Assembly: GCA_046728195.1 (NCBI GenBank) | Contig: JBKPEC010000001.1 | Span: forward strand, 1 to 43,004 | Reading direction: 5' to 3' | Source: Actinomycetota bacterium | Lineage (GTDB): Bacteria; Actinomycetota; Thermoleophilia; Gaiellales; Gaiellaceae | Length of the DNA: 43,004 bases | In this document: piece by piece, positions 1-43,004 of the stretch | Layout of the letters: every line of letters begins with the position of its first letter | How positions within the stretch are numbered: the stretch's first letter is position 1 | Translations under genes and position numbers: made by a program | Notes under the pieces: model-generated | The model's input: the letters and a program-made list of their open reading frames with translations, nothing else | Told to the model about the DNA's origin: nothing | The model's database searches: none

Positions 1-2756
1 TGGCGCCGCGGCATCCCGAAGCAGTCTGTCGCGCCGGAGACGATGAGCGTCTCGCACGCGGGGTCCGAGAGCTGCGTGCGCTGGGCGAGGTCGCGGATGC
101 TCCGGAACGGCCCGCCGCGCTCCCGTTCATCCACCACGGCCACGGCCTCGTCCTCGCCGATCCCGTTCACGTAGTCGATGCCTATGCGCACGGCACCGTC
201 CTCCACCGCGCACTTCGCTGCGCTGACGTTGACGTCGGGCGGTCGCGTTTCGACGCCGCGCCGCTGACCGTCGCGGACGAGCGTCGCCGGCGGGTAGAAG
301 CCCATCGGCTGAGCGTTCAGCAATGCGCACAGGAACTCGGCCGGGTGGTGGTGCCGGAGCCAGGCCGACTGGTAGGCGAGCAGGCCGAACGCGGCTGCAT
401 GCGACTTCGGGAAGCCGAAGCCGGAGAAGCCGACGAGCTTGTCGTAGACGAGGTCCGCGGTCGGGGCGTCGACTCCTCTGCCCAGCGCGCCTTGCACGAA
501 GCGCTCGCGGTAGGCCTCGAGCGCATCGTGCGAGCGCTTGCGGCTCATCGCGCGACGCAGGCCCTCCGCCTCCCCCACGCTGAAGCCGGCGAGCGCGATC
601 GCAACCTCGAGCACCTGGTCCTGGAAGACGACGACGCCGAGCGTCGAGCGCAGGCAGTCGGCGAGCAGCTGATGGTCGACCGGTGGGACGAACCCAGGAT
701 CCTCGCGCAGGCGCTGGCGGTGCTCGATGTACGGATGGACGGCCTTGCCCTGGATCGGGCCGGGCCGCACCAACGCCACCTGCACGGTGAGGTCCTCGAT
801 GTTCTCGGGCTTCGTGCGCAACAGGCTCTGCATCTGCGCCCGGCTCTCGATCTGGAAGTCGCCGACGGTGTCGGCCCGCTGGATCTCTGCGTACACGGCC
901 GGGTCGTCGAGGGGGATTCGTGAGAGGTCGATCGGCTCTCCGCGGAGGCGGGCGATCTGGTCGACGCAATCCTCGACCGCGGAGAGCATCCCCAGCCCGA
1001 GCAGGTCGATCTTGAGGAAGCCCGCGTCCGAGCACGAGTCCTTGTCCCACTGGCACATCTGCCTGCCGGCCATCGCGGCGGGCTGCACCGGCACGAGGTC
1101 GACGAGCGGACGCGACGAGATGACCATCCCGCCCGGGTGCTGTGAGATATGGCGCGGCAGGCCGGCGATCTCGTGACAGAGCTCTGCGAACGCGCGCCAG
1201 CGCGGCGAGAGCAGCTTTCGGTCTGCGTCGGGCAGAAGCTGCAGCTCTTCTGCGACTCGCTTCGCATTCCAGCCTTCGGAGACGCGGGCGATCCGCTCGA
1301 GCTCCGCATATGGGAGACCGAGCGCCTTGCCGACGTCGCGAATCGCCCCGCGCGACCGGTAGGTCGCGAACGAGGCGACGAGCGCCGCATGCTCGCGGCC
1401 GTAGCGTTCCGTGACGGCGACGATCAGCTTCTCGCGGATGTCGCGCGGGAAGTCCAGGTCGATGTCCGGAACGGAATCGAGCTCGCGGTTGAGGAACCGG
1501 CCGAGCGAGAGCTCGGCACCGACCGGATCCACGTGCGAGAGACCGGTCAGGTAGCAGACGAGCGACCCGACGGACGAGCCTCGCCCTCGCCCCGGCGGCA
1601 GTGCATGACGCGGCGACTCGCGCCCGCGCACCTGGAGCGCGCACTCGCGTGCGAGCTCGAGCACGTCCCAGTGCAGCAGGAAGAAGCCCGCGAGCCCGAG
1701 CTCGTCGATCAGCTTCAGCTCGTCGTCGAGCCGCGCCCGCGCCCGACTTCGTAACACAGTGTTACTCGGTGGATAGCGCTCCTCGAACGTGCGGTTGCAG
1801 ACCTGAGCGAGCTGGACGATCGCCGGCTCCGGACTGTCCGAGAAGTCGGGGTAACGGTAGCCGAGCTGCTGCGTGAGGTCGAACTGCAGCCGCTCGGCGA
1901 GCTCGACCGTACGTGCGACGGCTCTCCGGTCCTCCGGGAAGCGCTCGACGATCTCGGCAGGTGAGAGCAGAACGCATTCGTGGTTGCCACGTCGCTCTGC
2001 CTCGCAGCCGTCGAGCGAAGTGCGGTGGCGGACGGCGACGAGGACGTCATGCAGCTGTGCTCGACGCGGATGGTGCGCGTGCACGTCGCCGGTGACGATC
2101 GTCGGGACACCGAGCGACTCGGCAAGGTCGCGCAGGCTCGAGTTCCGGCGTGCGTCGCCGCGCTCGTACGGCCGTTGCAGCTCGACGAAGAAACGGTCCG
2201 GTCCGAACACGTGGGCCAGGCGAGCGGCGCCGTTCGGATTGCGTACCGCGAGCCCATGCCGCGCGCAGCCGGAGAGACAGACGAGCCCGTCGTTCAGCTC
2301 TGCGAGCACATGTTGGTCGAGGGCGGGATCCGCGGGGGGCTGCGCTTCCTTACCGGGCAGCCGAGTATGTGCGTGGGCCGCGGTCAGCAGCCGGCAGAGG
2401 TTCGCGTATCCCTGCGGCGTCTCGACGAGGAGCGTGACGTGCGAGCCGTCCGCGAGCGTCACCTCGGCACCTGTGATCGGCCGGACGCCGAAGTGCTTGG
2501 CGGCGTACGCGAACTCGAGCGAGCCGTAGACGCCGTTGTGGTCGGTGAGCGCGAGCGCGGGATAGCCGAGCTCGGCGGCGCGGACGGCGAGCTCCTCCGG
2601 CAACGACGCACCGTCGAGGAAGGAGTACGACGAGTGCGCGTGCAGCTCGACGTACGGTGTGGGTCTAACGCGGGGTCTGACCCCGAAGGGGTCTGACCCC
2701 AGCCTTTCCTTCTTCCGCGTCCGGTGGGGAAACTCAGGCTGAAGCTCGATCGTCAT
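1..2756 (-). CDS. dnaE2: Error-prone DNA polymerase III alpha-like subunit DnaE2 (ImuC). About 918 N-terminal codons are present and the 3' end runs off the window.
   Basis: The third minus-strand frame is open from ATG 2756 to position 1. It is absent from the ORF track because it is edge-truncated; the listed minus ORFs in this span lie in the other two frames. My translation gives MTIELQ...TPYVELHAHSSYSFLDGASLPEELAV (PHP-domain start) and, further in, AAMAGRQMCQWDKDSCSDAG (Pol III alpha core). The gene is linked to imuB. Confidence 0.9.
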   Translation of the reverse strand, partial: MTIELQPEFPHRTRKKERLGSDPFGVRPRVRPTPYVELHAHSSYSFLDGASLPEELAVRAAELGYPALALTDHNGVYGSLEFAYAAKHFGVRPITGAEVTLADGSHVTLLVETPQGYANLCRLLTAAHAHTRLPGKEAQPPADPALDQHVLAELNDGLVCLSGCARHGLAVRNPNGAARLAHVFGPDRFFVELQRPYERGDARRNSSLRDLAESLGVPTIVTGDVHAHHPRRAQLHDVLVAVRHRTSLDGCEAERRGNHECVLLSPAEIVERFPEDRRAVARTVELAERLQFDLTQQLGYRYPDFSDSPEPAIVQLAQVCNRTFEERYPPSNTVLRSRARARLDDELKLIDELGLAGFFLLHWDVLELARECALQVRGRESPRHALPPGRGRGSSVGSLVCYLTGLSHVDPVGAELSLGRFLNRELDSVPDIDLDFPRDIREKLIVAVTERYGREHAALVASFATYRSRGAIRDVGKALGLPYAELERIARVSEGWNAKRVAEELQLLPDADRKLLSPRWRAFAELCHEIAGLPRHISQHPGGMVISSRPLVDLVPVQPAAMAGRQMCQWDKDSCSDAGFLKIDLLGLGMLSAVEDCVDQIARLRGEPIDLSRIPLDDPAVYAEIQRADTVGDFQIESRAQMQSLLRTKPENIEDLTVQVALVRPGPIQGKAVHPYIEHRQRLREDPGFVPPVDHQLLADCLRSTLGVVVFQDQVLEVAIALAGFSVGEAEGLRRAMSRKRSHDALEAYRERFVQGALGRGVDAPTADLVYDKLVGFSGFGFPKSHAAAFGLLAYQSAWLRHHHPAEFLCALLNAQPMGFYPPATLVRDGQRRGVETRPPDVNVSAAKCAVEDGAVRIGIDYVNGIGEDEAVAVVDERERGGPFRSIRDLAQRTQLSDPACETLIVSGATDCFGMPRR
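2661..2700. repeat. Tandem palindromic repeat: GGGTCTAAC, then two exact copies of the palindromic 13-mer GGGGTCTGACCCC separated by GAA
   Basis: Read directly: gggtctaac gc ggggtctgacccc gaa ggggtctgacccc. The 13-mer copies are at 2672-2684 and 2688-2700. Each is self-complementary around its central base. The two copies can also pair with each other into 6 bp + mismatch + 6 bp. The repeat lies inside codons ~19-32 of the annotated dnaE2 ORF. Confidence 0.85.
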
Positions 2757-2767
2757 ACTCGGCGGGG

Positions 2768-3526
2768 ATGGCAGGCGTGTTGCTGAGGCCCGGCGAGGGC
2801 GAGTCGCTCTTCAACGGCAGGATCGTGCTGAAAGCGACCTTCGAGCAGCTCTGCATCACGGAGTCGCATTTTCCTGACGCGCGCGACGGCGCCGAGCCGC
2901 ATTTCCACCGGCAGCACGTGGACTCGTTCTACGTCCTCGAAGGTGGCATGGCCGTCCTCGTTCACGACGAGGAGAAGCTCCTCGAGCCGGGCGCCTTCGT
3001 CTCTGCACCGCCCGAGGTCGTGCACGGCTTCCGCACGACGTCGCGCTCGGTCTTCCTGAACTTCCACACGCCGGACGGCAGGTTCGCCGACAACCTGCGC
3101 GAACGGAATCGCGGCGAGCGCGGCGGCTTCGACAGCGTCGACGCGGCGCCGGGAAGCGGCAAGCCGCCGACCGACGCGGTCTTCTTGCCCTCCGGGGAAG
3201 GTGACCGTCTCCAAACGAACAACCGCGTCGCGACGATCAAGACCGGGCGCAAGGAGCTTGCGCTCATCGAGTTCGAGCTGGAGCCCGGCTTCGACGGTCC
3301 CGACCCGCATGCGCACGACGACCACATCGACTCCTTCTACGTCCTCGGCGGCGAGGTCGACTTCTTCGTCGGCGACGACTGGATTCGTCTCCCGGCCGGA
3401 TCTTTCGTCGCGGCGCCGATCGGCGTCACGCACACGTTCGGCAACCGCGACGGACAACACGCGCGACTGCTCAACATCCACGCGCCGAGCACCGGCTTCC
3501 ACGACTGGCTGCGAAGCGTCAGCTGA
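2768..3526 (+). CDS. Bicupin (two cupin domains) protein of unknown specificity
   Basis: 252-aa ORF with an internal duplication. First half: EPHFHRQHVDSFYVLEGGMAVLV...PPEVVHGF. Second half: DPHAHDDHIDSFYVLGGEVDFFV...PIGVTHTF. Both carry typical cupin His-containing motifs. Third-position G+C is high. Confidence 0.8.
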   Translation: MAGVLLRPGEGESLFNGRIVLKATFEQLCITESHFPDARDGAEPHFHRQHVDSFYVLEGGMAVLVHDEEKLLEPGAFVSAPPEVVHGFRTTSRSVFLNFHTPDGRFADNLRERNRGERGGFDSVDAAPGSGKPPTDAVFLPSGEGDRLQTNNRVATIKTGRKELALIEFELEPGFDGPDPHAHDDHIDSFYVLGGEVDFFVGDDWIRLPAGSFVAAPIGVTHTFGNRDGQHARLLNIHAPSTGFHDWLRSVS

Positions 3527-3529
3527 GAG

Positions 3530-3751
3530 ATGGCCGAGCTCGCCCATCTCACCGTTGTTCCGACCGAAGCGGAAGCGGAGCTGCTGTGCGCACTCCTTCG
3601 GACCGAAGGAATCGACTGCGACCACCGGCCGACGAACATGGGCGTTGGGGCCATGGACGGTCTGCCTGGCGGCGGCCCTCGCGAGATCGTGGTCGCAGAG
3701 CAAGATCACGCCAGAGCGCACGAAATCCTGGCAGCCTCGCGCGACAGCTGA
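3530..3751 (+). CDS. Small DUF2007-like (putative signal-transducing, PII-like fold) protein
   Basis: 73-aa ORF that starts 3 nt after the bicupin stop. The pattern LTVVPTEAEAELLCALLRTEGIDC...IVVAEQDHARAHEIL resembles DUF2007 family members. The family call is from memory. Confidence 0.55.
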   Translation: MAELAHLTVVPTEAEAELLCALLRTEGIDCDHRPTNMGVGAMDGLPGGGPREIVVAEQDHARAHEILAASRDS

Positions 3752-3810
3752 ATGACCAGACGCCGCGCTTTATCCCGGAAGAGGGCGGCGCCCGCGATCG
3801 TCCTGTGGTC

Positions 3811-3954
3811 ATGCAGACGATTCTTCCGGCCTTTCGCCCCAGCTGCTCGAAAGCTTTTCTGCTGCTGCTCGTATTCGTCCTCGGGCTGCTCATCGCGTTC
3901 GTGCTGACGAAGGGCTCCAGCCCTGTCGCTCCTCTTCCACCACCTCCCGCTTAG
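3811..3954 (+). CDS. Possible 47-aa single-pass membrane peptide
   Basis: ATG 3811 to TAG 3952-3954 encodes MQTILPAFRPSCSKAFLLLLVFVLGLLIAFVLTKGSSPVAPLPPPPA. It has one clear hydrophobic helix. Third-position G+C is lower than in neighbouring genes, and no homology was recognised. Confidence 0.3.
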   Translation: MQTILPAFRPSCSKAFLLLLVFVLGLLIAFVLTKGSSPVAPLPPPPA

Positions 3955-3979
3955 AGCTTCACGGGGTATGCGCCCGATC

Positions 3980-4258
3980 TCACGCCCCTCGCTGGGTGAA
4001 CCAGCATTTGTACATCTCATCGCGAAAGACAACGGCGTTCTCCCCTGACTGCAAGACCACTTCGAAGTAACGCCGGGACACCGGCTCCTCCGTCCACCAC
4101 CGATCGACCACGCGCCACTCCTCGCGCACGAGCTCGACCAGCAGGCGATTCACCCGCACCGGCGTGCCGTCGACACGCGCCTCGACGACCGCCGGACGGG
4201 GTTCGTTCAGTCGTCCCGCGGCACGAACAACGCGCGTGTCTCCGGAATGCGCGACCAC
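3980..4258 (-). CDS. Small conserved-looking protein downstream of imuB (possibly the DUF6504-type imuB-associated family)
   Basis: 92-aa ORF whose only in-frame start is GTG 4258. It overlaps the imuB 3' end by 52 nt in another frame. The sequence is globular-looking: VDGTPVRVNRLLVELVREEWRVVDRWWTEEPVSRRYFEVVLQSGENAVVFRDEMYKCWFTQRGA. The family name is from memory and was not verified. Confidence 0.5.
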   Translation of the reverse strand: MVAHSGDTRVVRAAGRLNEPRPAVVEARVDGTPVRVNRLLVELVREEWRVVDRWWTEEPVSRRYFEVVLQSGENAVVFRDEMYKCWFTQRGA

Positions 4259-5391
4259 GGCGCGACCTCCACCACCTGGTTGATCGATCCCGAGCCGGTG
4301 CTCGCCCGCACCTGGCGCAGTCCTTCACGTAAGCGAACGTCCAGCTCTCCTCCGGCCGCCGGCAGGAGCTCGAGCTGCTGACCATTGTGCTCCGTCAGCT
4401 CGACGAGCTCGAGCCGGAGCTCGAGCACCGGCGCCGGCAGCTCCGCGAGCTTGGGCCCGAGCGCAGCCTTGATGCGGCCGAGCTCGGTGGTCGGATCGCG
4501 CAGGGTCGAGGTTCGCCGCCACGAACCCCCGCCGACGAGCCGTGCGGATAGCGCAAGCTTGCGCACGAAGCGTCCGCTGCGCTCCGGTCGCGCCATGATC
4601 GTCTCGACCAACGCGCCGAACGCACGACGCAGCGTCAGCTCGTTGCCGATCGCCTCCGGGAACTCCAGCGCCTCGACGATCTCCGCCGGCGGGCGACGGC
4701 CGCGGACTCGCGCCGCCTTGCCGCCTCTCGCCAGGCCCCAGGCGCGCCGGCCGTCCGGCCCCAAACGTTCGGCCACGGCGCCACCCGGGAGCCCAGCAAG
4801 CTGTCCGACGCTCCTGACCCCGAGCTCGTGCAGCTCCGCGCGCCTGCGCGGCTCCATCGGCACGAGCTCGAGCGGTAGCGGCGCGAGGAAATCCTGTAGC
4901 CGCTCGTCGGAGACGACCAAGATCTGCCCGGGGCGCGCGACGTTCGCCGCCGCGAGAGCGGCGAACCGGCGCTGCGCTGCGCCCGCACGTGGATCCCAGG
5001 CAGTGCCAACGGCGGCGAGGGCGCGCTTGAGCGCGGGCTCCAGGCCGCGATACAACCTCTCCACCCCACGCGTCTCGAAGTAGACGCAACCAAGCCCTGG
5101 CGAATCGACGGCGAAGCCCGAATCCTCGAGCGCGCGGAGAATGTCCTCCCACGCCTGCTCCGCGGCAGCTGGATCCTGCTCCACCAGGACGAGCCCCGGG
5201 CAGGTCGCGAGCGCCTCACCCAGCCGCATGCCAGGACGGACACCGAGACGCTCGGCCTCAGCCGTCACCGGGCCCAGGAGAGGCTCCGTTCCCGCCGCAG
5301 GAGAGAGGGCGGCAGGGCGCAGCGCGAGTCCGGGCTGCTTCCGTAGTGCGGCCCGAAGCTCGAATCCCGGAATGATCAGGCAGGCGATCAT
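4207..5391 (-). CDS. imuB: ImuB, a Y-family DNA polymerase-like protein lacking the catalytic acidic N-terminal motif
   Basis: 394 aa. The N-terminus MIACLIIPGFELRAAL replaces the DinB-type D-x-D-AFYASVE motif, which is typical of ImuB. It shows Y-family-like length and architecture, sits next to dnaE2, and has SOS boxes immediately upstream. Confidence 0.85.
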   Translation of the reverse strand: MIACLIIPGFELRAALRKQPGLALRPAALSPAAGTEPLLGPVTAEAERLGVRPGMRLGEALATCPGLVLVEQDPAAAEQAWEDILRALEDSGFAVDSPGLGCVYFETRGVERLYRGLEPALKRALAAVGTAWDPRAGAAQRRFAALAAANVARPGQILVVSDERLQDFLAPLPLELVPMEPRRRAELHELGVRSVGQLAGLPGGAVAERLGPDGRRAWGLARGGKAARVRGRRPPAEIVEALEFPEAIGNELTLRRAFGALVETIMARPERSGRFVRKLALSARLVGGGSWRRTSTLRDPTTELGRIKAALGPKLAELPAPVLELRLELVELTEHNGQQLELLPAAGGELDVRLREGLRQVRASTGSGSINQVVEVAPWSRIPETRALFVPRDD

Positions 5392-5393
5392 GG

Positions 5394-5405
5394 GAACGTA
5401 CGTTC
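5394..5405. promoter_or_regulatory. LexA (SOS) box 1: GAAC-GTAC-GTTC
   Basis: Exact GAAC-N4-GTTC palindrome starting 3 nt upstream of the imuB ATG (5391). It overlaps the -10-like element and the predicted transcription start. Confidence 0.75.
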
Positions 5406-5431
5406 TACACGAACACCTGTTCCCCTGTCAA
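5402..5431 (-). promoter_or_regulatory. Predicted imuB promoter: -35 TTGACA, 18-nt spacer, -10-like TAGAAC, about 10 nt to the ATG (near-leaderless)
   Basis: The minus strand reads cccTTGACAggggaacaggtgttcgtgTAGAACgtacgttcccATG. The -35 hexamer is perfect and corresponds to plus-strand 5426-5431. The -10 is weak. Both LexA boxes overlap the promoter. Confidence 0.4.
5411..5422. promoter_or_regulatory. LexA (SOS) box 2: (C)GAAC-ACCT-GTTC(C)
   Basis: A second exact GAAC-N4-GTTC palindrome 5 nt from box 1. It lies in the spacer of the predicted imuB promoter and matches the Gram-positive CGAAC-N4-GTTC core. Confidence 0.75.
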
Positions 5432-5466
5432 GGGATCGTCCTGGACACGGCGAAAACGGTCCGCCC

Positions 5467-6330
5467 ATGCATGCCAGAGCGCTTCTCGCTCTGCCCCTGG
5501 TCCTCGTCGTCGCAGCCCTTTCCCCCTGTGCCTCGGCGGCCGATCGGGCGGGCGTCGCCGCCCTCCAGGTCGGCCTGCGCTCGCACGGTCTCTATCGCGG
5601 CCCGATCGACGGGCTCGACGGCCCGGGGACGGCGAAGGCGATCCGGAAGCTCCAGAAACGCGCGCACATCACCGTCGACGGGGTGGTCGGGCCGCAGACC
5701 AGGCGCGCGCTCGGCCGCTTCGCCCGGCATCGCCTCGGCAGCCGCCCGCTGAAAAGCGGCAAGGCCGGCTGGGACGTCGCCTCGCTCCAGTTCAGGCTGG
5801 CCCAGCACGGCTTCCCCTCCGGGGTGTTCGACGGGATCTTCGGCCCGCACATCGACCGCGCGCTCCGCCGCTTCCAGCGCTGGACGGGTCTGAAGGTCGA
5901 CGGCGTTGCAGGTCCCGCAACGCTCAGGGCGCTGAGAGCTCCGCCGCCGCCGATCCCGCTCCGACTCGCCTGGCCCCTCACCGCCCCGGTGCTCGGTGAC
6001 TCCTTCGGCCCCCGCGGCGACAGCTGGCACTCTGGGATCGATCTGCGGGCTCCGACGGGAACTCCGGTCTACGCCGCCGGTGCCGGTCAGGTCGTCTGGG
6101 CCGGCTGGCGCGGCGGAGGTTGGGGCTTGCTCGTCATCGTGGCGCACGGACACGGAGAGCGGTCGATGTACGCGCACCTCTCGCGCATCGACGTGCGGCT
6201 GGGCGTGTGGATCGGACAGGGCGTCCGCGTCGGGCTGATCGGTGCGTCCGGCGACGCCACGGGTCCGCATCTGCACTTCGAGGTGCGCGTCCGCGGCGCC
6301 TCCGTCAATCCCTTCCGCGTGCTGCGCTAA
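5467..6330 (+). CDS. Secreted peptidoglycan-binding M23 family metalloendopeptidase
   Basis: 287 aa with a signal peptide (MHARALLALPLVLVVAALSPCASA). It has two PG_binding_1-like repeats (LQVGLRSHGLYRGPIDGLDGPGTAKAIRKLQ and LQFRLAQHGFPSGVFDGIFGPHIDRALRRFQ). M23 motifs HSGIDL and GPHLHFEV are present. Confidence 0.88.
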   Translation: MHARALLALPLVLVVAALSPCASAADRAGVAALQVGLRSHGLYRGPIDGLDGPGTAKAIRKLQKRAHITVDGVVGPQTRRALGRFARHRLGSRPLKSGKAGWDVASLQFRLAQHGFPSGVFDGIFGPHIDRALRRFQRWTGLKVDGVAGPATLRALRAPPPPIPLRLAWPLTAPVLGDSFGPRGDSWHSGIDLRAPTGTPVYAAGAGQVVWAGWRGGGWGLLVIVAHGHGERSMYAHLSRIDVRLGVWIGQGVRVGLIGASGDATGPHLHFEVRVRGASVNPFRVLR

Positions 6331-7424
6331 GAGAACGTCACGAGCGCGTCGTCCATTCGCCGCGCGCCCGCGACGCACGCCTGCCGTCCGCTCGTCAGTT
6401 CCGTGCAAGGGAAGCGGCCGTTCGTCACGACCGCAAGTGTGCGGCCGAACCACTCGTAGCAGTCCTGCGTCCTGCACAGGCGAATCAGCCGCAGCTGCTG
6501 CGCTGGCTCGCCGGCGAGTGCCTGGTCGGGCACACCGCGCAGGCAAGCGGAGGCATCTGCACCAGCAAGGCGCGCGCACACGCGCATCTGGTCGAACGGA
6601 TTGGACGAGATCGTGAGCGCCGCGGCGCTGATGCAGCCGTAGCGCTCGAGGCCGTGCAGGCCTCGGCACGCGCGACGAAGATCGCGCGCGTCTCTGATCG
6701 GCGCCTCGATCGGTTGCTCGAGGAAGTAGCGGTACCAGCACGGCCTGATGTAAGTGAGCCGGCCGTCGCAGAGCGTGCGTGGGGAGAGCACCCTGCGCGG
6801 GCTCGTCGTCCCGTCCGCTCCCCGAAGCGAGATCCAGTAGTCGTGGAAGACGCCTTGCGCGCAGTCCGGTGCGAAGCTCGGCCGCAACGCGCGGCATGCT
6901 CTGACCGCCTGCCCCAGATCGCCGTGGTAGGCGCGCAGCAAGGCGTGGCCGAGACCGTGGACGCAGGTGTAGACGCGGTAGCGCGTGGGCAGACGCGCGC
7001 ACGCGACGGCCGCTGCCTTCCCGCCGGACTGAAGGATCTGCGGGCCGAGGTACATGACGAGCCCCATGCCGAAGCCGGCGGAGCAATTTGGATTGTTCGA
7101 GCGCGGGACGTAGCGCTGCAGGTCGGAGAGCGTGAGGTGATGCGCGCGCGCGTACTGGCGTCCCACCTCGTGCATCAGGACATGGCAGCTCGCCTCGACC
7201 GGGCCGCCGAGCGCCGACACGCGACGGTCGATGCGCGGCAGCTCGCGAGCCGGATCCCGCGACGCCTGGACGTCCAGGAGCAAGAGCCGGACGTAACAGT
7301 GGTATTGCACCTCCGCGTTGTGGATCTGCGTGCACTGCCAGAGCCACGGCTTGCGGGCAGCTCCTGCATCGGCAGTCAGGACGAGCGCTGCCACGAGCGC
7401 GGCGAGGACGAGCGCCGGCTTCAC
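6327..7424 (-). CDS. Secreted cysteine-rich repeat protein of unknown function
   Basis: 365 aa. The GTG start overlaps the comB stop (GTGA). It has a signal peptide (MKPALVLAALVAALVLTADAGAA) and 18 Cys. Motifs of the form C-x2-G-x-G/H recur: SCHVLMHEVG, NCSAGFGMG, TCVHGLGHAL, DCAQGVFHDY. I recognised no family. Confidence 0.7.
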   Translation of the reverse strand: MKPALVLAALVAALVLTADAGAARKPWLWQCTQIHNAEVQYHCYVRLLLLDVQASRDPARELPRIDRRVSALGGPVEASCHVLMHEVGRQYARAHHLTLSDLQRYVPRSNNPNCSAGFGMGLVMYLGPQILQSGGKAAAVACARLPTRYRVYTCVHGLGHALLRAYHGDLGQAVRACRALRPSFAPDCAQGVFHDYWISLRGADGTTSPRRVLSPRTLCDGRLTYIRPCWYRYFLEQPIEAPIRDARDLRRACRGLHGLERYGCISAAALTISSNPFDQMRVCARLAGADASACLRGVPDQALAGEPAQQLRLIRLCRTQDCYEWFGRTLAVVTNGRFPCTELTSGRQACVAGARRMDDALVTFS

Positions 7425-8098
7425 GACGACACGATCTCCGCAGCCGGTCCGACCATTCCGGCCAGGCGCGGCACGACGTCGAGGATGTTCTCCTGGGCGC
7501 AGTACGCGATGTCTTGCTCGAGGCCGGGCGGACCGTAGGTTCGAGCGTTCAACCCGTCCAGCGCCGTCGGAAAAGCGCCGGCGATCAGTTCGGCGGCTAC
7601 AGCAGAGTCGCTGCGGTCAGAGCCGAGGAGTTGGACGATGCGCCCGGCACAATAGGCGTCGTCGAGCGCAAACGCTCCCTTGAAACCGGCGCAGACGACG
7701 CTCGCGTCCACGTCTTGTATGACGTACGCAACCGCGGCAAGGTTGAGCATGCTGCCCAGGACGACCTCGTCGCACCTTTCTGCGGCCTCGAGAATCGCAC
7801 GAGTCCCGTTGGTGGTGGAGAGGATCAGGGTGTCGGCCCGCGCCTCCAGGAACTCCCGCGGGGAGGCACCGACGTCGAATCCTTCGACCTGTACGGCGTT
7901 CCGCTCGCCGCCGACGAGCGCGTCCGGCAGCTCCCTGCGGAGCTCGAGCGCCTCCTCGATCTCGGCGGAGCAGAGCACCCGGCGGTACCCGGCGGCGAGC
8001 GCCTGGGCGATCGTCGAGGTCGCGCGGAGGACGTCGACGACGATCGCCACGGGTGCAGGAGCCGCTTCGGCGGGAGTGAAAGCGACGTCGACGCGCAC
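7421..8098 (-). CDS. comB: 2-phosphosulfolactate phosphatase family protein (ComB-like)
   Basis: 225 aa with a GTG start. IVVDVLRATSTIAQALAAG...LSTTNGTRA...DDAYCAG is characteristic of the ComB/2-phosphosulfolactate phosphatase family. Confidence 0.78.
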   Translation of the reverse strand: MRVDVAFTPAEAAPAPVAIVVDVLRATSTIAQALAAGYRRVLCSAEIEEALELRRELPDALVGGERNAVQVEGFDVGASPREFLEARADTLILSTTNGTRAILEAAERCDEVVLGSMLNLAAVAYVIQDVDASVVCAGFKGAFALDDAYCAGRIVQLLGSDRSDSAVAAELIAGAFPTALDGLNARTYGPPGLEQDIAYCAQENILDVVPRLAGMVGPAAEIVSS

Positions 8099-8118
8099 CC
8101 AACTACGCTACTTCGCAC

Positions 8119-8973
8119 ATGGCTGAGGCCGTCGAACAGACCTGCTACCGCCACCCGGACCGCGTCACGGGACTCTCGTGCTCGGAGTGCGGCAGGCCGA
8201 TCTGCACCGAGTGCATGACCATCGCACCGGTCGGCATCCGCTGCCCCGAGCACGCCGGGAGGCCGCAGGGCGTGCAGCGCATGACGCGCGGCGTCCAGCG
8301 CGCGAGCTTCGAGGGGGCCGGGGCCAAGGTCACCAAGATCCTGATCGGCGTCAATGTGGCCGTATATGTCGCGGAGCTGATCCAGGGCGGCGGCGTCTAC
8401 GGCACGGGCAGCACGATCTACGAGAAGGGCGTCCTCTGGGCGCCGTTCATCGCGAATGGGGACTACTGGCGGCTGATCACCGCCGCGTTCCTCCACTACG
8501 GGCCCTTCCACCTGCTGCTGAACATGCTCGGGCTCTACTGGTTCGGCTCGCTGCTGGAGCAACGCATCGGCTCGGGCCGTTTTCTCCTGATCTACGTCGT
8601 CTCCGGGCTTGCAGGATCAGCCGGCGCGCTCGTCGCCAGCCCTCTGAACCCCACCGTCGGCGCCTCGGGCGCGATCTTCGGGATCCTGGGCGCGGGCTTG
8701 GTGCTGGAGCAGCAGAGGGATTACGTCTTCGGCGGAAGCGCGCTAGGCGTCATCATCGCCAACCTCGTGCTGACGTTCTTCTGGCCCGGCATCTCGATCG
8801 GCGGACACATCGGGGGCCTGATCGGCGGGGGCGCGTCGATGTTCGCTCTCTCCCGCTTTGGCCGCGGGCACGCCGTGTACGGCCGCCCCGGCCTGCTCGG
8901 AATCGCAGGCATCGTGGCGGTTGGAGTCCTGTCCGTCGTCGTTGCGTACTGGAAAGCCCGGGGCTACGCCTAA
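8119..8973 (+). CDS. Rhomboid family intramembrane serine protease with an N-terminal zinc-ribbon
   Basis: 284 aa. The N-terminus carries a CxxH...CxxC...CxxC ribbon (CYRHPDRVTGLSCSECGRPICTEC). Rhomboid motifs FLHYGPFHLLLNM and GASGAIFG are present, along with multiple TM helices. Confidence 0.88.
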   Translation: MAEAVEQTCYRHPDRVTGLSCSECGRPICTECMTIAPVGIRCPEHAGRPQGVQRMTRGVQRASFEGAGAKVTKILIGVNVAVYVAELIQGGGVYGTGSTIYEKGVLWAPFIANGDYWRLITAAFLHYGPFHLLLNMLGLYWFGSLLEQRIGSGRFLLIYVVSGLAGSAGALVASPLNPTVGASGAIFGILGAGLVLEQQRDYVFGGSALGVIIANLVLTFFWPGISIGGHIGGLIGGGASMFALSRFGRGHAVYGRPGLLGIAGIVAVGVLSVVVAYWKARGYA

Positions 8974-11159
8974 CACCTTCCGACCGCAGGCGCATCGATG
9001 CGGTCGAAGTGGAGAGCGAGGACGCGGCCGTCCGGCACGTGGGCCGAGCCGCTCGTCCTCATTAGGACATCGGTGTAGCCAACCGCGGGAACGCACACCG
9101 GTAGCTCGACCGGCGGACGCGCCCCGCCGGGATCGACGCTGCCGCGCCGTGTCCCCTGGGTGCTCGCGAGCGTGAAGCCGATCGGCTTGGGAGCCTCGCG
9201 CGGGGCGCTGAGGACGACGACAAGCGCCCGCTTCACCGGCCGGCCGTTTCCGTAAAAGCGCAGCCGCGCCTCGTTACCGGGCGTGGTCCACCCGTCTGCC
9301 GACACGGCGAGTGTCGACCACTCGAGGCGGTAGTCCTTGGTCGGCCGCACCAGGCGCAAGCGCGTCACATCGGCCCTGCGCACGCGTGTCTCGACGAGAT
9401 GGAAGCGGGGATCCGTTCGAGCGACGACGAGGTAGTCGCCGGTCGCGCCGAGTAGCCGACCTCTGCCGGCGTCCACGTGACCCTGATCGGCAGGGAACGG
9501 CGTAAACGTCGGGTCGTGGTCGAGGCGGAGGGTCTCGTCCACGTCCTTGTTCCAGAACTCGGCCTCCCACCAGTACGTGGTCGACTCGAGTGGGCTGGGG
9601 ACGAGCTCGACCGAGCTTCCTGAGGGAACGCTGGCGTCGATCCAGTCGAGGCGGTCGAGATGAGGCCTGACGTTTTCCGTCAACGCGGGCTCGGCGAAGC
9701 GCTCGAAGACGTAACCGGCCTCGAAGGCGCCGAAGCCGGCGAGCGCGAGGCCTGCGCCGACCGCCACCGCCGGACGGGTCCGCCATGGCGCCGCGACGAG
9801 AACGGCGGCGAGGGCCGCGATCACGAGCACGAGGATCCGCACGAACCAGTCGGCTGCAAGGTGGAACCAGCCGGCGGCCGTCACGATCGCCGGATGAAAG
9901 GCGGCGCCGGGCGACGACCAGAAGATCACCGGCTGATCGCGGTAGGAAGAGAGCCCTGCCAGCCAGGCGAACACCGCGGCGGCCACAATCAGGATCAGGA
10001 TCTCCTGCCGCAACTGTCGGCGCCGGACGAACGCCGCTGCGGCCCCGACGGCGAAGAGCGGCGCGAGATAGAAGAGGTAGCGGTCCTGGATGAATTCGTT
10101 GGGCGTGAAACGCAGGTCGAACGACGTCACCTCGAAGGTGAGCAGCGGAACGAGGATCAGGAAGAGCCATGCGTACGCGTGCGCGCTTCTTCCCTGTCGA
10201 TGAACTGCCTCCGTCACCGCCCAGGAGACGGCCAGCAGAAAGGGCAGGATGCCGCCGCCCACCACGATGTAGTCGAAGTGCAAGGCGGCCGAGTGCCAAA
10301 AGCCCGCCGGCACGAGATCGCCCTTGAACGGAACCGCGTAGTTACCGACGACGGCTCCGAGCGAACCAACTGCGGCCAGCAGGGCTCCGGCGAGGATGGC
10401 GACCGCATAGCCGACGAAGAGCAGGCGGTGCGACCTGAACGCTGCCCGCGCACGCCCTCGCCATCCGCTCGATGACACCGACGCCAAGGTGGTCTCATGG
10501 GCCACGATTGCGAGCGGCAGCGCAACGGCGAGCACGAACAACTGCGTGCGGGCGAGGAAGGCAAGGAGCAGGCCGGCGAGCGCCGCGACGTCGCGCTTGG
10601 TACCCGGTTCCGCGATCGCGCGCTGGCAGAGGAACACGGCCCAGACGAAGGCGGGATACGCAGCGTTCTCCGTCAGCAGCGTGGTGCTCATCACGAGCCA
10701 CGGCGTGAACGCCGTCAACAACGCCGCAACCGTCGCCGCCGCGCGCGATCCCGTCACCGAGTGCGCAAGCAAATAGGCCGGCCAGGCAGCGCTCGCCAGC
10801 AGGAACGGGTTCAGGACATGTGACGCCGTCGCTGCGCTCGGCGCGGTGAAGAGACCGTAGAACGGTGCGATCAGCAACGGATAGAGCTGGCTCAGCGCCC
10901 CGTAGTACTCGCCGTGGATGCGTGGAATGAGCGAACCCGTTTCGGCGATGCTCGTTGCGAGCTTCGTCGTCTGCAGCTCGTCGGTCATCACCGCCCAGGT
11001 GATGACTCGGGCCGAGTAGTACACGGCGAAGGTCCCGGCGATCCCGACGCAGGCGCCCACGACCAGCCCGTCGAGGGTGATGGAGCGGCGGAGGTCGTGA
11101 GGTCGAGACGTGCGGTTGATCGAAGCATGACCTGCCCTGAAGCGCGACCTCGGAATCAC
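8970..11159 (-). CDS. Large polytopic membrane protein, GT-C (ArnT/PMT-like) glycosyltransferase-like, with a ~230-aa C-terminal extracytoplasmic domain
   Basis: 729-aa ORF with a GTG start; the true start is uncertain. It has about 12 hydrophobic segments. An early-loop acidic motif (VMTDELQTTKLA) sits after TM1, as in GT-C enzymes. The C-terminal domain is non-hydrophobic. The family assignment is tentative. Confidence 0.55.
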   Translation of the reverse strand: MIPRSRFRAGHASINRTSRPHDLRRSITLDGLVVGACVGIAGTFAVYYSARVITWAVMTDELQTTKLATSIAETGSLIPRIHGEYYGALSQLYPLLIAPFYGLFTAPSAATASHVLNPFLLASAAWPAYLLAHSVTGSRAAATVAALLTAFTPWLVMSTTLLTENAAYPAFVWAVFLCQRAIAEPGTKRDVAALAGLLLAFLARTQLFVLAVALPLAIVAHETTLASVSSSGWRGRARAAFRSHRLLFVGYAVAILAGALLAAVGSLGAVVGNYAVPFKGDLVPAGFWHSAALHFDYIVVGGGILPFLLAVSWAVTEAVHRQGRSAHAYAWLFLILVPLLTFEVTSFDLRFTPNEFIQDRYLFYLAPLFAVGAAAAFVRRRQLRQEILILIVAAAVFAWLAGLSSYRDQPVIFWSSPGAAFHPAIVTAAGWFHLAADWFVRILVLVIAALAAVLVAAPWRTRPAVAVGAGLALAGFGAFEAGYVFERFAEPALTENVRPHLDRLDWIDASVPSGSSVELVPSPLESTTYWWEAEFWNKDVDETLRLDHDPTFTPFPADQGHVDAGRGRLLGATGDYLVVARTDPRFHLVETRVRRADVTRLRLVRPTKDYRLEWSTLAVSADGWTTPGNEARLRFYGNGRPVKRALVVVLSAPREAPKPIGFTLASTQGTRRGSVDPGGARPPVELPVCVPAVGYTDVLMRTSGSAHVPDGRVLALHFDRIDAPAVGRC

Positions 11160-11174
11160 CAGTACAACTCCAGG

Positions 11175-11468
11175 ATGGCCAACGTCCTCGTGGACGCCGA
11201 GAACGTGCGCCGCTCATTGTGGCCGAACATGCCCGGAAGCGAGCTCGAAGAGCGGTCCAGGGCCTGGGGTGAGGAGCACGGTCACGAGGTCACGGTCGTC
11301 TGGGAGGGAAGCGAGTCCGGCGACGACCGGATCGCCCGGCTCGTCCGAGAGCTCGAGCCGCCCGTCTGGGTCGTCACCTCGGACCGCGAGCTCCGCGAGC
11401 GAGTACGCGAGCGTGCGGAGCGCGTGATCGGCGGCGGTTCGTTCGCCAGGGAGCTCCGCCACAGCTAG
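11175..11468 (+). CDS. Small NYN/PIN-like (YacP/Rae1-like) predicted RNA-binding or ribonuclease domain protein
   Basis: The real start is taken as ATG 11175 (MANVLVDAENV...), giving 97 aa. LVDAENV...VTVVWEG...DDRIARLV...VVTSDRELRERV resembles YacP-type NYN domains. The listed ORF 10914..11468 is an upstream extension into the divergent gene. Confidence 0.5.
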   Translation: MANVLVDAENVRRSLWPNMPGSELEERSRAWGEEHGHEVTVVWEGSESGDDRIARLVRELEPPVWVVTSDRELRERVRERAERVIGGGSFARELRHS

Positions 11469-11470
11469 CC

Positions 11471-11488
11471 GTCCCTCGTTCGAGGGAC
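11471..11488 (+). terminator. Hairpin GTCCCTC-gttc-GAGGGAC directly after the NYN-like gene
   Basis: A 7-bp perfect stem with a 4-nt loop starts 3 nt after the TAG (11466-11468). It is followed by accacTTTc, which is only a weak T tract. Confidence 0.45.
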
Positions 11489-11522
11489 ACCACTTTCAGG
11501 GATCTCTGCCGATCCGTGCTGT

Positions 11523-12275
11523 GTGGCTCGCGGTGCTCTTGCCCTCACGTCGCTGGTGTGTGCGGCCGTCGGTGCCGCCACCCTCGCGCCGGCCACGGCC
11601 GTGGGCCGCGTGCTCCTGGATCGTCCGGCCAACGGATGGGTTCGCGTACACGAGCCGCGCCGGCCCGCGGGTCACTTGATCGCCGAAGTGCGGCCGGGCA
11701 GCTCGCTGGCCCTGCACAGCCGACCCTTCGGTCCGGTGCTGGCACGGGTCGGACCCAGGACGCCGTTCGGCTCGCCCCGCGCACTCGGAGTGGTCGCGAC
11801 CCGGCGCGGACGCTGGCTCGCAGTGACAGAGGCGGGAGTCGGCGGCAACCGGAGAGTCTGGGTCGACGCGCGCGCGGGCGGGCTGCGCTACGCGCGCACG
11901 CGCCTCGAGGTGGACATCGACCTCTCGAGCCGGATCCTGCTCGTCCGCCGAGGCCGCGCCGTGATCCGCCGTACGAGCATCGGCGTCGGCCGTGCCGGCT
12001 CCCCCACGCCCACCGGACGCTTCGCCGTCACCGACAAGCTGAACGGCCGTTCCTACAGCGCCGCGTACGGATGTTGCATCCTCGCGCTCTCGGCGATCCA
12101 GCCGAACCTCCCGGCGGACTGGAGCGCCGGCGACCGCGTCGCCATTCACGGCACGCCTTCGGCCGGCGACTTCGGCCGAGCCGTCTCCGCCGGCTGCGTG
12201 CACGCGCGGGCGGCCGACCTGCGCTACCTGATGCGGACCGTCCCGCTCGGAACGCCGGTGGTGATCCGGCAGTGA
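11523..12275 (+). CDS. Secreted L,D-transpeptidase (YkuD domain)
   Basis: 250 aa with a GTG start and a signal peptide. The C-terminal YkuD motif is IHGTPSAGDFGRAVSAGCVHA (His ... Ser-x-Gly-Cys). Confidence 0.85.
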   Translation: MARGALALTSLVCAAVGAATLAPATAVGRVLLDRPANGWVRVHEPRRPAGHLIAEVRPGSSLALHSRPFGPVLARVGPRTPFGSPRALGVVATRRGRWLAVTEAGVGGNRRVWVDARAGGLRYARTRLEVDIDLSSRILLVRRGRAVIRRTSIGVGRAGSPTPTGRFAVTDKLNGRSYSAAYGCCILALSAIQPNLPADWSAGDRVAIHGTPSAGDFGRAVSAGCVHARAADLRYLMRTVPLGTPVVIRQ

Positions 12276-12279
12276 CCGT

Positions 12280-14922
12280 TCAGCCGCCCGCGGCCACGTA
12301 AGCCGGAGCACCACTCGCTGCGAGTGCGGCCTGCGCGGCGGCAAGCCGCGCAACCGGCACGCGGTACGCAGAGCACGACACGTAGTCGAGCCCGAGCTCA
12401 TGACAGAACGCGACCGACTTCGGCTCGCCGCCGTGCTCGCCGCAGATGCCCATCTTCAGCTCCGGCTTCGTCGCCCGTCCTCGCTCGACGCCGATCCGCA
12501 TCAGCTCGCCGACACCGTTCACGTCCAGCGTCTCGAACGGATTGTGCTCGAGGACTCCCTCCTCGAGGTAGAACGTGAGGAACTTCCCCTCCGCATCGTC
12601 ACGGGAGAAGCCGAGCGCGGTCTGAGTCAGGTCGTTCGTGCCGAACGAGAAGAAGTCCGCTTCCTCTGCAATCTCATCCGCGCGGAGGCAGGCACGGGGC
12701 AGCTCGATCATGGTGCCGCAGAGGTACTCGACCTCGGGCGCCTCCTCTTCGGCAACGCGGATCGTCAGCTCGCGTAAGCGAGTCAGCTCCTCACGGAAAC
12801 CGACGAGGGGATGCATGATCTCGACGAGCGGTGCATCACCGGTCCGCTCGTCGACTGCGCGCGCCGCCCGGATGATTGCCCGCACCTGCATCTCGTAGAT
12901 CTCCGGCCACTGCAGGCCAAGCCGGCAGCCGCGCGTGCCGAGCATCGGGTTGGCCTCCTGCAGCTGGCGAACGCGCCGCCGCATGCGTTCGTCCGTCGCC
13001 TGCTCGACCGGCGGCAGGAACTCGTGGAGCGGTGGGTCGAGCAGGCGGATCGTCACCGGTAGCCCCGTCATCGCCTCGAAGATCGCCTCGAAATCGCCCT
13101 GCTGCATCGGCAGCAGCTTGTCGAGCGCCCGGCGCCGGTCTTCCTCGCCGTCGGCCAGGATCATCTCGCGCACCACGGGGAGCCTGTCCTCCGCCATGAA
13201 CATGTGATCGGTCCGGCAGAGCCCGATGCCCTCGGCGCCGAACTCCCGCGCCTTGGCCGCGTCCTCCGGCGTGTCGGCGTTCGCGCGCACCCGGAGACGC
13301 CGGTGCTCGTCGCCCCAGCCGAGCACGGTCACGAGGTCGTCGTTCACCTCCGGCGGAACGAGCGGCACCTCGCCGATGATGACGGCCCCCGTCCCGCCGT
13401 CGATCGTGAGCATGTCGCCCTCCGACAGCTGTTGACCGCCGAGGGTGATCGTACGCTGGTCGAGATCGATCGAGAGCGCCTCGCAGCCGGCCACGCAGGG
13501 TTTGCCCATGCCGCGCGCGACCACCGCCGCGTGTGAGGTCATCCCGCCGTGGGCGGTGAGGATCCCGGCCGCCTGGATCAACCCGTGGATGTCGTCGGGT
13601 GTCGTCTCCCAGCGGACGAGGATCACGCTCTCGCCGCCCCGGCCGCGCTGCTCGGCGGTGTCCGCGTCGAGCACGATCTTCCCGCAGGCGGCTCCCGGCG
13701 AGGCGTTGAGCGCCTTGGCCGCGCCCTCCCACTGCGCGGTCGGGTCGAGCATCGGGTGCAGAAGCTGGTCGAGCTCCGCGGGGTCGATCCGCCTGATCGC
13801 GTCCTCACGGGAGATCAGCCCCTCGCCCACCATGTCGACCGCCGCCTTGACCGCCGCGGCCGCGGTTCGCTTCGCGGAGCGCGTCTGCAGGAGGTAGAGC
13901 TCATTGTCCTCGACCGTGAACTCGATGTCCTGCATGTCGCGGTAGTGCTCCTCGAGCCGGCGCATCGTCTCCAGCAGCTGGTCGAAGGCTCCGGGAAGCT
14001 GGTGCTGCATCTCGGCCAGCGGCTGCGGCGTCCGGATGCCGGCGACGACGTCCTCCCCCTGTGCGTTCGGGAGGAACTCGCCGTACAGACCTTGCTCGCC
14101 CGTCGAAGGATCGCGCGTGAAGGCAACGCCTGTTCCCGACTCGTCGCCCTTGTTGCCGAAGACCATCTGGACGACGTTGACGGCCGTGCCGAGGTCGTCG
14201 GCGATGTCGTAACGGCGGCGGTACACCTTCGCGCGTGGCGCGTCCCAGGAATCGAACACCGCGCGTACCGCACGCGTCAGCTGTTCGCGCGCGTCCTGAG
14301 GAAAGTTCCGTCCCGTCTCCTCCCGATAGATCGCACGGTACGTGTCGACGAGCTCGCCGAGGTCCGCCGCCGACAGGTCGACGTCCTGCGCAATACCGCG
14401 CGCCTTCTTCAGATCCGTGAGCGCCTGCTCGAAGCGATGCGGGTCGATTCCGTCGACGACTTCGCCGTACATCTGGATGAGCCGCCGGTACGAGTCGTTT
14501 GCGAAGCGCGCATTCCCCGTTGCACGGCCGAGACCCTGCACCGTCTCGTCATTGAGGCCGAGGTTCAGGATCGTGTCCATCATCCCGGGCATCGAGACCG
14601 CTGCACCCGATCGCACCGAGACGAGGAGCGGAGCGTTCGCGTGACCGAAGCGCTTGCCGGTCTTCCTTTCGAGCGCGGCGAGGTGCCGGTCCACCTCCTC
14701 GTCGAGCCCGTCGGGCAACGCCTTGCCGTTCGCCATGTAGGCGCGGCAGGCGTCCGTGGTGATCGTGAACCCGGCGGGCACCGGCACGCCGAGCTGCGTC
14801 ATCTCCGCGAGCCCGGCACCCTTGCCGCCGAGGAGCGCCGCCCCTCCGTCGGACGGCTCTTCGAAGTCGAAGACGTAGCGGGGCCGGTTCAAGGCGGTGA
14901 TCCTCTCACAAATGCCCTGCAA
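12280..14922 (-). CDS. ppdK: Pyruvate, phosphate dikinase
   Basis: The protein is full-length PPDK-like. It shows LLGGKGAGLAEM, the phospho-His motif GGMTSHAAVVARG, and C-terminal GICGEHGG. The listed start is TTG 14922. TTG 14892 is preceded by GAGAGGA at ~8 nt and gives MNRPRYVFDF, so it may be the true start. Confidence 0.95.
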   Translation of the reverse strand: MQGICERITALNRPRYVFDFEEPSDGGAALLGGKGAGLAEMTQLGVPVPAGFTITTDACRAYMANGKALPDGLDEEVDRHLAALERKTGKRFGHANAPLLVSVRSGAAVSMPGMMDTILNLGLNDETVQGLGRATGNARFANDSYRRLIQMYGEVVDGIDPHRFEQALTDLKKARGIAQDVDLSAADLGELVDTYRAIYREETGRNFPQDAREQLTRAVRAVFDSWDAPRAKVYRRRYDIADDLGTAVNVVQMVFGNKGDESGTGVAFTRDPSTGEQGLYGEFLPNAQGEDVVAGIRTPQPLAEMQHQLPGAFDQLLETMRRLEEHYRDMQDIEFTVEDNELYLLQTRSAKRTAAAAVKAAVDMVGEGLISREDAIRRIDPAELDQLLHPMLDPTAQWEGAAKALNASPGAACGKIVLDADTAEQRGRGGESVILVRWETTPDDIHGLIQAAGILTAHGGMTSHAAVVARGMGKPCVAGCEALSIDLDQRTITLGGQQLSEGDMLTIDGGTGAVIIGEVPLVPPEVNDDLVTVLGWGDEHRRLRVRANADTPEDAAKAREFGAEGIGLCRTDHMFMAEDRLPVVREMILADGEEDRRRALDKLLPMQQGDFEAIFEAMTGLPVTIRLLDPPLHEFLPPVEQATDERMRRRVRQLQEANPMLGTRGCRLGLQWPEIYEMQVRAIIRAARAVDERTGDAPLVEIMHPLVGFREELTRLRELTIRVAEEEAPEVEYLCGTMIELPRACLRADEIAEEADFFSFGTNDLTQTALGFSRDDAEGKFLTFYLEEGVLEHNPFETLDVNGVGELMRIGVERGRATKPELKMGICGEHGGEPKSVAFCHELGLDYVSCSAYRVPVARLAAAQAALAASGAPAYVAAGG

Positions 14923-14988
14923 TACTTCCGGTTATGCCTGGCGGCCGCCAGCCGCCGTCCCGAAGGACGCTATGTCAAGGGACCTCCG

Positions 14989-15495
14989 TTACGCGCCCTT
15001 GCCGACCTTGATGATCGGGCAGTTCAGTCTGATCGAGGTCGACCGCTCGGTGAGCATGCCCTTCTTCTCGAATTTGTTCACCGCCGTGTCGCTCGTGATC
15101 AAGGCAGGAGTCGCGCTCGACTTCCAGGTCAGAATCGTTTCCTTCCAGATCGGCGAGTAGCTCGACTCACCGGGTTCGGAGCCGAAGACGGCAAGCTGTC
15201 CGGCCGCCGCCTTGCCCTGGACCAGGTAGATCTCCGGCGCCGACTGCAGCGGTACCGACTTGAGCACCGGTGCGTAGTTGATGTGCATCGCAGTCGCCTC
15301 CGCCTTGTCGGAGACATCGGTGCTGAGGTAGGTGTCTTTATGGCCGTCGTAGTAACCGTGGAAGGCGGGTCGGTTGACGGCGGTCTGCGGCCCCATCCGC
15401 GGGCCCGCGCTCATAAGCGAAGAGGCGTACGCGCCCGCTGCGGCAGAGAGGGCGGCGGACGTCAACAGGCAGGCTGGCAGGATTCCGCGCTTCAT
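14989..15495 (-). CDS. Secreted hypothetical protein (168 aa)
   Basis: The ORF was trimmed to ATG 15495, which is preceded by GGAGGTGacg (a strong SD). It has a signal peptide (MKRGILPACLLTSAALSAAAGAYA). The mature part is globular (HGYYDGHKDTYLSTDVSDKAEATAMHINYAP...). No family was recognised. Confidence 0.65.
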   Translation of the reverse strand: MKRGILPACLLTSAALSAAAGAYASSLMSAGPRMGPQTAVNRPAFHGYYDGHKDTYLSTDVSDKAEATAMHINYAPVLKSVPLQSAPEIYLVQGKAAAGQLAVFGSEPGESSYSPIWKETILTWKSSATPALITSDTAVNKFEKKGMLTERSTSIRLNCPIIKVGKGA

Positions 15496-15652
15496 CGTCA
15501 CCTCCGTGAGGGAGATCGATTGCGTAAGCAGTACGCACCTGCGCGTGCCCCGGTTTGCAGACTGCCGCGACGCCCGCAAGGGCTCGGGCGGGCTTTCAAC
15601 CGGGCGTTCGGAATCGGGCCCGGCGCGTACCGGCGCAAGCCGACCGCGAGCG

Positions 15653-16144
15653 CTAGTGCGCAGGTCGCCGCGTTCGACGGCGCGGCTGTGCCGTCCCCGT
15701 AAGCCCGCGCGACCTCGCCCACTCCTCGTAGGACGGCACCTGCTCGCCGACCGTCCAGAGGTAGCGGTAGGCGCCGTGATCACCGAGGAACTTGAAGCGT
15801 TTTCGCAGATCCTTCACGGTCGACTCGAAGTCCTCGTGCGCACGGAGATACCGCTTGAAGCCCTTGTACTCCTCGTCCAACTCGAGCATGGTCTCGGCGT
15901 TTTCGATTGTTGCCTCGACCTTGCTCCGACTGCGGATGATGCGCTCGTCCTCGAGGAGCTTGTCCACGGCTTTCGGTGTCATGCGCGCGACCCGTTCGGG
16001 ATCGAAGTCGTGAAACGCGCGCCGGATGTCCGCCCACTTCGCTTCGACGACCCGCCCTGAGAGCCCGGCTTCGAAGCCGATCCTGCTCAGGACGTCGAGG
16101 TAATCGGCGAGCGACTTCGGCCGGATCTGCTTAGGCGGCATCAA
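15653..16144 (-). CDS. Tag-like (DNA-3-methyladenine glycosylase I / Adenine_glyco family) helix-hairpin-helix protein, divergent
   Basis: 163 aa. GFEAGLSGRVVEAKWADIRRAFHDFDPERVARMTPKAVDKLLEDERIIRSRSKVEATIENA aligns by eye with E. coli Tag (QQAGLSWITVLKKRENYRACFHQFDPVKVAAMQEEDVERLVQDAGIIRHRGKIQAIIGNA). The N-terminal CGW...YHDxEWG region and the C-terminal His/Cys zinc ligands of Tag are not seen. Confidence 0.6.
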   Translation of the reverse strand: MMPPKQIRPKSLADYLDVLSRIGFEAGLSGRVVEAKWADIRRAFHDFDPERVARMTPKAVDKLLEDERIIRSRSKVEATIENAETMLELDEEYKGFKRYLRAHEDFESTVKDLRKRFKFLGDHGAYRYLWTVGEQVPSYEEWARSRGLTGTAQPRRRTRRPAH

Positions 16145-16507
16145 ACAAGCTCAGCGCCGCTCGAACAGGGCGGCGAAGGCCGGGCGTCGAAGAAGACACG
16201 CATCTCCAGGATCGTTCCGCCCTTAACCGTAGCCCATTCCGCCACGTTCGAGGTGCCCGCGGGCGTGTTGGTATGGAGGTCGCAGATCGTGACGACATCG
16301 TTCTCGTCCGCGAATACCTTCTTGACGTCCGTCCCGGTGACGATCTGCGCGAGCTTCCCCACCGACGACATGTAATCGTCTGTTCTCGAACTCCTCGATC
16401 CGCCCTACGAAATGAAGATCATCAGCGAGAAGCGACCGAGCTGTCTGGACGTCACCGCTCCCGAATGCCCGCTGATATCGCTCGACGACCTCGGCTGCAC
16501 CAGCCAT
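16141..16507 (-). pseudogene. SnoaL/NTF2-like protein gene interrupted by a 1-nt frameshift
   Basis: The N-terminal part is MAGAAEVVERYQRAFGSGDVQTARSLLADDLHFVGRIEEFE (frame A, ATG 16507). The C-terminal part is DDYMSSVGKLAQIVTGTDVKKVFADENDVVTICDLHTNTPAGTSNVAEWATVKGGTILEMRVFFDARP (frame B, stop at 16141). Together they make one typical ~121-aa SnoaL-like protein. The span is 367 nt (3n+1). The shift must lie between 16372 and 16404. Confidence 0.6.
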
Positions 16508-16604
16508 GCGAACTCCCTTCGCCCGAATCACCTGGCCAGGCCCTGGCCCGCTTCGAGCATGGGCCAGCCCGACCGCAACCGCAATCACCTCGGATCCACA
16601 ACCG

Positions 16605-17282
16605 ATGTCCGATCGTCCATTCATGTCTGAGCGCCAGATCGTCGCGATGGGTGGCTATCCCGACGATGCGCTCCTCGCCTACGTGCTCGGGCTCACACGC
16701 GGGCGCAAGGTGCTCTGCGTCGCAACGGCGTCGCGGGAGGATCCCGGCCTGACCCTCGCCTTGTACGAACGCCTCCACGGTCGGGCCGAGGCGACGCACG
16801 TGGATTTCTTTCCCTGGCCTCCGGCGGACCTCCGACAGCTTGTCCTCGAGCACGACCTGATCCTCGTCACGGGCGGCAACACCGCCAACGCGCTCGCGAT
16901 CTGGCGCACGCACGGCTTCGACCTGATCCTGCGTGAGGCGTGGGAGCAAGGCGTGCTCCTGACGGGCTGGAGTGCGGGGATGATCTGCTGGTTCGAGCAG
17001 GCGGTCACCGACTCGTTCGGACCGGACCTGGCGGCGCTCGACTGTCTCGGCTTTCTTCGCGGGAGCGCCTGTCCGCACTACGACGGGGAAGAGCTGCGAC
17101 GACCCGTCTACACACGACTCGTGAGCGAAGGGCTCGCGCCGGGCGTCGCCGCCGACGACGACGTCGCGTTGCATTACGTCGGCGAAGAGCTGCGCGAGGT
17201 CGTGACCTCGCGCCCAGGCGCGACCGCCTATCGTGTCGATGCGGAGGGAGAGACGCCGCTCGAGGCTCGACTCGTCACCTGA
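16605..17282 (+). CDS. Peptidase E-like S51 family (class I glutamine amidotransferase-like) dipeptidase
   Basis: RQIVAMGGY...VLCVATAS...DLILVTGGNTANALAIWRTHGFDLILREAWEQGVLLTGWSAGMICWFE is typical of peptidase S51 (nucleophile Ser in GWSAG). The start is chosen at ATG 16605; ATG 16623 is also possible. The listed 16506 start is an extension. Confidence 0.75.
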   Translation: MSDRPFMSERQIVAMGGYPDDALLAYVLGLTRGRKVLCVATASREDPGLTLALYERLHGRAEATHVDFFPWPPADLRQLVLEHDLILVTGGNTANALAIWRTHGFDLILREAWEQGVLLTGWSAGMICWFEQAVTDSFGPDLAALDCLGFLRGSACPHYDGEELRRPVYTRLVSEGLAPGVAADDDVALHYVGEELREVVTSRPGATAYRVDAEGETPLEARLVT

Positions 17283-17451
17283 CCGCGTCGACGCTGCGCC
17301 GGCGACGCGCGCGGAACTCCGCCGCCCACGCAAGCCAGCGGAGCCCCAGCCAGATCGGTGTCAGGATGACGTAAAAGAGGACGACAGCCACGCCGAGCAC
17401 GCCCCACCAGGTGGCCCAGCGCCACCACGGAACGGGCGGCTTCGGTCTCAC
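17275..17451 (-). CDS. Possible 58-aa Trp-rich single-pass membrane peptide translationally coupled to the PPDK regulatory protein
   Basis: It is below the 60-aa track cutoff. The GTG start overlaps the upstream TGA stop (GTGA at 17448-17451). Translation: VRPKPPVPWWRWATWWGVLGVAVVLFYVILTPIWLGLRWLAWAAEFRARRRRSVDAVR. There are 8 Trp, one hydrophobic helix and a basic tail. Third-position G+C is high. Confidence 0.35.
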   Translation of the reverse strand: MRPKPPVPWWRWATWWGVLGVAVVLFYVILTPIWLGLRWLAWAAEFRARRRRSVDAVR

Positions 17452-18278
17452 CGCAGGCTCTCGGCCGCAGCCTGCGCCTTCCGCGCCTCGACCGTACGCA
17501 GGATGCGTTGCGCCGTCTCCTCGATGGAGAGTTCGGAGATGTCGATGACCGGACAGCCGAGCCTTCGCTGGACGGCCGCCGCCTCCTCGAGCTCGTCGTA
17601 GATCTCGCCCAGCTCCGCGTAGCGACGGTTGTTCGCGCCGAGGTTGCGCACACGCGCTCGCCTGATGTCTGCCAGCCGGTCGGCGTCGATCGTCAGCCCG
17701 ACGATCTTCGCGGGGTCGAGCTCGTACAGCTCCTTTGGGGGCTCAATCCCCTTCACGATCGGCACGTTCGCCGCCTTGTGACCGAGATAGCCCAGGTAGA
17801 TGGAGAGTGGCGTCTTCGAGGTACGCGAGACGCCGACGAGCACGATGTCCGCCTCGTCGAGCCCGGCTCCTACTCCGTCGTCGTACTTGACCGCGAACTC
17901 CATCGCCTCGATGCGCCTGAAGTAGGCGGGGTTCAGCGGCGCGCGCGAGCCCGGCGTCATCCGCGCCGCTTGGCCGGAGACGCGCGCGACCGCGTCGATC
18001 GGGTGCCCGAGCAGGTCGCAGTAGTGCACGCGCGCCCGGCGGCAGAGGCGGCGCATCGCGTCCCGCAGCTCAGGGTCGACGAGCGTGTAGATGACGACTG
18101 CGGCGTGGCCACGAGCGCTGCGGACGGCGCGCTCGAGGTCCTCGACGCTCTCGGCGCGCGCGTGACGAACCTCCTCGAACTCCTGTTCCGGGAACTGCGC
18201 CTCGAGCGCCTGGACCAGGCGCGCCGCCGTCTCGCCCGTGGAGTCGGAGACGATGTGGAGCTCGACCGGCTGCGCCAT
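17448..18278 (-). CDS. Pyruvate, phosphate dikinase regulatory protein (bifunctional kinase/pyrophosphorylase, DUF299/YdiA family)
   Basis: VELHIVSDSTGETA... with the P-loop-like motif VLVGVSRTSKTPLSIYLG is typical of the family. The start is trimmed to ATG 18278 (MAQPVELHIV). The listed 18329 start is TTG. Confidence 0.9.
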   Translation of the reverse strand: MAQPVELHIVSDSTGETAARLVQALEAQFPEQEFEEVRHARAESVEDLERAVRSARGHAAVVIYTLVDPELRDAMRRLCRRARVHYCDLLGHPIDAVARVSGQAARMTPGSRAPLNPAYFRRIEAMEFAVKYDDGVGAGLDEADIVLVGVSRTSKTPLSIYLGYLGHKAANVPIVKGIEPPKELYELDPAKIVGLTIDADRLADIRRARVRNLGANNRRYAELGEIYDELEEAAAVQRRLGCPVIDISELSIEETAQRILRTVEARKAQAAAESLR

Positions 18279-18384
18279 CGGGAAGAGGCTAGTGCCTGGG
18301 AACCCCGATGTCTCCAGGACTCTCTTCAAAAAGGCTTAACGCCCTTCTGAGCTTATTCTTAAACGGAACGGGAACCGTGACTCC

Positions 18385-18771
18385 ATGCGTGTGCGTCACG
18401 TGACCATCATCCTTGCCTCGATTGCCGCGATGCTGGCCGTCTCTGATCCCGCCTCGGCCAAGCCGAACTGCGGCACGACGCTGCTCCGGGACTGGAGCGA
18501 CGGCCGGATCGACGGCGTGTACCCGGTGCGTTGCTACCGCCTCGCGCTCGCGAACATGCCGGAGGACGTCCGGATCTACTCGACCGCGGAGAGCGACATC
18601 AAGCGCGCCCTCCAGGCGAAGGTCCGCGCCGCAACGCCGGTGAAGGCGACGGCGCTCAAGTCCGCAGCACCGGCGTCGAGCAAGCAGGGCGACGGCGTTT
18701 CGCTCTGGCTCGTCATCGGGATCACGGCCGCCGTCCTCGCGGCCGGGTCGCTGCTCGCGCTCGTTCGCTGA
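18385..18771 (+). CDS. Hypothetical exported protein with a C-terminal membrane anchor
   Basis: 128 aa. It has an N-terminal signal peptide (MRVRHVTIILASIAAMLAVSDPASA), two Cys, an Ala-rich linker, and a C-terminal TM (LWLVIGITAAVLAAGSLLALV). An AT-richer promoter-like region lies upstream at 18330-18384. Confidence 0.6.
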   Translation: MRVRHVTIILASIAAMLAVSDPASAKPNCGTTLLRDWSDGRIDGVYPVRCYRLALANMPEDVRIYSTAESDIKRALQAKVRAATPVKATALKSAAPASSKQGDGVSLWLVIGITAAVLAAGSLLALVR

Positions 18772-18787
18772 GCGCGGGGCGGATAAC

Positions 18788-18809
18788 GTCCACGGCCATG
18801 GCCGTGGAC
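18788..18809. repeat. Perfect 22-bp palindrome GTCCACGGCCATGGCCGTGGAC centred on the glyQS ATG
   Basis: Read directly. The first 11 nt are the exact reverse complement of the last 11. The central CCATGG contains ATG 18798. Confidence 0.9.
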
Positions 18810-20156
18810 ATCGTGACGATGGACAAGATCGTGTCGCTCGCCAGGCGACGCGGCTTCGTCTTCCCGTCATCCGAGATCTACGGGGGCCTGGGCTCCACCT
18901 TCGATTACGGCCACTACGGCGTCCTGCTGAAGAACAACATCCGGGAGAAGTGGTTCGAGGCGATGGTGCAGGACCGAGACGACATCGTCGCGCTCGACTC
19001 CGCCGTCATCCTCCACCCCCGGGTCTGGGAGGCGTCCGGCCACGTGGCCGGCTTCACCGACCCGTTGATCGACTGCAGGACCTGCAAGCTCCGCTTCCGC
19101 GCCGACAAGCTCGAGGACTCGAGCTGCGGCCGCAAGCCGAGCAAGCACCCCGGCGAGACGCCCGAGTGCGACCTGACCGAGCCGCGTCAGTTCAACCTGA
19201 TGTTCGAGACGACCGTCGGTCCGGTGCAGGAGGAGGGCTCGCGCGCATTCCTGCGGCCGGAGACGGCACAGGGCATCTTCATCAACTTCAAGAACGTGCT
19301 CCAGATCGCCCGTCGCCGGCCGCCATTCGGCATTGCGCAGATCGGCAAGTCCTTCCGCAACGAGATCACTCCGGGCAACTTCCTCTTCCGCGTGCGCGAG
19401 TTCGAGCAGATGGAGATGGAGTACTTCGTCCCGCCAGACGAGGCCGAGCAGTGGTACCGCTACTGGATCGACGAGCGGCTCAACTGGTACCTCCGCTACG
19501 GGCTCCGCCGGAGCCGGTTGCGGGTGCGCGAACACGGCCCGGAGGAGCGTTCGCACTACTCCCGAGGCACGAGCGACATCGAGTACGACTACCCGATCGG
19601 CTGGTCCGAGCTCGAGGGCGTGGCCAACCGCGGCGACTTCGACCTGACCCAGCACACCGAGTACTCGACGACCAAGCTCGAGTACGTCGGGCCGGACGGC
19701 GAACGGTATGTCCCGTACGTGATCGAACCGGCGGTCAGCGTCGAGCGGATCTTCGTGGCGCTCCTCGTCGATGCCTACGACGAGGAGGTGGTCGGCGAGC
19801 GCGAGCGCACCGTGCTGCGGCTGCACCCGGAGATGGCGCCGGTCACCGCGGCCGTCCTCCCCCTCGTGGGAAAGAGCGACGAGATGGTCTCGAAGGCACG
19901 CAACCTGTACGAGGAGCTGCGGCGGCGCGAGAGCATCGAGTACGACGACAGCGGCGCGATCGGACGGCGCTACCGCCGCCAGGACGAGATCGGCACGCCC
20001 TGGGCTTTCACGATCGACGAGCAGACGCTCGCAGACGACACCGTCACGGTGCGCGATCGCGACTCGCTGGCGCAGGAGCGGCTGCAGATCGAGGGCGTCC
20101 GGGCCTGGCTCGAGGACGCCGGCGGTCGAGGGTGGAAGTCGCCGAAGGGGGAATAA
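18798..20156 (+). CDS. glyQS: Glycine--tRNA ligase (class II, dimeric GlyQS type)
   Basis: MAVDIVTMDKIVSLARRRGFVFPSSEIYGGLGSTFDYGHYGVLLKNNIREKWF... is a classic GlyQS N-terminus, and class II motifs occur throughout. An alternative start is ATG 18819 (MDKIV). The listed 18531 start is an extension. Confidence 0.95.
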   Translation: MAVDIVTMDKIVSLARRRGFVFPSSEIYGGLGSTFDYGHYGVLLKNNIREKWFEAMVQDRDDIVALDSAVILHPRVWEASGHVAGFTDPLIDCRTCKLRFRADKLEDSSCGRKPSKHPGETPECDLTEPRQFNLMFETTVGPVQEEGSRAFLRPETAQGIFINFKNVLQIARRRPPFGIAQIGKSFRNEITPGNFLFRVREFEQMEMEYFVPPDEAEQWYRYWIDERLNWYLRYGLRRSRLRVREHGPEERSHYSRGTSDIEYDYPIGWSELEGVANRGDFDLTQHTEYSTTKLEYVGPDGERYVPYVIEPAVSVERIFVALLVDAYDEEVVGERERTVLRLHPEMAPVTAAVLPLVGKSDEMVSKARNLYEELRRRESIEYDDSGAIGRRYRRQDEIGTPWAFTIDEQTLADDTVTVRDRDSLAQERLQIEGVRAWLEDAGGRGWKSPKGE

Positions 20157-20176
20157 CCGCCCGTCGTGCCTACTGG

Positions 20177-20923
20177 CTAGGCGCTGCGTAGCGTGCGCAG
20201 CCTGAAGTTCCCGAAGTATTCGTAGGCCGATGTGATGACCGCGAGCGCGTCGCGGGCGGAACGGTCCGTGAGCCCGACGTCGTGGGCCTCCGCGAGTGGG
20301 CGGTTGAGCAGGGCCTCGATGCCCGCGATCCCGGCTGGGGAAAGTGCGAGCGCGCCGTCCGCGCAGGCCCGGCAGACCGCGCCGCCGGCCTTGGCCGAGT
20401 AGCCGACGAGCGCCTCGGTATCTGCGCCGCACTCCGCGCAACTCGTGAGATGCGGGAGATACCCGGAGAGCCAGAGCAGCTTGAGTTGGAACGAGAGCCC
20501 GAGCGGGTCGAGCGCCGGACGGGCGTTCACCGGCGCGAGGCCGTCGAGGAGATCGAGGAACCGGGCCAGCGCCTGGAAGGCCCGCGGGTTTGCCTCCTGC
20601 TCGGTGAACAGGCGCAGCATCGTCTCCGCGCCGAGCAGCCCGACCCCGAGCCGGTACTGCTGCTCCCGCGTCTCGCGATGCGAGCGGAGGAGCTCGACGC
20701 CCGTCACAGTCTGCAGCTCCCCCGAGCCCTGGTGCAGCATCAGCTCGACGTGTGACAGCGGCTCGAGCCGCGCGCCGAAGCGGGACTTCGTTTTCCGGAT
20801 CCCCTTGGCGACCGCGCCGAGCCGTCCACGCTCGAGCGTGTACAGGTGCAGCACCCGGTCCGCCTCGCCGAATCGGAAGGAGCGCAGCACGACCGCCTCG
20901 GTCTTGTACGTGCGGCCGGCCAT
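20177..20923 (-). CDS. recO: DNA repair protein RecO
   Basis: 248 aa. The N-terminal OB-fold region is TEAVVLRSFRFGEADRVLHLYTLERGRLGAVAKGIRKTKSRF. The C-terminal Cys4 zinc motif is CAECG...CRAC. Confidence 0.9.
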   Translation of the reverse strand: MAGRTYKTEAVVLRSFRFGEADRVLHLYTLERGRLGAVAKGIRKTKSRFGARLEPLSHVELMLHQGSGELQTVTGVELLRSHRETREQQYRLGVGLLGAETMLRLFTEQEANPRAFQALARFLDLLDGLAPVNARPALDPLGLSFQLKLLWLSGYLPHLTSCAECGADTEALVGYSAKAGGAVCRACADGALALSPAGIAGIEALLNRPLAEAHDVGLTDRSARDALAVITSAYEYFGNFRLRTLRSA

Positions 20924-20989
20924 CGCTTTGCCAGTCTAGCCCGGAGGGTGGAGGAACCTTTCCGCGCACTTACGCGTTAAGACTCACGA

Positions 20990-21244
20990 ATGGCGCGAAT
21001 CCAGGTCTACACCACTCGCTGGTGCGGGTACTGCGTGCGCGCCAAGGCCTTGCTCGACGCGAGGGGCTACGAGTACGAGGAGGTGTCGCTCGACGACGAC
21101 CCCGCGTTTCGGCAGAAGCTCTTCGAGCTGACGGGCGGCTGGACCGTGCCGCAGATCGTGATCGACGGGGCCCCGGTCGGCGGTTACGCGGAGCTCTGGC
21201 GGCTCGACCGCGACGGCCGTCTGGCGGAGAGGCTCGTCGCCTAG
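20990..21244 (+). CDS. Glutaredoxin (CGYC active site)
   Basis: 84 aa. IQVYTTRWCGYCVRAKALL...TVPQIVIDGAPVGGYAEL shows the glutaredoxin fold motifs. A CGYC active site is also seen in mycoredoxins. Confidence 0.85.
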   Translation: MARIQVYTTRWCGYCVRAKALLDARGYEYEEVSLDDDPAFRQKLFELTGGWTVPQIVIDGAPVGGYAELWRLDRDGRLAERLVA

Positions 21245-21364
21245 AGACCCGGCCCGATCACGAGCTCCTGCTGACGGCGCTGCATGCGGCACGGTCGACC
21301 GGATGCCGTCTGCACTACCGGCGGCCGCCGGGGCCGCGGCTCCCGCCGCCGACGACGAGAACTT

Positions 21365-22198
21365 TCAGGTTGCGAGTCGTTGACATGTCGGGCAGTACCA
21401 CGTGCCGCGGCCGGCGGCTCGGATCTTGTCGATCGGCGTGCCGCAGCGATGGCAGGGCTCGCCGGCCCGGCCGTAGACGCGGAAGCGGTCCTGCATGCTG
21501 CCGCGGCCCCCGTCCGGAGTGGCGTAGTCGCGCAGGCTCGCGCCCTGACGCCTGATGCCCGCCTTCAGCGCTTCCTTGACGGCACGCGTCAAGCGCGCGA
21601 TCTCGTCCGCATCGAGCGACTCGGCCGGGCGCAGCGGATGGATCTGCGCGCGCCAGAGCGCCTCGTCGACGTAGATGTTCCCCAGCCCCGCCACTGTGCG
21701 CTGGTCGAGCAGCGCCGCCTTGAGCGGTGCACGGCGTCCCTGCAGTCGCTGGGCGAGCCAGCGTGCGTTGAAGCTGCGCTCGAGCGGCTCGACACCGACC
21801 TTTGGCGCCAGGTACGGCTCGAGCTCGTCAGGCTCGAGGAGCAGCCACGTGCCGAACCGCCGGACGTCGCGATACGCGACATCCGATCCGTCGTCTAGAT
21901 TGACAACGGCTCGGTGGTAACCATCGTCGTGCAGAGCACCGCGCGCGGCGTGGCGCAGGCTTCCCGTCATTCGGAGGTGGACCAGGAGAGCACGACCCGA
22001 CTCGAACCGAACAACCAGATACTTGCCTCGCCGCTCGAGGGCGCTGACGCGTTCGCCTTCGAGCTCGGCCGCCACGGCATGAGGCTCGAACGGCCGCACG
22101 AGACGCGGATCGGCGATCTCGACCCGGTCGAGCCTGCGGCCGAGCAGGTAGGGCTCGAGCTTGCGACGGATCGTCTCGACTTCCGGTAGCTCGGGCAT
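21365..22198 (-). CDS. mutM: Formamidopyrimidine-DNA glycosylase (Fpg/MutM)
   Basis: The ORF is trimmed to ATG 22198, giving MPELPEVETIRRKL (catalytic N-terminal Pro). It has the H2TH region and a C-terminal zinc finger, CHRCGTPIDKIRAAGRGTWYCPTCQ. It starts 1 nt after the deoA stop (TGAgATG). Confidence 0.92.
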   Translation of the reverse strand: MPELPEVETIRRKLEPYLLGRRLDRVEIADPRLVRPFEPHAVAAELEGERVSALERRGKYLVVRFESGRALLVHLRMTGSLRHAARGALHDDGYHRAVVNLDDGSDVAYRDVRRFGTWLLLEPDELEPYLAPKVGVEPLERSFNARWLAQRLQGRRAPLKAALLDQRTVAGLGNIYVDEALWRAQIHPLRPAESLDADEIARLTRAVKEALKAGIRRQGASLRDYATPDGGRGSMQDRFRVYGRAGEPCHRCGTPIDKIRAAGRGTWYCPTCQRLAT

Positions 22199-22199
22199 C

Positions 22200-23498
22200 T
22201 CAGGCAATCGTCTCGAGCACGATCGGTCGTGGAGGTGGCGCGTCCTCGCCGAGGTCGTAGGCCGCGAGTACTTCTGTGCGGGCCCGCTCGGCCGCCTCGT
22301 CGGTACGTGCGTAGACCTCGGCGATGGGTTCACCCTCTCTGACCGCGTCCCCTCGCTTCTTGAGGCAGCGGATGCCGACGGCGTGGTCGACTCTCTGGTC
22401 CTTCGTCTGCCGTCCGGCTCCGAGCCGAAGCGCAGCCAGGCCGATGTCAACGGCGCCGATCGCGCGGACGTAGCCGCTCTCCTCCGAGACGACGTCGCGG
22501 ACGACCGGTGCGACGGGTAGGGACTCCTCGGCGGGATCGCCGCCCTGGACCTCGATCCAGCGCTCATACATGGCGAGTGCGGAGCCGTCCTCGATCGCGG
22601 CCGCCGCTCGCTCGCGGCCGGCCGACTCGTCGATCCCCAGATCGGAGATCGCAAGCAGGTGCGCGCTCGCGTCGAGCACCAGCTCGCTGACATCAGGCGG
22701 GCCGGCGCCGCGAAGGGTCGCGATCGTCTCGCGGATCTCGAGCGCGTTCCCGACGGCCTGACCAAGCGGCTGGTCCATGTCGGTCAGGACGCACACGACC
22801 TCACGGTCGGCCTGCTTGCCGAGCTCGAGCATCATCCAAGCGAGCTCGCGCGCGTCCTCGACCGTCTTCATGAACGCGCCGTCTCCGACCTTGACGTCGA
22901 GCACGATGGCGTCCGCGCCCGCCGCGATCTTCTTGGACATGATGCTCGCGGCGATCAGCGACACGTTGTCGACAGTTGCCGTGACGTCCCGCAGTCCGTA
23001 GAGAAGCTTGTCGGCGGGGACGAGGTCGGCGGTCTGGCCGATGATGGCCAGCCCGATCGTTCGCACCTGGTCGATGAACTCCTCGGTGGTCAGCTCGACG
23101 CGGAACCCGGGAATCGACTCGAGCTTGTCGAGCGTGCCGCCGGTGTGTCCGAGCCCGCGGCCGCTCATCTTCCCGAACGGCACGCCGCACGCCGCGACGA
23201 TCGGGCCGACCGCGAGTGAGGTCTTGTCCCCCACGCCGCCGGTCGAGTGCTTGTCCACCACCGTGCGCCCGAGTGCCGGGCCGAGCTCGATCGTTTCGCC
23301 GCTTCGGATCATCGCGTCCGTGAAAGCGAACGTCTCCGCGCCGTCCAGCCCCCGGAAGTAGACGGCCATGCAGAATGCCGCCATCTGGTAGTCCGGAACG
23401 TCGCCGCGCGTGTAGGCGAGCACGAGCTCGGCCAGCTCGTCCGCAGGGAGTCTCTCGCCGTCGCGCTTGCGACGAATCAGTTCGGCGGCGTGAACCAC
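22200..23498 (-). CDS. deoA: Thymidine / pyrimidine-nucleoside phosphorylase
   Basis: 432 aa. AELIRRKRDGERL...DYQMAAFCMAVYFRGL...VDKHSTGGVGDKTSL are signature motifs. Confidence 0.92.
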   Translation of the reverse strand: MVHAAELIRRKRDGERLPADELAELVLAYTRGDVPDYQMAAFCMAVYFRGLDGAETFAFTDAMIRSGETIELGPALGRTVVDKHSTGGVGDKTSLAVGPIVAACGVPFGKMSGRGLGHTGGTLDKLESIPGFRVELTTEEFIDQVRTIGLAIIGQTADLVPADKLLYGLRDVTATVDNVSLIAASIMSKKIAAGADAIVLDVKVGDGAFMKTVEDARELAWMMLELGKQADREVVCVLTDMDQPLGQAVGNALEIRETIATLRGAGPPDVSELVLDASAHLLAISDLGIDESAGRERAAAAIEDGSALAMYERWIEVQGGDPAEESLPVAPVVRDVVSEESGYVRAIGAVDIGLAALRLGAGRQTKDQRVDHAVGIRCLKKRGDAVREGEPIAEVYARTDEAAERARTEVLAAYDLGEDAPPPRPIVLETIA

Positions 23499-23502
23499 CA
23501 GG

Positions 23503-24669
23503 TCAGCGCTCGACGATTGGCTGGCCTGGAATCCCGCGCGACGGCGCCTTGCCGCCCAGCCAGGCGTTCACGGTGGCCCCGACGTCCGCGAACTCGCCCT
23601 CGTGGATCCGTCCGGAAGCGTTCTTGCCCTCGACGTAGGCGAGCAGCAGCGCAAACTCGCGAGAGTGGTCGGTCGAGGGGGTCGTCGGGTCGCAGCCGTG
23701 GTCGGAGGTGAGGATCAAGAGATCCTGCGGTCGGAGTGCGTCGAGGAGGTCGGGCAGGCGGCGGTCGAAGTCCTGCAGGCAGCGATGGAAGTTCACAGGA
23801 TCGTTGCGGTGACCCCACAGCATGTCCGTCTCGACGAGGTTGGTGAAGATCACGCCGTCGTCGACCTCCCGCAGGAGCTTCTCGGTCTGCGTGATGCCGT
23901 CCACGTTCGACTTCGTCGGGTGGGATTCGTCGATGTCCTGGCCCGCGAAGATGTCGCCGATCTTCCCGACGCCGTAGACCTTCGTCCCGGCGTCCCGCAC
24001 CAGCGTCAGGTAGTTCGGCCGACGAGGCTCGAGCGAAAAATCGTGGCGGTTCGCCGTCCGCTCGTAGTTCCCCGGCTCGCCGCTGAACGGTCGCGCGATC
24101 ACGCGGCCCACAGCGTGCTTCCCGGTGAGGATCTCCCGCGCGATCGCAGACGCCTTGTACAGCTCGTCGAGCGGGATCGTGTCTTCGTGCGCAGCGATCT
24201 GAAAGACGGAGTCAGCCGACGTGTAGACGATCCACTTTCCCGTCCGCTGATGCTCTTCGCCGAGCTCCTGGATGATCTCGGTACCGGACGCGGCCTTGTT
24301 GCCGAGCACGCCCCGACCGGTGCGGTGCATGAACGGATCGATCACATCGTGCGGGAAGCCGTGCGGATAGGTCGGCATCGGCTGCGGCGTGACCACCCCC
24401 ATCAGTTCCCAGTGGCCCGTGGTCGTGTCCTTGCCCTTGGAGCGTTCGACGAGACGGCCGGCGACCGCGGGCGCTCCCGCCTGCGGCGGGCAGCCCTCGA
24501 GCGGCTCGATGTTGCCGAGCCCGAGCGCCTCGAGGTTGGGCAGGTCCAGGCCGCCGACCGCCCGGGCGACGTTCCCGAGCGTGTCCGAACCCTCGTCGCC
24601 GTACTCTCCGGCGTCCGGGAGCTCCCCGGCACCCACGGCGTCGAGCACGATGATGCATGCCCTCGGCAT
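23503..24669 (-). CDS. deoB: Phosphopentomutase
   Basis: 388 aa. IIVLDAVGAGELPDAGEYGDEGSDTLGN...KDTTTGHWELMG...SDHGCDPT is typical of DeoB. Confidence 0.92.
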   Translation of the reverse strand: MPRACIIVLDAVGAGELPDAGEYGDEGSDTLGNVARAVGGLDLPNLEALGLGNIEPLEGCPPQAGAPAVAGRLVERSKGKDTTTGHWELMGVVTPQPMPTYPHGFPHDVIDPFMHRTGRGVLGNKAASGTEIIQELGEEHQRTGKWIVYTSADSVFQIAAHEDTIPLDELYKASAIAREILTGKHAVGRVIARPFSGEPGNYERTANRHDFSLEPRRPNYLTLVRDAGTKVYGVGKIGDIFAGQDIDESHPTKSNVDGITQTEKLLREVDDGVIFTNLVETDMLWGHRNDPVNFHRCLQDFDRRLPDLLDALRPQDLLILTSDHGCDPTTPSTDHSREFALLLAYVEGKNASGRIHEGEFADVGATVNAWLGGKAPSRGIPGQPIVER

Positions 24670-24689
24670 CCGGCTATTCTAGGTCGGTC

Positions 24690-24812
24690 GTGCTAGACGT
24701 CCTCGGGATTCTTCTCATGCTGGTCTTCTGCGCGGTCGTGATTGCGCTGGCGGCCGGAGTCACCTGGCTCGTGGTGAGGTACTCACCGGCGAAACGCCCC
24801 AGTCAGTCCTAG
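24690..24812 (+). CDS. Possible 40-aa membrane peptide
   Basis: GTG 24690 to TAG 24810-24812 encodes VLDVLGILLMLVFCAVVIALAAGVTWLVVRYSPAKRPSQS, with one hydrophobic helix. Caveat: the hairpin GGTGAG-gta-CTCACC (24773-24787) lies inside it and could instead be the ald terminator. Confidence 0.25.
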   Translation: MLDVLGILLMLVFCAVVIALAAGVTWLVVRYSPAKRPSQS

Positions 24813-25933
24813 ACCGCCGAGAGCGGCAGGACGTCCTCGAGCGGCTGGTAGTCGAGCCCGTGGGCGTCGGCGACGGCTTCGTAGGTCACCTTCCCATCGA
24901 CCACGTTGACCCCACGCGCGAGCTCCGGATCGCGTGCAACCGCTTCGGCGAGTCCGAAGTCGGCGATCGCTTCCACGTAGGGCAGCGTCGCGTTCGTCAG
25001 CGCCTTCGTCGACGTGATCGGCACCGCGCCCGGCATGTTCGCGACGCAGTAGTGGGTGACTCCTTCGACGGTGTAGACGGGCTCGCTGTGCGTCGTGGGA
25101 CGGGAGGTCTCGGCGCAGCCGCCCTGGTCGATTGCCACGTCCGCCAGCACCGAACCGTCCTTCATACCGGCGACCATCTCGCGGGTGATCAGCTTCGGCG
25201 CGACCGCGCCGGGGATCAGGACCGCGCCGATGACGACGTCTGCGCCGCGCACCGACTCCTCGATCTGCAGGCTCGACGACATGACGAGGCTCACGCGTCC
25301 CGACAGGACCTCCTCGAGATGGCGCATGCGATCGATCGAGCGCTCCAGGATGGTGACGTTCGCGCCCAGTCCAATCGCGATCACGGCGGCGTTGTAACCG
25401 ACCATGCCGCCGCCGATGACGAGGACTCGACCCGGAGCGACTCCAGGAACACCGCCGAGCAGCAGTCCTCGGCCCCCGAGCGGCTTTTCCAGGAAGTAGG
25501 CGCCGGCCTGGGCCGCGAGCCGTCCGGCGATCTCGCTCATCGGCGCGAGGAGCGGCAGCGCGCCGGAGTCGGTCTCGACTGTCTCGTACGCGACCGCGGT
25601 TATCCCGCTGTCGAGCAGTGCGAGCGTCAGGGGCTCGTCCGCCGCGATGTGCAGGTACGTGAAGAGGACGAGCCCGTCGCGCAGCCAGCCGTACTCCGAT
25701 CGAATCGGCTCCTTCACCTTGAGCAGCAGCTCCGCCTCGGCCCAGACGTCGTCAACCGAGCCGATGCGCGCGCCGGCCGCCTCGTACGCGGCGTCGGAAA
25801 ACGCGCTCCCTTCGCCTGCACCGGTTTCGATGATGACGTCGTGACCGCGCTGCCCCAGCTCCCGTGCCCCGGCGGGCGTGAGGGCGACGCGGTACTCGTC
25901 GGCCTTGATCTCCCTGGCAACCCCGACCTTCAC
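24809..25933 (-). CDS. ald: Alanine dehydrogenase
   Basis: 374 aa with a GTG start. MKVGVAREIKADEYRVALTPAGARELGQRGHDVIIETGAG... is present along with the NAD-binding motif VIGGGMVG. It is full-length Ald-like. Confidence 0.95.
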   Translation of the reverse strand: MKVGVAREIKADEYRVALTPAGARELGQRGHDVIIETGAGEGSAFSDAAYEAAGARIGSVDDVWAEAELLLKVKEPIRSEYGWLRDGLVLFTYLHIAADEPLTLALLDSGITAVAYETVETDSGALPLLAPMSEIAGRLAAQAGAYFLEKPLGGRGLLLGGVPGVAPGRVLVIGGGMVGYNAAVIAIGLGANVTILERSIDRMRHLEEVLSGRVSLVMSSSLQIEESVRGADVVIGAVLIPGAVAPKLITREMVAGMKDGSVLADVAIDQGGCAETSRPTTHSEPVYTVEGVTHYCVANMPGAVPITSTKALTNATLPYVEAIADFGLAEAVARDPELARGVNVVDGKVTYEAVADAHGLDYQPLEDVLPLSAV

Positions 25934-26043
25934 GGCGGGTCACCCTACCTTGTGGACAGATCGACACGCCTTCGGCGCGGTGCCGAAACAGCCGCGTCGT
26001 CGTTTCAAAGGTAACGTCGACCGCGAGGGAGAGCGGGTGGCAT

Positions 26044-26064
26044 CCCCCTCCCATTGGGTGGGGG
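26044..26064 (-). terminator. C/G-run hairpin downstream of the NUDIX gene (terminator-like, no T tract)
   Basis: CCCCCTCCC-att-GGGTGGGGG forms 9 bp with one mismatch. It lies 12 nt beyond the NUDIX stop on the minus strand. Confidence 0.3.
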
Positions 26065-26075
26065 TGCGGGCCGGT

Positions 26076-26594
26076 TCAGCGGGAACCGGAGCCGCGCTTC
26101 CGGTCGAGAAGAAAGGCGGAGAGACCGACGAGTGTCTTCGCGTCCTCGATCTCGTGCAGACGCCGCGCGACGTCTGAGCTCGCCCAGCGCACGAGCTCGA
26201 GGTGCTCGTCGTCCTCAGGCCGCGGTGAGCCGGGATCGAGGTCCTCGGCGACGAAAAGATGCATCCGCTCCCGGCAGAACCCGGGCGTCGTGTAGAAGAC
26301 CGACCGCTCGCGCCAGGTGCCGCCCGTCAGGCCGGTCTCTTCCTCGAGCTCACGGCGCGCGCAGTCGAGCGGCGACTCGCCCTCCTCGAGTGTCCCCGCC
26401 GGCAACTCGAGCAGTTCCTTGCGCACCGCTTCCCGCCGCTGCCGGACGAGGGTCAGCATCTCGTCCCGGTCGATCGCGACGATTGCGACCGCGCCAGGGT
26501 GGTCGACGATCTCGCGCTCGTGCTTCCCCCAACGCTCCACAGTGACGGACATGAGCTTTCCCTCGTAGACGACACGCGCTTCGTCGGGCTTCAT
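26076..26594 (-). CDS. NUDIX hydrolase (ADP-ribose pyrophosphatase-like)
   Basis: The ORF is trimmed to ATG 26594, which overlaps the upstream stop (ATGA). The Nudix box is GTLEEGESPLDCARRELEEETGL. The position after pyrG matches the actinobacterial Rv1700-like context. Confidence 0.85.
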   Translation of the reverse strand: MKPDEARVVYEGKLMSVTVERWGKHEREIVDHPGAVAIVAIDRDEMLTLVRQRREAVRKELLELPAGTLEEGESPLDCARRELEEETGLTGGTWRERSVFYTTPGFCRERMHLFVAEDLDPGSPRPEDDEHLELVRWASSDVARRLHEIEDAKTLVGLSAFLLDRKRGSGSR

Positions 26595-27586
26595 GCGGCG
26601 GCCCGTTCCATCCGTTTGGCGGCTGCCCGACCGGCGGCAAACGCCGCTGCAAAGAAGAGCGGATCGTCGCCTGCGCCGCGGCCCATGTGCGACAGGGGAA
26701 GGTCGGCACAGGCATCCGCCCACCCGGCGACATCGATCTCTTCCCGTGCGTCGAGCCAGTCCGGCGCCCTCCAACCCGCCGGCCAGGGCACCACGATCTC
26801 ACCCAAGCAGAGCTCGAGCGCGGCGCGCGTGTGGTGCGAGACGCCCCGATGCCGTTCGCGCGGATCCGCCCCCGAGGCGCGCACGGCCACGATCGGGACA
26901 CCCCCGAGCGCCGACGCGGCATTCGCCGTGTCCGCCACGGCCACTCCCCCGTGACCGAACGACGACCCCGTACCGACGATCCCCGGCCCGATCGCGCAGA
27001 CGACCGCGTCGAATCCCTCGGTCGCAGCCCAGAGAAACGCCGACGCCACTGACACGCAGGCCACGTCGCCCTCGACGCACGCTCCCACCGCCACCGTCGT
27101 GCCGAGGTAGCCACGTTCGGCGAGGACGCGCACGGAATCCGACAGGGAGACGGGCAGAGCCCCTCCCGGGACCTGTGCGTACGCGACCCGCCGACCCGCC
27201 CCGAGCCCCGCGCACACGGGAGCGACCTGGCTGTGCAGGGCGCAGCACACGACCGGCAGCCCGCCGAGTCGCTCGGCAAGCGCGGACCTCTCCTCCGCGT
27301 GCCGCGCCGCGAGCTGGCCGGGCAGGTAGGGGAGCTTCATCACGTGCGCCCCGGGCTCGGCGGGGAGCTCGAGGCCGCGAGTCAGGTTTGCGTAGAGGAC
27401 GTCGAAGCCGCCGGAACCAAGCTCGAGCTCGCGCGCCTGGACGTTGACCAGCACCTCGTCCCCCAATGCGACCGGCCCGGTGAGCCGCGGGTAGGCGACG
27501 CACGGCGAACCGTCCACCTCGATGCGTGCAAGCCCCTCCTCGCGGGAGACGACTGCAGTGACGACGCCGCGCCTAAGCGTCAGCAT
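26591..27586 (-). CDS. Conserved hypothetical protein, probably DUF3866 family
   Basis: 331 aa. Sequence includes RRGVVTAVVSREEGLARIEVDG...VVCCALHSQ...AIGPGIVGTGSSFGHGG...RHRGVSHHTR. I recall this architecture as DUF3866, which is often next to NUDIX genes, but did not verify it. Confidence 0.6.
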   Translation of the reverse strand: MLTLRRGVVTAVVSREEGLARIEVDGSPCVAYPRLTGPVALGDEVLVNVQARELELGSGGFDVLYANLTRGLELPAEPGAHVMKLPYLPGQLAARHAEERSALAERLGGLPVVCCALHSQVAPVCAGLGAGRRVAYAQVPGGALPVSLSDSVRVLAERGYLGTTVAVGACVEGDVACVSVASAFLWAATEGFDAVVCAIGPGIVGTGSSFGHGGVAVADTANAASALGGVPIVAVRASGADPRERHRGVSHHTRAALELCLGEIVVPWPAGWRAPDWLDAREEIDVAGWADACADLPLSHMGRGAGDDPLFFAAAFAAGRAAAKRMERAAA

Positions 27587-28697
27587 CGCGCGCGACGTCC
27601 ACCAGCGCCAGCGTCACCTCGACCATCCCCTCGAGATCGTCGACCGTTATGCGCTCGTCGGGCGTGTGGATGTCCTGCATGCCGTTGGCCAGGTTGAGGC
27701 AGGCCAGCCCGCGTTCGTTGAAGACGTTTGCGTCAGCGGCGCCGCCGCTGAGTCCGTACGACGGCGTGTAGCCCGCGCGCTCGAGTGCGGCGTGCGCGAT
27801 GCGCACGACCTGGTCGTCGTGCTTGAAGCGGTAGCCCTTGTAGCTCTTCGACACCTTGGTCTCCACCTCGCAGTCCTCGATACCGGCGGCGAACGAAAAC
27901 GTGTCCAGCATCTCCTGGACGAGCGCCTCGAGCTTGCGTTCCTGGTGCGAGCGGGCCTCGGCCTCGAGGATGCACCACTCGGGAATGATGTTGCCGGCGG
28001 TGCCGCCGTGGATGGTGCCAACGTTCGCGGTCGTGTCCTCGTCGACTCGCCCGAGCCGCAGGTCGGAGATCGCACGGGCCGCGGCCGCGATCGCCGACCG
28101 TCCCTCTTCGGGATACATGCCGGAGTGCGCAGCGCGCCCGTGGAAGCGGACCTCCATCGCCCTCGAGTACGGCGCGCCGAGGATGACGTCTCCGATCGGC
28201 GCCGCCTGGTCGTAGACGTAGCCGACTCGTGCGTGCAGCCGCTCGTGGTCGAACGCCGCTGCGCCGAGCAGGCCGACCTCCTCCTTCGGCGTGAAGAGCA
28301 ACTCGATGCCAGAATGCGGTCTGTTCTCGGCGAGGACGCGTCGGGCGCCCTCGAGCATCGCGGCGACAGCGGACTTGTTGTCGGCGCCGAGGATGGTGCC
28401 TGCCGCGTTCCGGATCACGCCATCGTCGTCGATCACAGGTTCGATCTCCGCCGTCGGTGGCACGGTGTCGAGATGCGCGCAGAAGAAGATCGGCGCCCCG
28501 CCGCCGTTCGTCGGTTCGAGCCGGGAGTAGAGATTGCCGCTGTTCGAGCCGACGGTGTTGCCCGCCTGGTCCTCGTCGACCGCCAGGCCGAGGTCGTGGA
28601 GATAGCGGATCACCACGTTGGCGACGGCGCGTTCGTCACCGGGAGGGCTGGGGAGCGCGGCGAGCTCGGTGAAGAGATCGACGACCTCGGAGGGCAT
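27573..28697 (-). CDS. M20 family metallopeptidase (peptidase T / tripeptidase-like)
   Basis: 374 aa. FCAHLDTV (metal His/Asp), GADNKSAVAAML, FTPKEEVGLLGA and HGRAAHSG are typical M20 motifs. Confidence 0.85.
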   Translation of the reverse strand: MPSEVVDLFTELAALPSPPGDERAVANVVIRYLHDLGLAVDEDQAGNTVGSNSGNLYSRLEPTNGGGAPIFFCAHLDTVPPTAEIEPVIDDDGVIRNAAGTILGADNKSAVAAMLEGARRVLAENRPHSGIELLFTPKEEVGLLGAAAFDHERLHARVGYVYDQAAPIGDVILGAPYSRAMEVRFHGRAAHSGMYPEEGRSAIAAAARAISDLRLGRVDEDTTANVGTIHGGTAGNIIPEWCILEAEARSHQERKLEALVQEMLDTFSFAAGIEDCEVETKVSKSYKGYRFKHDDQVVRIAHAALERAGYTPSYGLSGGAADANVFNERGLACLNLANGMQDIHTPDERITVDDLEGMVEVTLALVDVARDADA

Positions 28698-28719
28698 CGC
28701 GCGATCTTAGTGACGGGTA

Positions 28720-30366
28720 CTACGCCGAGGCGGCTGCGAGCGCCGAGCGCTCGCGCGAACGGTTGAGCGCTGCGCCGACAAACTCGCGGAAGAGCGGGGC
28801 CGGCCGTGTCGGGCGCGACTTGAACTCGGGATGGAACTGGCTGGCGACGAACCATGGGTGATCGGGCAGCTCGACGATCTCGACGAGCCTCCCGGCCTGG
28901 AACGTCCCCGACACCACGAGGCCGGCCTCGACGAGCGCGGGTCGGTAGTGGTTGTTGACCTCGTAGCGATGGCGGTGGCGTTCGTGCACGACCGGCTCGC
29001 CGTAGGCCTCGTAGGCGCTCGTGTCCTCTTCGAGCTCGACCGCCTGTGCCCCCAGTCGCATCGTCCCACCAAGATCCTCGATCTCCTTCTGCTCGGGCAG
29101 CAGGTCGATCACGGGGTGCGGTGTCTCGGGATCCATCTCCGTCGAGTTCGCGCCATCGAGACCGAGCACGTTGCGCGAGAACTCGGAGACCGCGACGTGC
29201 ATGCCGAGACAGATGCCGAGGTACGGGATCCGCTGCTCGCGCGCGACCCGACAGGCGAGGAGCTTGCCTTCCCAGCCGCGGGAGCCGAAGCCCCCGGGCA
29301 CGAGCACGCCGTCGACCTCGTCCAGCAAGTGGGTGGCCTCCTCGAGCGACATCCCCTCGGCGTCGACCCACCGCACGTTCACCGTGCAGCCGTGATGCGC
29401 ACCCGCATGCTTGAGCGCCTCGTGCACCGAGAGATAGGCGTCCTGCAGCTTGACGTACTTTCCGACGAGCGCGATCTCGACGGCCGACTCGCTGCGCTGG
29501 ATGCGCTCGGTCAGATCGAACCATTCGCTGAGATCTGCCTGACCGGGCGGCAGGCCGAGCTTCTCGGCGACCAGTCGGTCCAGCCCTTCAGCCTTGAGCC
29601 TCGACGGCACGAGATAGACGTCGGGAACATCCGGGCTGGTCACGACCGCGTCGTGCTCGACGTCGGCGAAGAGCGCGATCTTCTCGCGGATCTCCGGAGA
29701 AAGTTCCTCGTGTGAGCGGCAAACGACGATGTCCGGGTGGATACCGATGCGGCGCAGCTCGTTCACCGAGTGTTGCGTCGGCTTCGTCTTCAGCTCGCCC
29801 GCGGCCTCGAGGAATGGCACGAGCGTGACGTGCAGGTAAAGGACGTTTTCCGGACCGACCTCGCGCCGGAACTGCCGGATCGCCTCGAGGAACGGCAACG
29901 ACTCGATGTCTCCGACCGTGCCGCCGATCTCGCTGATCACGACATCGGTCGGAGTCGACACCGCACTCGCACGGATACGCGTCTTGATCTCGTTCGTGAT
30001 GTGCGGGATCACCTGCACGGTCGCGCCCAGGAACTCGCCCTTGCGCTCCTTGCGCAGGACGGAGTCCCAGATCGCGCCGGCCGTGTGGCTGGCCGCGCGT
30101 GTCAGGTTCTCGTCGATGAAGCGCTCGTAGTGGCCGATGTCGAGATCCGTCTCTGCGCCGTCTTCCGTGACGAAGACCTCCCCGTGCTGGAACGGGCTCA
30201 TCGTCCCCGGATCGACGTTGAGATACGGGTCGAACTTCTGCGCCTGAACCTGCAAGCCGCGCGCCTTCAGCAGTCGGCCGAGCGAGCCGGCGACGATTCC
30301 CTTTCCCAGCGCGGACACGACGCCACCCGTGACGAACACGTACTTCGTCGGTCCCGTTGCGCTCAC
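28720..30366 (-). CDS. pyrG: CTP synthase
   Basis: The ORF is trimmed to GTG 30366, which overlaps the upstream stop (GTGA). It reads [24 protein letters not shown]...[18 protein letters not shown]...GICLGMH (glutaminase Cys). Confidence 0.95.
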
Positions 30367-31571
30367 GTGCGTCCTAGACGGTCGAGCCAGCGGACACCGG
30401 GCGTGCGCTCGATCCAGGCGCCGAGTGACGTTCGTTCTCCGAGGAAGGTGAGGCCCGCAAGGGCGCCGATCGCAACCCATCGGCCTCGTCCCGTGAATCG
30501 CTTCACGGAATTCAAGCCTAGCACGGCGCCAAGCGCGTTCGACCCGCCGTCTCCGAGCATCGCCATCTCTCGAAGATCGTAGGGAAGAAGCAGGACGGCG
30601 ACCCCGAGCGGTGCACGCAGCGGAACCGCGGCAAGCAGATACGCCTTCAGCGCGCGTCCGGGGCGTGTGTCGAGCTGGTTGAGAGCGTTCGCAGCGAGGC
30701 CGACGAGCAACGCGCCCGAGAGTTTCCGCGTCGCGACCAGTCCCACCGCAGGAATGCCGAGCAGTTTGAGGACGCCGGTCGTGCGGCCCGTCCGGACGTG
30801 CGCCAGCAACCCGCGCTCGGGCCCGCTCCAAAGGTCGTCTGCCAACCCGAGCGCGGCCACGATCGCAACAGCGGGACCATTCGTGGCGCCCACCTTCCAG
30901 CCGACGAGCGGCAGACGCAGCCCGCGGAAGTTGATCCCGAGCGGCCCGCACGCATAGAGGCTGTCGCGCAGCTGCCGCCCGCGATGGACGAACCCCCTGA
31001 ACGTCCGCCCGGTGGGCCGGTGCCGAAGAGGCAACTCGGTTTCCCGTATCCGGAGCCCGGCGCGCGCAGCGTCGATCGTCATCCGCACCTCGCACCCGAA
31101 CCCGGCGGCCACCGGAAAGCAGGCCGCGCGCGCCGCCGCGGAAAGCGCGCGCTGGCCTGAGAGCGGCTCGCGTGGCTCGAACCCGGAGTGCACAGCGATC
31201 AAGCTCCGCGCGACGAGCTTCGCCAGGCCGAAGCCGCCGCCGACCCGCTCCGCGAACGCGGCCACGTTCAGATCGACGCCTTCCTCGAGCAAAGGCGCAA
31301 GCTCGCCCGACAGGTCCGCGTCGCAGAGCAGAAGCGCGCCGGGAGGCGCCGCCCGCTCCACCGCCGAGAGCGCCTGGCCCTTCCCGCGTCGCGGCAGGCG
31401 CAGCACGACCGCGCCCGCCTCTTCGGCGACGTCGGCGGTCCGGTCCCGCGAGCCGTCGTCGGCGACGAGGACCTCTGCATCGGGAAAAGCTCGACGTAAC
31501 GCCCTGACCGTGTTGGCGATCACCGCTTCCTCGTCGCGCGCAGCGACGAGGATCGTGAGTGGCTCAACCAC
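30363..31571 (-). CDS. Fusion protein: N-terminal GT-A glycosyltransferase (GT2/GT81-like) plus a C-terminal minimal MraY/WecA-like (polyprenyl-phosphate sugar-phosphate transferase-like) membrane module
   Basis: 402 aa. The N-terminal half has ILVAARDEE...[12 protein letters not shown]...LLCDADL (DxD) and PLSGQRALS...[12 protein letters not shown] (GpgS-like). The C-terminal half has ~5-6 hydrophobic segments with LGLADDLW (DD), [13 protein letters not shown] (N-x2-N-x2-D) and [12 protein letters not shown] (GDxGS), in the same order as PNPT signature motifs. Confidence 0.7.
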
Positions 31572-32457
31572 TCGTGGTCGTCGTGGAGACGGGGCTCACG
31601 CTCGGCAGAGGCCCGTCCGCCGCGGTCTTCTTCACGCCGAAGTCGCCACGCGTCATCGGATCGCTCAGCAGCGTGGCGAGAGCGAGCTTGCCTGCACGTG
31701 TGTCGATGTCGTCCACGGTCGAGAGGCCCGCCTTCTGGAAGGTCTTCATCGCGGACGTAGGATCGTCGGTACCCTCGACGCCGATGGCGGGAACGCCGAC
31801 GTCGTTCAGACCGGCGTACAGCCCCTTGAGAAAGACGGCGGTCGGTCCCGTCTGCGGGGGGACCGTTCGGACGACGACGACGCCGTCGGCAGGCTTCTTC
31901 GAGCGCCCAGCCTTCTCCTCGACGATCAGGCTCTGGAGAGCGTTCAGAAGGGGCGTGTCGCCGCCGCCGGCGAATTCCTGGCCAATCGCGTGACCGAGCT
32001 GCTCGAGCTGCTTCGGACCGGAAAACGCCGCGAGAAACGGACGGTTTGCAAGCCGTCGCTGCACCTTGACCGGGTCGATCGGAACGGTCAGAGCGCGAAC
32101 CCGGATCGGGTCGCCGGCACCGGCGTCGCTGAGCGCGGACTTGACTGCACTGAGGTTGGCGTCGGTCGAGCCCACGAAGAGGACGGCGATCTTCTGCCCC
32201 TTGAGGCGGTTCGCCATCACGATCTTGTAGGCGCGTTCGACGAACGCCTTGTCGGATGCGCCGGACTGGTTGAGTGCGTCGACCTGCGTCCTGAACGCGT
32301 CCCCACGAGCCTCGGCACGGCGGATGTCCTCCTGCAGCCGGTCGCGCTCGGTGTTGCCGAGGCCGTGCGACGCGAGCGCGACACCCACCAGGATGCCGAT
32401 GACGAGCGCGAAGAAGACCGCGGCCAGCGACGCGACGTGGTAACGAAAGTCGAACAT
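31564..32457 (-). CDS. mctB: MctB/SteB-like membrane protein (DUF3186, 'copper transporter MctB' family)
   Basis: 297 aa. MFDFRYHVASLAAVFFALVIGILVG resembles the Rv1698 N-terminus. It is followed by a coiled-coil and a periplasmic domain. It sits between steA and pyrG, as in mycobacteria. Confidence 0.72.
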   Translation of the reverse strand: MFDFRYHVASLAAVFFALVIGILVGVALASHGLGNTERDRLQEDIRRAEARGDAFRTQVDALNQSGASDKAFVERAYKIVMANRLKGQKIAVLFVGSTDANLSAVKSALSDAGAGDPIRVRALTVPIDPVKVQRRLANRPFLAAFSGPKQLEQLGHAIGQEFAGGGDTPLLNALQSLIVEEKAGRSKKPADGVVVVRTVPPQTGPTAVFLKGLYAGLNDVGVPAIGVEGTDDPTSAMKTFQKAGLSTVDDIDTRAGKLALATLLSDPMTRGDFGVKKTAADGPLPSVSPVSTTTTSG

Positions 32458-32496
32458 AGGGAGGGCTAGCTAAGGCGGCGCTTGTCGACGCTTCGT

Positions 32497-32526
32497 AAAA
32501 AGAGGCGCGGGCTCCGCCCGCGCCTC
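32497..32526 (-). terminator. Canonical Rho-independent terminator after the SRPBCC gene
   Basis: The minus strand reads GAGGCGCGGGC-gga-GCCCGCGCCTC (11-bp perfect stem) followed by TTTTT. It lies 56 nt after the stop at 32582. Confidence 0.78.
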
Positions 32527-32581
32527 CGAATCACACACCTGATTGGAAGCGCTCCCTTCGTCCGATCCGCTGCACATCGTC

Positions 32582-33004
32582 TCACAGCTCGGCGGCAGTC
32601 TGGCACAAGGCGTGGAGCCGGGTCAGCGCGCGTCGTGGCAATGAGCGGCTGAACCCGAACAGCCACGGGGCCTCGACCACCAACGTGGCCACCGTCCGGT
32701 CCGGGCCCGTCTCCTCGAGTCGCAGCTCGGCGTCGATGTGGTCCCCGGTCAGGGTCCAGGCGAAGCGCTCGGGCGGCCGCACGCCGCGCACGAGCAGCTT
32801 GCCGCTCGACGTCGACCGCCGCAGGAGGGTGGGCCGGTCGCGACCGTAAACGTCCCAGCGCGCACCCTCCGCGACCCCGCGCCGGTCGGGCTGGACGCCG
32901 CCGACGCCCGGCCACCAATCGGCGAAGTGGTGGGGCTCTGCGATGAACGCCCACACCTCCTCGCGCGGCGCGAGGAGCAGGCGCGAGGCTGACACTTGCG
33001 GCAT
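32582..33004 (-). CDS. SRPBCC (START/polyketide cyclase-like) family protein
   Basis: 140 aa. SASRLLLAPREEVWAFIAEPHHFADWWPGV is a typical SRPBCC N-terminus. Confidence 0.72.
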   Translation of the reverse strand: MPQVSASRLLLAPREEVWAFIAEPHHFADWWPGVGGVQPDRRGVAEGARWDVYGRDRPTLLRRSTSSGKLLVRGVRPPERFAWTLTGDHIDAELRLEETGPDRTVATLVVEAPWLFGFSRSLPRRALTRLHALCQTAAEL

Positions 33005-33022
33005 GCGTCCCGAAGACTAGTT

Positions 33023-34156
33023 TCAGCCGATGCCGAGCAGGTCGCGCAAGCGGAGCGCGAGGTACTCGATCAGGTGACGCAGTGCCGGCGAGACCGCAAT
33101 TGCGACCGCAATCGCGCCGAGGCCTGCGAGCGTGAAGAGCACGAGTGGCCAGATCCCGACCTTGCGGGTCGCCAGTCTCGATACGCCTTTGGCGTCGATG
33201 AGGATCTCTCCCACCTTCAGCCGAGTGATGAAGGTCGACGACATCCCGGCCCGGTTTCGCTCAAGGAACTCGATCAGGTTGAAGTGCGTGCCGACCGCGA
33301 CGATCAGCTCCGAGCCCTTCTCGTAGGCGAGCAGCAGCGCGACGTCCTCGCTGATGCCCGTCGCCGGAACGATCTCGTACGGAAGCCCGAGGGTCCGCGC
33401 GCGCTCGGCGCCGGGTGCGACGCCGTCGCGGTAACCGTGGATCAGGAGCTCGGCGCCGGTGCGAAGTGCCTTGTCGGAGACCGAGTCCATGTCGCCGACG
33501 ATGACGTCGGGCTTGTAACCCTCCTCGAGGAGCGCATCCGCTCCGCCGTCGACCGCGATCAGGACCGGCTTGAAGACGCGGACGTAGGGCTTCACCATGC
33601 GCAGGTCGCGCTTGTACCCGGGCCCACGCGCAACAACAAGTGCATGGCGGTCGCGGAAGTTCGTCCGCAGCGGCGGAAAGGCGACGCCTTCGGCGAGCAG
33701 TCTCCCCTCTTCCCGTAGAAAGCGCATCGTGTTCTCCGCGAACGCCTCGAGTGCTTCGGTCACGCGTCCCCGCTGCTCGGCGAACCCTTGCTCGAGCTCG
33801 CGTTCGTCGAGCACGCGGCCGGACGCCACACAGGTCCCGTTGCGATACAGCCCCGCGCCGCGCACGGTGAGGAGCTCACCCTCGTGCACGTTCTCGAACA
33901 GGTCATCCGCGGAAACGTCGATCAGGCGGACGCCGCCGCGCACGAGCTGCAGTGGGCCCGGGTTCGGGAAACGCCCGGATTGCGACGGCGCGACGTTCAC
34001 AACCACGCGAACGCCCGACTCGAGCAGCGCCTCGGCGGAAACGCGATCAAGATCGGTGTGATCGATGATCGCGATGTCGTCCGCGGACAGCCGCTTGACG
34101 AGGTTCTTCGTTCGCCGGTCCAGCTTGGCGGGTCCGGTGAGCTCGACGAAGCTCAT
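33023..34156 (-). CDS. steA: SteA-like putative cytokinetic-ring-associated protein (thiamine pyrophosphokinase-like domain, C-terminal TM)
   Basis: 377 aa. KLDRRTKNLVKRLSADDIAIIDHTDLDRVSAEALLESGVRVVVNVAPSQSGRFPNPGP closely resembles Rv1697/SteA. It has a C-terminal TM and overlaps the recN stop (ATGA). Confidence 0.8.
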   Translation of the reverse strand: MSFVELTGPAKLDRRTKNLVKRLSADDIAIIDHTDLDRVSAEALLESGVRVVVNVAPSQSGRFPNPGPLQLVRGGVRLIDVSADDLFENVHEGELLTVRGAGLYRNGTCVASGRVLDERELEQGFAEQRGRVTEALEAFAENTMRFLREEGRLLAEGVAFPPLRTNFRDRHALVVARGPGYKRDLRMVKPYVRVFKPVLIAVDGGADALLEEGYKPDVIVGDMDSVSDKALRTGAELLIHGYRDGVAPGAERARTLGLPYEIVPATGISEDVALLLAYEKGSELIVAVGTHFNLIEFLERNRAGMSSTFITRLKVGEILIDAKGVSRLATRKVGIWPLVLFTLAGLGAIAVAIAVSPALRHLIEYLALRLRDLLGIG

Positions 34157-35781
34157 CGGTTCACGCTCGCGATGAACTCGCGCCCGCCGAGCATCCGCTG
34201 CAACTCGTCACGCCGTGCGGCCTCACCGAGCTGCTCGATGCGCGTGTGGCTCGGCTCGCCGGGGATCTTCTCCACGCGGAAGTGACGGCCGGCGACACTC
34301 GCGATCTGCGGCAGATGCGTGATCGTGACGACCTGAGCCCGCTCGGCCAGCCGGCGCAGCGTGTCCGCGACGCGGTGCGCGGTTTCACCCCCGATCCCGG
34401 CGTCGATCTCGTCGAAGACGATCGTCTCGCCGCCGGCAACCGCCGCGATCGCGAGCGCGATGCGCGACAGCTCGCCGCCCGACGCAGTCTCGGCGACCGG
34501 GGCAAGTGGGAGCCCTCGATTCGGACGCGCCAGAAACACGACCTCGTCGCATCCGGTCTGCCCCGGATCTCGCTCTCGCACTTCGACGACAAATTCTCCC
34601 TCGCCCATACCGATGCCGACTAGCTCGGCGGCGACCGCAGCGGCAAAAGAGTGAGCGGCGCCTCGCCTCGCCTGACGGAGCTCGCCGGCAAGGCGGCTGA
34701 CTGTTCGCTCGGCCGCAGCCAGGGCCTCCGCGGCGGCGGCTGCAGGATCGAACCCCTCTTCGAGCGCTTCGAGCTCGGCGCGCGCCTCCGCAGCGCGGGC
34801 GAGCAGCTCCTCATGGGTGTGCGCGCCGAACCGTCGTTTGGCATGGGCAATCCGATCGAGATCGGCTTCGACCTGTTCCAGCCGCTCGGGCGCGGCCTCC
34901 AGCGTCGTCAGGAAGCCGCGCAACTCGCTTGCGGTCTCACGAAGGCGAAGCTCGGCATCGCGGAGCTCGTCGGCGGCGCGGGAAAGCTCCGGAGCAAGGC
35001 GTTCGAGCGGCGCGACTGCCCGCTCCGCCGCGGCCACGAGGTCGGCGGCTCCCTCGCGGTCGTCCGATGCGAGCGCCTCCGCGGCGGCCGTCGTTCCTTG
35101 AAGAAGCTCGGTGACGTGGCGAAGCCGCTCGCGCTCTGCACGGAGATCATCTTCGCTGTCGGGCGCGAAGCCCGACGTGTCTTCCACGAGCGCTCGCAGC
35201 TCGGAGAGCCTCGCCTCCGCCGCGGCAGCGCCGGCGTGCAGCTCCTCGAAGTGGCGTCGGGCGGCACTCAGCTCGCGCCAGGCGAGCCGCGCTTCCGCGC
35301 GGCGCCGGTGCTGTGCGCTGCCGCAGAACGAATCCAGCACATCGAGCTGGTAGGACGGTCGCGCAAGCCGACGTTGCTCGAACTGGCCGGACATCGCGAT
35401 CAACCCTTCCCCGACGGCGGCAAGATCCTCACGTGCGGTGCCGCGTCCCCACGCATAGGCGCGCGTACGTCCGTCCGCGAAGACGCGCCGGGCGACGACG
35501 ATGCCCTCCTCGTCTTCGGGCCTCAGCTCGGCTAGCGAGCCCAGCTCGTCCTCCTCGAGCAACCCGGGCGGGAGATCCAGCTCCGCCTCGACGTACGCCT
35601 CATCGCCGTCCGGCCCGATGAGGGCGGCGTCGCCCCTGGCGCCGAGCAGCAGGCCGATCGCCTGAGCGAGGATCGTCTTCCCCGCACCAGTCTCGCCCGT
35701 GATCGCGTTGAGACCAGGCGCGAACCGGAGCTCGGCCTCGTGGATCAACACCAGGTTTTCGATACGCAGGCGGCGGAGCAT
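34153..35781 (-). CDS. recN: DNA repair protein RecN
   Basis: The start is chosen at ATG 35781 (MLRRLRIENLVLI, a canonical RecN N-terminus). The listed GTG 35811 would add 10 aa. It has Walker A GETGAGKTIL, a long coiled-coil and a C-terminal ABC signature region. Confidence 0.92.
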   Translation of the reverse strand: MLRRLRIENLVLIHEAELRFAPGLNAITGETGAGKTILAQAIGLLLGARGDAALIGPDGDEAYVEAELDLPPGLLEEDELGSLAELRPEDEEGIVVARRVFADGRTRAYAWGRGTAREDLAAVGEGLIAMSGQFEQRRLARPSYQLDVLDSFCGSAQHRRRAEARLAWRELSAARRHFEELHAGAAAAEARLSELRALVEDTSGFAPDSEDDLRAERERLRHVTELLQGTTAAAEALASDDREGAADLVAAAERAVAPLERLAPELSRAADELRDAELRLRETASELRGFLTTLEAAPERLEQVEADLDRIAHAKRRFGAHTHEELLARAAEARAELEALEEGFDPAAAAAEALAAAERTVSRLAGELRQARRGAAHSFAAAVAAELVGIGMGEGEFVVEVRERDPGQTGCDEVVFLARPNRGLPLAPVAETASGGELSRIALAIAAVAGGETIVFDEIDAGIGGETAHRVADTLRRLAERAQVVTITHLPQIASVAGRHFRVEKIPGEPSHTRIEQLGEAARRDELQRMLGGREFIASVNR

Positions 35782-35871
35782 GGCTCGCGGAGATGGTAAG
35801 GGGCCTGGCACGCGGCCACCAGCGTCGAAAGCGCCCCAGGCCGTTAGAGGTACACGCGTCTAGCCTCGGGA

Positions 35872-35895
35872 ACCCCACCTCCCTCCCCGTGGGGT
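35872..35895 (-). terminator. Hairpin ACCCCAC-(10 nt)-GTGGGGT between nadK and recN (terminator-like, no T tract)
   Basis: A 7-bp stem read directly, ~55 nt downstream of the nadK stop. Its C/G-run composition is similar to the hairpin at 26044-26064. Confidence 0.3.
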
Positions 35896-35948
35896 CGACG
35901 CTACCGACGAACGGCGCGCGGGTGTGAGTCGGAACGGCGCCGAGATCG

Positions 35949-36830
35949 TTACGAGCCGAACGTCTCGCGGTAGCGGCGGAAGAAGGTCGCCTCGGGCAGT
36001 GTGGCGAGCAGGCTGCGCTGCTCGCCGAGTCGAATCCTGATCGGCGAGCCACGGCCGACATCCACGAGCGGGTGACCGTCGACGAGCACTGTGACGTCCA
36101 CGTCGGGCGTCTCGTTGCGAATCTCCAGGTCGAGCCCCCGCGCAACGACCATCGGGCGCGCGTGTAGCGAATGGGGCGCGATGAACGTGATGACCATCGC
36201 GTCGAGCCCGCGCGCGAGCACCGGGCCGCCGTTCGAGAGGTTGTACGCCGTCGAGCCGGAGGGGCTCGCGCAGATCATCCCGTCGCACGGCTGCACACCC
36301 ATGTCCTCGCCGTCGATCGCCCACGCGAGCTCCACCATCCGTCCCTTGACCGAGCTCAGCACAACCACGTCGTTGATCGCAGCGGCCCGCGTCCCCGCCA
36401 CCTCGACTTCGAGAGTCGTGAGATGGACCACTCGGTAGTCACCGGAAAAGACGCGGGACAGACCCGACTCGAGCTCGTTCGGCGGGATCGAGGCGAGGAA
36501 GCCGACGCGGCCGAAGTTCACGCCCAGCACCGGGATCTCAGTCCCGAGGAACCGCTGCAACGCGCGGAGCATCGTCCCGTCCCCGCCGAGCACGACCGCG
36601 ATGTCGGCGTTCGTCACGTCCTGCGGCTCGCCGACGCCGTGCTTCGCCACTTCCTCGTCTGGGAGCAGAAGTTCGACGCCGGCCTCGCTCGCCACTTTGC
36701 CCAGGCGTTCGAGCGCCGGCCCGATCGTCTGCGGCTTGCCGTGCGTGATCACGGCAGCGCGTCGAACCGCGCTAGACGATCGCCGCGGCGATTCGGTCGT
36801 CGATGTCATCGGGGAGCTGCGCGCGCTCAC
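35949..36830 (-). CDS. nadK: NAD+ kinase
   Basis: VVLGGDGTMLRAL (GGDG motif), NFGRVGFL and the NE/D region are present. The start is GTG 36830 or ATG 36809; both overlap the tlyA 3' end. Confidence 0.9.
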   Translation of the reverse strand: MSARSSPMTSTTESPRRSSSAVRRAAVITHGKPQTIGPALERLGKVASEAGVELLLPDEEVAKHGVGEPQDVTNADIAVVLGGDGTMLRALQRFLGTEIPVLGVNFGRVGFLASIPPNELESGLSRVFSGDYRVVHLTTLEVEVAGTRAAAINDVVVLSSVKGRMVELAWAIDGEDMGVQPCDGMICASPSGSTAYNLSNGGPVLARGLDAMVITFIAPHSLHARPMVVARGLDLEIRNETPDVDVTVLVDGHPLVDVGRGSPIRIRLGEQRSLLATLPEATFFRRYRETFGS

Positions 36831-37536
36831 GGTGAACGAGATGGAGAAAGACTTCCCGGTTTCCCTTCGGGCCGGGTAAGCCAGAGTCTACGGCTCCGAC
36901 CATTTCACCCTCCCAGGCGAGCGCCGCCTCGGCAATCTCCCTGACGACTCGTTTCCTGACCTCGACGTCCCGCACGACGCCGCCGCGTTTCACCTCAGCA
37001 CGACCCGCTTCGAACTGTGGCTTGACGAGCACAACCGCTTCCCACTCGGGCTTGGCGAGCGCGAGGACGGGCGGGATCACGAGGCGGACGCTGATGAACG
37101 ACACGTCGCAGACGACAAGATCCGGGCTGAACGGAAGCTCACGCAGCTCGCGCGCGTTCGTTCGTTCCAACACGGTGACGCGGGGATGAGCGCGCAACCG
37201 CTCGTGCAGCTGACCGTAGCCGACGTCGACCGCCGCAACTCGCGCGGCTCCGCGCTGCAAGAGGACATCGGTGAAGCCGCCGGTCGACGCGCCGACGTCG
37301 ACGACGTCTTTCCCCTCGGGGTCGACTCCGAGCGCGTCGAGTGCGTGAGCCAGCTTCTGCCCGCCACGTGACACGAATGCGGGCGAGGCCTTCACTTCGA
37401 GCTCTGCCGTGTCGTCAACCTGCATGCCGGGCTTTTCGTACCCGCGCACGCGGCCGGAGAGGACGAGCGCCTGCGCTTGGGTGCGTGTCTCGGCCAGACC
37501 ACGCTCGACCAGGAGGACGTCGAGCCGCTTCTTCAC
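36772..37536 (-). CDS. tlyA: TlyA family rRNA (cytidine-2'-O)-methyltransferase
   Basis: The ORF is trimmed to GTG 37536 (VKKRLDVLLVERGLAETRTQAQALVLSGRV, an S4 domain). The FtsJ-type SAM motif is VDVGASTGGFTDVLL. Confidence 0.88.
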   Translation of the reverse strand: MKKRLDVLLVERGLAETRTQAQALVLSGRVRGYEKPGMQVDDTAELEVKASPAFVSRGGQKLAHALDALGVDPEGKDVVDVGASTGGFTDVLLQRGAARVAAVDVGYGQLHERLRAHPRVTVLERTNARELRELPFSPDLVVCDVSFISVRLVIPPVLALAKPEWEAVVLVKPQFEAGRAEVKRGGVVRDVEVRKRVVREIAEAALAWEGEMVGAVDSGLPGPKGNREVFLHLVHRERAQLPDDIDDRIAAAIV

Positions 37537-37540
37537 GGGC

Positions 37541-38308
37541 TTACGACGTCCGCGTGGCCAGGCCGTCGACGATGTCGACGAGAACCGTCGTGTCGGCCGT
37601 GACCTGCGCAAGACGCTCGCGCGCTCGAGTCGCCGCCTCGTCCGCGAGACGGCGCGCGCCGTCTTCGCCGTGGCTCAACACGTATCCGTCGGCGTCGAGA
37701 ATGTCGTCGACGATCTGAAAAAGCAGGCCGAGCTCGTCTCCGAACGCACGCCATTGGCCCTGGTCGCGCTCGGGCACGTCTGCCGCCCATAGCGCCAGGC
37801 CCACCGATGCGGAGAAGAGACAGCCGGTCTTGAGCTTGTGCAGCGCTACCTCGTCAGGGGCCGAGCCGGTGATGTCGAGGTACTGGCCGCCGATCATGCC
37901 CAGCGTCGCGCGCGCGAGCTCGCGCCCCGCCTCGGGTCTCGGATAGGAGAGCGCGAGCCTGAACGCCTCCGCGAGCAGCGCGTCACCGGCCAGCACGGCA
38001 ATCGCCTCGCCGTACTCGGACCAGACGGATGCGCGACCGCGACGCTCGGCGTCGTTGTCGAGCGCGGGCAGATCGTCGTGCACGAGGGAGAAGGCATGCA
38101 CCAGCTCGACCGACGCCGCCACGGGCAGCGCGACCTCTGCTTCCACACCGGCCGCCTCGGCGGTCGCGAGGCAGATCACCGCGCGCACCCTCTTCCCGCC
38201 GACGAGCGCGTAGCGGACAGACTCGGCCTGTCCGTGGAGCTCCGGCGTCAGGGCGAGCTCGCCGAGGTAGCCCTCGACGAGGACGCGAAGCTCTTCAGGG
38301 CTCCGCAT
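37541..38308 (-). CDS. Polyprenyl diphosphate synthase (FPP/GGPP synthase, IspA-like)
   Basis: 255 aa. The first Asp-rich motif is LVHDDLPALDNDAERRG and the second is QIVDDILD. GGAGG sits 3 nt upstream of ATG 38308. Confidence 0.86.
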   Translation of the reverse strand: MRSPEELRVLVEGYLGELALTPELHGQAESVRYALVGGKRVRAVICLATAEAAGVEAEVALPVAASVELVHAFSLVHDDLPALDNDAERRGRASVWSEYGEAIAVLAGDALLAEAFRLALSYPRPEAGRELARATLGMIGGQYLDITGSAPDEVALHKLKTGCLFSASVGLALWAADVPERDQGQWRAFGDELGLLFQIVDDILDADGYVLSHGEDGARRLADEAATRARERLAQVTADTTVLVDIVDGLATRTS

Positions 38309-38498
38309 CGACCTCCGCCTGCCGTTTGGCCTTCTGCAGCTCGTCCTCGATCGCCTTGCTTAGCTCGGCGAGCTCGGTGAGGACCTCCAGCGCCTTCTCC
38401 GCGTCGTCGGCCTGCGAGAGCTGCTCGAGCTCGGCGCGCGTCTTTTCGAGACGGGCGAGGAGCTCCTCCGCGCGCGCGAGCGCATCCTCGGTGCTCAC
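38295..38498 (-). CDS. Small acidic coiled-coil protein in the xseB position (XseB-like?)
   Basis: 67 aa. The GTG start overlaps the nusB stop (GTGA). Sequence: STEDALARAEELLARLEKTRAELEQLSQADDAEKALEVLTELAELSKAIEDELQKAKRQ. Only the first ~15 residues resemble the XseB consensus, and no xseA is present in the window. Confidence 0.45.
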   Translation of the reverse strand: MSTEDALARAEELLARLEKTRAELEQLSQADDAEKALEVLTELAELSKAIEDELQKAKRQAEVDAEP

Positions 38499-38875
38499 GA
38501 GACCTGCTCCCTCACGATCCGTCCCAGGATTCCGTTCACCAGCCGTGCAGCATCGTCGCTGGCATAGCGCTTTGCCAACGCAACCGCCTCGTTGATCGCC
38601 ACCTCGTCCGGAACATCGTCACCGTCGAGCTCGTGCAACGCGATGCGCAGGATGTTGCGCTCGATCGCACCAAGCCGGTCGGCGGTCCAGTCATCGGCGG
38701 CCTCGGTGATCCGGCGATCGAGCTCAGCCGCTTCAGCCGCAACCGCCTCCGCCGTCTCCTGCGCGAACGGGTCCACTTCGCCCTCGTACAGCGACGCGAG
38801 TGGCTGTCCGGTCACGTCCCACTGATAGAGAAGGAAAAGCGCAGTCCGCCGCGCCGCTCGCCGGCCGCCGCTCAT
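38495..38875 (-). CDS. nusB: Transcription antitermination factor NusB
   Basis: The ORF is trimmed to ATG 38875, which overlaps the asp23 stop (ATGA). It reads RRAARRTALFLLYQWDVTG...ERNILRIALHEL...EAVALAKRYASDDAARLVNGILGRI. Confidence 0.88.
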   Translation of the reverse strand: MSGGRRAARRTALFLLYQWDVTGQPLASLYEGEVDPFAQETAEAVAAEAAELDRRITEAADDWTADRLGAIERNILRIALHELDGDDVPDEVAINEAVALAKRYASDDAARLVNGILGRIVREQVS

Positions 38876-39171
38876 TCGACTTCCTCCACCGAGACGTCGA
38901 TCGCGTCGATCGTCACCTTGCACATCGTCGTCAACACGTCGGCCACGCGTTCCTGGACACGACGAGCAACGTCCGGCAGCACCACCCCGTAGCGCGCGGC
39001 GAGCTCCAGGCGCACCCGCGCACGTTCTTGCGTGACCTCGATCTCCAGACGGCGTCGTCCACGGCGGACGCGGGCGCCGCCCACCTCCTCGGCCGCCTGC
39101 GTGACAAGATTCGCAAGCACCGGCGCCGTGACGGTGATCGTTCCGCCCGCCTCGTGCAGAACGAGACTCAT
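38872..39171 (-). CDS. Asp23/Gls24 family envelope-stress protein
   Basis: 99 aa. ITVTAPVLANLVTQAAEEVGG...VVLPDVARRVQERVADVLTTMCKVTIDAIDVSVEEV is a typical Asp23 fold sequence. It overlaps the accC stop. Confidence 0.8.
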   Translation of the reverse strand: MSLVLHEAGGTITVTAPVLANLVTQAAEEVGGARVRRGRRRLEIEVTQERARVRLELAARYGVVLPDVARRVQERVADVLTTMCKVTIDAIDVSVEEVE

Positions 39172-40517
39172 ACGGAGCCCACCGCGGCGAGCCGTGTCTC
39201 CTCGAGAAACCGCGTGGAATACGCGCCCGAGCGAAAGGCATCGCTGCCAATGATCTCGAGAGCGGCCTCGCGCGTCGTGGGGACCCCGCGCAGTTCGAGC
39301 TCGCCGAGCGCACGCAGGCAGCGCTCGATCGCCTGCGGCCGGTCCTCGTCCCAGACGATGAGCTTGCCGATGAGTGAGTCGTAGTAAGGCGGGATCACTC
39401 CTCCCTCCTCGATGTGCGTGTCGAGTCGCACGCCGGGCCCGAGCGGCGGGCGGAAGCGCTCGACGACCCCCGGCGCCGGTGCGAAGCCACGCGCCGGATC
39501 CTCGGCATTGAGCCGCACCTCGATCGCGTGGCCGCGGCGTTCGGCGCGGCCGGTGCGCCGCAGTTGCCGACCGGCGGCGATCCGCAGCTGCTCGCGCACG
39601 AGGTCGACACCGGTCACGAGCTCGGTCACCGGATGCTCGACCTGGAGGCGCGCGTTGAGCTCGATGAAGGAGTAGGAGCCGTCGGGCGCGAGCAGGAACT
39701 CGAACGTCCCGGCATTGAGGTAGGCGATCGCACGCGCCGCGCGGGCGACGTCAGCCTCGATCGCCTCGCGGGTCGATTCGTCGAGCGCCGGCGAAGGCGA
39801 CTCCTCGATCAGCTTCTGATGCCGCCGCTGGATCGAGCACTCCCGCTCGCCCAGCGTCAGCACGCCGCCGTCGGCGTCGCAGAGCACCTGCACCTCGACG
39901 TGCCGGGCGGGGATCACGAGCTTCTCGAGGTACAGGCTGCCCTCCCCGAAGGCGGCGTCGGCCTCGGCCGCCGCCCGCGCGAACGCATCGTCGAAGTCCT
40001 CCGGCTGCTCGACCAGGCGCATGCCCTTGCCGCCTCCCCCCGCGACAGCCTTCAACAGGACCGGATAGCCGACCTCTGCCGCGGCGTCGCGCGCGTCCTG
40101 AAGCCCGACCGCCTCGGTTCCGGGAACCAGCGGCACGCCGGCCTCGGCCAGCTCCCGCTTGGCTTCAACCTTGTCCCCCATCCGCGCCATCACGTCCGCA
40201 TCGGGCCCGATGAACACGAGATCATTGGCTTCGCACGCATGGACGAAGTCGGGGTTCTCCGACAGGAAGCCGTAGCCGGGGTGAACCGCCTCGCAGCCGG
40301 TCGTCTCACCGGCCGCGACGACCGAACCGATGTTGAGATAGCTGTCGGCAGCCGGAGGCGGACCGACGCAGACGGCGCGGTCGGCGATGCGCGTGTGCAG
40401 CGCGCCCGCGTCTGCGGTCGAATAGACGGCGACGGCTTCGATCCCAAGCTCGTGCAGGGCGCGGATGACCCGGACCGCGATTTCTCCGCGGTTCGCAACC
40501 AGGACGCGCGAGAACAT
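39168..40517 (-). CDS. accC: Biotin carboxylase (AccC-type)
   Basis: 449 aa. MFSRVLVANRGEIAVRVIRA...HPGYGFLSEN...KAVAGGGGKGMR...ECSIQRRHQKLIEE...ELNARLQVEHPVTE are canonical ATP-grasp biotin carboxylase motifs. Confidence 0.95.
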   Translation of the reverse strand: MFSRVLVANRGEIAVRVIRALHELGIEAVAVYSTADAGALHTRIADRAVCVGPPPAADSYLNIGSVVAAGETTGCEAVHPGYGFLSENPDFVHACEANDLVFIGPDADVMARMGDKVEAKRELAEAGVPLVPGTEAVGLQDARDAAAEVGYPVLLKAVAGGGGKGMRLVEQPEDFDDAFARAAAEADAAFGEGSLYLEKLVIPARHVEVQVLCDADGGVLTLGERECSIQRRHQKLIEESPSPALDESTREAIEADVARAARAIAYLNAGTFEFLLAPDGSYSFIELNARLQVEHPVTELVTGVDLVREQLRIAAGRQLRRTGRAERRGHAIEVRLNAEDPARGFAPAPGVVERFRPPLGPGVRLDTHIEEGGVIPPYYDSLIGKLIVWDEDRPQAIERCLRALGELELRGVPTTREAALEIIGSDAFRSGAYSTRFLEETRLAAVGSV

Positions 40518-40519
40518 CG

Positions 40520-42340
40520 CTACAGGGCGTCCAGCGGACGCGCGACCACCGGCTCCAGCTCGAAGAGGAGTTGCCCGTATTCGACCGGCTGGGCGTTTTC
40601 GACGTGGATCGTGCGCACGATTGCCTCGACGTCGGCCTTCACTTCGTTCATCAGCTTCATGGCCTCGAGAATGCAGAGCGTCTGTCCCGGCCCGACCGGT
40701 TGGCCCTCCTCCACGAACGGCGCCGCGCCGGGCTCCGGCGCGCGGTAGAACGTCCCCACCATCGGCGCCTCGACCCGCACGAGCCCGTTCGGGGACGGCG
40801 CAAGCGGCTCGAACGAGGTCTCATCCTCCGTCGCGGCGAGCGGCGACTCGCTCGGCGGCGCGATGAAGTCCCGGTCCTCGGTGCGACGGACGGAGACCCG
40901 CATCCCGGCCTCCTCGATCGTGATCTCGCCGATTCCCGTTTCCTGCACGATGCGGACGAGCTCGCGGATCCGCTCGGCACGCGCCTGATCGACGCCGCCC
41001 GTCACGAGGGCCTCGTCGCCGCTCGATCGACCGCGAATCGTCCGGAGCAGGGGCTCCGCTTCGTCGCCGAAGAGCCCGAGCAGAAGCAGCTCCTCCTCGC
41101 TCGACGCGAGCCCTGCGGCCTGGGCGCGAATTTCCTGCAGCGGCGGGGCCGTTGTGTCCTCGGCAGAGTCCGGGTCCGCCGTCAAGGCAACTGCGCGGGT
41201 GACGCTCTTCTCGATCGGCGCCGGCGGCGTTCCGAGGCGTCCCTCGACGAGCGCGCGCAACTCGTCCACGACCACGGAATAGCGGCTCGCCGACAGGACG
41301 TTCAGCAGCGCCTGTGAGCCGAGAACCTGTCCGATCGGAGAGGCGAGCGGCGGCCAGCCGACCTCCGAACGGATCCGGACGAGCTCGGCGATCGTCTCGT
41401 CGAGCCGGTCGCCCGCAACCTGCGCGCGCAGGTTCGCGTCGAGCGCGGTCACGAGGCTCGCCGGCAGGTCGTGCTGCGCCGCGCGCACGGCGATGCGAGG
41501 AGCCAGTGGCGTCACCGGCTCGTCGCCGATGTGCTCGTCGACGACGTCGGCGGCCTCCCACAACCTCGAGACGTCGATGTCGCAGTCGAGCCCGAGCCCG
41601 CCGAGCGCCTCGGCGAGCGCCTCCCCGGACACGCGGTGCAGCGTGAGCGCGATCGGATAGACCGCCGACGCGATTAGGTCGGCCCCCGCGCGGGCGGCTT
41701 CGAGCGCGGCCGCGAGCGCGTTGCCCCCCGAGCCCTGGCAGTAGATGCCGACCGGCAGGCCCGTCTCCTCGCGCAGGGCCGTGACAAGCTCGTGCGCACG
41801 GTGCGGCTGCAGCGATCCCGTCGGATCGTGCAGGAGCACGCGAACGGCGCCGAGATTCGGCAACTCGCTGGCCTGTGCCATCAGCGGGTAGGTCTCGCCG
41901 GTCCGCCCCGGGCTGTAGACGAGCCCCGCCTCGAAGTCGCCGCCGGCCCTGGCGACGGCATCCGCCGCCTCGCGCAGGTTGGAGACGTCGTTGAGTGGAT
42001 CGTGCAAGCGAAAGACGTCGATGCCGTTCGCAGCGGCAGAGGCGATGAACCGGCGGATGAAGTCGTTGTCGACCGGTCGCGAGCCGACGAGCAGGCGGCC
42101 GCGGAGCGCCAGCGCCAGCGGGGTTTCGACACGCGCCTTCAAGGCGCGGATCCGCTCCCAGGGGCTCTCGACGCCCCTGCGGACGGCACTGTCGAAGCAA
42201 CCCCCACCGGAGACCTCGAGATATGCGAAGCCCGCCTGATCGAGGATCTCTGCGATCCTGAGCTGCTCCGACGTCGGCAACCGGCCCGCAAGCGGCTCCT
42301 GTCCGAGCAGGCGGACAGTCGTGTCGACGAGCGCCGGCAT
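40520..42340 (-). CDS. Fusion protein: OadA/PycB-like carboxyltransferase domain (HMGL-like TIM barrel + PYC_OADA, with substituted catalytic motifs) plus a complete AccB-type biotin carboxyl carrier protein
   Basis: 606 aa. Residues 1-~440 align by eye with oxaloacetate decarboxylase alpha / pyruvate carboxylase B. Residues ~445-606 form an AccB: IRELVRIVQETGIGEITIEEAGMRVSVRR, then a linker, then PMVGTFYRAPEPGAAPFVEEGQPVGPGQTLCILEAMKLMNEV. There is a 2-nt gap to accC. Confidence 0.85.
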   Translation of the reverse strand: MPALVDTTVRLLGQEPLAGRLPTSEQLRIAEILDQAGFAYLEVSGGGCFDSAVRRGVESPWERIRALKARVETPLALALRGRLLVGSRPVDNDFIRRFIASAAANGIDVFRLHDPLNDVSNLREAADAVARAGGDFEAGLVYSPGRTGETYPLMAQASELPNLGAVRVLLHDPTGSLQPHRAHELVTALREETGLPVGIYCQGSGGNALAAALEAARAGADLIASAVYPIALTLHRVSGEALAEALGGLGLDCDIDVSRLWEAADVVDEHIGDEPVTPLAPRIAVRAAQHDLPASLVTALDANLRAQVAGDRLDETIAELVRIRSEVGWPPLASPIGQVLGSQALLNVLSASRYSVVVDELRALVEGRLGTPPAPIEKSVTRAVALTADPDSAEDTTAPPLQEIRAQAAGLASSEEELLLLGLFGDEAEPLLRTIRGRSSGDEALVTGGVDQARAERIRELVRIVQETGIGEITIEEAGMRVSVRRTEDRDFIAPPSESPLAATEDETSFEPLAPSPNGLVRVEAPMVGTFYRAPEPGAAPFVEEGQPVGPGQTLCILEAMKLMNEVKADVEAIVRTIHVENAQPVEYGQLLFELEPVVARPLDAL

Positions 42341-42378
42341 GCGGGGAGCCTAGCGCCGCAGCGATAGGTTTTCCCCAG

Positions 42379-42981
42379 ATGGAGGTGCAGGAGCTACGGC
42401 CCGGGTTGTGGCGCTGGACGGCGCCTCATCCCGAGTGGGAGCACGCCGAGAACTGGGGGCCCGACGTCGCCTCGATCTATGCGGAGCTGCCGCAGGCGAT
42501 CGTCGTCATCGACCCGCTCGTCCCGGCGGGCGAGGACGAGCGCTTCTGGTCCGCCCTCGACCGCGATGTCGAGCGACTCGGCCGGCCCGTACACGTTCTG
42601 CTAACAGTGCACTGGCACGAGCGGAGCGTGGCAGCGGTCCTCGACCGCTATCGCGCCACGTTGTGGCGGCCGGAGGAGAAAGGCGAGCTGCCCGAAGGAG
42701 TGCTCGCGGAAGTCGTGCGCGGCAGCGACTGGGTGGAGGCGCTCTTCTACCTCGAGCCGCACCATGCGCTCGTCACCGGCGACCTTCTGATCGGCGCGAA
42801 GGGCGGCATCGAGCTGCCGGTGCGCTGGTTTCCGAAGGGCGAGCAGCAGTGGGCAGAGGAGACGCTCAAGCCCGAGCTACGCGAGCGCCTCGACAAGCTG
42901 CCGATCGAGCTCGTCCTCGTGTCGCACGGCGAACCGGTGCTCAGCGAGGGACGCGCGGCGCTCGACCGCGGGCTGTCCTAG
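42379..42981 (+). CDS. Small MBL-fold-like (metallo-beta-lactamase superfamily-like) protein with a degenerate metal motif
   Basis: 200 aa. GLWRWTAPHPEW...AIVVIDPL...VLLTVHWHERS...LVSHGEP resembles short actinobacterial MBL-fold proteins. The HxHxDH motif reads HWHERS here. Confidence 0.55.
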   Translation: MEVQELRPGLWRWTAPHPEWEHAENWGPDVASIYAELPQAIVVIDPLVPAGEDERFWSALDRDVERLGRPVHVLLTVHWHERSVAAVLDRYRATLWRPEEKGELPEGVLAEVVRGSDWVEALFYLEPHHALVTGDLLIGAKGGIELPVRWFPKGEQQWAEETLKPELRERLDKLPIELVLVSHGEPVLSEGRAALDRGLS

Positions 42982-43004
42982 GCGCGCGAGATGTAGCGCT
43001 TCTC

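Follow-up and report, generated by a model that had tools for sequence, protein, structure and literature searches.

What enzyme is served by the product of a gene that stands in the accB position and yet begins with a carboxyltransferase (CT) domain of the oxaloacetate decarboxylase type? The gene lies in a 43,004-nt stretch of DNA, here called the window, from a soil actinobacterium of the family Gaiellaceae. Its product and homologs are named 'oxaloacetate decarboxylase alpha subunit' by JGI and plain 'AccB' by NCBI, and neither name is right. We favor, at a probability of roughly 60%, the reading that this is the Gaiellaceae accB gene, encoding a working carrier for AccC in which an ancestral pyruvate CT domain has turned into a module without catalytic activity, serving as a scaffold or as a docking site for a ligand or for biotin. 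The mis-annotation matters because metabolic reconstructions would in error credit the Gaiellales, which are abundant in soil, with an anaplerotic or Na+-pumping enzyme. Moreover, intact, partly degenerate and fully dead versions found at one orthologous locus provide a natural evolutionary series in which to study how a carrier multi-enzyme system sheds one activity yet keeps the domain. The locus also raises two questions: can pyruvate and acetyl-CoA carboxylation be supported by one and the same BCCP, and what organizes AccB-AccC complexes outside E. coli? Our literature search turned up no account of a CT-AccB fusion or of a dead CT domain on AccB.

The positional accB gene and its domains

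The fusion gene (40520..42340(-)) is an ORF of 606 aa, supported by its domain matches, that starts with ATG and contains no ambiguous bases; copies 100% identical or near-identical to it are found on many independent contigs. Two nucleotides separate its stop codon from the ATG of accC (39168..40517(-)), which encodes a 449-aa biotin carboxylase (BC) with three BC domains that passes the accC subfamily model (NCBIfam PRK08591, score 604.6, cutoff 597). An asp23/yqhY-family gene (38872..39171(-), PF03780) overlaps accC by 4 nt and is itself overlapped by 4 nt by nusB (38495..38875(-), 126 aa), with PF01029 matched on the orthologous gene in loci L081-L083. The order accB-accC-asp23-nusB is kept in 30 loci, and the longer synteny efp-fusion-accC-asp23-nusB-xseB-ispA-tlyA-nadK-recN is the counterpart of the B. 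subtilis accBC-yqhY locus, our reference for the operon comparison (PMC5437119). ORF coordinates and synteny thus confirm an earlier, sequence-only reading of this DNA, which had placed a 606-aa ORF in the accB slot of this arrangement with a 2-nt gap to accC. Among 20 other genes of the window, Pfam detected no AccA, AccD, PccB-type CT or pyruvate carboxylase (PC), and this lack of a CT partner in the 43 kb counts against the reading that we favor.

Domains were called with the curated cutoffs of Pfam and NCBIfam and by pairwise HMMER comparison with solved structures. Pfam matches HMGL-like to residues 3-267, PYC_OADA to residues 289-433 and Biotin_lipoyl to residues 523-595, the three families that had been expected, with PF00682 and PF02436 above their gathering cutoffs. 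The first ~440 residues, assigned by eye to a CT of the OadA/PycB/5S type, indeed match OadA with E = 6e-62 in addition to these two models. They comprise a TIM barrel of the HMGL-like/DRE-TIM fold (residues 1-270, 41531..42340(-)), recognized by PF00682, AF2 and Foldseek and covered by the dN/dS analysis, and the helical 'funnel' of the PYC_OADA domain (PF02436; residues 289-433, 41042..41476(-)).

A complete AccB, as the sequence-only reading held, forms the C-terminus. The BCCP model TIGR00531 matches residues 457-596 with 118.3 bits (cutoff 115.2) over model positions 5-155 of 156, and the fusion aligns with E. coli AccB at E = 4e-24. Residues 455-490 (40871..40978(-)) pair without gaps with E. 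coli AccB of the BC-BCCP complex (4hr7_B, chain residues 23 onward, AERIRELVRIVQETGIGEITIEE) and form a predicted AccC-binding segment of the AccB type. A Pro/Ala/Glu-rich linker, probably flexible given its low pLDDT and low identity (residues 491-522, 40775..40870(-)), leads into the biotinyl domain (PF00364; residues 523-597, 40550..40774(-)). This domain aligns without gaps to 1bdo/1a6x, where TPSPDAKA in the thumb corresponds to APEPGAAP of the fusion and EAMKMMN to EAMKLMN, the motif that contains the biotinyl lysine, Lys562 (40655-40657(-)). The thumb of the biotinyl domain is specific to acetyl-CoA carboxylase (ACC), and orthologs of the fusion are named 'acetyl-CoA carboxylase biotin carboxyl carrier protein' by the NCBI pipeline.

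It is very improbable that the gene encodes an ordinary two-subunit PC (PycB with PycA) or OadA that looks dead only through misalignment. The best full-length NCBIfam match is PRK09282, 'pyruvate carboxylase subunit B', and homologs are labeled oxaloacetate decarboxylase alpha by JGI, but the PRK09282 score of 384.3 bits is under the cutoff of 402, TIGR01108 reaches 322.8 against a cutoff of 756.5, and the remaining pycB, oadA and 5S models score far under theirs. Also against it are an AccB-type carrier with a thumb, which has only 14 bits to the carrier of 5ks8, and a 449-aa AccC that ends in ...STRFLEETRLAAVGSV and lacks the C-terminal BT helix defining the alpha subunits of bacterial two-subunit PCs (PMC5059739). 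With both the PRK09282 and TIGR01108 cutoffs failed, that of TIGR00531 passed and 440 extra residues present, the protein is neither an ordinary PycB nor an ordinary AccB, as had been proposed.

The carboxyltransferase active site and its conservation

The register of the active site was taken from HMMER alignments to 2nx9 (OadA), 5ks8 (PycB) and 1rqb (5S) and from a MAFFT alignment with reference numbering, which gives back OadA D17/K178/H207/H209. In the HMMER alignments RDAHQS becomes RLLGQE, LKDMAG becomes LHDPTG and HLHCHSTAG becomes GIYCQGSGG. The columns of the b1 Asp, the carboxy-Lys and the two His residues are occupied by Leu11 (42308..42310(-)), His171 (41828..41830(-)), Tyr200 and Gln202 (Tyr200-Cys-Gln202, 41735..41743(-), with Tyr200 at 41741-43 and Gln202 at 41735-37), and all four metal ligands are replaced. 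His/His/Asp/carboxy-Lys is the ligand set of L. lactis PC (PMC9581989), with Lys178 and Zn in OadA (PMC2881705). The register is identical in three independent alignments, and the OadA numbering is reproduced, which counts against an ordinary PC or OadA concealed by misalignment; the alignments also reproduce the four substitutions read by eye and leave no room for a wrong register that had hidden the Lys and His-x-His. The codon positions given in the sequence-only reading for Lys562, His171, Tyr200, Gln202 and residues 5-15 (42296-42328) are all correct. The Leu11 column is Leu or Val in every Gaiellales-type ortholog with its N-terminus present, and the His171 column is His in 119/120 close homologs and Asn, Leu or Asp in some distant members of the clade. 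From these replacements we infer that the domain is catalytically dead as a pyruvate/oxaloacetate CT.

The domain is nevertheless strongly constrained, to the degree expected of an essential enzyme. In close pairs (L005/L015, L001/L011, window/L082 and window/L083), dN/dS is 0.054, 0.060 and 0.046 for the barrel in three pairs, as compared with 0.079-0.109 for accC, and 0.035-0.13 for the PYC_OADA domain, all domains lying at about 0.05-0.1; loci of 60-72% identity were dropped because apparent dS plateaus at ~0.4-0.5 in this genome (GC3 ~0.9) and the ratios lose their meaning. Members of the dead clade share 0.71 identity in the barrel and 0.73 in the BCCP; the figure rises to 0.82 in the b1-b4 half of the barrel and is lowest, at 0.27-0.33, in the linker. 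Strong purifying selection on the dead domain therefore argues for a functional pseudoenzyme and not for decay: with its catalytic residues gone and its fold and sequence under purifying selection, the CT domain would qualify as one, and the earlier description of a biotin carrier tethered to a pseudo-CT fits what we find.

The AF2 model of the fusion has a mean pLDDT of 73.8, with barrel strands b2-b7 at 80-95; pLDDT is below 50 in residues 1-17, which include the altered b1 motif, and in residues 487-515 in the linker region. The AccB N-terminal segment is modeled as a helix plus hairpin. Compared at the fold level only, the model gives Foldseek target-normalized TM-scores of 0.76-0.78 to 2nx9, 1rqb and 5ks8_E (0.78 for 2nx9), so the predicted structure retains the CT fold despite the loss of the ligands.

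Throughout the dead clade there is no variation at Arg10, Gln14 and Arg80, which occupy the substrate-contact positions of a live CT, or at D6, T7, L12, P16 and the motifs SGGG and ALRGRFLVG. The invariance of Arg10, Gln14 and Arg80, together with a b1-b4 identity (0.82) above that of the biotinyl domain (0.73), suggests more than a passive scaffold. One possible though unlikely explanation is an allosteric sensor, in which the old pocket would bind pyruvate, oxaloacetate, another 2-oxoacid or carboxybiotin without turnover, gate movement of the carrier and tie malonyl-CoA synthesis to central-carbon status. Conservation of the residues that make the carboxylate and enolate contacts in a live CT favors such a sensor, as does selection on the barrel stronger than that on accC, but the conserved residues could equally be structural. 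Furthermore, degenerate lineages of the SKDD, DKSK and -CGC types have lost the Arg/Gln substrate positions as well, and ligand sensing therefore cannot be the general reason for retention of the domain. Were the dead domain regulatory, the committed step of fatty-acid synthesis would have a new point of control.

A remodeled enzyme is improbable. His113, His171, Tyr200, Gln202 and Glu15 would then form another metal site or a metal-free one and carry out a different carboxyl transfer or decarboxylation with the tethered biotin. The replacements are non-random, since two new His-Asp-Pro motifs (RLHDP and LLHDP) and YCQG recur through the clade, and the constraint on the domain is strong. However, the new residues vary (His171 to Asn, Leu or Asp and His113 to Asp), their column frequencies (0.66 for His171, 0.86 for His113 and 0.75 for Tyr200) are all under those of the surrounding structural residues, and most orthologs have Ala or Gly in place of the catalytic Thr in the PGG..T loop. 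To our knowledge, every characterized member of the TIM-barrel metallolyase superfamily needs a divalent metal, which also counts against this explanation. A new metal site built from His113 and His171 was rejected as a clade-wide feature, as both columns vary.

Distribution of the fusion

The architecture and its substitutions are common to 119/120 close homologs and to 17/17 more distant species-level Gaiellales-type genomes. We give virtually no credence to a pseudogene in decay or to an artefact of assembly or frameshift. Frameshifted fragments do exist among the family's database representatives (for instance P0235, P0251 and P0195), but an intact ORF of 601-607 aa is found in more than 120 sequence clusters at at least 87% identity and in the 17 species-level genomes at 60-72% identity, the long fusion ORF recurs across hundreds of independent contigs, and dN/dS is low in every domain; the suspicion that two genes had been artificially joined is thereby removed. 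As for a stand-alone AccB in the clade, P0251 (200 aa) looked like one but was rejected, since its first 30 residues read as if the upstream CT region had been translated out of frame; P0235 and P0195 were rejected as frameshifted read-throughs into accC.

The same accB slot is filled by fusions that retain every ligand in other Thermoleophilia, in Clostridia and in Coriobacteriia, with examples in 'Thermoleophilia bacterium' MAGs (the P0135 clade), Desulfosporosinus fructosivorans, Thermincola and Adlercreutzia. In the P0135 clade, Arg-Asp-Gln, Arg, Lys and His-x-His are kept in 115/115. At least three phyla contain fusions of this kind whose active sites are damaged. The ligands are degenerate in 21/27 AccB-type fusions and in 1/14 ordinary PycB/OadA proteins (Fisher p = 2.6e-5), in a sample of 50%-identity representatives ranked by similarity to the dead query, a choice that may inflate the degenerate fraction. 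Degeneration of the CT active site is common across the CT-AccB fusion family, and the fusion is older and wider than the sequence-only reading supposed and is not peculiar to this Gaiellaceae organism.

Other degenerate fusions likewise sit before a biotin carboxylase and near BioY, biotin ligase, FabZ or FabD. A neighbor-joining tree of CT domains contains several distinct degenerate groups, but we set its topology aside because it is probably distorted by mutual attraction among the long-branched dead lineages. It is the different substitution patterns, taken with the shared synteny, that argue for more than one degeneration event.

Proposed function and relation to known systems

In the reading that we favor, the C-terminal 150 residues would act as a normal ACC-type carrier biotinylated at Lys562. 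The AccB N-terminal segment would dock on the co-translated AccC, which would carboxylate the biotin with ATP and bicarbonate, and carboxybiotin would be handed to a CT encoded elsewhere to yield malonyl-CoA. The N-terminal 440 residues would be the relic of an ancestral CT-AccB whose AccB/AccC pair once also fed an in-cis pyruvate CT, a form that would survive with its full ligand set among other Thermoleophilia, Clostridia and Coriobacteriia. The Gaiellales lineage would have lost the metal centre (Asp to Leu, carboxy-Lys to His, His to Tyr and His to Gln), and we propose that pyruvate/oxaloacetate carboxyl transfer is no longer possible because of this loss. The lineage would have retained the folded CT domain without its catalysis, most likely as a dimerizing scaffold that places two carriers on the AccC dimer. 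We favor this role because CT domains of the OadA/PycB family are obligate dimers, as in OadA and M. flagellatus PC (PMC2881705, PMC5059739). A docking or ligand site may persist in the barrel's b1-b4 half, where conservation is high.

A bolder proposal, to which we attach little weight, is that CT-AccB fusions represent an unrecognized third architecture of biotin-dependent carboxylases, in which two CTs, one for pyruvate in cis and one for acetyl-CoA in trans, would share one AccB/AccC pair. The cis CT would have become, in Gaiellales and independently in other phyla, a regulatory pseudoenzyme that binds a 2-oxoacid or carboxybiotin through the Arg10/Gln14/Arg80 half-site and gates fatty-acid synthesis.

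Among known systems, AccB of heteromeric ACC from E. coli and B. subtilis (4HR7 chain B, 1BDO, TIGR00531) shares with the fusion the N-terminal AccC-binding segment, the Pro/Ala linker, the thumb, EAMK(L/M)MN and a place just upstream of accC in accBC-asp23(yqhY)-nusB. Ordinary AccB is ~150-180 aa long, whereas the fusion has 440 extra N-terminal residues with the 5S/OadA/PycB-type CT fold. PycB of Methylobacillus flagellatus (5KS8) is the best structural match for the whole fusion chain and has a CT (barrel and funnel) followed by a carrier in one chain, with a separate BC gene adjoining. In PCs of this type, the alpha subunit of ~471 aa closes with an Ala-rich helix that makes up the BT-like domain; the beta subunit contains a four-stranded BT-like sheet, bearing an HGE motif, between CT and BCCP (PMC5059739). 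The BC at the fusion locus is the shorter protein (449 aa) and is without that helix, and the fusion itself lacks the four metal ligands, the BT-like sheet and the HGE motif. Its alignment to 5ks8_C breaks off at residue 443, the only further aligned stretch being in the carrier, with the AccB N-terminal segment and linker standing where the M. flagellatus type has its sheet.

No solved structure comes closer to the fusion in sequence than Vibrio cholerae OadA (2NX9) and transcarboxylase 5S (1RQB), with E = 6e-62 and 2e-50, respectively, and target-normalized TM-scores of 0.77-0.78. The fusion shares their Arg, Gln and Arg substrate contacts but has Leu, His, Tyr and Gln in place of OadA Asp17, Lys178, His207 and His209, and, unlike OadA, it has no gamma-subunit association domain and no OadB/OadG neighbors. 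Intact-ligand CT-AccB fusions, at 34-39% identity, have the same domain order, an AccB-type carrier with a thumb, a 449-aa AccC partner and the syntenic slot, and differ in retaining Arg-Asp-Gln, Arg, Lys and His-x-His; we know of no characterized member. Finally, plant BADC proteins are non-biotinylated BCCP look-alikes with a biotin-attachment domain that modulate heteromeric ACCase. As with the proposed role of the fusion, a catalytically incompetent relative of an ACC component is kept as a non-catalytic part of ACC. In BADC the dead part is the carrier, as a separate protein, whereas in the fusion the carrier is intact and the putatively dead part is a fused CT of another enzyme family.

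Fusion gene, carrier and operon

The fusion gene (40520..42340, minus strand) encodes 606 aa, as the sequence-only reading had it, from an ATG start with zero ambiguous bases, and Pfam recovers the three domains for which that reading had proposed a profile search: HMGL-like (residues 3-267), PYC_OADA (289-433) and Biotin_lipoyl (523-595). Among NCBIfam models, PRK09282 ('pyruvate carboxylase subunit B') gives the best full-length match, though its 384 bits fall below the cutoff of 402, and the biotin carrier (BCCP) equivalog TIGR00531 scores 118.3 on residues 457-596, above its cutoff of 115.2. Over residues 455-593 the fusion aligns with the E. coli AccB chain of the biotin carboxylase (BC)-BCCP complex (4hr7_B, E = 4e-24), spanning the N-terminal AccC-binding segment and running ungapped across the thumb and biotinyl hairpin. 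The PycB carrier of 5ks8 gives only 14 bits against the fusion carrier. By sequence the carrier is a genuine acetyl-CoA carboxylase (ACC)-type AccB, complete from N-terminal segment through biotinyl hairpin as first proposed. No second accB lies within the 43-kb window.

The proposed accB-accC-asp23-nusB arrangement is borne out: accC (449 aa) begins 2 nt past the fusion stop, 4-nt overlaps join accC to asp23 (yqhY) and asp23 to nusB, and an xseB-like gene, ispA, tlyA, nadK and recN follow. All codon coordinates of the earlier reading were correct on recheck. Sister contigs carry aroC-aroKB-aroQ-pepP-efp upstream of the fusion, and the neighbourhood is that of B. subtilis accBC-yqhY (PMC5437119). 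The full accB-accC-asp23(yqhY)-nusB(-xseB-ispA-tlyA-nadK-recN) cluster, at 38295-42340(-) in the window, is also found at homologous loci L001-L015, L081-L085 and L089, with aro genes, pepP and efp preceding it. This Firmicutes-type arrangement here occurs in Actinomycetota, in Gaiellales and other Thermoleophilia; the operon organisation has been stated as not conserved in Actinobacteria (PMC5437119).

Divergent from the fusion gene is a 200-aa ORF (42379-42981, plus strand) with no Pfam match at E <= 0.01, whose TVHWHERS stretch vaguely resembles the metallo-beta-lactamase HxHxDH motif; sister contigs L081-L084 have an ORF of equal size at this position, likewise without a Pfam match. Elsewhere the window encodes an 880-aa pyruvate phosphate dikinase (PPDK; 12280-14922(-)), a PPDK/PEP-synthase regulatory kinase-pyrophosphorylase (PF03618; 17448-18329(-)) ~2.5 kb from it, and an alanine dehydrogenase (24809-25933(-)), genes that would provide pyruvate-handling capacity alongside a fusion lacking pyruvate carboxyltransferase ligands. 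The interval between PPDK and regulator (14989-17448) has lower GC (0.66-0.67), no convincing long gene, and several overlapping ORFs of atypical codon-position GC, and includes a 163-aa ORF (15653-16144(-)) that matches only positions 33-125 of the 177-position methyladenine glycosylase model. ORFs 8970-11159(-) (729 aa) and 6327-7424(-) (365 aa) have coding-like GC3 (0.84-0.85) and no Pfam family at E <= 1e-4. In the 791-aa ORF 28720-31095(-) the match to CTP synthase begins at residue 251, and the 5' part of the ORF overlaps a 402-aa ORF (30363-31571(-)); pyrG itself probably starts ~750 nt further downstream than the first start codon.

Carboxyltransferase fold and metal-ligand positions

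In phmmer searches of PDB sequences, V. cholerae OadA (2nx9, E = 6e-62) is matched by fusion residues 5-401, M. flagellatus PycB (5ks8) by 6-443 and transcarboxylase 5S (1rqb) by 9-432. All three alignments reproduce the register earlier drawn by eye, with RDAHQS becoming RLLGQE, LKDMAG becoming LHDPTG and HLHCHSTAG becoming GIYCQGSGG, and the reported replacement of catalytic positions is real. Where the OadA fragment in the MAFFT alignment numbers as Asp17, Lys178 (the carboxy-Lys), His207 and His209, the window protein has Leu11, His171, Tyr200 and Gln202. In the OadA structure the remaining metal ligands are Asp17, His207 and His209. The substrate contacts Arg, Gln and Arg are kept as R10, Q14 and R80. 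For OadA, Lys178 and a Zn in the active site have been described (PMC2881705), and the equivalent L. lactis pyruvate carboxylase (PC) ligands are His732, His734, Asp534 and carboxy-Lys703 (PMC9581989).

An AlphaFold2 model of the fusion, built from 85 sequences with dead (ligands replaced) and intact proteins together, has a mean pLDDT of 73.8, with 80-95 in barrel strands b2-b7 and <50 in residues 1-17 and the P/A/E linker. Its best Foldseek match is 5ks8 PycB, and target-normalised TM-scores are 0.78 (2nx9), 0.77 (1rqb) and 0.76 (5ks8_E); the model predicts that the carboxyltransferase (CT) fold is retained despite ligand loss. From the sequence we infer that CT catalysis has been lost, which would make this a pseudoenzyme domain inside a biotin-carboxylase system.

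Conservation and spread of ligand loss

The same 601-607-aa protein recurs in >120 clusters of sequences sharing >=87% identity and lies on many independent contigs in JGI, ENA and NCBI data, several of which are named Gaiellaceae; the key positions read R-L-Q / R / H / Y-Q in 119/120 of these close homologs. A scan with one genome per species, answering the earlier call for a survey of related genomes, found the fusion with the window's architecture and synteny in 17 Gaiellales-type genomes (60-72% identity), and the ligands are substituted in all 17. The >120 clusters on independent contigs and the 17 species-level genomes rule out an assembly or frameshift artefact.

The dead domain is strongly selected. 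Nei-Gojobori dN/dS for window-L082 (92% aa), window-L083 (88% aa) and L082-L083 is 0.054, 0.060 and 0.046 in the dead TIM barrel, 0.035, 0.104 and 0.061 in the biotinyl domain, and 0.079, 0.109 and 0.107 in accC. Inside the dead clade, the barrel equals the carrier in conservation (identity 0.71 and 0.73), and the linkers drift (0.27-0.37). The default role for the CT domain would be a dimerising scaffold, because CT domains of the OadA/PycB family are dimers (PMC2881705, PMC5059739). A role in docking a ligand or biotin is a possible alternative, given that Arg10/Gln14/Arg80 are invariant and that the barrel's b1-b4 half is very highly conserved, more so than any other region of the protein in a 114-sequence alignment (mean top-residue frequency 0.82). 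The ligand-replacing residues are less conserved in that alignment (H171 0.66, Y200 0.75, Q202 0.83). Because they differ among clade members, a catalytic site rebuilt from them is less probable.

Intact CT-AccB fusions, 34-37% identical and with Asp/Lys/His/His kept, occur in Clostridia (Desulfosporosinus, Thermincola, Syntrophomonas, others) and Coriobacteriia (Adlercreutzia, Eggerthellaceae), and share the accC-asp23-nusB continuation with the window; in D. fructosivorans the fusion gene immediately follows the spoIIIA operon, the B. subtilis accB position. In the nearest intact clade (P0135; 37-39% identity), whose members NCBI labels 'Thermoleophilia bacterium' or 'Actinobacteria bacterium', 115/115 sequences have every key residue, and the shared gene order is efp-[fusion]-accC-nusB-xseB-ispA-dxs-tlyA-nadK-recN.

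CT degeneration is widespread among AccB-type fusions. Among full-length 50%-identity representatives, the tetrad is damaged in 21/27 with the AccB thumb versus 1/14 thumb-less PycB/OadA (Fisher p = 2.6e-5), with the caveat that these representatives were ranked by likeness to a dead query. Damaged tetrads in thumb-bearing representatives are LHYQ, SKDD, DMHH, DMHR, DKHN, DTHR, DNHR, DKSK, DKNQ, DSQQ and -CGC, and named sources of degenerate fusions are Gaiellales, Bacillota and Candidatus Hydrogenedentota. A BC lies directly downstream in 3/4 degenerate representatives checked: P0187 (SKDD), in the same efp...nusB-dxs-tlyA-nadK synteny; P0199, adjoining BioY with FabZ-like and FabD-like genes nearby; and P0172, whose neighbours beyond BC are uninformative. 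P0155 adjoins a biotin-protein ligase, and its contig stops short of the downstream gene. Locus L085 (P0187 lineage; CT very degenerate, SKDD, only a 'faint' Pfam HMGL-like match) and locus L089 (P0323 lineage, ligands intact) both read pilO-hyp-aroC-aroK-aroB-aroQ-pepP-efp-[fusion]-accC, and this degenerate-intact pair with common synteny suggests a second, independent CT-site loss in a related actinobacterial lineage. Several 50%-cluster representatives are frameshifted read-throughs, easily mistaken for stand-alone AccB or novel architectures; P0235, P0195 and P0251 were rejected as such (e.g. fusion C-terminus plus accC N-terminus).

Proposed history and relation to known systems

Most economically, an ancestral CT-AccB would have let a single AccB/AccC pair supply pyruvate carboxyltransferase in cis and also ACC carboxyltransferase in trans, the latter because the fusion carrier is the sole AccB-type gene at the accB locus. 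The cis activity would have been lost in Gaiellales, and separately elsewhere too, and the CT domain would nonetheless have become or stayed indispensable for a structural or regulatory role of the carrier.

Literature searches for an earlier description turned up neither a CT-AccB fusion nor an AccB carrying a dead CT, and database labels for these proteins are inconsistent (OadA alpha, PycB, AccB, 2-oxoglutarate carboxylase large subunit). The defining features of bacterial two-subunit PC are an Ala-rich helix at the C-terminus of BC and, in the beta subunit, a BT-like sheet (PMC5059739). The partner BC has no such helix, and its score exceeds the cutoff for the accC subfamily. Because of this, and because the carrier is AccB-type, the fusion/AccC pair falls outside two-subunit PC, in agreement with the earlier view that this is not an ordinary B subunit; the one feature it shares with the M. 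flagellatus type is domain order.
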